Origin: Macrostomum hystrix
Taxonomy: Eukaryota > Animalia > Platyhelminthes
DNA length: 64,000 bases
Assembly: GCA_950097015.1 (NCBI GenBank)
Contig: CATNEN010000001.1
Coordinates: 5,208,001-5,272,000, forward strand
Reading direction: 5' to 3'
In this document: positions 1 through 64,000 of the stretch, one piece after another
How the letters are laid out: each line of letters starts with the position of its first letter
Numbering within the stretch: the first letter of the stretch is position 1
The notes under the pieces: generated by a model
The model's input: the letters and a program-made list of their open reading frames with translations, nothing else
Told to the model about the DNA's origin: nothing
Database searches by the model: none
Program-made: the position numbers and the translations under genes

Positions 1-746
1 CCAAATCCACCAATCCTTCAGGGCCACAGCTACCCCCAAATCCACCAATCCTTCAGGGCCACAGCTACCCCCAAATCCACCAATCCTTCAGGGCCACAGC
101 TACCCCAAATCCAAATCCACCAATCCTTCAGGGCCACAGCTACCACCAAATCCACCAATCCTTCAGGGCCACAGCTACCCCCAAATCCACCAATCCTTCA
201 GGGCCACAGCTACCCCCAAATCCACCAATCCTTCAGGGCCACAACTACCCCCAAATCCACCAATCCTTCAGGTCCACAGCTACCCCCAAATCCACCAATC
301 CTTCAGGGCCACAGCTACCCCAAATCCAAATCCACCAATCCTTCAGGGCCACAGCTACCACCAAATCCACCAATCCTTCAGGGCCACAGCTACCCCCAAA
401 TCCACCAATCCTTCAGGGCCACAGCTACCCCCAAATCCACCAATCCTTCAGGGCCACAGCTACCCCCAAATCCAAATCCACCAATCCTTCAGGGCCACAG
501 CTACCCCCAAATCCACCAATCCTTCAGGGCCACAGCTACCCCAAATCCAAATCCACCAATCCTTCAGGGCCACAGCTACCACCAAATCCACCAATCCTTC
601 AGGGCCACAGCTACCACCAAATCCACCAATCCTTCAGGGCCACAGCTACCACCAAATCCACCAATCCTTCAGGGCCACAGTTTCCCCCAAATCCACCAAT
701 CCTTCAGAGCCACAGCTACCCCAAATCCACCAATCCTTCAGGGCCA
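1..746. repeat. Minisatellite, ~35-bp unit (ccaaatccaccaatccttcagggccacagctaccc) with 39/40-bp variants
   Basis: About 20 near-identical tandem copies are visible, running off the left edge of the window. It lies downstream of, or in an intron after, the last recognisable guanylyl cyclase exon. Confidence 0.97.
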
Positions 747-763
747 TTAATCCTCCAAGTCAC

Positions 764-3700
764 CTTATTAGCCTCGGCGAGCTCAGCGAGAAACTCGGTC
801 GGATCTTCGATGCATTTTGGCCAGCATTTGAAGCTGGACACCAAGCCGTCCTTCTCAGTCAACCAATAGGTGCACTCGATTCTACCAGGCTGAAAAAAAG
901 TAAAATTTTTAACGAATTCAATACGAACTAAGGCGTAAAAATTATTTTGTTTTAATTCTTACCGCAATTTCAAATTTTCCACGCGGCTGCATTTTGAATT
1001 TGATGTCGTTGATGAGATAGTTGCGGCTTTGCTCGCTCATGTGCAATTTGCCAGCTGTGGAAAGTTTAAATTTTACGAGTATAAGCTTATAAGCAAACCG
1101 GCATTCTACGATAATTGTGCAACTGTCTGCTGTAAAATAGACTGCCCTGTCCTGGAGTTTTATTTGCAGTTTCTTGGAATCTCACAGTTTTCGAATGTTC
1201 GGAAATGTTTTTTAGAATATCGCCAGTTTCTTAGAATATTACAAGTTTCTTAGAATATACGCGCTCGTAGAAGGTTTCTGAGAATTTCGCCTGTTGTTTC
1301 TTAGAATCTTACATGTCGTTTCCTATAATCTGGCCTGTTTCTTAGAATCTCGCCTGTTGTTTCTTATAATCTCACCTGTTTCTTAGAGTTTCGCCTGTTT
1401 CTAAGAATCTCGCCTGTTTCTTAGAAACTCACCTGTTTCTTAGAAACTCAAGTGTTTCTTAGAATCTCGCCAGTTTCTTAGAAACTCAAATGTTTCTTAG
1501 AATCTCTAATGTTTCTTAGAATCTCTAATGTTTCTTAGAATCTCTAATGTTTCTTAGAATCTCTAATGTTTCTTAGAATCTCTAATGTTTCTTAGAATCT
1601 CTAATGTTTCTTAGAATCTCTAATGTTTCTTAGAATCTCTAATGTTTCTTAGAATCTCTAATGTTTCTTAGAATCTCTAATGTTTCTTAGAATCTCTAAT
1701 GTTTCTTAGAATCTCTAATGTTTCTTAGAATCTCTAATGTTTCTTAGAATCTCTAATGTTTCTTAGAATCTCTAATGTTTCTTAGAATCTCTAATGTTTC
1801 TTAGAATCTCTAATGTTTCTTAGAATCTCTAATGTTTCTTAGAATCTCTAATGTTTCTTAGAATCTCTAATGTTTCTTAGAATCTCTAATGTTTCTTAGA
1901 ATCTCTAATGTTTCTTAGAATCTCTAATGTTTCTTAGAATCTCTAATGTTTCTTAGAATCTCTAATGTTTCTTAGAATCTCTAATGTTTCTTAGAATCTC
2001 TAATGTTTCTTAGAATCTCTAATGTTTCTTAGAATCCAACCTGTCCCATGAATCTCTTAATTGATTGATATAATAATAGGCAGTTTTATATCCCAGAAAT
2101 ATCGGCGTAGGCACCTTCTCCAGTCTGTTCCATTCTGCTGGCCGTGTTCACAGTGGATCCGAACAAGCAATAGCGCGGCATTTTTATCCCAACAACGCCG
2201 GCAACGCAGGGTCCGCTGTGCATTCCAGCCCGCAGGGTCATGCGCTGGCCGGGTAGGTGAGGAATCTCCAGGTGGGTCACGTGATGAATCAGGTCCAATG
2301 CCATTGTGGCCAACTCTTGGGCGTGTCGCTGACCGTTTCGTTTTGGAACGCCTGAAATTTTTTTATTACTAGATTTTTTATCATTCAGGTCAGATTTCCT
2401 CAGGCTACTGAAGGTTTCCTCAGGCTACTGAAGGTTTCCTCAGGCTACTGAAGGCTTCCTCATGCTACTGAAGGTTTCCTCAGGCTACTGAAGGTTTCCT
2501 CATGCTACTGAGGGTTTCTTCAAGCTACTGAAGGATTCCTCAGGCCACTGAAGGTTTCCTCAGGCTACTGAAGGTTTCCTCAGGCTACTGAAGGTTTCCT
2601 CAGGCTACTGAAGGTTTCCTCAGGCTACTGAAGGCTTCCTCATGCTACTGAAGGTTTCCTCAGGCTACTGAAGGTTTCCTCATGCTACTGAGGGTTTCTT
2701 CAAGCTACTGAAGGATTCCTCAGGCCACTGAAGGTTTCCTCAGGCCACTGAAGGATTCCTCAGGCTACTGAAGGATTCCTCAGGCTACTGAAGGTTTCCT
2801 CAGGCTACTGAAGGATTCCTCAGGCTACTGAAGGATTCCTCAGGCTACTGAAGGTTTCCTCAGGCTACTGAAGGATTCCTCAGGCTACTGAAGGATTCCT
2901 CAGGCTACTGAAGGATTCCTCAGGCTACTGAAGGATTCCTCAGGCTACTGAAGGTTTAATCAGGCTACTGAGGTTTCTTCAGGCTACTGAAGGTTTCTAA
3001 AGGCTACTAAAGTTTTCTTCAGGCTACTGAAGGTTTCCTCAGGCTACTGAAGGTTTCCTCAGGCCTCTGAAGGATTCCTCAGGCTACTGAAGGTTTAGTT
3101 TATGCTACTGAAGGTTTCCTCAGGTCACTGAAGTTCAATGAAGACTTCCCTAATCGAAATCCACAGACTCACCAGATGAGACCATATAGGCATCGCCGAT
3201 GGTTTCAACTTTGTAGACGTCGTACAGCTCGATGCGACTATCGAAGCACATGTACAACCGATTGAGCATGTTAACAACCTGGATTAAATTGATGGAGCAT
3301 AGTTAATTATTGAAGAAGAAACTGATACACCTGTCACACATTTTAGTCATAGTATCAGAATGATTTTTTATCACCTGAACAGGTACACAAGCCGACGATA
3401 TCTTAGTGAATCCGACAATGTCAGAGAAGAATATGCTGCTTTCTTCGTAAGCTTCCGGTTCCACCATCTGACCCTTCTTGAGTTGATCAGCGATGCTTCT
3501 AGGCAGCAACTGGTACAAGATTGCTTCAGTTCTGTGCCTCTCCTGGCTTAATCTCTTGGTCTGATTGGACAGATTATAGGCGTAGTTTTGTACATCCTGT
3601 ATGATGCCGCGAATGCTGAATACACAGAATGGTGCAATAATTAGCGATAGGCAGAACAACCCGATGCCAATAGCAATCTGTTCGTTGTCGCGACTTAGAG

Positions 3701-6700
3701 ATCGTTCCAGATTCGTCAGAATTCGTTCGGCCTTTTAAAAATCGAAAGGTAGGACTTTGCGTGATATATGCTACTGTTAAATATGTATTATCGTGTTTTA
3801 ATACTAAATTCAGATTTTTTAGAAGAATAATTCCGTTACTTATTTATGTTAACTTCCGTTACTTTAATCATTTACTTTGTAACTAACTAAAGAAGTCGCA
3901 AAATTATAAAAAACTAACTTACACTACTTCTGTTCTATTCCACCAAAGTCCGTTAACTTTTATAAACTTCTGTTAACTATCAGAAGCTTCTATTAATTAA
4001 ATAAATAGTTAAAACACAGGATCCGGGTATTTATAGTTTTTACTTGTCGAGAAATTCAACGATTCGCGTCGGAATGTCTGGTGACAAAAAAGGTCACCAA
4101 TATCGGCATAATTAAAATTTTGAATCAGATGGTGGACTTTCACGGAGATCGGTCATTCGGTTTGGGAACTATCGTGAAGTGGTCCCTAGGTATTTAAAAT
4201 CCACTCACCAATCTCAGCTGCACCTGGAACATGATATCGATGAAGATTGTCATATTGTCAAACCACCAGGTTGACATCTCCAACGACACTGTGCTGGCAT
4301 TGTTCGTAACGATTTCTTCTCTCATCCGATCGATGGAGACGCTGAAATTGTTGCCAACTTTCTCCTGTTCCTGTTCGAACACGGCTCCCACCAGTTCTGA
4401 GAATCTTTTAGAGGCTGCGAAATTTCCGACACCGACTGTGTGCTTCTCCTGATACCACAGGTAGTCTGTGAAGGTGTCAAATTGGCCCTGGGCAAAAAAT
4501 ACACCGCCAAGAGTGCGCTCGACTCCCATATCCTCTTTGGAGATGATCAACAATTGGTACGCTACCATCTCGCGCCATTGGTCGCCATCTTTAGACTCTT
4601 GAATGTAATTGTAGACAATGTCTATGAAGCTGCGAATCATTTTAGTGTAGAATAAAATTTCCTGCGGGATAATTTGGCAAAAACATTTAAGTTAGTTAGG
4701 TGTTAGTGCCTATTTATTGATGTATTGATCGGACTATCAGAATGGCTAATGATTGATATATTGATCGGACTATCAGAATGGCTAATGATTGATATATTGA
4801 TCGGACTATCAGAATGGCTAATGATTGATATATTAATCGGACTATAAGAATGGCTATTGATTGATGCATTGATCGGACTATCAGAATGGCTAATGATTGA
4901 TGCATTGATCGGACTGTCAGAATGGCTAATGATTGATATATTGATCGGACTATAAGAATGGCTAATGATTGATATATTGATCGGACTATAAGAATGGCTA
5001 ATGATTGATATATTGATCGGACTATCAGAATGGCTAATGATTGATATATTGATCGGACTATCAGAATGGCTAATGATTGATATATTGATCGGACTATCAG
5101 AATGGCTAATGATTGATATATTGATCTGACTATAAGAATGGCTAATGATTGATATATTAATCGGACTATAAGAATGGCTAATGATTGATATATTGGTCGG
5201 ACTATCAGAATGGCTAATGATTGATGCATTGATCGGACTATCAGAATGGCTAATGATTGATATATTGATCGGACTATCAGAATGGCTAATGATTGATATA
5301 TTGGTCGGACTATCAGAATGGCTAATGATTGATGCATTGATCGGACTATCAGAATGGCTAATGATTGATATATTGGTCGGACTATCAGAATGGCTAATGA
5401 TTGATATATTGATCTGACTATAAGAATGGCTAATGATTGATATATTAATCGGACTATAAGAATGGCTAATGATTGATATATTGGTCGGACTATCAGAATG
5501 GCTAATGATTGATGCATTGATCGGACTATCAGAATGGCTAATGATTGATATATTGGTCGGACTATCAGAATGGCTAATGATTGATGCATTGATCGGACTA
5601 TCAGAATGGCTAATGATTGATGCATTGATCGGACTATCAGAATGGCTAATGATTGATATATTGGTCGGACTATCAGAATGGCTAATGATTGATGCATTGA
5701 TCGGACTATGAGAATGGCTAATGATTGATATATTGGTCGGACTATCAGAATGGCTAATGATTGATGCATTGATCGGACTATCAGAATGGCTAATGATTGA
5801 TGCATTGATCGGACTATCAGAATGGCTAATGATTGATGCATTGATCGGACTATCAGAATGGCTAATGATTGATAGATTGATTGGACTTTAAGAATTGGGT
5901 AGTGCTTTATTAATCGACCCGACTATCAAAATAGATAATGAGAGATAATTTGATCGGAATATCAAAATGTTAGTCTTGTTAGGTTTGTTATTGGTTTGCG
6001 GTATTGACAATGAGGCTCTAAAAAGGGCCGTTTTGGGGTAATGCACGTATTGATTGAATGTTAAAAAATACTGCCCAACTCACATCATACGGCTTAGTCT
6101 TGACAGAATTCAACTCCAGCCGGTGCTTCTTTAGAAACTTCTGAAAGTCTTTCACCGTAGCGAATTGGCTGAGCGTGCCGCCCTCTGTTGATTTCTCAGG
6201 CCACATCGACAACTTCTCCAAGGCAGTGTCGGTGGCGGGGTATCTTTCTCTAAGGAACAGGCGGGTTTCGGCACCCTGGCTAGTGAGATGCAGGGCGGTC
6301 ATGTCTCTCTCGCGCTGTAGAAAATGAATCACCGTTCCAGTTTCCATGCTGAATCGGATCATGTCGCGAATCTTAGTTCTCATCGAGTTGGACTGTTGCA
6401 CTTTTACCATGCTTAGCACAGTGATGATGGTCAGCGCCAAGATTGGAATCAATGTCATGCCCATTAGCTTCACCATCTGCTTCCGTTTGCCTTGAGAATT
6501 AATTGGTTCGAGTTTTCGGGCAATGGTACATCATTTAGTGATGCTAGATACGCGGCCAGCGAGGACGCTGACTCCTGAGCACACACGCACACAGATACCG
6601 TTCGCAGGCACACACACACAGGGGTGTCAACATCTGCCCTGACTTTCTCATCGTCAGGCAGTGTACACTCTCACTGCGCCTTGGACGTTGGCCTTCAAGG

Positions 6701-7217
6701 GCGTAAATTGCACGACAAGCCCCCAAGCCTTCTCTCCGCGGCTGCGCCCCAAATGAATGTGGCCTCGGAGACACGACTTGAAGGTCGGGGGTTCGACTCC
6801 CGACTCCACTGGAACAATTTTTGTCCTTTAGCTAGACACTTCAACTCTGCATATTAAATAGGTACCAGCATTTTAGCTGTGCTTATTGAGGGTGGGTGTG
6901 GCGTCCCCCAAGTCCGTGGACTGAACAGCTGTGTACGCAGCGTTTGAGAAGAGCTCACCAGTCTCACTCAGCGGGTTGCCTTTGCACCATTGCAGAAGTC
7001 GCAAGCCTCGACTGCCCTGTCTGGCCATGAGGCCGCGAATTTTCATATCGATTTCCGTTGTGCCAGCCTTCGTAGAGGCCATATGAAATGTCGTAGAGCT
7101 GGTGGCATCTTCCGACATTCGCGAAATTGCCCCGCTGATACCGCCGCCTGTCATCATTGGTGGCAGAGGTGTTGTATCACCAGGCGCCACTGGTACCTGA
7201 AGGCTATTTCTCTGCAT
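764..7217 (-). CDS. NIT-domain-containing receptor guanylyl cyclase (TM-NIT-TM-coiled coil-class III cyclase); 3' end possibly outside window
   Basis: Phase-consistent GT-AG exons: 7217-6959, 6490-6084, 4661-4209, 3731-3375, 3278-3173, 2351-2115, 1054-963, 889-764 (679 codons). Cyclase motifs are [19 protein letters not shown] and [33 protein letters not shown], with the E and C residues that specify GTP. NIT-like motifs [26 protein letters not shown] and [11 protein letters not shown] lie between two hydrophobic helices. Without a splice at 764 the frame stops at 716. Confidence 0.88.
1200..2036. repeat. Intronic minisatellite, 19-bp unit (tttcttagaatctctaatg)
   Basis: Degenerate copies at 1200-1490 grade into a perfect array at ~1490-2036, inside guanylyl cyclase intron 1055-2114. 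Confidence 0.97.
2393..3135. repeat. Intronic minisatellite, 20-bp unit (caggctactgaaggtttcct)
   Basis: About 36 tandem copies fill intron 2352-3172. Confidence 0.97.
4715..5900. repeat. Intronic minisatellite, 36-bp unit (gattgatatattgatcggactatcagaatggctaat)
   Basis: About 32 tandem copies in intron 4662-6083. This array produces the spurious repetitive ORFs 4714-5841, 5181-5417 and 5469-5711. Confidence 0.97.
6546..6768 (-). mobile_element. SINE family A, partial copy
   Basis: Shares the core cctgacgatgagaaagtcagggcagatg and ttgggggcttgtcgtgcaatttacgccctt with the full copies at 10088 and 37712. The tRNA head is missing. Confidence 0.85.
6769..6932 (+). mobile_element. SINE family B (CORE-like), partial copy
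   Basis: B-box ggttcgactcc followed by ttgtcctttagctagacacttcaactctg. Homologous to 17520-17812 (-). Confidence 0.75.
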
Positions 7218-7736
7218 ACTCGAAGTCTCTTGTGTAGTTTCGCTTCGAAAAACTTTTTTCGCCTTATTTATATAAGAAATCAAATTGGCGCCCAATTAAT
7301 CAGTTCGCTTTAACAAATAACACAAAGACTCAGTCACTTCTCCCTGCCTACAGTTCGCTATTAGTGCTCTAATTGGTTACTAAGATAACGCCATCTAGAT
7401 AATTACCAAATAATGAAGATTTCTATTGAAGTCTGCACGTGCAAAAAAACTTGTCTTTTGTGACGATTAAACAAGACAACAAAAAAAGAAATTTCCACAC
7501 CTTATAATAGAGGGGTCAAATATAAAGTAATTTGCGTAATGAGGCTAGTTGACTCATAAATTGGAATTATCGATGTGCTTTTGATCAAAAAATTTCAGAA
7601 GAATGTGCCCTGAATGTAGCTCGTATTAATTAACGAGAATTTGAAAATGCGAGTAAAAAGAAAGATAAAAGGAAAGATGATAATTGTTTTTTTGTCTTTT
7701 TGTCATGCTTTAAAGCTCTTTAAGTCAAATCTGTCT

Positions 7737-8490
7737 GTCTATTAACTCTACGTTTTTGTCTACTCTTCTTTTCTGTCTAATCTACCATTTTATCTTCTCT
7801 ACCTTTCTGTCTACTCTACCTTTCTGCCTACTCTACCTTTCTGTCTACTCTTCTGTTCTGTCTAATCTACCATTCTATCTTCTCTACCTTTCTGTCTACT
7901 CTACCTTTCTGTCTACTCTTCTTTTCTGTGTACTCTATCTTTCTGTCCACTCTACCTTTCTGTCTACTCTTCTGTTCTGTCTAATCTACCATTCCATCTT
8001 CTCTACCTTTCTGTCTACTCTACCTTTTTGTCTACTCCACCTTTCTGTATACTCTATCTTTCTGTCTTCTCTACCTTTCTGTCTACTCTACCTTTCTGCC
8101 TACTCTACCTTTCTGTCTACTCTACCTTTCTGTATACTCTATCTTTCTGTCTACTCTACCTTTCTGCCTACTCTACCTTTCTGTCTACTCTACCTTTCTG
8201 TCTACTCTATCTTTCTGTCCACTCTACCTATCTGTCTACTCTTCTGTTCTGTCTAATCTACCATTCCATCTTCTCTACCTTTCTGTCTACTCTACCTTTC
8301 TGTCTACTCCACCTTTCTGTCTTCTCTACCTTTCTTTCTACTCTACCTTTCTGTCTGCTCTTCTTTTCTGTGTACTCTATCTTTCTGTCCACTCTACCTT
8401 TCTGTCTACTCTAATTTTCTATCTACTCTACTGTTCTGTCTAATCTACCATTCTATATTCTACTTTTATGTCTCCTCTTGCATCATATTC
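7737..8490. repeat. Degenerate CT-rich ~17-bp tandem repeat (tctactctacctttctg)
   Basis: Tandem copies are visible and explain the low-complexity ORFs 7756-8256 and 8028-8414. Confidence 0.93.
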
Positions 8491-9097
8491 TATCTATTCT
8501 ATTCTACTCAACCTTTAAATCTAAAACAAAAACGAGACATGCCTTCTGTTACTAACTAGTAATTACTATTAGTAGTAAAAATATTTATAGATAAATAACA
8601 CCAATTTAACATTCTTATTTCATCCGCGAATAAGTATTGCTATTATTAAATAAATATTAGATTTTCTTTTTCTAGATCGCCGATTATGCATTCATGAATG
8701 ACAAATTCAAAAGCAGATTACATTTTCTGTGTATTCCCTCAAGTGCTCTACAATGTGTGCCTCAGCTAAACAATATTTTCACACTCTGAAAGCTTAATAA
8801 GAGAATTTTCTGTTGCATTTTTCATCTAGATGCGACGAGAGGAAGCGATGACGTAACCACTTTATAAATCAACACTGATAAAATTCAGTACCAATCAATC
8901 AACGGTTAATGATAGATTTGCAGAGTGGACGAATGTCGGCTGATCTCTCCCTAGCATGACGACGATGTTATGTAATACAACATAAAACGATACAGACAAG
9001 AAAATTAAATAACAATATCACAAATTACCCTTGGTATAATAATAATTTGTAACCACTGTGAGACTAATAAGCTCGAAATGGAAAAATATAATAGTAG

Positions 9098-9580
9098 AAT
9101 GAGAAGGGGAGATTGGGAAGGGGAGATTGGGAAGGGGAGATTAGGAGGGGGAGATTTGGAAGGCGAGATTTGGAAGGAAAGATTAGGAAGGGGAGATTGG
9201 GAAGGAGAGATTGGGAATGAGAGATTGGGAAGGGGGAATGGAAAAGGAAGAAGGTAAAGGGGAGAATTTGAAGGGGATCTGAAATATGGAAATATGGGAA
9301 GGGGAGATTAGGAAGGAAGATTGGGAAGGGGAGATCGGGAAGGGGTGAATGGAAGTGGAAGAATGGAAAGGGGAAAATGTGAAGGGGAGAATTTGAAGGG
9401 GAGAGTGCAAAGTGGAGAATGGGTAAGCGAGAATGGGAATAGAGAATAGGAAGGGAAGAAAATTGGAAGTAAATAACAGAAAATGGGGTAACGGAAAGGA
9501 ATGGAAGAATCAGAAGGGAAGAATTTTAATGGAGAATGGGAAGGGAGAATTGTAATCGTACAAGTGGAAGGGGAGAATGT
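9098..9580. repeat. Purine-rich degenerate repeat (gggaaggggagatt)
   Basis: GA-rich low-complexity array with a ~14-bp period. Confidence 0.85.
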
Positions 9581-10087
9581 CAGGGGCCAAAAGTCATCGA
9601 AAAGGGCATTTCCTGGATTGTTCATCGTTCTTACCTGAGAAGTACGTTTCCAAGAAAGCAGTGCAGGCAGCTTTAGCAGCTTCATCTCCACGTAGTTGCA
9701 GAAACCATTAGTCTGCTAATGGACATCTACATAATCTACCCGTATAGAAAATTTCTTTAAAAAAGTTATTTTCCCGTTCCAATACATCAGTATAGTTTGT
9801 ATTCCGAAATCAGAAATTTTCAGTGTAATGGTTTAATTATCCCCTTTTGAATGGAAAAAGAGTATACTTTTTTTAACAAAGCCTAGGCTTAAAAGCTTTA
9901 AAAATGTACTTCGTTGGGATGTCTCATATATTTACTATATTATATTTCATACTATAGATTTGTTACAGATGAGAATGGGTCATTTTAGATTAAGAGATCA
10001 TTGCAGATTTGATAGGAAAACAGTCACGATATCGCTTGTATTGTACATAAAAAGGTGAAACCCTCACAGGTTTATAAGCTGCTTCAA

Positions 10088-10470
10088 CGGGGGTCGGTGG
10101 CTGAGCGGTTAATGCGATTTGTCTCTCTCGCACCGAGGTACCTGAGCTCGATTCCACGGTGAGAGCCACATTCATTTGGGGTGCAGCCGAGGAGAGAAGG
10201 CTTGGGGGCTTGTCGTGCAATTTACGCCCTTGAGGGCTAACCTCCAAGGCACTGTGAGAGCGTACACTGTCTGACGATGAGACAGTCAGGGCAGATGTAC
10301 ACACCTGTGTGTGAGCGAGTGTCTGTGTACAGTATATGTGTGCGTGTGTGCTCAGGAGTCAGCGAAACGGGCAGAATTGCCTCCTCGCTGGCTGCGGGTC
10401 TGGTGTCACTTAATGATGTGCCATCGCCCGCAGCCCTCCAGCAATTATTATTATTGTTATTATTATTGAT
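10088..10470 (+). mobile_element. SINE family A, full-length tRNA-derived SINE
   Basis: 5' tRNA-like head with A-box tggctgagcgg and B-box-like gctcgattcc, a conserved core, a 3' hairpin ggctgcgggt...gcccgcagcc and an (ATT)n tail. At least eight related copies occur in the window. Confidence 0.9.
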
Positions 10471-10515
10471 ATTAAGCCGATTCAAAATGTCACAAGTTTA
10501 CTCATGCTTTAGTCA

Positions 10516-10640
10516 TCAATCAGTGCTCAGCATTCCAACTGTCGCAGCAGTCTCCGATGCCATCAGATCGACTGCGCAGTCGTACAGCGACGCCTTTTCG
10601 CACGGTCCTTCGTCGATGTTGATGCCAGGATTCTGTATCA

Positions 10641-10671
<31 letters not shown>

Positions 10672-11941
10672 ATATTGAGTGTGAGAGCCGAAACGTGTCG
10701 GACACCTGCGGATAACATTTTAAAAAGGAAAAAAGTTTATCTCAGTGTATGCAGGGTTTAGCCTTAATGGTGTAAATTGCACGACAAGCCCCTAAGCCTT
10801 CTCTTCGCGGCTGCGCCCCAAATGAACCGCTGCGCTAGTCGTTATGCCGCTCTGCCGTTCATAATTGACCATGAACAATTTGTAGACATTTAAATATTGA
10901 ATAATCTTAAGAGATTCACGTTCGACACCTTGCAGTAGACTGTTGCTGCTGCTGCTGCTGTCTCAGAAGCCCAGCTGCCTGGCTTTGAGAGGCCATCGCT
11001 GCGGTAGCTGCCGCTGCTGCTGCAGCCAATCTGGCTCCGACAATGTCGCGCGAGCGAACAGAAGTCAGCGTGCTGATCTTTGAAATACTGGACGACGCTG
11101 TCAGATCGCCAGAGGAGCAGCCATGTGGCTCGTCGGTCTTCTTGATGCTGACTGTCCCAGCGATATCGTCACCATTTGTTGAACCTTCCGACGCTAGAGA
11201 AGTCGCGCCAGCCGTCTGCTGACGCATTGACGCGCCTGCCGCATGCGGTTGGCCAGATGACGGCGTATGTGCGTGTCGAACTCGTGCTCGGTAGGCCGAA
11301 CGTTGGCCTGCGATGACCGCTAGCAGTCCAGCAATGAGCAGCAAACAGATGATGAGCGCCGCCAACAGGGCTGGAAGCGCAGCGCTTGATCCAGACGAAC
11401 GACCCGGATGTTTCTCCGCTCGCCAGGATGGCGACTCTGGCAGCGGACCCGTGGATGGCATCGCCGACGCTAGAGTTGTCGCCGTATTAGGCGGTGTTGT
11501 AGGCGGCGGCTCAGCGCACAGAGCTCCAGCCTGATAGTGCGAACAGTCGGCGAATCCGATGTCATCTGGCGCCGTCAAGGTGAGACATTCGCTGCGCGAT
11601 AGCGGCGACGCTTCAGCAACGGTGGCTGTGACTGCAGCTGGGCCGCTGGCGAACTCCCAGTCGCAGCTGCAACGTCGTCTATTGCGTCGTCCGTCAATCC
11701 ACAGTCGTTTGCTGACGCCATCGCGGGCCAGCATCGACCGAGCGTCGGCGAGGCCCTCCGCGGTGGCCGCAGCTGGCGCCAGAATCAGTGATTGGCGAGC
11801 GCAGCGCTCGGCAGCTTCCGACCAGGTCATTGTGCCGGGTAGTACGCGAAATCGTCGATAAATTTGCTCGCCACTTGCTCGGTGGACGCATATGCCTAGA
11901 AGTAGGCCGACTAGCAAGCCACCGGCTTTGCAGCTAGTCAT
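10516..11941 (-). CDS. C-type lectin-like domain type I transmembrane protein
   Basis: Signal peptide; CTLD-like pattern (TMTWSEAAERC...LWIDG...ECLTL...ADCS...ALC); Pro/Thr stalk; TM ALPALLAALIICLLLIAGLLAVIA; Ala/Gln-rich tail. A probable second exon 10705-10516 joins in phase 2 (donor at 10919 or 10928, acceptor CGCAG at 10706). Confidence 0.75.
10748..10826 (-). mobile_element. SINE family A fragment in lectin-gene intron
   Basis: taaattgcacgacaagcccctaagccttctcttcgcggctgcgccccaaatgaa matches the reverse complement of the family A body. Confidence 0.75.
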
Positions 11942-14408
11942 CTTTGGGTTTGAGCGGCTCCGGTCACTAGCTCCCGTCTGATGTTGCTTATATCCGAAAT
12001 GTGCACGCTAGCTTTCGTAACGAAATGAAATTCCGAACGCTATAGCGGTAAATACTTTCTGATCTTTCCCGACGCTCTTTATTGAAGTCTTCTCCAGCGC
12101 ATTCAACTTTCCGGCCTAAATGAAGCTAAATGAAGACTCTAGGTAAATTGACCGCGACAAACGGAGTTAGGCTTGGGAAGAAAAAATGGTTCAAGGTTGG
12201 ATGACAATAAGTCGCAGAGTGGGCAGTGGTAGCGAGAGAGAGAGAGAGGGAGGCTCGCGAAATTGGTCGCTTATTGAGACCTCTCTGCCTCATCTGGAGT
12301 TATTCTGGAGTAGGACGGCCCATGGCGAAGGATCGACAAGCCAATCCGGAGAGACTCCGTCATGGTCGAGGACAGGAAGACTTGAATGGGCAACGTCGAA
12401 AGGGGATATCTGTTCGGCGAGACGCAGCTGTAGAATAGAAGTAAGACGACTTGGGGGATAAATGAATTTACTGTCAGGGGATAACTTCTCTCCTGGACGA
12501 TTCAATTTTGCTCCATCGATAACGAAGAATGAGAGAGAAGGGATGGGAGCGAAGCTGGCCGACACAGTAGCGCTAGGCGAGACGAGAGTATATGAGAGCC
12601 TTCGAAAGGCAGAAAGATGGGTTTGGCTTCGGTGGCTCTAATCAAGTGTGACTCCCGGCTCGTCCACACCATGTCGCAAGAGAGAGAGACAGAAAACATA
12701 GTTCCCAGTTTCTCGACCCCTCGCGAACCGCGCTGGTGGGAAATCCGAACGTCCAGTACGGCTGACGTTTCTGCCTCAAATTTTTGTCCCATTGGCAAAC
12801 CTGCACGGCCTTGGCAATAAATCTCCTTCCTCGGTTTTGATCAAGCAGTGACTCCGCTGAGTTGTCGGACCTCGGCTCCGACTGCTCAGTGATTAAGACG
12901 GACAGTTTGAATGAAGGAAGGAATTGACGACTGGAAAGCTGATCTCTCTCTCGGCTCAGTGTTGGTTGGATTTGCTGGATCACACATCTCAGAGTGTCAC
13001 CAAAGCTGGTAGAATTCATTCTGAATTTGAAAACACGCGAAAATGCGTACTTTTGTCGCATTGAATTTTCGAGTTCCTGTCTAGAGCTTTTGATACGTTT
13101 TTCGTTCCTATAAATAAAGTAAAAGAAATAAAATAAACAGACGTGCTTAAATTAAGGATTTTTCCAGTATTTTATTTTACTTATAATAATCAGTTTCAGA
13201 GAGTGCAGGATAATATTAAAGCAATAAAACTCATTCATAGGGTGAACAGTCAGCAGCAAGGCAGCAGAGGGAGAAGAAAACAGGATAAGTGTATTTTTTA
13301 AATTGCCGCCAATTTTAAACCCATTTTTAATTACCCCAAGCAAGATTAGCACAAATCAATCAATCAAATAACGAAAAAAACTTAACGTAACAATGTGTAT
13401 AATTTTGACTTATTTTTCTATGGCGGGTAAGTTATCGATTCTAAAAAATTAAAAAATACCACTTTAAACAAAACAGTTTAAGTAGCTTTTGTTAGTAACG
13501 GCAAATTTTAATTTTCGCTATCATCTTTCCTCGTTAAGATTTTCCACAGTAACTAAATAATTTTATTTGAATTATATAAATATAAAAATCAAAATGAATA
13601 TTTTTTATTTTTAACATGTACATAATCTTCACGTTATAGTTAATATACTTACGTACAATACTTACACTCATTGCATTTCAGCCAGTCATTCACATCTCAC
13701 TACTCGTATTTGGCGTGTAGATGAACTTAAAAGGCAGCTAAATAAAAACGATTGTTATAAAACGTGCACCTTGTAATTTTTTTCGTATAAATTATATCAG
13801 ATATTAGTGCGAGTGGAGGTAAGACAAGAAAACGCTGACAAAATAAGTAAAAATAAACGAATAATTGTGCACTATGAATGCAGGGACAATTAGGATAAGC
13901 AAATAAAATAGTGGGGAGACTCAACGAATAAATAATAGTTTGTTAGAATTGCCTAAGTTGCAGACTAAAGTGGTTATTAAGACAGTATCAAGAAGATGAG
14001 ATGCTGGATATCATTGCTATGGCAGACATTTGTGTGCAGAAGCCAGGTATAAGATTTGACAAGTGATCAAAACTTATATTGGCTTGATAGTGTACAGAGC
14101 GTATGGCGCGAAATAACAAAAAATTGCAATCTAAATTTGACGCGGAAGCGCAAAAACTGGCTGCTAAACGAAGCTTTCCTCGTTACGCAATCAGATTCAA
14201 ACCAGGTTAAAAAAATATTTGACCTGAAAACGATTGGTCGAAATTTATGAAGAAACCCGATTGGGATTTGCAGACAGTCAGTTAGACTTTAAGACAGCTG
14301 TAAAATATATTAGACATCGGCGTGGAGTTCAACGATAAGGAGCTGATTAGCGATTGATGAAGACTGACGAAATAGAAAACTATAAGAATGAGAAAAATGT
14401 TGTCATCT

Positions 14409-17400
14409 TCAATTCAAATGACGATCCAGGATGCTGCGCAATTCTCCCTGTTTGATGTCCTCTCCGGGAACTATCTGCGAATTGGGAAATATAGTTTGCT
14501 AGGCCATAGTTGTGAAAGATGCTGATTAAATTCGACAGCAATGAGAGAGTGGGAGAAAACTGGGATTTCGAAGTACGGCTTATGTTGAAAACAAACTCGT
14601 GGCAGGAAATAGTTTATTTGTACCTGCAGGCCGAACGCAGCTAGACCTCTGGAGCCCGATTCCGCGTCGACTCTCAACTCGTAGCAGCCGGAGTCTATGC
14701 TCAAAGCCACCGGGATGCCGAAGCTGAAGTCGCGTTCACCGGCGCGCTGCAGACTCAGCCGATCAGTTTCCATGGGAACTAGTGGGCTGCCGTCCTTGAA
14801 CCAAGTGGCTCCTGCATAAAAACCCAAATAAAATCTCCTGCATAGACGCTTTTGATATTTTGTTAGCAAAAAGCTGCTAGAAGTAATACTCAATCTTACC
14901 TAGCACAGGTTGCGTTGTTCTACAGACAACTTTCACAGCCTCTCCCTCGTCGGCAGTCATTGAACTAGGGAAGATCTCAAATAGTCGATACCCGGCTTCT
15001 GGTTCATCCTGCGCAGCTTCAGGTTCTTCCGGGGGTGGCCGAACGCAGACGGTGCATTGTGTGGAAATGCCCCCGTCGGGGAGCGAGAGTTCAACGCGGT
15101 ACGTGCCACTGTCGTCGGGATACAGCGCCTCGGGCGATTTTAATCGAAACAAACCGGTAATGGGATCCGAGAACACGTCGAAGTCCTCAGAGACTAGACG
15201 ACCATTCAGTGTCCATTTTGCCGACAGTTGCGGATCTCCAGTCGCCAGACGGACAGTCAGCTCGAAGGGATCGCCGTCATTGACGATGGCGGACTTTGGA
15301 TGCTCCTGAATACGTAGAGGAGCAGCTTGATGATGGTTATTTTCAATCGGCTTCGGTCGCTCCGAAACTTGCAAATTACACGAGGTCTGTTCGGAGCCAG
15401 AACTGTTTGTTGCAGTGCAGGTGTACAATCCGGAGTCCTTTAGCACAGCCTCGAAAAGTGTTAGATTCGAGGCACCATTGACGGTTTTGATTTGCAAGGC
15501 CCCTTCCGATCGAAGGCTGCTGTTGTTGGCGCTCCATTTAATATCCAATTCTTGGCCCTCGAATTCACAGCTCATGTGAACAGTTTCGCCTTCGGTAGCT
15601 TGAAGGTTTCGCTCCAGTGGCTTCAAACACTTTGGCGCAATGAGCTGTTTTGCGCTGCCTGCCTTACTGCCTCGTTGAGTCTCTGAGCTATTCTGAATCT
15701 CTAGACTGTACATCTCCTCAATGATGGTTCCTCCGTTCATTGTTGTCTTCTTCGTCCTAGATGCAAGCGTTTCCGTCGTGAATCGGTCGACACTGTAAGA
15801 GTCCTTCTGACGCGTCACGGAGAAGGCCCGCATGCTGCCTCCACTGTTAAAGCGTGTGCGGCCGCCGTAAACGTCCAGTTTGCAAGTCGCTTCATCCACA
15901 CCCTTGGCGTTTGCGACCTGCACAGTGTACCTACCAGTATCTTGAACAGTAGCTGAATAAAACTCCAGGCTAGTCACTCCTCTGTCAATCTTTAGGATGA
16001 AGCCTGCGTTAGCTGCTGGCGAAATCTCAACGCCGTCCTTTAGCCAAGCAACACTTGGCGCTGGCAGACCCTCAAAAGTGCAGCTGAGCTTGACGTAGCC
16101 GCCCTCCTGGATGAACCGGTTCCGCAGTGGGAACGTGATCCTTGCGGCCCGGTCTGCCTCTCTCCAGATTTCTGCCAACGGCGTCGGTGACTTCTTCCTG
16201 CGACCAATAACGGAAACGTCAGGTGGTTCCATCGTGTCTCGATGTGCCAGTGGCTCAACGTGCAGTTGAATTACGGCGTCCCTGGAGCCAAAAGAGTTCT
16301 CAGCCTTCACTCGGTACTCTCCGGCGTCGGACTTTTTGACTCGGTTAACTTTCAAAGAGAAGTCGTTTCCCGCGTAGCGCTGCATGTACTTTAACGACTG
16401 GGCCAGCGCCTCGTCGCCACGATACCAGGACACAAGCGGCGCTGATATCGACAGCACCTTGCACTCGAACACACCGTTTTGACCCTCCACGCAGTAGGCG
16501 TTTCGCGAGCGCAGTACAAATCGTGGAGCAGCTTCTTTGCGATCTGAATAAAATTTTTCAGTAAAAATGCTTATAGTCTTTCATTTAAAAACTTGAGCGC
16601 ATTTTTTACATCTGGTCCAATGAACAAATGTCAATAAGCTTACCAAATTTTGTTTCGTGAATTGCAAACTCTTTCATGCGTAGCTTTTTTAAAGAGCCGA
16701 AATCAGCCAGACGAGCGATGCCAAGATTGCCAAACCAGTTGGGCTGTAAAATTTGGGGTATGGAAAGGGTTTGTACGATGAACGAAAAACCTTGCATGGA
16801 CGTATGAGCCTACTTATATTAGTATATCTAACAAAAAACTTACATGCAGCTCTTGCATTCGTTGACGAAGCTTCTCGTATCTGCTGGAGGGAATCCGCTT
16901 GTCCATGCCCTCCTGCCCCCTCTGCAGCCAGGGGTGCTCCAGTGCCGCGTGCACAGTTAAACGTTTTTCCGTCTTTTTCTGGAGCATGCTTCTAATGAAG
17001 TCCTTCGCCTCGTCTGACACATGCGCGAAAGCGTCCTTCTCAAAGTCCCAATCGCACTTTTTAACGTTGTTCAATGTGTCATAGTCGTCATTTCCAGCGA
17101 ATGGAGACAGACCGCTAAGTCTGTAATGCGAATAATTTTGTTGATAGTTAAACGTGGTTAACGCATTTGCCTCTCGCAACACGGTCCCTAAGTTCGATTC
17201 CACATTACGGCGAGGCCGCATTCATTTGGGCCGCAGCAGTGAAAAGAAGGCTTGGGGGCTTGACGTGCAGTTTACACCCTTAAGGGCCAACTTCCAAGGC
17301 TCTGTGAAGTGTACACTGCCTAACGATGAGAAAGTCAGGGCAGATGTACACACCTGTGTGTGAGCGTGTGCCTGCGTACGGTATCTGTGTGTGTGTGTGC

Positions 17401-20344
17401 TCAGGAGTAAGTGAAATGGGCAGTATTATCTTTTCGCTGGCCGCGGGTCTAGTGTCCGCAAATGATGTGCCACTGCCCGCAGCCCTCCTGCACTTATTAT
17501 TCTTATTATTAAGTATAATAATAATAAGTTACACTTGCCCCGATTCTGCCAGATGAGTAGCCGACAGCACAGCCGCAGCTATTGCGTGGCGCATCTGAAT
17601 TCTGCTGTTCGGTCCATGGACTGGGCGACACTACACCCACCCCTAATTACCCCAGATAGTATCTGGTGCCCATTTAACTACTTGATAAACTGAAGTAATG
17701 CAGAGTGTAGTGTCCTGCTAACGGACACAATTTTTTCCAGTGGAGTGAGGAATCAAACCCCCAACCTTCTACTCGTGAGTCCGACGCTCTAACTACTAGG
17801 CTGCAACCTTCTTGTTGGTTGAAGAGAATAGCATTGAAACGGGGATAATAGGGATAAACGTTACTTACAGAACATAAGCGAGAACACCGACAGCCCACAT
17901 GTCGGTGTAGAAGCCAACGGGCTCGTTTTCGGCAATCTCAGGTGCAGCAAACTCCGCCGTAGCGGTTGTAACTTTGGCGGGTTCGTTTGGAGTCAGCTTT
18001 GTGGCCAGTCCGAAGTCAATTATCTTGATATTGGTCGACTTTGAAGTCTCACAAATTAGGTTCTCCGGCTTTATATCCAGGTGGACAACTCCCTGCTCGT
18101 GCATATGCTTCAGACCCTCACACACCTGACGAATGTAGTTTACAACCTCCGCTTCAGACATCTTGTACGTGTCATCCGCAATCCTATCAAAAACTTCGCC
18201 ACCAGACAGGAATTCCATGATGAGTACCATTTCGTTGACGTCATCGTATACGTCGTGAAGGTTGATAAGCTTGGGATGATGCAGCATGTTCATTATGTTG
18301 ACCTCATTCCTGACCGTAAGCTTGTCAAGAGTAAACGGGGTGTCGATAAATTTTGCCACAAAAATCTGTCCAGTTGATCGCTCCTTACAGCGGTACACAA
18401 CGCCGAACGCACCGCTGCCAAGCTCCTCCAAAATCTCGTAGTCATCGTAAACCGAGCCTGACTTAATAGTGACCGGATAAGGCCGGTGCCTATCCCACAG
18501 GTTGTTGTAGCACTTGTCATAGCTGTCAGGCTTCTGAATTTCATTATTGCGTCGCTTCAGGCCGTCCACCATAGTGCCTTCGCCGCCAGACCTTCGGACA
18601 AGCGCTTGCGGCTCAGCTAGGCGGTGTGGACCACTAACCGCTGAGGGATCGCTGCGACCGTAGAGATTCTCGGCCACCACGCGGAACTCGTACTGTTTGT
18701 CTTTGACCAGGCTGTCGATGCTGGCCTGACAAAAGCGCGACTGGCTGCAGCGAACCCAATTTTCGTTGGGCAGTTCCCGTTTTTCAACAAAAAAGCCGCT
18801 GATGTAGCCGCCACTCTCCATCGGATTAACAGCCGGCTGCCAAGAGAGAACAATGTTCGTGTCTGTCACAGACTCAACACGAAGACTGCGCGGCGGTTCA
18901 GGTCTGTCATTCACATTGACTTCCACACTTGCACTGGCGGCTCCAAGTTCATTCTGGAGCGTCAGGGTGTACACGCCGGCGTCACTTTGGCTCAAGTCAT
19001 TGATGGTCAAAATGCAGTGACGATCTTTCAACTCCATCTCGTATTTTCGAGCACCGGGCTTTATCTCTTTGCCGTTTAACTTCCATTGGGCAGTCGGCTT
19101 TGGATAGCCGGAGTAAAGTAGCTTTATTGTCAGATTGTCACCCTTGTCCATCACTGCTGGTGCATCAAATCGAGCAGGCTTCTTAATCTTTGGCTCCGAG
19201 TGCACCGTGAGAGTTGTCCGACTAGTTCTAGAACCAGCTTTGTTTCCAACCCGGACGCTATATTCGTCGGAGTCTTCGAGGCAGCAGCTGTTAACTATGA
19301 GATAGTACTTGTTTCCATCCTTTCCAATGTCATAGCGCCCTGTCGGATTGAGCTCACGAACGCCCTTGTACCAAGTGACATGAAATGGCGGAGAGCCATC
19401 CAATTCTACCTGAAACTCAGCTCTCTTACCCTCCTTGACTTGAAGATTGCTTAGGAGGGTTTTAAATTCTGGAAGCGTCAGCGCCTCTGGATCTCGAACG
19501 GTCACCTTTTTGGAGGCCTCCGACGCGGGACTAAGTCCGGCCTCATTTTCAGCGTAGACTCTAAACTCGTAGTCTTTGCCCTCGATCAGACTTGGAACAT
19601 TTAGCATCGTTGTTTGCACGGGGGCAAAGTTGACCCGCGTCCAGTTGTCACCTCCTGCTTCGCGCTTTTCCACATAGTAGCCCGTGACCCTGCCACCGCC
19701 GTCAGAAATTGGCCTTGCCCAGCTAAGTGAGACGAAATCACCACCAATCTCTTCGACTGATACACAACCAGGGCACTTTGGCTTATCTGAAATAGAATTC
19801 ACCAATGTTGGACATTAGATCGCAGCATTAAAGCATTCTTTGGATAATATGCTAAAAATGTTTGATCGCGAGACGCATGCTAGCCATTTTCCTTCCCTGA
19901 GCTTTTGGCCTAATGTTTATTGAAGCTAATTGCATTACGGGTGAGAGTTCAGTAGTTAGTTGGTATTGACTTACCAAATGGCATTTTGGCCACAATGGAG
20001 GTTGCAGTTGCCACTGGCTCACCGCCACCATTTTCATTGACAGCGTACACACGAAAATTGTACTCAGAGTGCTCAATTAGGCCTTGCACATCAACCTGGG
20101 TGTCCTGCAGAGATAATAAAATGTGAATTGATGGAGGCTTAACAGAAAGCTAGAGGCAGAACAATTTTGTGTAACCGAGCCGCGATGAATAAGATACTGC
20201 TTGCCCAGCTAACTTTTGCGTTGTTGCTATCGTCAAGCGAATCGGGCAATATAACAGTGGGAGGGAACAGTACCACAATTGAGAACGAGCTTGTCACTAC
20301 TGCTGGAAGCTCAGTTTCTACTGTGGCGTTGACATCTGAAGCAG

Positions 20345-20406
<62 letters not shown>

Positions 20407-23400
20407 ACATCTGGAACTACAACTAAAGCTCAGAATCAGACAACTACACCTACAGCCACTACGCAGTCTGCTCGACAGTTGCAGCAGGTCGTTGTGGACA
20501 GAAACCTTGCCACCTACAAAGCCAGCAGTCTAGATGCTGCTATTATCATTCTACCAGCTATCTTTGTAGTCGGTGGCGTCTTTGTAGTATACAAAATAGT
20601 TGTTATGAGCCTTTTTAGTGGACTATAAGTATAAGTTATTACTTTAAGTAGCTTTTCTAAAAAATATACAGATTTTCGGTTTATGACGACCAGAATGATG
20701 CTTTGAAGCATTGCTCTTACCTTGCAATGAGAAGTAACAGGAAGCCAGTTGCCTTTTCCTAATTCTTGTCGTTCCACAACATAGTGAGAGATTTTTGATC
20801 CTCCATCATCTTTTGGAGGCTTCCAACTTAGCCTGCATGAGCTCTTGGTTACATCGGTCACATCGAGAGGCCCAGAAATAGGACCTGGTTTGGCGCGCAC
20901 TTTTAGCTTGAATGGAACAGTTGCAGAGCCGCTGTCGTTTGAAATCTCTAGGCGATAGTCTCCAGTATCGTCTCTTTGAAGGTCTTTTAGCTGAACGACT
21001 ATATAATCGTCGAATTCTTGCATTTTCAAGTTTTGCGAGTTGGTGTGATTTGCGCTGCCCTTCTTCAAGCCAAGACACATAGGTCCGTTGCCAGAGAAGA
21101 ACACCTTGAACTTAACAGAGTCACCAACCTCGCCGACTTGGTCGGGCACAACTTTATCGACTCGAGGTGGCTTTTGAACAGACAATCTGGCTGAGGTTGT
21201 TTCTTTGCCAGCCTTGTTGGCTAGCTCGCATGTGATTTCTCCAGCGTCGTTCTCTGTTAGGTTCGTGAAAGTCAGACTAACTACGTCTCCATCGTTTGTC
21301 ATCTGCACAGATGAAGAGGGGCGAAGCTCGATGCCGTTGCGAAACCAGCGAACCTGCGGTGGCGGCTTTCCATCAACCCGGCAGGAGAAAGTCGTCGATC
21401 CGCCAACCGGTCCGCCAGCAGACTGCAAGCGGCTTAGAAACTCGGGTGCGCTGCCCGCTGATTTGTCCAGTACGCGAGTTGGCAGCGACGGAGGCGAAGG
21501 GTCGCCTTCACCAGCTGCGTTTAAAGCCGTCACTCGAAACTCGTACTCTTCGTTTTCGTCGAGCCCGTCAATCAAGGCGTCTGTGGCGGAGCCTGGCACC
21601 AGAATGGCCGACTCCCAATCTCCGTTTGCTCGCCTCTTCTCCACTTTGAACCCAAGCAGTCGGGATCCGCCCTCGTTGAGAGGTTTTGTCCACTCGAGCT
21701 CTGCATAGTTTTTGCCAGTCTTGGCAACTAAGGGAGTGCCAGGATTGCCAGGCGTTGTGACTTTCGATTTGGTTTCCACGGGCTTCGTAGCGGCGCTTGG
21801 TTCTCCGAGCCCAGCCTCGTTCTTAGCTCTAACGCGAAATTCGTACTTTGTATTTTTATCCAGATTCATGATGGTGAACTTTGTGTCCTTACTTGGAAAC
21901 TCGTTCGCCTTTTTCCACTTGCTCCCATTTGGCTCCTTGTACTCGACAATGTAGCCCTGGATCCGACCTCCACCATCGCTTTTTGGCTTCTTCCATGCTA
22001 GACTAACTGATGTCTCATCCACGTCCTTCACTTCGACATCATCAGGCTCGGCAGGCCGGCTGCACTCCGGCTGAGGTACCACACTCGTCTCAAGCTCAAG
22101 CGGCTCGCTAATACCGTACTGATTTTCGGCGCTGACTCTGAACTTCACTGGCTTTCCTTCTTCCAGGCCAAATGCTTCGTATTCAGTCTTTCGAACGAAT
22201 TTGGACAATGGAACCCATTCTCCTGTTCTTGGATCCTGCTTCTCCACAATGTAGTTGTCCAATGGCACTCCGCCATCCTCCTTAGGTTGGCCCCAACTCA
22301 AAGTGCAACTGTCGCGACCTACCTTCGATGCTGTCAGTGGCCCTTCTGGCTTGCCTGGCTTGTCAACAACGCTGACCTTTGTGTCAATAGCATCTTTCCC
22401 AGCCTTATTTCTAAGTGTAACAGTATAGCGACCGTGATCGGATTTAGAGGCCTTTCTGCAAACAATGACTACTTCTGAAGCCTCTTGTTTGATCTCGAAA
22501 CGTTCGACTGACACTGGGCTTCCGCCATGCATACAGTCAACCTCTTCTGGAGGCGAGCCTTGATAAGGAATTTTTATTTTAAACTCTTCACCAACCGGAG
22601 CAACGACATCTCTCGACGCAAAGTCGGTCAGAATTCTAGGCGCTGTTTGGGGCGCAGCAACCTTCACAAGATCTGTCGAAGGGCTGGAGGCACCAGGGCC
22701 AGCCTTGTTTACTGGTGTAACGCGAAACTCGAACTCTTTCCCTTCGAGAAGATTTCTGACAGTGAAATCGGTGCCTGGAACAGGGGCAACGCTAGCTTTT
22801 GTCCAGCTCTTCTCACCCTTCATGCGCTTCTCAACAATGTAGCCTGAGACAGGGGGAGTTGCAGCCGACTTCTTTGGTGACTCCCAGCTTAATGAGACGC
22901 TATCTGCAGATACGGCATCAATAATAGGCTTATCGCAGGCGGCCGGAGGGTCGTATGGAGGCTTGGGCACCACTGGACCGCTTGTTTCAAGCGGTGCGCC
23001 TCGGCCCATGCTGTTCTCAGCCATTACTCTGAACTCGTACGGCTGACCCTCTTCGAGGTTTCTAACCGTTAGGCTAGTCAGGGCAACGTAGCTGCTCACA
23101 GGTGTCCAATCTTGAGCGCCCTGGAGACGCTTTTCAACGATGTAGTTTGTCACTGGGTCACCGCCGTCATCTACTGGTGGCTCCCATTGTAACGTCACTT
23201 GATTTGAGTCACGGTCCTTTACAGCGATTGGTCCCTTACAGGGGCCAGGCTTATCCAAGACGGTAACTTTCAGCGATCCTGAATCCTTCCCAATTCCGTT
23301 GTCTAATGTAATTCTGTACTCTCCTGAGTTTTTGCCTGATGCGGCGGCAACAGAGAAAGTCACGTCGCCAGAGTCACCGTCTGAGGATTCGTTGATCTTC

Positions 23401-26400
23401 AGTTTGCCATGCGAATTCGGCTCGAATAGCTCGCCGTTCCTCTCCAAGTGTACCGTCGGCTTAGGAAAGCCCTTATAAGGCACGCGAATGATAAGATCTT
23501 CGCCTGCTTTGATCACAATGTCTCGCAACTTTGAAAGATCCAAAAGTGGTCTCTCCGGTCTGTTTTCGGCCTTTGTTAGTTGAGTCGGGCGCGTAGCCTC
23601 TCCCATACCGGCCTCGTTTGTGGCAGAAACTCGGAACTGAGCTTCCTCACCTTCTTGCATTGGTACAAATGCGTAGCGCTCATTAGAAGGCACGGATTTC
23701 ACCACCACCCACTCACCATCCGGAACCTTTTTCTCAATAATGTATCCCTGAATCTTTCCTCCGCCGTCACTTTTCGGCTTCGACCAGCTGAGCTGAACGC
23801 CGTCTCGTTTCTGCTTGTCGACATTTAGGTCACCTGGAGGTCCGGCAGCAAAAACAGGATCACGAATTGTCAATGGTGACGTTGCTGCAGTCGGAAGTCC
23901 CGGGCCAGCTTCGTTGACAGCGGAAACTCTAAACTGGTATTCTCGACCTTCGGTCAGATGAGAAACACTGAAGTTAAGACGCTCTGTAGTTGGAAATAGG
24001 GGTGTAACTTTCTCCCAGTCACCACCACGAGACTGTTTTTCAATTAGGTAGCCACTAACAGGATTTCCGCCATCGGATTTGGGCGGCTTCCAGGCCAAGG
24101 CCACGTGAAATCTGTCATAGGAGGTGATGCTCAAAGCTTCCGGAGCTCCTGGCGCATCGAAAGGATTTTTAGCATACGCCGGTGCGCTAGACTCAAGCGG
24201 CTCGCTGACTCCGAATCGATTGGCTGCTCTAACTCTGAAACGATAGCGCCTGCCCTCTCTTAGGTGCTTGACTGGGCAGTGAGTCTCTGGGGACGAGCCA
24301 AACACTTTCTCCCACACGCTAGACTGTTCTTCACAGAACTCGACGATGTAGTCCGTGATCTCACAGCCACCGGTGTTCTTTGGCGGCTTCCATTCCAAAT
24401 TGCAGGACTCCGATCTTACGTCTTTTACTTCCAATGGTCCCTCTGGTGGATCAGGCTTGTCCAGTACTATCACTTTCACAACAGCTTCCGCTGAACCAAA
24501 ATTATTGCTAAGCGACACTTTGTAGAGGCCTGAATCGCTCTTCTTCGCACTGCTGATCAGGATCCCGACAGCTTCTTCTTCTTCAATTAACTTGGCATCT
24601 CCTGGAATGCCTCCGAAGTCCTTCAGCCAGAAGGCAGCCGGCTTTGGAGCTCCATCGCAGGGTATTTTGAATTCAAGAACTTCCCCGGCCTTCACCCGAA
24701 TCTCATTGTTCGGACCCAGTCCGAGAAAATCAGTGAAGAGCTTCGGCGCCGCTTTCGAGGGCTTTGCTTTGACTGGCTTACTAGCCTCGGAGGGCTCGCT
24801 AGGGCCTGCCTTATTGACAGCCATCAGTCGATACTCATACTCCTTGCCCTCCTTGACGGTGTCATCGCTGAACTCCAAACCTTCGACCAAGTATTTGTTA
24901 GCTCTAGCCCAACGCGTTGCTCGCACCTCCTTGCGCTCGATATGATAGCCCAGTATAGATGCTCCGCCGTCGAATTTTGGCGGAATGTATCTCAGCTTGA
25001 TCACAGCTCTGTCATGATCGATGATCTTCGGCGGATCCGGAGTGTCAGGCTCGTCGAAGGGGTTCTTTATTTTTGTCGGAATTTCCGTCTCCAAGAGATC
25101 ACTTTTGCCCATAGCTGTCTCAGCCAGCACCCTGAATTGGTACTCGTGACCCTCCTTGAGCTTTGTCACTGATAGCGTCGTTCCACTGACCGACTCGGAA
25201 ACAGTCTCCCATTGCATTCTCTGGGTGTCGTACTTCTGCACAATATAGTGTTTGACGGGGCAGCCGCCGTCATCCGCTGGAGGTCTCCATGAGAGCTTGC
25301 AGCTGCTGCTTGTCACGTCTGTCACCTCCAGTGGCGCCTGCGGCTTAGTAGGCCTTGCAAGTACCACAACTTCAACTTCTGCAGAGTCTGAGCCAACTTG
25401 ATTAGTAACAGTCAGTCTATAGAGACCGGTGTGCTTGCGCAAAGCTTCAGTAATCGTTATCTTTGACCAGCCCACATCGGATTGAATCTTGCAATCTTCA
25501 CTGACGGGCTTGCCGGGACCAAGGGTCCAGACCGCATCGGGTGGCGGCTCACCTACAAACCTCAGCTCAATCAGCAGCTCATTGCCAGACTTGATCTGCA
25601 CCGGCCTCACACCAGCCCGATCGATGCGCGGCATGAGAAGCCTCGGCTTGGCTATCACTGGACCGGCGGCAGCACTTGGCTCTGAGTTCCCAGCCTTGTT
25701 GACTGCCACTACTCTGAATTCATACTCATTTAGCTCCTTGAGGCCTTCAACTCGAACTTTCAGCTCTTTGCCTCCGGCTTCCTTTACAGGCGCCCAGTTG
25801 GGCTCAGTCTTGCTGCGCTGTTCGATGATGTACTTGCTTACTGGTGACCCGTTGTCATTCTTTGGAGCTGCCCATTCAATGTCTGCAAAGGTTTTGTCCC
25901 AGTCCACCAGCTTGCATGGCCCGGGTGGATCGGGCGGGTCCCACGGATTGCGCGCGACTGTTTCCTTGGCAGTCTCGAGCCAGTCTGAATGACCTTCGGC
26001 GTTCACGGCGCGAACTCGAAACTTGTACTTGTTCCACTCAATGAGCCCGGTGACTTTGCACTCCTCAACTTCAACAGCTTTGTAGGGCTTCCACTCGCCA
26101 GCTGTAACGTCGAATACTTCAACATCGTAGCCAGTGATGGGCGAGCCTCCATCGTCCTCTGGGGGGTCCCACATCAGTGTGCAGCTGTCGTCAGCTAAAT
26201 CGAGCACATCCAGTGGCTCGCCTGGCTTACTGGGCCGGTCCAGGACTTCAAACTCGAAGGGAACATACTCCTCACCGGCGCTATTGAATAGTTTCAGCTG
26301 GTACATGCCCCTGTCTGACCTGCTAGCACCAGCCGCGCTGTCAAGAACCAGCTCAACTTGGCCTGGCTTCGGAATGGCCTTCAAATTGACCGCCTCCGGC

Positions 26401-29400
26401 ACCGGCTCACCGTTTCTCAGCAGCACCACATTCGGTATGGGGAAGCCCTTTAGCGGTAGGCAGGTAGAAAACTTTTGGCCTCTGCGAATCTTAATCACCT
26501 CTTGCATTTTGCCTTTGAGTCCCGGCGGCTTTTCGCATTCATCAACGTTCATGGTGCACTTGCAGCTGTGCCGGCCGACCTTGACGCTGTACACTCCGGC
26601 ATCGAACAGCTCCAGCTTATGAAAAATCAAGTAGGAGTCGTCGCGAACGTTACTTATTTCGATTCTGTCACTAGGAGCAATAGGTTCTCCATCTTTTAGC
26701 CAAACAATGGGATGCTGCCTGGGATTCCTGACGGCTATCATGAGCTCTTTCTTGCGCCACTCGATGCCTTTTGTGTCGTACAGGCTCTTGCGAAACTCGA
26801 CGTCGGCTAGAATTTAAAAGGGCATTGTGGTTAGTGAAATTGGAATAGTTAATTGGCACCGAAAGTATTTTGGAATTCACATGAGATTCGGTTTAACACT
26901 AGATTTCATAATTTAGAGCCAATTATTTCGAGACAAGGCCTTAAGGAATGCGACTATTGTTTCAGTTTCAGGATTGTGACTGGACAGCAGTGTGCACCAT
27001 AACTTTGTACTAACGGTCCGAGCGTTTGTTCCTCTTTTAGAAGGAATTCGGCCTATGCGCAGCTGTCGCGGCCGTGTCTAAATTTTTTCTGGACTTTCTC
27101 TCAAATACACCTATTTAACGCAATAGACTTTCTGAAAGATTTGCAGGAGAGTAAAAAGCCGATCCAGTTTAAGCCAATCCATCTGGATGCTCATTTGTCT
27201 TATTTCAAGGTTCTGTTTTTCTACTTTCTAGATTCCACTCTTCCGCTCAGAAATATGCCCGCCTAGGAGTTTCAGAAGGAAGTCAGCGCCACATCTGTCG
27301 AGTTTTTACGCCTTCGTTTAGTAGTAGCAGACCGACCAGCGCTGCCTACTTAGACTAGAAGGGAGTGCTACTATGGGAGCATCTATCACAATCACCGATG
27401 GAGCGGGGAAAACTGTTTTAGGGCCGCTTTGTGGAGAGGGTGATTTCCTATCGGGAGGATGGAGCGAAAAGGGGGAGCTTGTTGGGGGGAGAATAAATCT
27501 AGGGTAGTTAGAATGGAGCCAAGTAACAGTAGGTGGGTGCAACTGGGCGTACTTAATCACGTTGGACGTAGCCATATAGTCTACAATGGCACACAGTCGC
27601 TCTCTCGCCGTTAAGCAAAAGGCTTTTAGCTCTGTCTGTTTGATATTTACTCTGTGAAGAAGGATGAAACCGAATTTTTCCCCAGCGGATCAAAAATATG
27701 TACAACAATCAGCGAAATTGTGCTACTAAACGCGAAATTACGGATAAATAATCGAATGCGAAATGCGCCGACTTGATTAATTATGCCGATAAGGGGCAGC
27801 AGAGAAAATAAATAGACTGCCTATAGGAATGAATTACAGCGGGTACGCTGGGGGTCAGTGGAAGGCCACTCACGTCGAATTTCCAGCCTGCCAACTGACG
27901 TGTTCTTGGCAGTGCGAGCTATGATGACGCCATCGTGTTCCAGCTCCAGGTTGTAGACTGTCAGCTTGCGCTTAATCCGCTGCAGAGTCTCCATCTTGAA
28001 TTTGCCTTCTGACTCTTCAAGAAGCTACAATTATACATTTTTCGGTAATTCAGAGTGAGATACTTTTTAGCTAATTTCGGACTAATATATCTGAGTTCGG
28101 AAAGTCATACTAAATCAGCTTGGGGATTGTCGTGCAATTCAATGCCCCCCTCTTAGGAGCAGTGATACTGTACACTGCCTGACAATGAGAAAGTCAGGTC
28201 GCAAGTAGAAAACTTTATGAGTGTATACCTGTTTACACCTTTAGCAACACAAAACCAGTACGGGCCACTCCTGTTTCCTAGAAAACTTTTGTATGCCTGC
28301 TTTTTAGGAAAATGTTTTTGAAAAATGTCAACTCTGGACTATTTACTAGGCAAAAACTTGTCATCATGGATGCTCTTGGACATTCTTGAGGTGGTATTAG
28401 ATCGACAGTGGGAAAGCATAGAATGCGAAAATAAAATTTGCGGCTTTTTCCCCGTTAATTTAAATGATTTATAGCTCATGTTTTCCGAGGTCAAGCGACG
28501 TCGATAGAAAATAGGAATTGTTACATTTCAGCGACGTTCTGTCAACGTTCGAGTTTTAGGCTCCACATATTTTTATTAGCATCTATAGGTTTTGTACGGC
28601 GTATTGTGAAAAGTCTGCCGACGTCGGATTGTTCTACGGGTGATAAAAATATCAATGTCCACATACCTGCACCTTCGATAGGTCCATTGGATCGACCTCC
28701 GGATCCGAGCAGAAAAACCACCTGACTTCAGCGTCCTTATCGTTCACTTCGCAGTCGAAGGCCACCTCTTTATCGCCTTCCACACATTCCTGATCTCGCA
28801 GGCCACGATTGAAAAACCAATTCGGTTCGTCGACGATGACCTCAGTGTAGGTGGCGTCACCATCAACGGTGCAGCCGAATTCAACTTCATCTTCGTCGCG
28901 AGCTTTCACAATGCGCAGCATGCAACGATTCTCTCGGCGTTTGATCTCGTATCGATTCGGTGTGTACTGTCAAATTTGATTTGTGGTCTAATTTTCCACT
29001 TTACGAATAAAAGAGCAACTGCAACATCAGAATATCTCAAGCCTCAGTTTTTTAAACTGATTTTAATATAAAAAGCATGTCAGAGCTAATAGCTCATCTA
29101 TAGATGTCCCCTCAGGGGTTTCTAGCCATAAAGTCTACAAACAAACTGGCTTTAGTTACGAAATCGATGAGGACTGAAAGCGGGAACAGCTTTGGGAATG
29201 ACGTCTCCCTCGCCATCTCATCTCTCTCTGCTCCCAACTATCTCATCTGTCCACTCCCCTGATCTCTCTTATCACTCCACAATCTCATGTCGGTAAAAGT
29301 CAACCTTGTCAGCTCAAAACTATCTACGAGCTATAAACAAATGAAAAAAGTAATTTGCAAAGACAAAAAATGTCTAATTGACCTCGAGCGTTAAGTCATT

Positions 29401-32400
29401 CTATAAGGTGAAATTTGGAGGTCAAGTCTTGAATGCTCCGGGGACGAGTCGTTTCCATGGTCCTCATAATTAGAGCAGTACTGTCAAAAAACATGTTTTT
29501 CGAAAAACAAGGATTGAACTTCTCATGTTTTACTCGGTTCTCAACCCACGCATGCCAATAAAAAGCCATATTTGGACATGAATACCGCACTAATCAGTTT
29601 TGGGAAAAAATTATATTATTATTCGGGACATAGCGATTCTTCGGGGAATTCTGGCTATTCCAATATCCTGCATGTCTGCTGGTCTATTTATAGGGCGATT
29701 GTGGACTGATTTCAGTCGGAAAGTTCTCATTGACTTGACGCTCCCATTAGCGACTTGATTAGGACAAGAACTGTTTCGGCAAAGAGATTGTGACATCATG
29801 ACTGTTGTAAGTTTACTATCATGAGTGCTGCCGGCAAGACACAAACTAAATTTCTTCCTGTTCCATTTTAGAGAGCTGACGTCATTATTGTCTTCCATCT
29901 TGCTGTGGCATTGGTTTACTGCTCAAACCGAGCAACTGCATTCTCTGGTCCTCAGCTTGTCAACCGCACCGAGTTGTTTTCAAACGTCGATGAAAGGCAG
30001 CGTTCAAATCGGTTTTATCAGGTGAATTCTAGTAGAACATTAACCCAAGGTACAAAAGTGCGAAAAATCCTCAAATATTGATACCTATTTCATCATTCCT
30101 GATTAGCACTTAAGTATTATTAAAATTATAATTTGCATTCTTTAACCACATGTTTGTTCTGTCAGTGAAAAATTTTTTCGTGGACAATGCCCCTTCAAAA
30201 CAGCCTCTCTCCTTCCATCTAAAGTCCAACACAGGTCCGTACGCCAAGCTGTTCCACCAGGGCGCCAAAAACTTGCGCCAGACCTGCGGAATCGCTGATG
30301 GGTACGACAGCGGCAGATGGCCTCGGCGGGCCTTGAAGAATGCAGTCGCCGAGGATGAACGAATTTTTGGCGGATTTCCTGCTCAGGCGGGACAGTGGCC
30401 CTGGGTTGTCAGCCTGACCTTCGATGGATATGCCGAATGCGGAGCTACTTTGGTCTCTGATCGATTTCTTGTCACAGCTGCGCACTGCTTCCGAAAGAGG
30501 TAGATAAGCGTTTTCAGGCACATCTTAAGTGTCTTTCTAGTCATTACAGAACTAAGTTTTGCGACCGGTTACCCCTCCACCACAATATCCAGGCCAGACG
30601 CCAGCCGCTGGTCAGCAAACATCGCAAGCTTGGACTTCCTGCGACCCAACGAGCCAGGTGAGCTGCACATCCGGCTCGCCGGCTACCAGATTCATCCCGA
30701 ATACGGGCTGCGCAGCCGAGACGACTTCGACGTGGCCCTGGCCGAATTGACAACGTCCGTAACCTTCTCGAGCAACATCCAGCCGATCTGTCTGTCCGAC
30801 AGTCAGGCCAGGCCTGGGGAGCTGTGCACCGTGGCAGGCTGGGGTCTGACCTTAAACACTGCGCCATACAACCTGCTCAACCAGGTAGGAAACTCAAATA
30901 GATGCGCTTTCATTTCGTCGCTAAGTTTCACTAGGAAGTGGTGCATTTCTATTTAAAAACAGTTTTTTTGTCACGACCTTTTTTCATAGAAACTCTATTA
31001 AAATAATGTTCTATCCGCAACGTTTGTCCACAATTTCAGGTATCCGTGCCAATTGTGCCGGCCAGCAGGTGCAACAGCAGCGCCTTCCCCGACCTCGCCG
31101 GACGCATCACGGACAGTATGTTTTGCGCCGGATACCCTCAGGGCGGCCATGATGCCTGCGCTGTGAGCAAAAGTTTTTTCTATTGTGCAATTTAAAACTT
31201 GCACTTGGATCCTGTGTGACTCAAGCTCACACACCTATTTTCACTCAAATGCAGGGCGACAGTGGCGGTCCGATCATGTGCCAGAGAGGCCCTGCCTGGT
31301 ACCAGTTCGGTGTCGTCTCCTGGGGCAGCGGCTGTGGCAGTGAGTTTTTAATAAATTTGTTTTAGTTCATCGACAACTTTTAATTGCATCAATCCTGTCC
31401 ACCTGTGACCCACAGGTCCTAACACTCCAGGTGTGTACGCCCGCACCGATGGATCTGTGAAAAGGTGGATCGAATCCATTGTTGGGCAGCCACTGTGATA
31501 ACACTTGTTAAAGTGATTTTTTGTGACGCTAAGAAAACTGAAGTTCTGGGCAAGATTTGTTATTGTGTTTTTGGTGAAGGTCTTACCTCTTCTAAAAGAT
31601 TCCTATTGTCTAGCTGTTCTAAAAAGGTATAATTGTACGAGCTATCTGTTCTAAGATTTCATCTGTTTTCATCAAACTACGAGTTGTTTCAGATCTAAAA
31701 AATAGACATCAATCTAAATGCACGACTCACTGAACTAAAATCCAAATTATTCTTTAATCATTTTGAGAAGAAGCAATTTTAGCTGGTGGGTGTCAGGAGA
31801 GATAGTGGGTGTCAGGAGAGATAGTGGGTGTCAGGCAGAGAGTGGGTGTCAGGAGAGATAGTGGGTGTCAGGCAGAGAGTGGGTGTAAGGAGAGATAGTG
31901 GGTGTCAGGTGAGATAGTGGGTGTCAGGCAGAGAGGTTGGGTGTCAGGAGAGATAGTGGGTGTCAGGCAGAGAGTGGGTGCCAGGAGAGATAGTGGGTGT
32001 CAGGCAGAGAGTGGGTGTCAGGAGAGATAGTGGGTGTCAGGCAGAGAGTGGGTGTAAGGAGAGATAGTGGGTGTCAGGTGAGATAGTGGGTGTCAGGCAG
32101 AGAGTGGGTGTCAGGAGAGATAGTGGGTGTCAGGCAGAGAGTGGGTGTCAGGAGAGATAGTGGGTGTCAGGCAGAGAGTGGGTGCCAGGAGAGATAGTGG
32201 GTGTCAGGAGAGATACAGAAGCATTCAGCAGAGGCATTGAGGTGTCAGAAGAGGCGATGGGGCAGTGTCAGTGCCAGTTCATGCAGTGAGGTATCAGTTT
32301 AGGCAGTGAGGTATCATGAAACATAAAAGTACAGATCGAAAACAGCTAAACTGAGAGCTAAGGAATTATCAGTTTGGCTTTAGCATTAAGTCAGTAAATA

Positions 32401-35400
32401 ACATACAGTTTACTTTATTTTGAATGGATCCTATTATCGCAAAGTCTTTATAACTTTTCAACACGAAAATTCTGAAAAACAATCGTTATAGCAAGAGTCC
32501 GTTTGCGGGTACGGGGCTACACACGCAAACACTTCAGTATTGGGGTATTGCAGCGAACCGTAAGTAGTATATCATTTTCATCCATTGTATCAGCTGGTTA
32601 AAGGGTTAACCATAGGCATAACCCTTTATCCTTTCAGGATGCCGATGCCGATCTAGAAAGGTAGCATTTCTGCATAGGCGATCTTTTCTTCTGTCGGAGC
32701 TTTGTCGGTTGCGATAGGAATGCTGGTCGGGTAGGAATAAATTATTACACCGTGCTAGCACTGCGCCCAATTGCTTTTGCTAGCTTGTTCAGATTCCTGC
32801 ACGACGGCCTTTAGGTAGGTTTCTATTGTGGGTTCCGGCTAGAAGGGTTTCTAGTGAGCGAGGAAATCTAACTACTACTAGCGGGAGTTGGGAATCGAAC
32901 CCCCGATCTTCAAGTCGTGAGTCCAACTAACCAAAAGGCTACAGCCTCTGTAGCCGGTACTCACAGAGAAGCAACTGAGACTTTTCTCTACAAATTAAAA
33001 GTCACAGTTGCTTCCGTTTTAGAATTAGAATTTTTCAATTGCTAGTGCTACCAATTTTTGCGTCCATCACAATGACGCGTTAGAAATCAGTTAGGAATTT
33101 TTTAAATCATAAATTTCACCTTCACAATAAGTGAAGACTAGCTGCTTATTATTTGCTTCAACAATATAACTTTCGGGATAAATTCTAGTCTTTCTGAAAA
33201 GCCTAATTTTTGGACAGCTGTTGTGTGATATTGAAAAAAATGAAAAAAATATTACTGCGCAATTCATCGGCAATCAGTTTTATTGCGCAATGAAATGATC
33301 GTAACATTATTGGCATTTCTGATTCAAAATACTCTAGGCTTCTATAGTTTGCGAGAAAAATAATTCACTACATTTTCTTGAAGACTCTATCTTAGGTATG
33401 ACGTACTCATTTTGTGCTCACCTTTTTGCCTTTGCGGGTCTTCACACGAGAAGAGGTAGAGAGGTGCACCCAAAAGGCCTGCCCCCGGGGCGCATTGCGA
33501 ATGAGTGCGTGGTCTTTCTCGATACTCTCTCTGTACAGCACTTGCTCTCTCGTGTGTAAAGCCCTATTGAGCCTATATTGAGTACACTAGGTGTGACAAT
33601 GCAAGGCTATTCATATTGGCTCTCTAACCTCTCGCCATAACTTTAATTAAAAGCTCAACAGCTCTGCTAGCCAGTTTCAGTTAGAGTTAGCTGAGCTTAG
33701 CATTCCAGCGAGTCTGTCTTCACCGTCAGCATCATGACCGGCAAGGCTGACAAGCAGATTAATCTGCAAATTCGGCACAAGAAGCGACCAGAAGCCGAAG
33801 CAGAGGAGCGCGACAACTACAAGCAGCGCTACAAGGATCCCAGCGAGTTTGTGCGGATCCGGGCTCCTCCGCCGGAACAAGACGGTGTTGTGTTCACTGA
33901 TCCCGTCAGTTGGGATATTCATTATGCGAACAGGCGCCGTGCCATTCAGGTGAGGCTTTTGTACAAGCAGAACGAAAATTCGCCACATTACCTAGGCACC
34001 TAAGAAAATTTTGCTGCGAAATCTTCGCTTGTAAACCTGCCCCTGCGCCATTGATCTCGAGGATCCAACTTCAACAGCAACAAACGGGCTTTGGAATATG
34101 AATAGCTTAGACAGTTAATTGATACCATTCCTGCGATTCTTTACTTTGCTGAGAGGATGTAGGTAAACATAAAGCAATGCAGACTAGCTTATATATATAT
34201 AGTACAATATTTGCACCCATGGTTTTTTATAGAAAATGCAAACCTTCTATAACAAGGCTCTAGTAACAAGGAAACATCGGCGCACCTTTAGCTAAATCCC
34301 CATCTAGTGGAATCCAATCAATGTGCCAATCAGACTATCAGTGCATTCCCGAGCAGTGGGACCAACGTGATGGGGATGCAGGTTGTAATACATTAAAGCC
34401 AAGCAGACAATTGTTCGCTAAAAGTGCCCATCATTAACGCCGACGCATTTGGCACTGCCCACTGCCTTGCAGAAGGAAACACACAAACTGCTGAAGGCTA
34501 TCAAAGAGGACCAGAAAGCGCCCGCCATAGACCTTAGCAGGCACGAACTGATGCCAGAACGAAATCACTGGCTGGCCGTGCTGGAGAAGCAAGCGGCTGG
34601 AGAGGTTAGGCCACTAACGCCGCAGTTTATGCGCAAGGTCATCGCCACTTTCTACACGTGGGAAGAGCGTCGCGTTTACCTACACGTCTGGCGCTCCGAC
34701 TTCGATTATGACCACATAAAACAGATGGTTACGAAGGGAGCCCCTTTCACTAGCAACGATATCGAGGTTCTTGCTGTTCTAGTTGGAACGAATCAGATTG
34801 AGCGCTTTCAACCAGAGCATGTGAGGCATGACACCAAGCTATTTTTGATTTGCTGTCCCACTTTGTTCGTGCTCAGGGTTCGATTGAAAGGCATGAACGA
34901 CCTAATGGTTTCCACTTCTCCATTGGAGACTGTGCACCAGTTGAAGAAGCAAATCTATCAGAGAAAATGCTATCCGATGCACAGGCTGGACCTACTGTTT
35001 AATGGCTCGTGCATGGAAAACTCCGAGCGCTTGTTTCATTACGACCTCAGGGATGGCAGCGTCGTGAATATGTTCCTGCAGCCAGGCTGCAACATGCGCG
35101 TCAAGGTCACAACCTTCTGGAAGAAGGTCTACGAACTAGAAATCGATCAGACTGCGAACGCTCAGCACATTCTTACTATGGTGATAAAGAATTGCATGTC
35201 GCCCTACGTTGGCGAGTATTTCATTGTCGAGAACTACATCCGACCTCGCTTTCTGACGTTGCACTCTCCTGGCCACTACTTCTTTGGTCTGGACGAAGGT
35301 GTGTATAGAGTCCTGTTTGAGGAGCAAACTGAGCACCTGGTCGTCTCAATGACTGAGTCGGCACACAAGGTCACACTTGAAGTGAAAAAATGTCCTGAAG

Positions 35401-38400
35401 GGGTGGAGTACGTCAAATGCGACGCTGAAGGACACTACGGCGTTGGCTACATGAATCTGCACGGACTCACAGGAATCCCGGTGGATATGATGATTCTCAA
35501 AATCCCCGGGAAGACTCTCAATCCTTACGACGGAGTTCACGAGCGCGAGGATGGCCATGTTGTTGAACTGAAGCTCTCAGGCAAGAGCGATCTGTTTCCG
35601 AAAAACATGCCCATCAATGTTGTGATGCGATCGGGCGCTATTCAACAGATTAAACTCAATATGCGCCACGAGATAACAGACCTGCAGTTGGAGATTCAGC
35701 GCATGGGATACAACGATCCGACTAAGTACAATCTGTATCACAAAGGCAAGCTCATACCAAAGGAGGCCACTTTGCTTGACGCTGAGATTGAGGCCAACTC
35801 TTATGTCCACGTGTGCGCCCACTACTATCCCATAGATGTAGTTAATGTTCGCGGCTACAAGAAAGTCATCAAGGTGCAGTGCACGGGGAAGGTGTCTCGT
35901 CTTTACCTAAAAGCAAACGAGGCCTTTCCGCCGCAGTACGGCAAGGCGAAATATATTTTCGCCGGCGATGACATTTTCAGAGCCAAGCGGTTAGACAAGC
36001 TAGAACTGTGGCCAAGCTGTGCTATCTTCCAGGAGACAATAGACCCCTACATTGTAGTCCAGGTGGTGTACAAAAATGACACCATAATTCTGGAAATGAA
36101 TTCGGACGATTTCACTTTCCTGGTGCGAGAGCGCTTTACACTCTGGGAGCTGCCAACTTCAACCTTGGATAGTCTGGAGCAGCTGCTTGTATGGTTGGTG
36201 ACGAAGCCGAGCTACACAGAGTCGAGACCAACAGCCAAGCCAATCAAGATCACGGAGGAGCTGATTGATAATCCGTCGGTGAAACCGGAGATCGACTGGC
36301 ACAAGGTGCGACCACCGCCGCCAACAGAGAAACCGTTTCGACTCGGTCGAAAGTCGCCCAGAGCGGGCGTGGCAATCTGCTTGCCACCAGTGAGGCTGTA
36401 CGAAGTAGCGCGGCCGCAGCAGCTCGAGAAGGATGAGGGACTTCAGACACTACTAAAAGAAGAGAAACGCCGAGTTGGAGCAAGCAAGCGATAAATGTTT
36501 GCGAACTATAAACAAAGCGCTCTAAATACTCGTATATTGCATGATGCTATCTGCGAAAACTTTGAACTAAAATACTTTTGCTGACATTTAATCAACATTT
36601 TAGCTCCTCAATCTGTATAGACAATAACTTTAAGGTTGACCCACTGACGTTTGTACAGTTAAAGGACTTTGAGACTTTGTACTTTAAGATTGTTCATTCT
36701 ACTCATATATAATTTTTTCTCGAGCTACTGGCGCTAAATATGGATTTTATAACTTTAAATATAAAAGTAATGTACAGTAGAACGTGCTATTTGAAGCCAG
36801 TTTTTTACATGGAAACAAAATAAAAATATAATACATCGATAGATTTACCTCCAGCTTCTCGCCCTTCCGATACCAATCAACGTGGGCTCTGGGATCATTA
36901 ACGGAGCACTCCAAATTGAGATCCTTGCCGCGAATCACGTGAACAGTGTCCGAGAGTCGCTGGTTGAAAGTGTAGGTCTTCTGCGACTCTTCGACATCCA
37001 GGGCTGCCGTAGTAGATATGTCGTCGTTGATTTTGCAGGTGTAAAGACCGGCGTCCTCCATGCCAACCTTCTTGATCTCGAGAATGTACTCGCAGCCGTT
37101 GCTGTCAAAGTTTCGGTTAGAAAATTTATAAGTTTGATAATTTTAAATGAACTGTTATAAAGAAAAATAAAATAATAGGATTACTTAATAAAGTTGTACT
37201 TCGGACCCTGAAAGATCTCAAGCTTATTTTTTAGCCATCGAAATCTTTGGGACGGCTTTGAGAAGACGCAGCGAAAGTGAGCTGTTGGTGCTCCCTCATT
37301 AACTTGGACGTCCTCCATGTCCTGCTTGAACTCCTCTTTTTCCTGCAAATTGTGAAATTTTCAGATTGAAGCATTTTGTAAGTCGAGCTACTGTCCATTA
37401 CTGCCTAAGAGAGTCCTCTTGGGACATACCACGCGCTTTTTCTCGGCAGACTTCAACTGCGGAAAGCCAGGAATTAGTTCGGCTAGGGACTGTCGTCTAT
37501 TCATCTGCGACATTCGCCTGGCTTCCAGTATGTTTTGCATCTCCTGAATCTCTTCAGCCATCTTGTCGCGAATTCCGGCGCCTGAAGCGCGTCGCTGCGG
37601 ACTGGCTGATTCGTCCTGTCGTGAGATTAGAATGATACATGAGATCGTATAATCTATAGAGTGCGGGGCACATGGTAAATGGTTCATGGTGCATTGTAAC
37701 ATGGTACCTTATAATAATAATAATAATTATAATTGCAGGAGGGCTGCGGGCAATGGCACATCATTTGGTGACACTAGACCCGCAGCCAGCGAGGAGGCAA
37801 TTCTGCTCATTTCGCTGACGCACACACGCTCACAGATACCGTACGCAGGCATACGCTCACACAGGTGTGTATATCTGCCCTGACTTTCTCATCGTCAGGC
37901 AGTGTACATTTCACTGTACCTTGGAGGTTGGCCCTCAAGGGCGTAAATTGCACGACAAGCCCCCAAGTCTTCTCTACGCGGCTGCGCCCCAAGTAAATGT
38001 GGCCTCGCCGTGGAATCTAACTTAGGGACCCTGGTGCGAGAGGCAAATGCATTAACCGCTCTGCCACCGACCCTCTAACATGGTACCTTACACATGGTTC
38101 ATGGTACATAATGCATGATACATGATACATGACTCATGGCACATTGTACATAATAGATTGAACATAATAGCATCTCAGAATTTATCTTGGTAGATCACAC
38201 GAATGAAGACTTGAATTAAAATAAACTTACGATGCTTTTTTATTTATTTTTCCTGATAAACATGCTTATTTTTAGGTTTTTTATATTTTCAAAAGCATTT
38301 TCTTTGTTTTGAAGGCCATAGAGCCATAAATCCTGAACAGTACCTCACTGTCTCCATCCAAAGCAGTCGTGGGTGGCTGCAGAGTTGAAGTTCGGCGAGG

Positions 38401-38551
38401 CGGTCGATTTTCCCTTCTCAAATCTGGAAGCTCGTCGACTTCTTCGTCAGAGTAGCTAAAAAAGATTTTTAAAAAATCGGTGTGATTTGATCGTTCAGGA
38501 AATAGTCCCAAAATACTGCATTTGTGAGAATACTCACTTGTCTTCGTCCAT
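14409..38551 (-). CDS. unc-22: Twitchin / unc-22 / projectin-type giant muscle protein kinase (~3860 aa as assembled)
   Basis: Phase-consistent exons 38551-38538, 38455-38344, 37615-37430, 37342-37185, 37101-36849, 28966-28667, 28024-27874, 26806-20721, 20104-19975, 19786-17869, 17120-16844, 16743-16644, 16543-14900, 14811-14624, 14474-14409 (11583 nt, ends TGA). Architecture Ig4-(IgFn2)2-IgFn3-IgFn2-IgFn3-Ig2-Fn2-Ig2-Fn-kinase-Ig5. The first mini-exon (start codon) is less certain. Confidence 0.93.
17153..17512 (+). mobile_element. SINE family A copy in twitchin kinase intron
   Basis: B-box agttcgattcc, family A core, 3' hairpin and AT-rich tail. Confidence 0.88.
17520..17812 (-). mobile_element. 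SINE family B (tRNA head + CORE-like domain), near full length
   Basis: The minus strand reads gcagcctagtagttagagcgtcggactcacgagtagaaggttgggggtttgattcc (tRNA-like head). It continues ttgtgtccgttagcaggacactacactctgcattacttcagtttatcaagtagttaaatgggcacc, which resembles the CORE-SINE domain, and ends in (TTA)n. Confidence 0.78.
20185..20628 (+). CDS. Small mucin-like single-pass membrane protein (147 aa), nested antisense in a twitchin intron
   Basis: ATG at 20185; signal peptide [21 protein letters not shown]; N-glycosylation sequons NIT, NST and NQT; (AATTT)n Thr-rich stalk; [21 protein letters not shown]; stop at 20628. Entirely within intron 20105-20720. Confidence 0.75.
28118..28200 (+). 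mobile_element. SINE family A fragment
   Basis: gcttggggattgtcgtgcaatt...tacactgcctgacaatgagaaagtcagg matches the family core. Confidence 0.7.
29798..31498 (+). CDS. Secreted trypsin-like serine protease (S1A), nested antisense in twitchin intron
   Basis: Exons 29798-29806, 29872-30021, 30225-30499, 30593-30884, 31040-31162, 31255-31339, 31416-31498. Signal peptide; activation site R|IFGG; TAAHC, FDVAL and GDSGGP triad; S1 Asp in HDAC; VSWGSGC; PGVY. The first two exons are less certain. Confidence 0.92.
31786..32215. repeat. Minisatellite of alternating 19/18-bp units (gtgggtgtcaggagagata / gtgggtgtcaggcagaga)
   Basis: About 23 tandem copies. Confidence 0.95.
32880..32950 (-). mobile_element. 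SINE family B tRNA-like head fragment
   Basis: The minus strand reads ggactcacgacttgaagatcgggggttcgattccc, matching the heads at 17760-17812 and 6770-6800. There is no complete cloverleaf. Confidence 0.65.
33734..36494 (+). CDS. Tandem ubiquitin-like-domain protein (~745 aa), nested antisense in twitchin intron
   Basis: Exon 33734-33949 (CAG|GTGAG) splices in phase 0 to 34473-36494 (TTGCAG|AAG). One clear UBL is [68 protein letters not shown]. Further ~70-80-aa UBL-like units begin [21 protein letters not shown] and [10 protein letters not shown]. Confidence 0.82.
37712..38075 (-). mobile_element. SINE family A, full-length copy with 15-bp target-site duplication
   Basis: Flanked by the direct repeat taacatggtacctta at 37697-37711 and 38076-38090. 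tRNA head at the 38075 end and (ATT)n tail at the 37712 end. Confidence 0.93.
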
Positions 38552-40077
38552 GACAGCTAATTTCAGCCTGTCAGGCCGTCTGTTTGAAACCTTCTCCGAC
38601 TTTTCGAAACTTGCCGCTCGTCAAATTCGCTCTGTGAAGCAAACGGTGGATCGGTAATTTATAGCAACGCAGTTATCAAACGCGCAGTTAAGAAGAAAGG
38701 TTGTGTGAATTTTTTTCAAATTCAACTTTAAAGGAAATTTCTGTTGATTTCGGACCGCTCCGGTGCTCGATTGGTGTCTAGTTGCGCGGCCCTTACTTGC
38801 CTGCGTTCTATAGGTGAATGGATCGGATGGGTGTGTCAGTGTCAGACCCCAATTTCGATTGCTCGCTATCGAAGCTAACTAGCCGCTAGATTGGGGAAGA
38901 ATGAAGCAATAGTAAAGCGTGCGGATTCCGTTTAACCATTTATTCACCTGCGCTGCCATGCTAGACTCCGCCGCTCTAACCCCCAGACGCACCGCCAGCG
39001 CAGAGGCCCATTTCGCCCATCGAAAGCCTCCAATCCTTCATAGCATTCTAGAGAAATTCAGCTACCATCGGGCGCATCCACATAGAATTGAGTGAGTGTG
39101 CGCTTGTGCGTGTGTGTGTGCGCGCGTGTGTGTGGTTTTAGCCAATATCGGATTCCTCGTTGGTGAAGATAAAGAATGAAGTCAGCAATGGTCTTGGCAC
39201 TCGTGCTTCATGCTAGCCGCCCTTTGCCCCGCAATCTAACCGTCTCCCCTTACCAATCTGGGGGCACTCTGACACCCCTCTCTCTCTTAGCTGCTCGGCC
39301 TCGAATGGAATGCGGACTACATGCCAAGGTGCGCCGAACTTAATGCCGGGGGGAGGGCCGCCAAAGTTCCATCGTCGGTTCCTCCGACCGGACTAACAAA
39401 AGGTTAGAGACGCATTGGCGCTGGGCTGCATACTTTGGGTTCTATGTTGTTGGTTCATATACTACTTTGTTTTAGTAACCAAACTTGAGGAACAATAAAA
39501 TAATGTAAGCGATTTCTTAGCTGTTCATTTCAGAACGACCAGCAAATATTTTCTGCGCGTCGCTTGTTTTTCTTCGTCTGGACAGAAGTCCAGCGAAATG
39601 ATATAGACTGGGGCCCTTTTAGCTTTTGAATCATTTTTACAACTTAATGCTGAAATCGCGTTATACAACTGGGGGAACGAAGAGCGGGATCCGATACGAC
39701 GATAAAAGGGCCTATTTTTTACGACTACGATTGGTAATGGAGACAAAGGACGGTTCTACCGCCCAAGACTTTGAAGGAAAGGAAAGCATCTCATTGCGTT
39801 GCTAAAGTGCGGTTAGGGACTTATGTTTTGCCGCCCGTCGCCATTTTCCTCGCTGAAATCTAGCAAAAGCGAATTGATCGAAAGTCGTGGAACTATGAAA
39901 AGGTCAACTTGTTTAGAGGAAGGTGTTGCGTAAAAAGTTCCCGGCAGTTGTTACTTCTGGTTGCTGCAGCAAGGCTGCTCGCAATACCAAAACTAGGAAG
40001 CAGCAACAAAAGAGAAAGCAAAATAAAAAAAATCGAAATGAAAGTAATCTAGTAGTTTTTTACAGAACAAGCACTAC

Positions 40078-40272
40078 TTTCTTTACTATTGAACTTTTCG
40101 TTTCCTCCGGTTTTAATTCAGGAATACCTAGCCTAACCTGGCCTTTAATTCTGGTTGGATTTGATTCCGAAAAATCTAGAAATCAGTTAGGCACTCCTGA
40201 ATTAAAGGCTAGGTTAGGCTAGGTATTCCTGAATTAAAACCGGAGGAAACGAAAAGTTCAATAGTAAAGAAA
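40078..40272. mobile_element. MITE-like foldback element with 74-bp inverted arms
   Basis: 40078-40151 is the reverse complement of 40199-40272 with one mismatch, around a 47-bp spacer. No TSD recognised. Confidence 0.8.
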
Positions 40273-41984
40273 TCTAACGTGTGCTTTGTTTTCAACACCT
40301 GAAAATTTTAAAGTACGATTTCGAGATGTGCATTAAGTAGCGAGGGAAAGAAACCTTTGTTTAATTACGAGCTTACTATAAAAATCAATTGATTTTTTAA
40401 TAATGGCACAAGCCCATGTTTTGTAGATTGAACTCACCAAAAATTGGTTGAACTCTGTCTCTTTGTCTATTTGTCCGTCCGTCTGTGTTTTGTTTTATAA
40501 AAGCACAAAATTCACAGGTGTGAAAAATGTCAAGAAGAGACTAATTAAAGTGTCATCTTCTTGCACTGAAAGCCGAGTAACTTTTGTAGGAAAACAAAAA
40601 ACTGCCGAGAAATGTGCTTGTTTTTTGAAAATTCAGACAAGCCTCTGACGAGAAGTTCTCTTCTCAAAATAATTTTTCTCCGCTCTCTTGGCCTCTCTCT
40701 CCCTCGTCCTCTCCCTCGACCTCCTCTCGATGCTCTGTCGTGTGCTATTTAGTTGTCTGTCAACACTTGGTAGGTCCTAGAAGACAGTGTTACAAATTGA
40801 GATTGAATGTCTCCTTCAGACACAAGGAAGAGGATCGAGAGAGCGATAGAGAGAGAGAGTGAGAGAGAGTCGGGAAAGAGAGAGCGAAGATCAAAGCGTA
40901 TTAGGTGCGAAAATTTCTGAAAATTGTCTGGCACTGGAGAAATAGGCAGGCCTTACTCGCGGCGTTGTCAGGGAAGCTCCTCTTAGCGCTAGTCAGATAA
41001 GAAGAGCGGAAGAACAGGAGAGGGGGTTGCGGCGGCGGCGGCTGCGGTTGCGGAAATTCCCGAATAGGAGGGGGGATGAAAAGGAGCCGCGTCTGCACCC
41101 CGCCTAGTGGTGCCTGCTTGGAGGTTGGCGACCGGGATTAAACTGTCGAGGCAACTTGCCGTTGGAGGAGTGTTTGGCAGAATTTGTCCGACCATAGGCC
41201 ACTAAAGCTAGGGAGGGTTGAAAGAATTGGATTCGGGACTGATGGCTAGAGTTCAAGCATTTCTGTGATAAATAAGTAGAGAGAGAAAAAATCGTCGAGA
41301 TAGATTGGAAATTTTCGGACGGGCCCTCTGCCCAGTAGCTGGTTGGTGGTATCGAAGGGCCCACGACCACTCGAAAGCTTCAGAAGGTGCGGAGGTGGAT
41401 GTGTGAGGCCTTCGTCGCCCCCTCCCCAATGGAAGAAAGTTACACCTTCAGGTTTCCTTCGCTGCGTCTTGTCCTTCCACTCGCTGCCTGCTTTGTCACT
41501 GGCACGATAACCCTATTCCACCGACAAAAGCGGCAGCAGCAGCGAGTGGTCGAAGCGCCCCATGGGGAGAAGGGAAATCGGTGAAACAAGATTTAGAGCC
41601 ATATTTCTGCACCGCTTTTCTGAAACATGGTCCCCCCATCTCCCGGTAAAAGGCTTAACATAACAGCGTAAATCACCTCGCTTATGCCGCATAATTTTGC
41701 ATTCCCCATACTTACGAGGAAGTACGATCTAGTAGAAAAAAATAAAAAAAAGATTTCTTCCGCCATTGAACCTGCCGATATCCCCTGATCTTTGCGCGAA
41801 ACTTATCTGCTTGGAATAGGAAGCGGTCAGCGGCTGTATTTGTAGAGGCTGTAGCCAAGCACTTGTTGACAAGCCAGACTAACAAGGAGGTATCGCGCAT
41901 CAGAATTTTAGGGTAGTCAATAAACTAATCCAAAGATAGATGGCCTGCCACCTGCACTGCCTGTGTTGGCTTTGTAGCGCGGCG

Positions 41985-42173
<189 letters not shown>

Positions 42174-42871
42174 AAGATGTCAGAGACCACACTGCGAGAA
42201 GGCACCCAAGCAAGCGAAGCAACAAAGTTCAAAGAGAATAATGACCCATTGCGCGAGCCAGCCAGTTCAGAAGAACCGCCAGTGCAGAGCGGGTGGAAGG
42301 TTCTGCATGGTGGAAGAACTGTCAAATGCTAATTAGTTTTCCCTTTTGGGGTAAAAAAATTCTACAATGCAATGAACTCCTTTAAACTCTGCGAAGCGAT
42401 CTGCAAACACGAGTTTTTTCTGGTCTTCTTCAGCAGAGCTGCCAAATTTCGCGTACCACAACACTATTCACTTTTCCTCTGCTTGGCGCTTGTCAACGCA
42501 TCGCTCCGCTGCGCTTTTGGGACGTTGTTTAGTTTTTTTTACAACTCCCAATAAGTTATCCTTTAACTGCTTAGAAAAGCAGTGCACTTAGCAATTCCGG
42601 CACAAGCAGTCACATTGCCTCTAATTTCTTAATGAGGTACTCGTTACTCGTTTGCGTTGAAGCTATTCGATCTGGAACTGTATGTTCAGACGCGATACGT
42701 AGAGTGAATTCTATCGCTAAAATGAAAAGGCAACTTATTTTATTTTTTTCAATACATATAGGCCACAAAAACCTTATGATTATAGGCAGCAATAATGCCA
42801 TATTGTTCTACTTGGAATTTTCACGTAGCTCTCACATTTTTATCTTATGATCCAATTCACTCATACCTACA

Positions 42872-44692
42872 TATCTGAACTCTCATCAATATTTCTGACT
42901 CACTGATCTATCTGACTCTCACTGATCTATCTGACTCTCGCTGATCTATCTGACTCTCACTGATCTATCTGACTCTCGCTGATCTATCTGACTCTCACTG
43001 ATCTATCTGACTCTCGCTGATCTATCTGACTCTCATCAATATTTCTGACTCACTGATCTATCTGACTCTCGCTGATCTATCTGACTCTCACTGATCTATC
43101 TGACTCTCATCAATATTTCTGACTCACTGATCTTTCTGACTCTCATCAATATTTCTGACTCACTGATCTATCTGACTCTTGCTGATCTATCTGACTCTCA
43201 TCAATATTTCTGACTCACTGATCTATCTGACTCTCGCTGATCTATCTGACTCTCATCAATATTTCTGACTCACTGATCTATCTGACTCTCATCAATATTT
43301 CTGACTCACTGATCTATCTGACTCTCACTGATCTATCTGACTCTCGCTGATCTATCTGACTCTCATCAATATTTCTGACTCACTGATCTATCTGACTCTC
43401 ACTGATCTATCTGACTCTCACTGATCTATCTGACTCTTATCAATATTTCTGACTCACTGATCTATCTGACTCTTGCTGATCTATCTGACTCTCATCAATA
43501 TTTCTGACTCACTGATCTATCTGACTCTTGCTGATCTATCTGACTCTCGCTGATCTATCTGACTCTCGCTGATCTATCTGACTTTCGCTGATCTATCTGA
43601 CTCTCATCAATATTTCAGACTCACTGATCTATCTGACTCTCGCTGATCTATCTGACTCTCATCAATATTTCTGACTCTCGCTGATCTATCTGACTCTCGC
43701 TGATCTATCTGACTCTCGCTGATCTATCTGACTCTCATCAATATTTCTGACTCACTGATCTATCTGACTCTCACTGATCTATCTGACTCTCGCTGATCTA
43801 TCTGACTCTCATCAATATTTCTGACTCACTGATCTATCTGACTCTCACTGATCTATCTGACTCTTATCAATATTTCTGACTCACTGATCTATCTGACTCT
43901 CGCTGATCTATCTGACTCTCATCAATATTTCTGACTCTCGCTGATCTATCTGACTCTCGCTGATCTATCTGACTCTCGCTGATCTATCTGACTCTCATCA
44001 ATATTTCTGACTCACTGATCTATCTGACTCTCACTGATCTATCTGACTCTCGCTGATCTATCTGACTCTCATCAATATTTCTGACTCACTGATCTATCTG
44101 ACTCTCGCTGATCTATCTGACTCTCATCAATATTTCTGACTCACTGATCTATCTGACTCTCGCTGATCTATCTGACTCTCACTGATCTATCTGACTCTCA
44201 TCAATATTTCTGACTCACTGATCTATCTGACTCTCATCAATATTTCTGACTCACTGATCTATCTGACTCTCACTGATCTATCTGACTCTCGCTGATCTAT
44301 CTGACTCTCATCAATATTTCTGACTCACTGATCTATCTGACTCTCATCAATATTTCTGACTCACTGATCTATCTGACTCTCACTGATCTATCTGACTCTC
44401 GCTGATCTATCTGACTCTCGCTGATCTATCTGACTCTCACTGATCTATCTGACTCTCGCTGATCTATCTGACTCTCGCTGATCTATCTGACTCTCGCTGA
44501 TCTATCTGACTCTCACTGATCTATCTGACTCTCGCTGATCTATCTGACTCTCACTGATCTATCTGACTCTCGCTGATCTATCTGACTCTCGCTGATCTAT
44601 CTGACTCTCGCTGATCTATCTGACTCTCGCTGATCTATCTGACTCTCCCTGATCTATCTGACTCTCGCTGATCTATCTGACTCTCGCTGATC
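42872..44692. repeat. 1.8-kb satellite of two related monomers (ctgatctatctgactctcR, 19 bp; tcaatatttctgactca, 17 bp)
   Basis: Interspersed A and B monomers are visible across the array, which becomes A-only at the 3' end. Confidence 0.97.
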
Positions 44693-45009
44693 GATATCTT
44701 TACGTCTCTATTTCCTTTTTAGTCATATTCTTACACAGTACATTTATATAAATCAAGAGCAGTGTTTCGTAAGTTCTTTCTACTTATAGTAATACCTAAG
44801 ACACTTTTTATATTCACAAGATCTCTAGCGCTAGATTTGCAATTTTTCTGACAGAGTCATGATATGAAGCTAGCTCGTACATAGCTATTTCGTTGCGGAC
44901 ATCAAACTACTAGCGAAGATTACTGCAGCGGAATGATTATTTGTCTAAAAAATTGTTTTAATTACAAGGTCAAGTAATTTTTTCAGACTTGAAATTCAAT
45001 GTTTAGGAT

Positions 45010-46008
45010 AGCTCTTGCATCCCATTGGGTCCTGTAGCAGTTAATTTAATCCAAGATCTGCCTGCTAGACAATTTTAGCTTTAGTCCATGGTCACAAGGA
45101 TGCCATGGCGGCATTTAATTTGGTCCAAGAAGCATCAATTTGGTCCATAGAGTTTTCTTAGTTGCCCTCTTAGATTTAAATTTAGGCATTACTGACACGA
45201 GTAGTGCGGATGGAAGCAATTCCTCATTTGCAACTGCCGCGGAAGAGCCAGATCATTGCAAGGTTGCTGAATGTTAAAGACAAGACTGTTTACAGCATCC
45301 GTCTGCACGTTGAAACCACGGGCAGAAGAAATCGTCTGCGAAGGGGTGGCAATCGCCAGAGCAAGTTGCTTGAGCGTCAGGTCCAACTGCTACTCAATGA
45401 AATCGAGAGAAACCCTCTGTTGACGTTGCAGCAACTGTAGCAGAAATTGAACGAACAGTTCCAGTTGGTTGTCAGCATCTTGACAATCAGCAGATCTTTG
45501 GAAAAGCAGTTGATAACACTAAAAGTTCTTGGTAGAGACGCTGATATTCAAACGGTACGCAACAGCCTGCAGACGGTTACAAGAAGGCATGAGTTTGCTG
45601 AATGGCTGAAGGGTCTTGACCCCGGAGTTCATCCAATTCATCTGGACGAAACTGGATTCAACATATGGACTCGAAGAAGGCAGGGTCGTGGTCGTCGAGG
45701 TCAGCGCGTACGGCGGGCGCACTGTTCATTCTCAGCGAGGTCATCAAGTGAATTTACTGCAAGCAATTTCACCCACAATTGGACTTGTCTACCTTGGCAT
45801 TGGAATTTGTTAAATAAATTGCATTGCTCAGCCTTCAGCTCTTGCTCAGGCTTGCACATCTGCTATGGACCAAATTGATGCTTCTTGGGCAAAATTAAAT
45901 GCCGCTATGGCATCCTTGTGACCATAGACTAAAGCTGAAATACTCGGGCAGGCAGATCTGGATTAAATAAATTACTTGTAAGACTAAATGGGCTGCAAAA
46001 AAAGCTAT
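45010..46008 (+). mobile_element. Decayed, internally deleted IS630/Tc1/mariner DNA transposon
   Basis: Long imperfect TIRs (~45010-45150 vs ~45862-46008) with TA at both ends. The transposase remnant has an HTH (IARLLNVKDKTVYSI), RGGNR, NPLLTLQQL and the first catalytic Asp in HLDETGF. There is an in-frame stop at 45438 and a frameshift near 45715, and the rest of the DDE domain is missing. Confidence 0.85.
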
Positions 46009-46100
46009 ATTTAGCGCAAAAGTGATAAAAATTTACGAAACACATATATATATATACAAGGCTAATCCCAGGTATCACAAAAGGTGATAGATAATGCCTG

Positions 46101-46425
46101 ATGAGGAGGAAGCGGCAGAGCGGTTAACGCGTTTGCCTCTTGCACCAAGGTTCCTGAGCTCGATTATTGAGCTCGATTCCTTGGCGAGGCCACATTCATT
46201 TGGTGCGCAGCCGCGGAGAGAAGGCTTGGGGGGGCTTTAGTGCAATTTGCACCCTTGAGGGCCAACCTCCAAGCCCAAGGCACAGTGAAATTGTGCACTG
46301 CCTGACGATGAGAAAGATAGGGCAGATGTACACGCCTGTCTGAGTGTGTGCCTGCATTTGGTCACAAAATGATGTGTCACAAAATGATGTGCCATTGCCC
46401 ACAGACCTCTTGCAGTTATTATTTA
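46101..46425 (+). mobile_element. SINE family A copy with internal deletion
   Basis: Head gcggcagagcggttaacgcg, duplicated gagctcgatt, family core and tail. Confidence 0.85.
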
Positions 46426-47649
46426 TATTTAATGCTAGATGATGTACGACAAAGAACAATATATTTTATAAAGTTCACTTCCATCAGCCAATAAAAAACT
46501 CCATTCGAACTCAGAATGTCAAAGCCTTTAAGTTTCGCTGCAAACGAACTGAACCGTTGTTGAACCACTGACTCTGGCGCATTCATTCCATTACCTTTTT
46601 TGGTAACAACCGCATGTACTCTCCAGCCAGAAGGTCTCTGTACAACCGCTGCAAACTGCATGGCTCCAGCTCCATGTCTCATTTTGCACCCTTATGCCTC
46701 TCTACCGTTTCTGTGTCCCAGCCTATCCCTCCTCCTAAATACTCCCCTCCGTCTATTTAATTTGTGTGAGTGCGCGCATGTGTGTGCGCGTGTGCGTCTG
46801 TACACGTTTGGTCCTGGACGGATAACAGCTAGGCAAGAGGAGGATAGAAGGATACAAGCCTTTCTTGTCCAACCTCTTCCACGCGATACAAACGTGAGGC
46901 GCATGCTTGTTCTCACCCAAGTCCTGCTGGCTTGGTCGGCCCCCCCTGGCCCGGGGGCGGAGGGGTGGCTGGTCAGATTGTTTGGCTGTGGGGTGGCTGC
47001 CGTGGAGGTCAGTGTCAGGGTGGTGGGACTCGCCGGATAGTTAGTCGCAGCACGTGAGAGCGCACGCACCAAAATATTATTGTGAAGATTTTGGTGTACA
47101 CATACACTAACGCGAATGCCCGCATGACTGTACACTGGAGTCCCTTCCTCATTTTTCTCTCTCTCTAGCGTCACTGTCGCTTTCTTACCCGGGGCTCACT
47201 CCGCCCTACAACCCCCTGCTGCTGACGTGTGTTCACAGTATGCGCACAGCGTCTTGCGCTCTCTCTCAGCCCCCATCCGCTCCATTTTAGTAACCCCAGT
47301 AACCGACAGACATTGTGCATGGCTGCATGCACCTTCTCTTTTCTTTCCCTCTTTTATCTTCGTCTTCTTTTATTTCAAACCAGATTCCGCTGTCAAGCCC
47401 GAAGAACGGCTGCACCCCTCTGGCCTGAAACGGGTATTACACTCTAGCACCGAAATTCTGGATTTTATTTCAGATTCTCAGTCTTAAGCGAAAGACAATG
47501 AGAAAGCTAACAAGGTGGAAGAGTGTATTTAGTGTCTAAATGACAGTTTCTAGGCAGAATTGTCTTTACAATACCAAAAAACTTGTAGGATTCAATGCAA
47601 ATTCGAAAATTTAGAAACAATTAAAGGTATGACCTCCCAGTTGCCCTAC

Positions 47650-49060
47650 AATGACCATGATCAGCCTCCGACGTAGTCAGTCAGCGTCACTGTACGCGCT
47701 GTGGCCCTTAACTCTCTCTTTCTCTTTCTGTTTTCTTCCTACCCGCATTAGCTGTGTCTCGCCTATCCTCACCCGCAACTCCCTGAAACACATCCGTCGA
47801 AGCCTCCGCGGCGCACCGCCCTCAGAGCCCTGCCCCCCGACCCCAGGAGTCCAGAGGACAGTTTGGGGGTGGGCGTTGGGCCAAACGGACACAAGTCTGC
47901 GCTCGACGCAAAAGGAAGGAAGTTCAGCGCGCTGTGCCGCGCAATGCATGCAGATAGACTGTACTTTGCTCGGATCAGAAAGCAGCGGCGTGCGTTTTTC
48001 TCTCCATTTGAACGCAGCCAGCCAGATTCAAGGCCAGGGACAAACGCGAGCCCCGCGGAGCCCAAGCCTGTTTCGTGTTCTTCGTGTACGCGCGCTAATA
48101 CAAAAGCTGCATCAGCGGGGCTCAGATAGGGTGGGGAGGGTTAGAGGCAGCCAGCCCATTAGCGCTCCTCAAGGCCTCTCCTTTACCGGCTTGGAAGATT
48201 GGTGGGGTGGGGTCAGGCCAACCAACTGCCTTTTTATAAGTTTATTACTCTGGGTGCGTATGCGCGCACACAGTCCGTGCCAATGCCTTCCACTAACACC
48301 GTTCCGCGCAAGGGGGCCAACCAACCCAATATCGTGCTCTCCTCTCTCTCCTTTTCTCTCGCCGACCCCAACCCACCCCCGCCTGCACCACAGGCCAAGC
48401 CTGCAGCCGCCCTCACTGTTTCCCCCGCAAGTCATGCCCAAAATTTGCAGCAAACTTCACTCTCCCCCCTCCGCTGTCCGGCCTAAAAAAGGCATTGCTC
48501 ACCAACCCCCTTGCGCACATGCGCGCCAAGTCAGTCACAACAGCTTGTGTGTGTGATCGAGTGAGCGGGCCTTGTTCTAAAGGGTGCCTTCTCCCTCTCA
48601 GTTTGCGCCCCCTCACAGGCGTACCAAACAACTACCCAAGCCCTCCCTCTGTCTCTCTACCTTCCTCTCCCCAGAACTCCGCCTGTGTCCTCTCCCTCCC
48701 CTCTCCGGCTGTCGCTGCCCCCACCCAGCCGCACACGCACGCGCCCACCTTCTCCTCCTTCAAGCTGGTCGCCGCCCTCAAAGCCTGTCTCTCCTCCACC
48801 GTCCCCTTTCCAAAGTCGAGCTCCACTCTTCCAAACTATATCCCTCTTTAAAAAGGCGACTGCACCCTCAGCTCTGGCGCGCACCAAGAGGGAGAGACCG
48901 GCGCAGAGTTTGACATGCCCCTGAAGAATTTGTGAAGGCAAGAAAAGTTGCTGCACAACTGGAAGGATCTCGCATCGCCTCAGCACCCATGCTCCGATAT
49001 TTTTGAAAGTTTGTCGACTACCAAACTTACCTTCTTCTGATTTCAACTGACGTCGTTCAA
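47650..49060. promoter_or_regulatory. GC/CpG-rich region upstream of TET (probable promoter / 5' UTR)
   Basis: Markedly higher GC and CpG content than the flanks, with CT-rich tracts and no credible protein, immediately 5' of the TET ATG. Function is inferred only from position. Confidence 0.4.
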
Positions 49061-49072
49061 AATCAGCAAAAA

Positions 49073-51829
49073 ATGGAATCGAACGAAATCCAGCTTGAGT
49101 CTAATTTATCAACGGCAATTTCTCCGCCAACGTCATCTGCGGCACCGCCTCAGCCCAACGTGCCACCTGATGAGAAAGATTCAGACCAGCTGAAACATTT
49201 CGATCAGCAGCGGGAGCTTGAAGAGAAAGAGCCCGACCAAGAACATGAGACTTGCGCCTGTGTACCTGCTGGTACATCGGCCGCGATCGATTCTCAGCCG
49301 CAAGCTTATCAACACCTCGGAGCTGCTCCGAGCGTACAAGATTTGCGCCGATGCCTGGAGACACGCCTGTGCCTGCCGCCTGTAGCGCTGCGCATTGAAA
49401 CTGTCACACCTAGCGAGAGAGAGGGCGCTACAGAGCGTGGCTGCCCCGCTGCTAAGTGGGTGCTGCGTCGAAGCGGCGAGCAGGAAAAGTTTCTGGCTCT
49501 TGTTCGCGTCCGTCCCGGCCATGCTTGCGCCACAGCCGTGATTGTGGTGGCTCTGGTAAGCTGGGAGGGCATCCCGAGGACCTTGGCAGACCAGACGTTT
49601 GACTACCTAGCAAGTGAGCTGCCGCAACGAGGCATGACGATCGAGCGTCGTTGCGCTGCTAATGAAAGTCGCACCTGCGGCTGCCAGGGCTTCGATGAGG
49701 CCACCTGCGGTGCCTCTTACAGCTTTGGCTGTTCATGGAGCATGTTCCACAATGCCTGCAAATTCGCTCGGACTCGAGAGCAGGCGCGAAAGTTTCGTTT
49801 GCGTTCGCCAGAAACTGAAACTGAGCTGGCCGCAAAACTGAACTGCCTGGCCGATGTTGCGGGCCGGGTGCTGGAGACCGCCGCTCCGGATGCATTTCAA
49901 GCACAGGTGCGCGATTCGATCCTCGCCACCGATTGTCGTTTGGGATGCGAGACGCCTCTCGAAAAGCGACCATTTAGCGGCGTCACAGCCTGTCTTGACT
50001 TCTGCATGCATGCGCACAAGGATTCCTTTGCCCTAGACGGAGGCTGTAACGTGGTAGTGACACTAGTCGACAGTCGATCATCAGACGAGCAACTCCACGT
50101 TCTTCCTGGTTACATACCCGCCAAGGTCGACGAGTTGGGCTCTGAGACCGGTCAAAGGGAGAGAATCTCGCGTGGCTTTATCCAATCTCTTCGCAACGTC
50201 AGCTTGGTTACTCGAGTTCGAGGCACACCGCTAGCTCCATGCGCCATTCGAAAGAAAGTGAAGAAAACGGCTCAGCAGCAACAGCAGCAAATTCAGGCGC
50301 AGCAGAAGCCGCAGCAGCTAGCTCAAAAACATCTTCAGCATCAGAAGTCGGGAAGGGCCGCAACAGCGAAGGAGGAACATTCCCCTGCAAGTATAGACAG
50401 CGGCTTTGAGTCAATTAAGAGCAATCGAAGCCCGGACAAGGATGAGCAGCAGCACCAGAGCCCTCCAGTGGCTGCCCCGGCCGTATCTGTTAGCATTCTG
50501 CCACCCATTGCCTCGTGGTTCCGAAAGTCGGCTACACAGTGGATACCACCACAGCAGCAAATTCAAAGACAACATCCGATGCAGCATCAGCACGCTCACA
50601 TGATGCCTTTGGCGCCTCCATCTGCGCCTCCGACGCAACTGGGACAGCAACTTCTGCCGTCACCGCAGATGCCGCAGTCCGCAACTGGCTATCCTGATAC
50701 TAGAGGCGTCGGCAGCGAGAATCCGCTTCAGCAGCAGCACTTTGCTCAGCGCATGCAACAGCAGACAAACGGCAATCGACCTGATCCACGGGTGTCTTTC
50801 AATCCACAGGGCACTGGTGCAGAATTTACGCATCCGCATCCGCCTCCTCCACCATCTCAACCTTCGCCACAGCAGCAGCTGCAGCATCATCAGCACAGCT
50901 ATCAACAAACGGGTGCAAGACCAATGCCCCAGTATCCGCCGCAACAGCATCAGTACCCAGGTTACATGCCAAGATATCCCGCGGACCATCAAGTCCATCA
51001 GTATCCGGGCGGCTATCCTGGCAATCACTGGCGACCACAGCATCCAAATGGAAGCTACTACAGCCAGCACCAGCAGTTCAGGGGTCAGCTACCACCCGCC
51101 TATCGGCAATATCCATATCCAGCTTATCCACAGCAGCCAATGCAGCATCAGGCATATGATATCGATTATTCAAATCATCAGAAATACTATTCTCAGAACC
51201 CGCATCAGCAGCAACACCAGCAGCCTTACTCGCAATATTATCCACAATATCCTGGACAGAATCAGAACCAGCAGTCTCAAAGTCAGCTGCAGCTTCAACA
51301 GCAGCCTAACAACAACAATTATCCGAATCAACCTTTGATGGAGCAGTCACAGCAACATCAGCAACTGCTGCAGCAGCTGCAGCAAAAACAGCAGCAGCAG
51401 CCGCTACCTCAACAGCAGCAACAACAAAAACAACAGCCCTCTACGCAGACTACGAAGCGACGAAGCAGCGAATCAATGTTTTCGGAGACAAGCAAAGGCT
51501 CCTCAGGCGATCGTGAATTTTTATCAGACTGCGCTGAACTATTTAGAGACGAGCGCATGGGAGGCCTGGCCATCGCTCTTACTCACGGCTCCGTCCTGAT
51601 CGAAGCTGCCAAGCACGACAGTCACGCGTCGACTTCATTGCGCCGACCGAACAGGAACCATCCGACCAACCTCAGCCTGGTGTTCTTCCAGCACAAGAGC
51701 CTGAGCTACGCGCACCACGGCTACAATGAGTACGCTGAAAAGATGCGCCTGCTGCGGCTGCGCAGAGCTGAGAACACGGAGGCCAAGTCCGACGCCGCTG
51801 CCAGACCAGTGAAGCTTGAGGACAAATGA
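49073..51829 (+). CDS. TET: TET-family methylcytosine dioxygenase homolog (intronless ORF, 918 aa)
   Basis: Cys-rich region (YQHLGAAP, GCPAAKWVLRR, GHAC, RRCAANESRTCGCQG, CGASYSFGCSWSM). Split DSBH domain: RPFSGVTACLDFCMHAHKD and DEQLHVLP, then a Q/P-rich insert, then GGLAIALTHGSVLIEAAKHDSHAST...PNRNHPTNLSLVFFQHKSL. No CXXC domain seen. Confidence 0.95.
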   Translation: MESNEIQLESNLSTAISPPTSSAAPPQPNVPPDEKDSDQLKHFDQQRELEEKEPDQEHETCACVPAGTSAAIDSQPQAYQHLGAAPSVQDLRRCLETRLCLPPVALRIETVTPSEREGATERGCPAAKWVLRRSGEQEKFLALVRVRPGHACATAVIVVALVSWEGIPRTLADQTFDYLASELPQRGMTIERRCAANESRTCGCQGFDEATCGASYSFGCSWSMFHNACKFARTREQARKFRLRSPETETELAAKLNCLADVAGRVLETAAPDAFQAQVRDSILATDCRLGCETPLEKRPFSGVTACLDFCMHAHKDSFALDGGCNVVVTLVDSRSSDEQLHVLPGYIPAKVDELGSETGQRERISRGFIQSLRNVSLVTRVRGTPLAPCAIRKKVKKTAQQQQQQIQAQQKPQQLAQKHLQHQKSGRAATAKEEHSPASIDSGFESIKSNRSPDKDEQQHQSPPVAAPAVSVSILPPIASWFRKSATQWIPPQQQIQRQHPMQHQHAHMMPLAPPSAPPTQLGQQLLPSPQMPQSATGYPDTRGVGSENPLQQQHFAQRMQQQTNGNRPDPRVSFNPQGTGAEFTHPHPPPPPSQPSPQQQLQHHQHSYQQTGARPMPQYPPQQHQYPGYMPRYPADHQVHQYPGGYPGNHWRPQHPNGSYYSQHQQFRGQLPPAYRQYPYPAYPQQPMQHQAYDIDYSNHQKYYSQNPHQQQHQQPYSQYYPQYPGQNQNQQSQSQLQLQQQPNNNNYPNQPLMEQSQQHQQLLQQLQQKQQQQPLPQQQQQQKQQPSTQTTKRRSSESMFSETSKGSSGDREFLSDCAELFRDERMGGLAIALTHGSVLIEAAKHDSHASTSLRRPNRNHPTNLSLVFFQHKSLSYAHHGYNEYAEKMRLLRLRRAENTEAKSDAAARPVKLEDK

Positions 51830-54296
51830 GACTTGAAGGCTGAAGCCAATTCAAAGCCAATTTGACCTGTCTACTTCAAGTTTATTAGAAGAAAAAGAGT
51901 TTCGCCTCCAGTTTTTATTGTTCTATTTTGAATGATGTGCTTCTGTTAATAAAAAACGTGTAATGCAATCCCCTTTATAATACATGCAGTCTCTTTATCA
52001 TTGTATGAATTCCATTGTTCACCCACTTGATTCCCCTATTTATCTACCCAGAACCATTCTGTATAAGACTCGCAAATTCCTTTTTATGCTGTTGTTTTTC
52101 TGCTTATCTACAACTCATTCCCATGTTTCGACTCACAACGACTCGTGGCCTCGTGGCGAAAGTTTCATAATGTACTTTGATATTTTTAATTTTCTTTAAA
52201 TAATCATTAAGTTACTGGCAAAAATAGGAGTGGTGTGAGCGACTTTTGGATTAAAAAACGACCTAAGCGTTAAAATTTAGATATTAAAACAACTTGAAGC
52301 ATATTTATTTATTTTATAAATTTCTGAACATTCATTGTGATGCGTATTGATTTTTTGCTATGAACTGTTTATTTTTTCTGACAATGCCGAGCTGCTTCCC
52401 CCAGAAAACAAATTCAGCGTCTCCTCCTCTGGTGACAGGAATTTATTGTATGCTTCACCATGCATCTTTGCTCAGCTATTTATAAATTAAAAGTTTATTT
52501 TTTTCTACCTAATTTGCCTCTGTTGGCTGTAAAAGTTTTCAATTTTTCGTCCGCTATTTTTGCACCGCGCTGATCACAGTCAGTGCCCGTAAAAACACAA
52601 GATTTTGGCCATCGATACTCATTGTTTTCTTTAACTTTCTGCCAGCTCAAAGCCACACGTTGCAATATTATTGTCGTTGTGCGAATATTGTGCTTCACTA
52701 TTGTTAAACAGTGTCTGATTATCGTACAGATTAGGTCAGTCGTATTTTTTTTCACCTGTTGATTCGCATCTGAATAGATTTTTTGCTCTTGTTTGTTTTA
52801 CTTTTCGTTCACAATAATTGTTTGTGAGCTTGCTGCACAATGCTCCTAACAATTAATTTAAGTTCCATCGTCATATTTTCAAAATTTCATTGTCTCTTTG
52901 TTCTTGTAGAATGTATTGGCTCCTTCTAATAAGATTTCCCAGTGGCCACTAATTTTTTATTAACCCTTCAAGCGACTTCTAAAACTCATCGATTCTATTT
53001 GATCAGAGTTTTGGTCTGGGCAGGACTGTTATTGCAACATTCCTTTCCTCCATTTGGTCAGTAATTTTAGTGGAAAGCTTTTTATCGTACGAGTCGTCGA
53101 AAATCGCGCAATACTCACACTAAATATTGTTTTGATTCGGTCATACCTCGTTTTTGAAGCGCTGAAATGTTTTTTATTTAGGCTGAAGCAGAAAAACCGA
53201 AACTAAAGTTTCCCACCCTTGTGTTATTTTCTTCAAGAAATCTTATTTTGCGTTTTTGTCGCTTCGAATAGGCAATAACCATAGGATAAGTTGCTTGGAA
53301 TGCAGAGTAAAAAGAAACTTGTAATTTGTTTTTGTTATGTATAAAATCACATCTAATAGTAAACTGTGAGTTTCTCGCAATAAAATAGATGAAAATCAGC
53401 GGATCGCTTGTCAAGATGATTGGCATAGACACGACTGTTTTATTTATCGAGAAAAGCACCTATAAAACATGCCACACTACTGAAATGAGTAGCGATCTTT
53501 TCAAATTTAAATATGATTACGCGATAATTCATGAATTACACATTCAAATCCAGCCGATGGACTTCTACGCAAAAAATCTAATCGTACGATGCTATAGATA
53601 CTGAAGTCCATGGTCAGCCAGGCTGACCTGATAGATACTTCCTGGCCAGCCAATAGTCTATGGCACCAACTGCCCAGTCGCAACTTTTAATTCGAAACTT
53701 GGTGATGACGTCACTGCTCATTGCTGAATTCTTTACAAGACGGCCTGCTTTGGCTAAAGTGTCGTTATAAAAACATGCTCAAATATTCAACAACTTGAGA
53801 CTTGTTGAGTATGACAGCTTAGAAACTTGAGGCTTGTAAAGCATAGTTTTTCGTTTCACATTATTGCTTTAGGCAACCAGTTAGGAGTTGAGACCAAGGG
53901 CGAATAAATTTCTTGGCAGAAGTTTTGCGTTAAAATTTTGCGGAATATTTCATAAATATTCTTCTGATCAAGACGTGAATATATTTATTTGAGTTTGCCG
54001 CATGAATTGTCTGTTGTTAATATTTTATATTTTTATAGTTTTCTAACGCATAAGTCAACGAAATGCTTTTACATTTCCGCTTTTCAGTCATCATTACAAG
54101 CTTTTTGCCGGAGTTTAAAGCTTAAAGTTAGCTCAAATAAGCGAAAACTATATCAAGAAAGCGAATAATTTGCTATATAAATCAGAAGAAAACAGACATG
54201 ATAGCAAGTGGGGCAGATAATTTACTGAACTCATAAATATTTTTCTTAGAATCAGTTTATACTGCTTAGTGCGATAGGGTCATTAATATTTCAAGA

Positions 54297-55940
54297 CTAA
54301 ACACTCGCACATCTTACATTATCCATCGACGTCAGCGAAAAATTATTAACAAGATCTTGAACTGTACTAGGAGCCGTCGTTGACTTTCGAGAAACTGCTG
54401 CTTCAACTAGCCGTCTCCTGAATGCGTCAAATACTACGACTGCTAGGTTATGCAGCAGCTCCAGCAGCTCCAGCAGTGACAGAAGCGACATACCTAAAAA
54501 TAGTCCCAGTAGGCCACCAATGTCCGCGATCAACGAGTTGAACCTGTACGCTAGAGAGAGCAGAACCTCCTGGCTCTTGCGCGACTTGGCTACCAACTCC
54601 AGTTGCAGAAGCGACCTCTGGGCCTCCTCTGTTGTGCTATTGTGGACCAGTTGTACAAGACTTGGACTATCTAGACTAGGGCTGAATTCCAAGACAGTTG
54701 GTCGCAAAAATTCTTCCCACACCCTAGTGGAAGGCCAGCCGCTTGCCGAGTGCTTGTAGCTGTACTGCCTGTTTCGACAGGGTGCTTCTCGATCGCACTT
54801 CTCCCTAGCTGCATCCTGCACGGATGCCAACAAGATCATTAGGTCGGAGTTGATTATAAATGATGTATTGATTTCGGATAGATTATAGCACGATGGAAGA
54901 GTCCTATACTCCCAGGGAATCAGAATTTGATACAGAGTACAATTGAACCTCTCCAGTGATAGGCGAGAAATCTCTCGGTACCAGCAAACAGCTTGGTTGT
55001 ACTCAAGTGTCTTCATTCCACCAGTGTACGGGTCAACAAATTGAGCAGTGATTTCGCGATTTTTCGGCACACAATGCTCAGGAAAGTCAGTTTCAATGTA
55101 TACTCTATCTTGCATCTCGATCTCAATTAGGTGCTTCTGAGCTGGGCCAACCACCACTTGGGCATCCCATTCGCTGGGATGCTTTCCCTTCGGCGTGAGA
55201 AAAATTCTATAGCCCTCGGAGACTGTGAAGTCGGTACCGTAGTTGAAGTCCCAATCGATGGGTTGCAGGTTTAAAGTCTGACCGTACAGTTCGTGAACGT
55301 CCAGCTCTGAAGCTGTCTCATCAGATTTTGACAATTGAGAATCCAGAAACAGTACTACCTGGACAACATTGCTTGGATTCTGCAAAGCTGAACGATCTTG
55401 CGGTGTGAGGTTAATGGAGAAACAATTAACGAATGCGGGAATGTGAACAATCGAAGCATTATTGTCGTCTTTCCCTGCTATGTAGGCGTATGTGATAGAG
55501 GACAGTCGATGTCCCATGCTGTCGGATAGAAAGCTGTACGGCAGACTGTTGACTAGCCTGATTGCGTAAGAGTCTATAGCAACCTGCGCATCTTCAATAC
55601 TGAAATTTGAAACCGCTTTTCTAGCTAGGCCTCTGTAATGCTTCAGTAGGCTGGCGTCCTCCGTGCTCAGTGAGACAGACAGACTGCCAGATATCGGCTT
55701 CTCATTACAGAAGTACAAATCAGGAAACTCGAAATCCAATTCGTTCTCCGTAAACGTAGCTGCGATTTCTCTACTAGCATACCTGTTGCAGGCGTCATAG
55801 ATACGCGAAACACAATAGCCAAGCGATAATAAAAAGGCAAGCAGCCAGGCTGTTTTCACGGCTGCAGTACGATTACTTGCTAGTCGACCGACCGCATGGA
55901 CTGTAGTCTCGTTCGTGCAGTTCAGTAGAGACGCATGCAT
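54297..55940 (-). CDS. DEG/ENaC (ASIC-like) ion channel subunit, copy 1, intronless
   Basis: First ATG at 55940 (the ORF track starts at an upstream TTG). ETTVHAV, TM1, FEFPDLYFCN, Cys-rich thumb, WPS, TM2 DIGGLLGLFLGMSLLSLLE. Confidence 0.92.
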   Translation of the reverse strand: MHASLLNCTNETTVHAVGRLASNRTAAVKTAWLLAFLLSLGYCVSRIYDACNRYASREIAATFTENELDFEFPDLYFCNEKPISGSLSVSLSTEDASLLKHYRGLARKAVSNFSIEDAQVAIDSYAIRLVNSLPYSFLSDSMGHRLSSITYAYIAGKDDNNASIVHIPAFVNCFSINLTPQDRSALQNPSNVVQVVLFLDSQLSKSDETASELDVHELYGQTLNLQPIDWDFNYGTDFTVSEGYRIFLTPKGKHPSEWDAQVVVGPAQKHLIEIEMQDRVYIETDFPEHCVPKNREITAQFVDPYTGGMKTLEYNQAVCWYREISRLSLERFNCTLYQILIPWEYRTLPSCYNLSEINTSFIINSDLMILLASVQDAAREKCDREAPCRNRQYSYKHSASGWPSTRVWEEFLRPTVLEFSPSLDSPSLVQLVHNSTTEEAQRSLLQLELVAKSRKSQEVLLSLAYRFNSLIADIGGLLGLFLGMSLLSLLELLELLHNLAVVVFDAFRRRLVEAAVSRKSTTAPSTVQDLVNNFSLTSMDNVRCASV

Positions 55941-56647
55941 CTTCGCTGCTAGCAGCAGAAAGTGATTAAAGCGGCAGAGAAGCAAGCAGCGATGAGAATC
56001 TTATCAGATACAATGCCTGCAGTCCCGTGTCCCATAGGTGCTTATCTAGACTATAGCCAATATTTGCCACCACTGATTTCAGAGTTGCACAGCAAACAAT
56101 GCAAATCATCCTTAGACTTCAGGACAGTTGTATGCTTCAGAACTAAGGACTGTAATCAGCAGTGTTTGACGATTTTGCACTCGAAAAAATCGATAAAAAT
56201 CTTTGCTTTTGATTTCTTTCAGCATGTCGCATTACCACTATTATGAGTATCATTTTACATAATTTTAAAAAGGACACAAGACAATTTACTCGTAATACAA
56301 AGAGGAGTAAATCAATTATTTCGGTATCTCTAAATATCAAGAATAAAATATAAAACTCCGGATGAAACAGAGTAACCAATTATTGTCTGCTTTACGAATA
56401 ACTACAAAATCGCATTGAAGTCAACCAACAAGCATAGGACTATTGATTGTCAAAAATAGGAATTGATATTTGCAAGAGTGGCTGTGGGCGAATCCAGCGA
56501 GAAACGATTCTGCCACTGACTCCTGAATACATAAGCACTCAATATGATACTGCGCTGGCAAATCTCACACAGGTGTACATCTGATCTGACTTCTCAGGGA
56601 CGTTGGTGCAAGAGGCAGCAAATTTGATAACTAAAATGTGTAATTTT

Positions 56648-58294
56648 CTACTTTGGGACTTCCTGTGACACTTTGCTCGGAATACTTGCAACCGTGCTCG
56701 CACTGATGGCAGAGCCTTCCATCTCCATCGTCTTGCTGCCGTTGCTGACGACATTGTTTCTTTCCCGTAGCCGCCGCATGGTGTCCTCGGCACAGCCGTG
56801 CAGCAGCTCCAGCACCTCCAGCAGGGACAGCAGCGACATGCCCAGGAACAGGCCGAGCAGACCGCCGACGTCTGCGATCAGCGAGTTGAAGCTGTAGGCA
56901 AGAGACAACTGGCTCTCCGGACTCATTCGCTCGGCTGCCGAGAGTGACAGCTGAACCATCGAAGCCCTGGCCGCTTCCGTGCTCTTGTTGTACACCAGGT
57001 ACTTGATGCCAGGTATCTCCGCACCATCCGCTCCTATTAAGCTATTTTTCCTCAGGTAGCTGCGAAGAAACTGCTCCCAAGATCGATCAGAAGGCCAGCT
57101 GCTTGAGGAGTACTCATTTGTGTAGGACCTGCTTCGACAGGGCACTTTCCGCTCGCACACTCTCCGTCCCAAATCCAGAATCGCTGCTCTCTTCGAGGTG
57201 AACTCTGCATTCAGCACATAGCTGCCGGAGTATTCAGAAATGTTGAAGCACGAGGGGAGATGCCGGTAGTCCCATGTCAGAGGAGTATGCCAGACGCTAC
57301 AGTTGAATTGTTCCTGCGATAAACGAGCCACCTCAGTGTGGAAGCAAGCCGCGTGGCTGTACTTGTACCTGAGCTTGCCACCTGTGTACGGGTCGAAGTA
57401 GTACGCCATCGCCTCGCTGCTACCATCGCACTGACCAGCAAAGTCGACCTCATTGTACACAATGTCCTGCATCTTTATCACGACTCTGTGTTTCTGCCCA
57501 GGCCCAATAACAAGTTGACTGTTGAATGCGCTTAGGCGCTCGCCTCTGGGAGTGAGGAACACTCGAAACCCGCTGGATATGGTATAGTCCATGCCGTAGT
57601 CAAGGTCCCAGTCAATTGGCTTGAAGTCAACGATAGTATCTGAGTACTGCCGGTTGTCCTCCGTGCTGTTGTCCACTGGTCTAGGTACGGGAGGATCCAG
57701 GAACAGGACGATTTGAATAGTGTTCGTAGGATTCTGTATTGCCGTCCTGTCCTGGGTTGTCAAGTTCAGACTGAAGCAGTTTATATAGAATGGGTCGTGG
57801 AAAATTGTGCCCGTCCATGAATCGGTGCTCTCTGTGTAATAAGTAAGTATTGACGATTGCCGATGGCCCAATTTGTCCGACAGAAACCTGTACGGCAGGC
57901 TGTTCGCTAAGTAAATGCCGTAGTTTTCCAGTGCCATATTGGGGCTACTTATGCCCATAGCTGACACCTTGTTATCAACTAGTCTCTTGTACTGGCTGAG
58001 CAAGCTTGAGTCCTCTGCGCTCAGTGTGACAGAAGTGCTTCCAGAGATGGGATTCTCATTGCAGATGTACACATCCGGGAATTCGAACTGCAGCGCATTG
58101 GCGCGCACGGTTGTGGCCACCTCTTTGCTGACAAATCTCCTGTAGGTGTCGGACACTCGCTGAGTGCAGTAAGAGATTGACATCAGCACTGCTAGCAGCC
58201 AGATCAGCTTGACATATAGACGGCGCTCACCTGCCAGGTGTGCCAACCCGTGCACCGTGGTCTCGGCCAAGTATTGATTAACAGTCGATTGCAT
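56648..58294 (-). CDS. DEG/ENaC ion channel subunit, copy 2, intronless
   Basis: ETTVHGL (HG motif), TM1, FEFPDVYICNEN, WPS, TM2 ADVGGLLGLFLGMSLLSLLE. Confidence 0.94.
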   Translation of the reverse strand: MQSTVNQYLAETTVHGLAHLAGERRLYVKLIWLLAVLMSISYCTQRVSDTYRRFVSKEVATTVRANALQFEFPDVYICNENPISGSTSVTLSAEDSSLLSQYKRLVDNKVSAMGISSPNMALENYGIYLANSLPYRFLSDKLGHRQSSILTYYTESTDSWTGTIFHDPFYINCFSLNLTTQDRTAIQNPTNTIQIVLFLDPPVPRPVDNSTEDNRQYSDTIVDFKPIDWDLDYGMDYTISSGFRVFLTPRGERLSAFNSQLVIGPGQKHRVVIKMQDIVYNEVDFAGQCDGSSEAMAYYFDPYTGGKLRYKYSHAACFHTEVARLSQEQFNCSVWHTPLTWDYRHLPSCFNISEYSGSYVLNAEFTSKRAAILDLGRRVCERKVPCRSRSYTNEYSSSSWPSDRSWEQFLRSYLRKNSLIGADGAEIPGIKYLVYNKSTEAARASMVQLSLSAAERMSPESQLSLAYSFNSLIADVGGLLGLFLGMSLLSLLEVLELLHGCAEDTMRRLRERNNVVSNGSKTMEMEGSAISASTVASIPSKVSQEVPK

Positions 58295-59924
58295 TTCGTA
58301 TTTGAAACTGGACTGTACCGAAAAGAACCTGTTCTTTTTACAATAAAACTTTCTTGAGAGATTTCAACAACGATCAATAAATTAATCCTTTTGTCCAAGC
58401 TTACATGATTGACACTCTTTATATAAGGGCAAGGATTGACCAGTGGTTTCCAGTTTGCGTTTGGGAAAGCATTTGCAGCGTTGCTCATGGCAACGGGCTT
58501 ATACTGTGTACCTATCCTTTCCCTCTCTTTCCTCTCCCTCTACTTTTTCTTTCTCTCCTCTTTAAATTCCCCAGGTTCTAAGCTCAGCCCTCTAATGCAG
58601 TCCCTGCTTTCAGTAGTTATAACATCAGGCATTTTTCCCATGATTTAAACCCGAGCTACTCACTATATAGCGCTTCTGCCGTGTGTTTACTCAAAACTAA
58701 ATTAAGTTAACGACAACTTCGCGACCAGTATCGCATAAAAACGAACAAAACTTTAATATGGTCGATTTGGCCATCAATTTTTTTTTGCTTTTGCATGCGC
58801 TCAGAAAAAAATACAGTTTTACGCACAAAGACTTCGATGTAAGATCTCGAGGTGTCGATATTCTGGACTGACTCTGTCATGGTGTGCACTTGAAGACAGA
58901 CTTCTACTTTCTCGCAATCGCACGGCACACTTCACCAGTTTACACTCGATAGTGCTTACGTATAGCGTGCCTGTCTGAGTGATTCTGCTTAAATTTTTCC
59001 TCTGCCGTCAGAGCTTTTAGTGAAGAACATCTGACTCTGTATTCCATTGCCTTTAAGCATCATATATGCGCACGTTCATAATTAATGACAACTTAAATAC
59101 AGTCGCGTAATTCATTTACTCGTGTAGGTAACAAGTACCTCCTCGAAGTTTTCTATGAGCATGCAGACTTTGCTGGCTTAACATGTGAACTTTAATTACT
59201 ATTACTATGGTAACACACACCCTAGGTCAGTCCAACGAAAATTTTCAATTCTGGACTTAAGTTGCGTCGCTTGCAAGTGAGATGCGAGACAATGTGATGA
59301 CTCTTATTTTGCGGTGTGTACGCAAAACAGGCAGCACGAGTACTGATTAGTGCTTACTAAGAGCAGAATGGTCTTGTTCAAATTCTACAGCTTTTGCCTA
59401 AGCCTGTCCTATACGTTAGGGATATCAATGTTATACGATTATAGCAGGTATACAATTTGAAGATATCTTACTAAATGACTATCTATACGTTTTAAGCAGT
59501 AGTATACAAGGAGTTTTAATTGAACTTTTTTATTTAAGAAACTTTCTGCCTTTTTTATTGTTTCATGCACATTGTCGTCTGTAAAAGAATCAAAAGCATA
59601 CTGATTTAACCACTGATCAATAAGGACGAATTTTCTACTGTCCTAAGACTCATCTTGTCGTTACCTACTATAAAGTAAGGACAGTATGAAGCTTGCAAGC
59701 TATTTAATAAAACTAATCTGCAGTTAGAGAATTGGACTAGTTCACAGTCAGTTATGACTTTCACGAATTGCAACAGTGAGAACATTATTGAAGGAATGAA
59801 TGCGCGATACATTGAACTCGTTGCAATAACCCAAAGGGCAGATAGCAATTTAGCTTCGTAATTTGGCCGACAAAGTATTGCTGCTGCAGAGGAATCACAT
59901 ACCAACAAAACAATTTTTTTACGG

Positions 59925-60161
59925 GAGGGCTGTAGACTGGTACAATAGACCCGCAGCCAGCGAGGAGGCAATTCTGCTCATTTCGCTGACTCCTGAGCAC
60001 ACACGCACACAAATATCGCGTACGCAGACATACGCTCACAGGTGTGCAACAGGTGTTTTCATCTGCACTGACTTTCTCATCGTCAGGCAGTGTACGCTCT
60101 CACTGTGTCTTGGTGGTTGGCCCTCAAGGGCGTAAATTGCACGAAAAGCCTCCAAGCCTTC
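59925..60161 (-). mobile_element. SINE family A, 5'-truncated copy
   Basis: gacccgcagccagcgaggaggcaattctgctcatttcgctgac...actttctcatcgtcaggcagtg matches the family. Confidence 0.85.
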
Positions 60162-60265
60162 TTTGAGTAACGCGTTACTCACTCACCACCGCCCAATATT
60201 AGACAAAAAAATCCGCGAGACTTATATGAATATATAAACATACAAGTATATGAACACACGCACAT

Positions 60266-60544
60266 TATTCTATGGCCTAAACGAGTCCCAGAATCACATA
60301 CTTCGTATCTCTTGTGCTGATACCAAACAGTAAAACTTCGTCTATGGCCAATTTTTGAAGACAACTATGAGCTGTACGCGATGAAATCATGCCAAGGACT
60401 TCTATATAATAACATCTGGACTGGAAGCGAAGAAATACCTATACCTATAATACCTATAGCATGCTATTATATAGAAGTCCTTGAATCATGCAAGTGGTAC
60501 GTATTAATCGTGACGCAACAACGCAATGATTAGGCCATAGAATA
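60266..60544. mobile_element. Putative MITE with 15-bp terminal inverted repeats
   Basis: tattctatggcctaa (60266-60280) and its exact reverse complement ttaggccatagaata (60530-60544) flank a non-coding interior. The outer TA could be a TSD. Confidence 0.55.
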
Positions 60545-61310
60545 TTGTAAGAATCAAGTACTTCAAAATCAAGTAATCGGACACTTGCCTTCCATCATTT
60601 TCCGATCAAGGACGATCAGATGAAAAAAAGTCGCTGTAAGCGCTGAGACGGTAATATTTTAAGCCATCACTTTCTAAGATAGTTTGCTCCTGAAAATTTT
60701 TTTCGGAATCATGCTTCAAGGTACAGCTAGATAGGATTTCTGCCCCATACTATAGGGCGGCTCTATACAACATAGTTCCCTCCATTTCATTTGCGTTCAT
60801 TGACCACCTGCATGCAAGTGGTCAATGAACGCAATGCATGCGGGCTGTTGCTGCTGCTGAAATCGATTTATCGGCATTTCTGCATACTTTAGAGTGCAGC
60901 AGCAGGGAGGTTCAGTTGTACCTATCCATAGCAACTGTGTCTCCACTATGCAGACATGAATCCGAAATAAAATAAAGATTTTAAAATTCGACCAGATGTA
61001 CCGGAGTGGCACAATGTACAGCAAGTGGCACAACCGCCGTAACAGTTCAAAATTATCTAGAAAGCTAATATTCAGTCGCAGTTTTCTGCTAAGAGCATTG
61101 CGACACGCTGGTTCGTAGTACGTAGTAATAATCCGTCATAAGTGCCTGCGTGTTTGATATATTTTTTCCATTGTACAAGTTACGATAATAGTACGAAATC
61201 GTACAAGTTACAAAATAAGCATTTCTCTCTTTTTTCGATTGATTGCAAGTGCGGAAGACCATGAACTGATGCAAAATTTCAGTTTTATGGGTGGAAACAA
61301 TTAGCAAAAG

Positions 61311-63002
61311 TTATATCGTTGAGTCAAACGTCAGCGAATTCGATGACGACTTTGCTGTGACATCTTCGACTTCACTAGGACAGTCAGGGGCTTCAGACGC
61401 TGTCCCAAACGATGCGATTGCGTTGGCTTTACTGCTTCTACCGGTATTGTCGCTACGATGATCGCGTCGCCTTCTAGATCTTTCAATCATAACCTCGGCA
61501 CAGCCGTGCAGCAGCTCCAGCACCTCCAGTAGGGACAACAGCGACATGCCCAGGAACAGGCCGAGCAGACCCCCGACGTCTGCGATCAGCGAGTTGAAGC
61601 TGTAGGCAAGAGACAACTGGCTCTCCGGACTCATTCGCTCGGCTGCCGAGAGCGACAGCTGAACCATCGAAGCCCTGGCCGCTTCCGTGCTCTTGTTGTA
61701 CACCAGGTACTTGATGCCAGGTATCTCCACACCGTCCGCACCAATCAGGTTATTTTGAGCCAAATAATTTTTAAGAAACTGTTGCCACTCCCGGTCAGAA
61801 GGCCAACGACTAGAAGAGTACTCATTCGTGTAGGTTCTGCTCCGACAGGGCACTTTTTGCTCACACGCTCTTCGGCCTGAGTCTAGAATCGCTGCTCTCT
61901 TCGAGCTGAACTCTGCATTCAGCACATAGCTGCCAGAGTATTGGGAAATGTTGAAGCACGAGGGGAGAAGCCGGTACTCCCATGGCAGAGGCATTTTCCA
62001 AACAGTGCAATTAAACTGTTCATGTGATAGACGAGCCACTTCTCGGTGAAAGCAAGCCGCGTGGCTGTACTTGTACGTGAGCTTGCCGCCAGTGTACGGG
62101 TCGAAGTAGCTCACAGTAGCCTCGCTGCTACCATCGCAATGACCAGCAAAGTCGACCTCATTGTACACAATGTCCTGCATCTTTATCACGATTCTGTGCT
62201 GCTGGCCTGGACCAACAACCAACTGGCTGTGGAATGAGCCGGGCCGTTGACCCTTTGGCGTCAGAAAGACCCGAAATCCGTTCGATATCGTGAGGTCCAT
62301 GCCGTATTCCGGATCCCAGTCAATCGGTTTCATATCAACTGTCCCATCTGCAAATATGTGATTATCCTCCGTGCTGTTGTCAATCGGCTTCGGCACTGGT
62401 GGATCTAGGAAAAGAATAACTTGAATGATGTTGCTCGGATTCTGAGTAGAGATCCTATCCTTGCTGGTCAAGTTCAGACTGAAGCAGTTCAGAAAGAACG
62501 GATCATGATGAATGGCGCCCACCCAGTCTGTGTTGCCTTCAAGAAAAAAGAATATTATAGATGACAGCCGATGTCCCATTTTGTCCGACAGAAACCTGTA
62601 CGGCAGGCTATTGACCATGTAAATTCCATAGTTTTCCAGCGCTGAGTTCGGGTCAGATATGCCGAATGCCGATACAGTGCTATTAACTCGACGTCTGTAC
62701 TGACTGAGAAGGTTTGAGTCCTCTGCGCCAAGTGTGACAGAATAACTTCCCGAGATAGCGTTCTCATTGCAGATGTACACGTCCGGGAACTCGAATTCCA
62801 CAGCGTTTGCTCGCACGGTTGTGGCCACCTCCTTGCTGACAAATCTGCGGTAGGCATCGGACACGCGCAGGGTGCAATAGGAAAATGAAGCCAGCACCGC
62901 CATCAGCCAGATCAGCTTGATGTAGGACCTGCGCTCGCCTGTGAAGTGTACCAGACCATGCACTGTAGTCTCGGTCAGGTACTGGTTCACCGCTATGAAC
63001 AT
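61311..63002 (-). CDS. DEG/ENaC ion channel subunit, copy 3, intronless
   Basis: ETTVHGL, FEFPDVYICNEN, WPS and a TM2 identical to copy 2. Close paralog of 56648-58294. Confidence 0.94.
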   Translation of the reverse strand: MFIAVNQYLTETTVHGLVHFTGERRSYIKLIWLMAVLASFSYCTLRVSDAYRRFVSKEVATTVRANAVEFEFPDVYICNENAISGSYSVTLGAEDSNLLSQYRRRVNSTVSAFGISDPNSALENYGIYMVNSLPYRFLSDKMGHRLSSIIFFFLEGNTDWVGAIHHDPFFLNCFSLNLTSKDRISTQNPSNIIQVILFLDPPVPKPIDNSTEDNHIFADGTVDMKPIDWDPEYGMDLTISNGFRVFLTPKGQRPGSFHSQLVVGPGQQHRIVIKMQDIVYNEVDFAGHCDGSSEATVSYFDPYTGGKLTYKYSHAACFHREVARLSHEQFNCTVWKMPLPWEYRLLPSCFNISQYSGSYVLNAEFSSKRAAILDSGRRACEQKVPCRSRTYTNEYSSSRWPSDREWQQFLKNYLAQNNLIGADGVEIPGIKYLVYNKSTEAARASMVQLSLSAAERMSPESQLSLAYSFNSLIADVGGLLGLFLGMSLLSLLEVLELLHGCAEVMIERSRRRRDHRSDNTGRSSKANAIASFGTASEAPDCPSEVEDVTAKSSSNSLTFDSTI

Positions 63003-64000
63003 TCTGCGTTGCTCTTCGTCAATTTGAGGCCAGTCGGAGTCAGCTCAGAGTGCAGTATTTGCCGCGCTTAAATTTGCCCGCCCACTTCGCTGTGGATCAA
63101 TAAAGCTACCTTTTGCCGTAGTGCGAAGCAGCGCCTACAGGTTTGGAGATTCCGCGAAAATCATAGGTCTGTTAGGCGGATTGTTTACTCTTTTCTATAA
63201 GCAAGCTTGCCTTCAGTTGCTAGGCAGGCAACTGCTTTTTCTCTCTTCTCGTCTCATTTTCCTTCTCTCCAGTCTTCATCACTTTTGCGCTTTGTCTTTG
63301 GCTAGTATGACAGACGGTTGGTTTCCCAGGTTAGAGGAGAGTAGAACTGGGAGATGAAAATTGAGTAGTTGCCCCGCACAAGCGTTTCCATTGCTTCATT
63401 TTCATAAAAATTATGGGCGTATAAAGTAATAAATTTGCTATTTTATTACAGTATTCCCTGTGGTTGATTGGGAGGAATCTACGAGCGCGAGTCCGGCAAA
63501 AACGAGTTTGCCCAGCTGTTTTTGGTCACCATTTCCCTATCGTCCAATGAGATTTAGTGCTAAATCCACAGTCAAACCAACCTCGGCTGCCTTGAACCAG
63601 CCAGTTCCTCTTCTTCGACCTCACGGATCGATATGTAGCACCACTTCGCATAATTGCTTTCACCAATTGACATTGAAGAATTAGATTGGCGTGTAGATTA
63701 CTTTCAATAGAAATCCACATTAATTGAGCCAACAAACTATAAGAACCCTATATACCTGGAGTTCTTACCCGTGAAAGAAAAGATGCATTTTTATTTACCC
63801 GAAGCTAATTGGACTGAGTGGATTAAAAAAGTACCTGGTAGTTTCTCGGAAATTCAACGATTATAAATCAAAATTATTTAGGCCTAAAAGCTCCCAATGT
63901 CTACTGGAATTTTTTGTTTCTAGAAATTAAACGTGAGAAAACTCAAATATTCGCCAGAGAAAATATACTGTTCTACATATCATACAGCTAGGAAATGTTT

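What the first reader, a model, noticed from the sequence alone, without database searches (positions are those of the whole stretch)
49073..51829. TET homolog that keeps the iron triad but has lost the 2-oxoglutarate-binding Arg and has a remodelled base pocket
Seen in sequence: HxD (CAC-AAG-GAT, 50015-50023) and the distal His (HDSHAST) are intact, as are the Zn-binding Cys/His residues. However, the metazoan TET motif RNHPTRISLVFYQH reads RNHPTNLSLVFFQH (AAC at 51668-51670), and HRDLHNM reads HKDSFAL. Established knowledge (human TET2 numbering, aligned by eye from memory): R1896 binds the 2-OG C5 carboxylate, N1387 H-bonds the flipped cytosine and Y1902 stacks on it. Here these are N, A and F. 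Inference: an intact 918-aa ORF with clustered changes at co-substrate and base-recognition sites could be a catalytically dead chromatin scaffold, or an enzyme with a different co-substrate or base. The precedent is algal CMD1, a TET homolog that uses ascorbate instead of 2-OG. That would imply an unrecognised DNA/RNA modification in this animal.
Basis: partly seen in the sequence, partly recalled or inferred. Interest (0 to 1): 0.85.

Follow-up and report, generated by a model that had tools for sequence, protein, structure and literature searches.

The report
Flatworm TET missing its 2-oxoglutarate arginine
A Macrostomum-type flatworm transcribes an intact TET (DNA-demethylation) gene that keeps its iron site. 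It has lost the arginine that holds the co-substrate 2-oxoglutarate and the asparagine that reads cytosine, and the genome has no normal TET although it keeps the DNA-methylating enzymes.

Summary
Window 49073-51829 (+) is an intact 918-aa ORF, called TET-a here. It matches human TET2 crystal chains at E 2e-109.

- **Kept:** H315-x-D317, H851, all Zn ligands, and the equivalents of R1261, S1284, H1416, S1898, T1372 and H1904.
- **Changed:** R1896→N866, N1387→A320, H1386→F319, Y1902→F872.
- **Rarity:** Arg1896 is present in all 147 nearest TET cluster representatives. Asn1387 is present in 180 of 181 other TETs.
- **Not an assembly error:** two independent runs each hold one gap-free, mismatch-free ~4 kb contig that ends at the same 3' position, with no cover of the flanks. 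I read this as an unspliced mRNA.
- **Conserved in the genus:** M. lignano orthologues share the changes, but carry Ser at 1896, so that site drifts.
- **No canonical TET:** the only other TET in the genome (TET-b, contig C38) has also lost two iron ligands. DNMT1, DNMT3, DNMT2, MBD and TDG-like genes are present.

Best reading (0.5): canonical 2OG-dependent 5mC oxidation is lost or crippled, and the protein works mainly by binding. Rivals are a weak, 5hmC-stalling enzyme (0.27) and a new co-substrate or base (0.18).

Two cautions apply. Y→F is benign, since NgTET1 and CMD1 have Phe there. And 16% of otherwise invariant core positions have changed in TET-a, so the active-site changes are not statistically clustered.

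The scan had already noted TET-b (s1-851803).

The parts
48649..52767 (+). Inferred unspliced transcript of TET-a. The 5' UTR is at least about 300-420 nt and holds two short uORFs (uATGs at 48915 and 48989). The 3' UTR is about 940 nt.
   Evidence: the X5 contig (3989 nt) covers 48778-52766 and the X6 contig (3886 nt) covers 48882-52767, with a further 260-nt contig at 48649-48908. All show 0 mismatches and 0 gaps. Bins 46930-48529 have no cover. uORFs. That these runs are RNA is inferred from the shared 3' end, the uncovered flanks, and 42-46 Mb of contigs against a 220 Mb genome.
49073..51829 (+). Coding sequence of TET-a, 918 aa plus stop, with no intron and no CXXC domain.
   Evidence: (Pfam Tet_JBP, E 4.4e-34). 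No CXXC match lies on this contig near the gene.
49253..49801 (+). Cys-rich domain (aa 61-243, TET2 1133-1312), with all Zn ligands and the DNA-contact loop SWSMFH. Here Y1294 is F225 and Y/F1295 is H226.
49802..50275 (+). First part of the double-stranded beta-helix (aa 244-401).
49646..49648 (+). R192, equivalent to TET2 R1261 (binds the 2OG C1 carboxylate). Kept.
   Evidence: residue role from PMC7854593.
50015..50023 (+). H315-K-D317, the HxD iron ligands. Kept.
50027..50032 (+). F319-A320 in place of TET2 H1386-N1387. The Asn/Asp that H-bonds N4 of the flipped cytosine is lost.
   Evidence: residue role.
50096..50098 (+). H342, equivalent to TET2 H1416. Kept.
50276..51493 (+). Low-complexity insert of 406 aa (Q 25%, P 15%) inside the DSBH, at the position of the TET2 insert.
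   Evidence: (pLDDT below 50).
50396..50413 (+). DSGFES inside SP.SIDSG[FI]ES[IV]KSN. This island is conserved in TET-a, TET-b and M. lignano only. It fits the DSGxxS pattern of a beta-TrCP phosphodegron (my recollection, untested).
50498..50530 (+). LPPIASWFRKS, a second conserved linker island specific to the Macrostomum TETs.
51494..51772 (+). Second part of the DSBH (aa 808-900).
51623..51625 (+). H851, the distal iron ligand (TET2 H1881). Kept.
51668..51676 (+). N866-L867-S868 in place of the R1896-I-S1898 (RxS) motif. The arginine that binds the C5 carboxylate is lost and the Ser is kept.
51686..51694 (+). F872-Q-H874 in place of Y1902-Q-H1904. The stacking aromatic is kept as Phe, and the His that reads N3 is kept.
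   Evidence: residue roles.

Best explanation
TET-a is the flatworm's orthologue of animal TET. It is a single-exon, transcribed gene without a CXXC domain, and it encodes the Cys-rich and DSBH core split by a 406-aa Q/P-rich insert.

Shown:
- The fold, the Zn sites, the DNA-contact loop, the Fe(II) triad and four of the five co-substrate contacts are intact.
- The arginine that salt-bridges the C5 carboxylate of 2-oxoglutarate is replaced by Asn.
- The Asn that H-bonds the 4-amino group of the flipped cytosine is replaced by Ala.
- The same lesions are found in M. lignano and in the older paralogue TET-b. The genome has no canonical TET.

Inferred:
- Ordinary 2OG-dependent oxidation of 5mC is lost or reduced to a trace.
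- The protein is kept mainly for what it binds: DNA through the Cys-rich/DSBH surface, and partners through the conserved linker motifs. This would parallel the catalysis-independent roles known for Drosophila and mouse TETs.
- The Arg was most likely lost once (AGR to AGC, Ser) before the a/b duplication. Afterwards position 1896/1897 drifted (N-L, S-M, S-I).
For: - Homology and fold.
- Residue census.
- R1261 and R1896 are the two strictly conserved co-substrate arginines, and N1387 reads N4 (PMC7854593).
- Human R1896M/S/G and H1881R/Q/N are classed as activity-destroying variants (PMC6625141).
- M. lignano P0121/P0122 read HKDTFAL and HPTSMSLVFFQH.
- Codons are AAC in a and AGC in b.
- Clade (b,(a,Mlig)) has 100/99 support on a long stem.
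- Purifying selection acts on the fold. Identity to M. lignano is 79-83% in the cores, 55% in the linker and 25-39% in the tails. Between a and b, dS is saturated and dN is 0.35-0.42.
- Transcribed with the codons confirmed.
- No other TET locus exists.
- No new Lys/Arg appears at any otherwise invariant core column except P1335R and K1438R. S1303R and K1304E in that list are MAFFT gap artefacts.
- Catalysis-independent TET functions are documented in PMC11068012, PMC6750732 and PMC6461695 (titles and abstracts).
Against: - The Fe triad and the equivalents of R1261, S1284, H1416, S1898, T1372, H1904 and V1900 are all retained in TET-a and in M. lignano. TET-b lost 5 of these 10 over the same period (Fisher P = 0.033). 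If a's pocket were as unconstrained as b's, the chance of 0 changes in 10 would be about 0.04. This hints that something in the pocket is still used.
- DNMT1, DNMT3, MBD and TDG-like genes are intact, so a substrate and a downstream pathway exist.
- Asn866 together with S868 and H342 might still hold a carboxylate weakly.
- No biochemical data exist.
- The AF2 model is of low confidence around the active site, so the pocket geometry was not examined.
Confidence: 0.5

Rival explanations
1. Hypomorphic but genuine Fe(II)/2OG 5mC dioxygenase. 2OG would be held by the R1261, S1284, H1416 and S1898 equivalents plus Asn866 or water, with a much higher Km. Without the Tyr1902 hydroxyl the enzyme would probably stall at 5hmC. 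It would be enough for the low 5mC level reported in M. lignano.
For: - Four of the five co-substrate contacts and the whole Fe triad are kept in two species.
- The remaining pocket is apparently constrained compared with TET-b.
- The DNA-contact and base-flipping loop is kept.
- DNMT1, DNMT3 and TDG-like genes are present.
- Low-level 5mC in M. lignano is reported in PMC11292947 and PMC10658182.
- The T1372-Y1902 scaffold is needed only for steps beyond 5hmC (PMC6244454).
Against: - R1896M/S/G are classed as activity-destroying in human TET2.
- No TET among the 147 nearest representatives does without this Arg.
- N1387 is also lost. The corresponding D350N change abolishes CMD1 activity.
- Position 1896 varies between N and S within the genus.
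Confidence: 0.27
2. Neofunctionalised oxygenase. The iron centre is kept, but the enlarged, uncharged C5 pocket (Asn/Ser for Arg) and the more hydrophobic base pocket (Phe-Ala for His-Asn) serve another co-substrate (another 2-oxoacid, or ascorbate as in CMD1) and/or another base (T, or an RNA base). This would produce a modification not yet described in animals.
For: - The Fe triad and most of the pocket are retained in TET-a and M. lignano, while TET-b decays.
- CMD1 shows that a TET homologue can drop 2OG for ascorbate once the Arg no longer reaches the site.
- Loss of the N4-reading Asn would remove the preference for cytosine (inference).
Against: - The residue at the former Arg site is not fixed (N here, S in M. 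lignano, S in b) and its neighbour varies too (L, M, I). That is not what a new specific contact looks like.
- There is no Trp or other bulky residue like CMD1 W358, and no special likeness to CMD1 (7cy8: Foldseek E 4.3).
- The active-site changes are no more frequent than the general divergence of this fast lineage (P = 0.35).
- There is no chemical evidence of any new base.
Confidence: 0.18
3. Artefact or decaying pseudogene: assembly or sequencing errors at the key codons, or a retro-copied dead gene on its way out.
For: The gene is intronless and fast-evolving.
Against: - The ORF is an open 2754 nt.
- Contigs from an independent study match with zero mismatches.
- M. lignano carries the same changes in three gene copies.
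- The cores are far better conserved than the linker and tails.
- Many neighbouring genes in this window are also single long ORFs, so being intronless is normal here.
Confidence: 0.02

Closest known systems
Human TET2 catalytic domain (PDB 4NM6, 5D9Y, 7NE3, 9HXV) and animal TETs in general
   Same: The Cys-rich + DSBH architecture has a low-complexity insert at the same place. Identity over the core is 45-50% (E 2e-109). All Zn ligands, the HxD...H triad and the R1261, S1284, H1416, S1898, T1372 and H1904 equivalents are kept, as is the SW.M DNA loop.
   Different: R1896 is Asn, N1387 is Ala, H1386 is Phe, Y1902 is Phe, Y1294 is Phe, L1420 is Gly and C1875 is Ala. There is no CXXC domain and the gene has a single exon. 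In all, 21 of 130 otherwise invariant core positions are changed.
TET-b, the paralogue in the same genome (G000:C38:11079252-11081606; L005:2253-4607; earlier scan note s1-851803)
   Same: It belongs to the same clade (100/99). It shares the loss of R1896 and N1387, the changes Y1902F, Y1294F, L1420 and C1875A, and the same two linker motifs.
   Different: TET-b has additionally D1384E, H1881R, S1284I, S1898R, V1900A and C1374A. Eight of its 13 active-site residues are changed (P = 0.0016). Its terminal branch is about 8 times longer than TET-a's, or about twice as long measured from the a/b split. Only a low-depth contig appears in run X6.
Chlamydomonas CMD1 (PDB 7CY8), an ascorbate-dependent TET homologue
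   Same: It is a TET/JBP-family DSBH with an HxD...H triad. No basic side chain reaches the C5-carboxylate site, and a Phe stacks under the base (PMC7854593).
   Different: It keeps an Asp (D350) that reads N4 and is essential. TET-a has Asn at the Arg position, Ala at the Asp/Asn position and no equivalent Trp. It is a bilaterian TET orthologue, not a CMD1 relative.
Catalysis-independent functions of canonical TETs (Drosophila Tet with PRC1; mouse Tet2 and Tet3)
   Same: The TET protein acts on gene expression without oxidising 5mC (PMC11068012, PMC6750732, PMC6461695).
   Different: Those proteins are still catalytically competent, and their dead versions are engineered. Here the lesion is natural, fixed and found in every TET copy of the genome.
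Disease alleles TET2 R1896M/S/G and H1881R/Q/N
   Same: The substitutions affect the same residues. M. lignano TET-a and TET-b carry R1896S, and TET-b carries H1881R.
   Different: The human alleles are somatic or germline loss-of-function alleles. In Macrostomum they are the fixed wild type under purifying selection on the rest of the fold.

Membership tests
TET/JBP family (Pfam PF12851), animal TET subfamily | Significant sequence match over the Cys-rich + DSBH core, split by an insert | tested here: met
   Pfam Tet_JBP E 4.4e-34, 117.5 bits against a cut-off of 34.9. TET2 crystal chains E 2e-109 in two stretches. Foldseek top hits are all TET2, E 2e-26, TMt 0.63-0.66.
TET/JBP family (Pfam PF12851), animal TET subfamily | Zn-binding Cys/His ligands of the Cys-rich domain | tested here: met
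   All 13 ligand positions checked are conserved in TET-a.
TET/JBP family (Pfam PF12851), animal TET subfamily | Groups with animal TETs in a tree | tested here: met
   The Macrostomum clade (b,(a,Mlig)) is sister to or within the bilaterian TETs on a long stem. The root is at the midpoint only.
Fe(II)/2-oxoglutarate-dependent dioxygenase (catalytically competent TET) | HxD...H facial triad | tested here: met
   H315, D317, H851.
Fe(II)/2-oxoglutarate-dependent dioxygenase (catalytically competent TET) | Basic residue binding the 2OG C5 carboxylate (R1896 of the RxS motif) | tested here: not met
   N866 (AAC, 51668-51670). It is Ser in M. lignano and in TET-b, and Arg in 147 of 147 nearest representatives.
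Fe(II)/2-oxoglutarate-dependent dioxygenase (catalytically competent TET) | Arg binding the 2OG C1 carboxylate (R1261), plus the S1284, H1416 and S1898 contacts | tested here: met
   R192, S215, H342, S868. S1284 and S1898 are listed among Fe/2OG-site disease variants. H1416's role is recalled and was not checked.
Fe(II)/2-oxoglutarate-dependent dioxygenase (catalytically competent TET) | Asn/Asp that H-bonds N4 of the flipped 5mC (N1387 / D234 / D350) | tested here: not met
   A320. It is Ala in M. lignano and Leu in TET-b, and Asn in 180 of 181 others.
Fe(II)/2-oxoglutarate-dependent dioxygenase (catalytically competent TET) | Aromatic residue stacking under the base, and His reading N3 | tested here: met
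   F872 (Phe also occurs in NgTET1 and CMD1) and H874.
Fe(II)/2-oxoglutarate-dependent dioxygenase (catalytically competent TET) | 2OG-dependent oxidation of 5mC in vitro or in vivo | not testable with these tools
   This needs biochemistry or nucleoside LC-MS.
CMD1-type ascorbate-dependent TET homologue | Trp (W358) filling the Arg site, essential Asp (D350) reading N4, and specific likeness to CMD1 | tested here: not met
   A320 stands at the Asp/Asn position. CMD1 structure 7cy8 scores only Foldseek E 4.3. TET-a nests with bilaterian TETs. Whether any residue fills the Arg site could not be examined because the model gives no coordinates.

The most novel reading that the evidence does not exclude
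TET-a is still an iron enzyme but no longer a 2-oxoglutarate enzyme. The uncharged, enlarged co-substrate pocket and the hydrophobic base pocket would let it use another co-substrate and/or another base. It would then write or erase a nucleic-acid modification not yet known in animals, in a regenerating flatworm that can be studied by RNAi.
Probability: 0.15. Interest if true: 0.9.

Novelty: new variant of a known kind. Interest (0 to 1): 0.6.

Why it matters
Macrostomum keeps DNMT1, DNMT3, MBD and TDG-like genes, and low-level 5mC is reported in M. lignano. Yet both TET copies in its genome lack the arginine that every other sampled TET uses to hold 2-oxoglutarate.

If TET-a is inactive, this animal methylates DNA without TET-driven demethylation. 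It would then offer a natural, fixed catalytic-dead TET for asking what TET proteins do apart from oxidation, which is a debated question in flies and mammals.

If TET-a is active, it redefines the minimal co-substrate site of the family, or it points to new chemistry. Either result can be tested in M. lignano, which has RNAi and transgenesis.

A practical point follows for database users. Automatic annotation names these proteins 'methylcytosine dioxygenase TET', so presence/absence surveys of the methylation toolkit would count this lineage as having a working eraser.

Tried and rejected
- **The look-up of encoding contigs was closed.** The M. lignano coding DNA could not be fetched, so no dN/dS between species could be computed. 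I used protein identity by region and Nei-Gojobori on the a/b paralogues instead. There dS is saturated.
- **Search for more Macrostomum sequences failed.**
  - The last homologous-protein search, with the C-terminal fragment, was blank. That says little.
  - The 50%-cluster library hides close relatives behind P0001, whose C-terminus is frameshifted.
- **The AF2 model was built but is weak.** Mean pLDDT is 52.6 and falls below 50 around the HxD, distal-His and NLS strands. No coordinates are returned, so the test 'does another Lys/Arg reach the 2OG site' could not be done structurally. As a proxy I looked for new basic residues at otherwise invariant columns and found none in the pocket.
- **An alignment artefact was corrected.** The automatic MAFFT alignment of all TETs reported S1303R. 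The HMMER and local-pair alignments show this is a gap-placement artefact and the real change is S1303T.
- **Retrogene origin rejected as an explanation for the single exon.** Neighbouring genes in the window are also long single ORFs.
- **A hidden canonical TET was rejected.** Pfam and human-TET2 searches of the whole 220 Mb assembly find only the two loci.
- **A linked CXXC gene (IDAX-like) was rejected.** The seven CXXC matches lie on other contigs.
- **Literature searches** found no paper that describes the active site of Macrostomum TETs. Wasik et al. 2015 is not held.
Full report
**1. The observation**

Window 49073-51829 (+) is an uninterrupted ORF of 918 aa. Pfam assigns it to Tet_JBP (E 4.4e-34). 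HMMER aligns it to the human TET2 crystal chains 4NM6, 5D9Y and 9HXV at E 2e-109 in two stretches: aa 61-401, and aa 808-894 on either side of an insert.

- CAC-AAG-GAT at 50015-50023.
- AAC at 51668-51670.

The alignment pairs three motifs:
- TET2 HAHRDLHNM with HAHKDSFAL.
- TET2 KRELHATT with KHDSHAST.
- TET2 RNHPTRISLVFYQH with RNHPTNLSLVFFQH.

A residue map built on the crystal construct (P0168) gives the following.
- **Iron ligands kept:** H315, D317, H851.
- **Zn ligands kept:** all 13 positions checked.
- **Co-substrate and base contacts kept:** R192 (R1261), S215 (S1284), H342 (H1416), S868 (S1898), T305 (T1372), H874 (H1904).
- **Changed:** N866 (R1896), A320 (N1387), F319 (H1386), F872 (Y1902), F225 (Y1294), G346 (L1420), A845 (C1875).

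**2. Is it more than chance or error?**

Rarity:
- Among 181 other TETs collected here, N1387 is Asn in 180. R1896 is Arg in 142 of about 148 that reach that far.
- I then searched 1.84 billion cluster representatives with the C-terminal domain. All 147 of the nearest representatives I read have Arg at 1896, and 146 have Tyr at 1902.

Independent sequence support:
- Runs X5 and X6 (organism C, study P2) each hold one contig of about 3.9-4.0 kb. These contigs are colinear with 48778/48882 to 52766/52767, with no mismatch and no gap.
- Both stop at the same 3' base, and the flanks 46930-48529 are uncovered.
- These runs total 42-46 Mb of contigs against a 220 Mb genome. I therefore read them as transcriptomes and the contig as an unspliced mRNA of about 4 kb. 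This is an inference, because the run type is not on record.
- Short contigs of run X1 (organism A) cover both key regions without changing the key codons. Run X2 (organism B) covers neither.

**3. Whose gene is it?**

The nearest protein is M. lignano BOX15_Mlig025520 (79% identity over the N-core). The next hits are only 46-51% identical, from beetles, bees and vertebrates. The window therefore comes from a Macrostomum-type flatworm.

The M. lignano cluster has three members. P0001 has a frameshifted C-terminus. P0121 and P0122 are complete and read HAHKDTFAL, KHDSHATT and RDHPTSMSLVFFQH. So M. lignano shares the loss of N1387 and R1896 and the Y-to-F change. At 1896/1897, however, it carries S-M where this species has N-L.

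**4. The rest of the genome**

- Pfam and human-TET2 searches of the whole assembly find only two TET loci: this one, and one on contig C38.
- The C38 gene (TET-b, 784 aa, L005:2253-4607) shares the same losses. It adds D1384E, H1881R, S1284I, S1898R, V1900A and C1374A.
- The scan had already reported TET-b as an iron-site-dead TET (note s1-851803). My reading of it agrees.
- A 163-nt contig in X6 with 17 differences from TET-a matches TET-b at every listed difference, so TET-b seems to be transcribed at low level.
- A tree gives (b,(a,M. lignano)) with 100/99 support on a long stem.
- Codons are AAC in a and AGC in b, with Ser in M. lignano. The simplest history is one Arg(AGR)-to-Ser change before the duplication, followed by Ser-to-Asn here.
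- The 5mC writers are present with intact motifs:
  - DNMT1 with an RFD domain, GGPPCQ and ENV.
  - DNMT3 with an ADD domain, SPCN and FENV.
  - DNMT2.
- MBD genes, UNG and at least three TDG-like loci are also present.
- Reviews report low 5mC and conserved DNMT1 and DNMT3 in M. lignano (PMC11292947, PMC10658182).
- No CXXC match lies near either TET.

**5. What the changed residues do**

According to the CMD1 structure paper (PMC7854593):
- R1261 and R1896 of TET2 (R224 and R289 of NgTET1) hold the C1 and C5 carboxylates of the 2OG analogue and are strictly conserved.
- An Asn or Asp (N1387, D234, D350) H-bonds N4 of the flipped 5mC.
- A Tyr or Phe stacks beneath the base (Y1902, F295, F416).
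- A His reads N3.

It follows that Y-to-F is compatible with stacking. What it removes is the T1372-Y1902 hydrogen bond required for oxidation beyond 5hmC (PMC6244454). R1896M/S/G and H1881R/Q/N are classed as activity-destroying human variants (PMC6625141). D350N abolishes CMD1 activity.

**6. Selection**

- Identity between TET-a and M. lignano is 79% and 83% in the two core segments, 55% in the insert and 25-39% in the tails.
- Between a and b, synonymous sites are saturated and dN is 0.35-0.42 in the cores. The fold is therefore maintained.
- Two linker islands are conserved in a, b and M. lignano but absent from the other TETs examined: SP.SIDSG[FI]ES[IV]KSN and LPPI[AS]SWFRKS. This points to partner-binding motifs. 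The first fits the DSGxxS degron pattern (my recollection, untested).

**7. How special is the active site within this fast lineage?**

- TET-a has changed 21 of 130 core columns that are at least 97% invariant elsewhere. TET-b has changed 27. S1303R and K1304E in that list are gap artefacts.
- I defined 13 active-site residues: three Fe ligands, five co-substrate contacts and five base contacts.
- TET-a has 3 of these changed, which is no excess (P = 0.35). TET-b has 8 changed (P = 0.0016).
- After setting aside the three shared changes, TET-a has changed 0 of 10 and TET-b 5 of 10 (Fisher P = 0.033).
- If TET-a's pocket were released as much as TET-b's, scaled to a's slower rate, 0 of 10 would have a probability of about 0.04.
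- This is weak evidence, from two species only, that what remains of TET-a's pocket is still used.

**8. Reading**

The facts agree on one point: the canonical 2OG site is broken in every TET of this genome, and the break is old and fixed. What the protein now does is inferred.
- **0.5: mainly a binding protein.** It would be a natural counterpart of the catalysis-independent TET functions shown in flies and mice. The drift at 1896/1897, the loss of the N4 reader and the disease-allele precedent support this.
- **0.27: a weak 2OG enzyme that probably stalls at 5hmC.**
- **0.18: a changed co-substrate or base.**
- **0.02: artefact or pseudogene.**

The retention of the triad and the other contacts (section 7) is the main argument for the two enzymatic readings. 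The variable residue at 866 argues against a new specific contact.

CMD1 is only a loose precedent. TET-a shows no special likeness to it.

**9. Limits**

- The AF2 model is poor around the active site and returns no coordinates. Foldseek only confirms TET2 as the sole significant structural match.
- The last protein search was blank.
- No paper found here discusses Macrostomum TET residues.

Noticed in passing
G000:C38:11079252-11081606 (L005:2253-4607, +): A second TET paralogue (TET-b, 784 aa). It carries HSHKE (D1384E), H1881R, S1284I, R1896S, S1898R and C1374A, and has a poly-Pro/poly-Gln insert. A 163-nt contig of run X6 matches it exactly at all listed differences, so it is probably transcribed at low level. 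The scan already reported it (s1-851803).
   Followed up: partly
window 50396-50413 and 50498-50530: Two short islands in the otherwise fast-evolving insert, SIDSG[FI]ES (DSGxxS, degron-like) and LPPI[AS]SWFRKS. They are conserved in TET-a, TET-b and M. lignano but absent from about 330 other TET sequences examined. They are candidate partner-binding or degradation motifs.
   Followed up: partly
protein P0001 (M. lignano PAA45902.1) against P0121/P0122: The cluster representative of the M. lignano TET has a frameshifted or mis-modelled C-terminus that lacks the second half of the DSBH. Searches that see only representatives therefore miss the Macrostomum C-terminal domain.
   Followed up: yes
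window 14877-26741 (-): Three long ORFs (536, 645 and 2074 aa) full of Ig I-set and fibronectin-III repeats, ending in a protein kinase domain. Together they look like one giant titin/twitchin-like muscle protein gene.
   Followed up: partly
window 54297-55985, 56648-58294, 61311-63002 (-): Three tandem DEG/ENaC (amiloride-sensitive sodium channel, PF00858) genes, each a single long ORF of about 550-560 aa. This is a local gene-family expansion, and it shows that intronless genes are common in this genome.
   Followed up: partly
window 34449-36494 (+): A 681-aa ORF with one ubiquitin-like domain (PF00240, E 1e-14) and no other Pfam match.
   Followed up: no
window 47651-48556 (+): A 301-aa Ser/Pro-rich ORF just upstream of the TET-a transcript. 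It has no Pfam match and no contig cover in X5 or X6, so it is probably not a gene.
   Followed up: partly
L013 (G000:C2:1663906-1667190), L014, L015, L016: At least three or four TDG-like loci (KEMKEGAEILL.KLK.YKPKIAVFNGKG; VMPSSSARCAQ). Several have exons that abut minisatellites translating as repeated TGLQNPFRSP or MGYLVLS units. This is an unusual multiplication of thymine-DNA glycosylase in a genome whose TETs look crippled.
   Followed up: partly
window 48915 and 48989: Two short upstream ORFs (MPLKNL, MLRYF) in the inferred 5' UTR of TET-a.
   Followed up: no
G000:C2:2150957-2160021 (-), C11:3925561-3928589 (-), C39:20070480-20070950 (+): DNMT1 (RFD domain, GGPPCQ, ENV), DNMT3 (ADD domain, SPCN, FENV) and DNMT2 (PPCQPFS, ENV) are all present with intact catalytic motifs. 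The RFD match of DNMT1 contains one in-frame TGA, which may be an intron boundary.
   Followed up: partly
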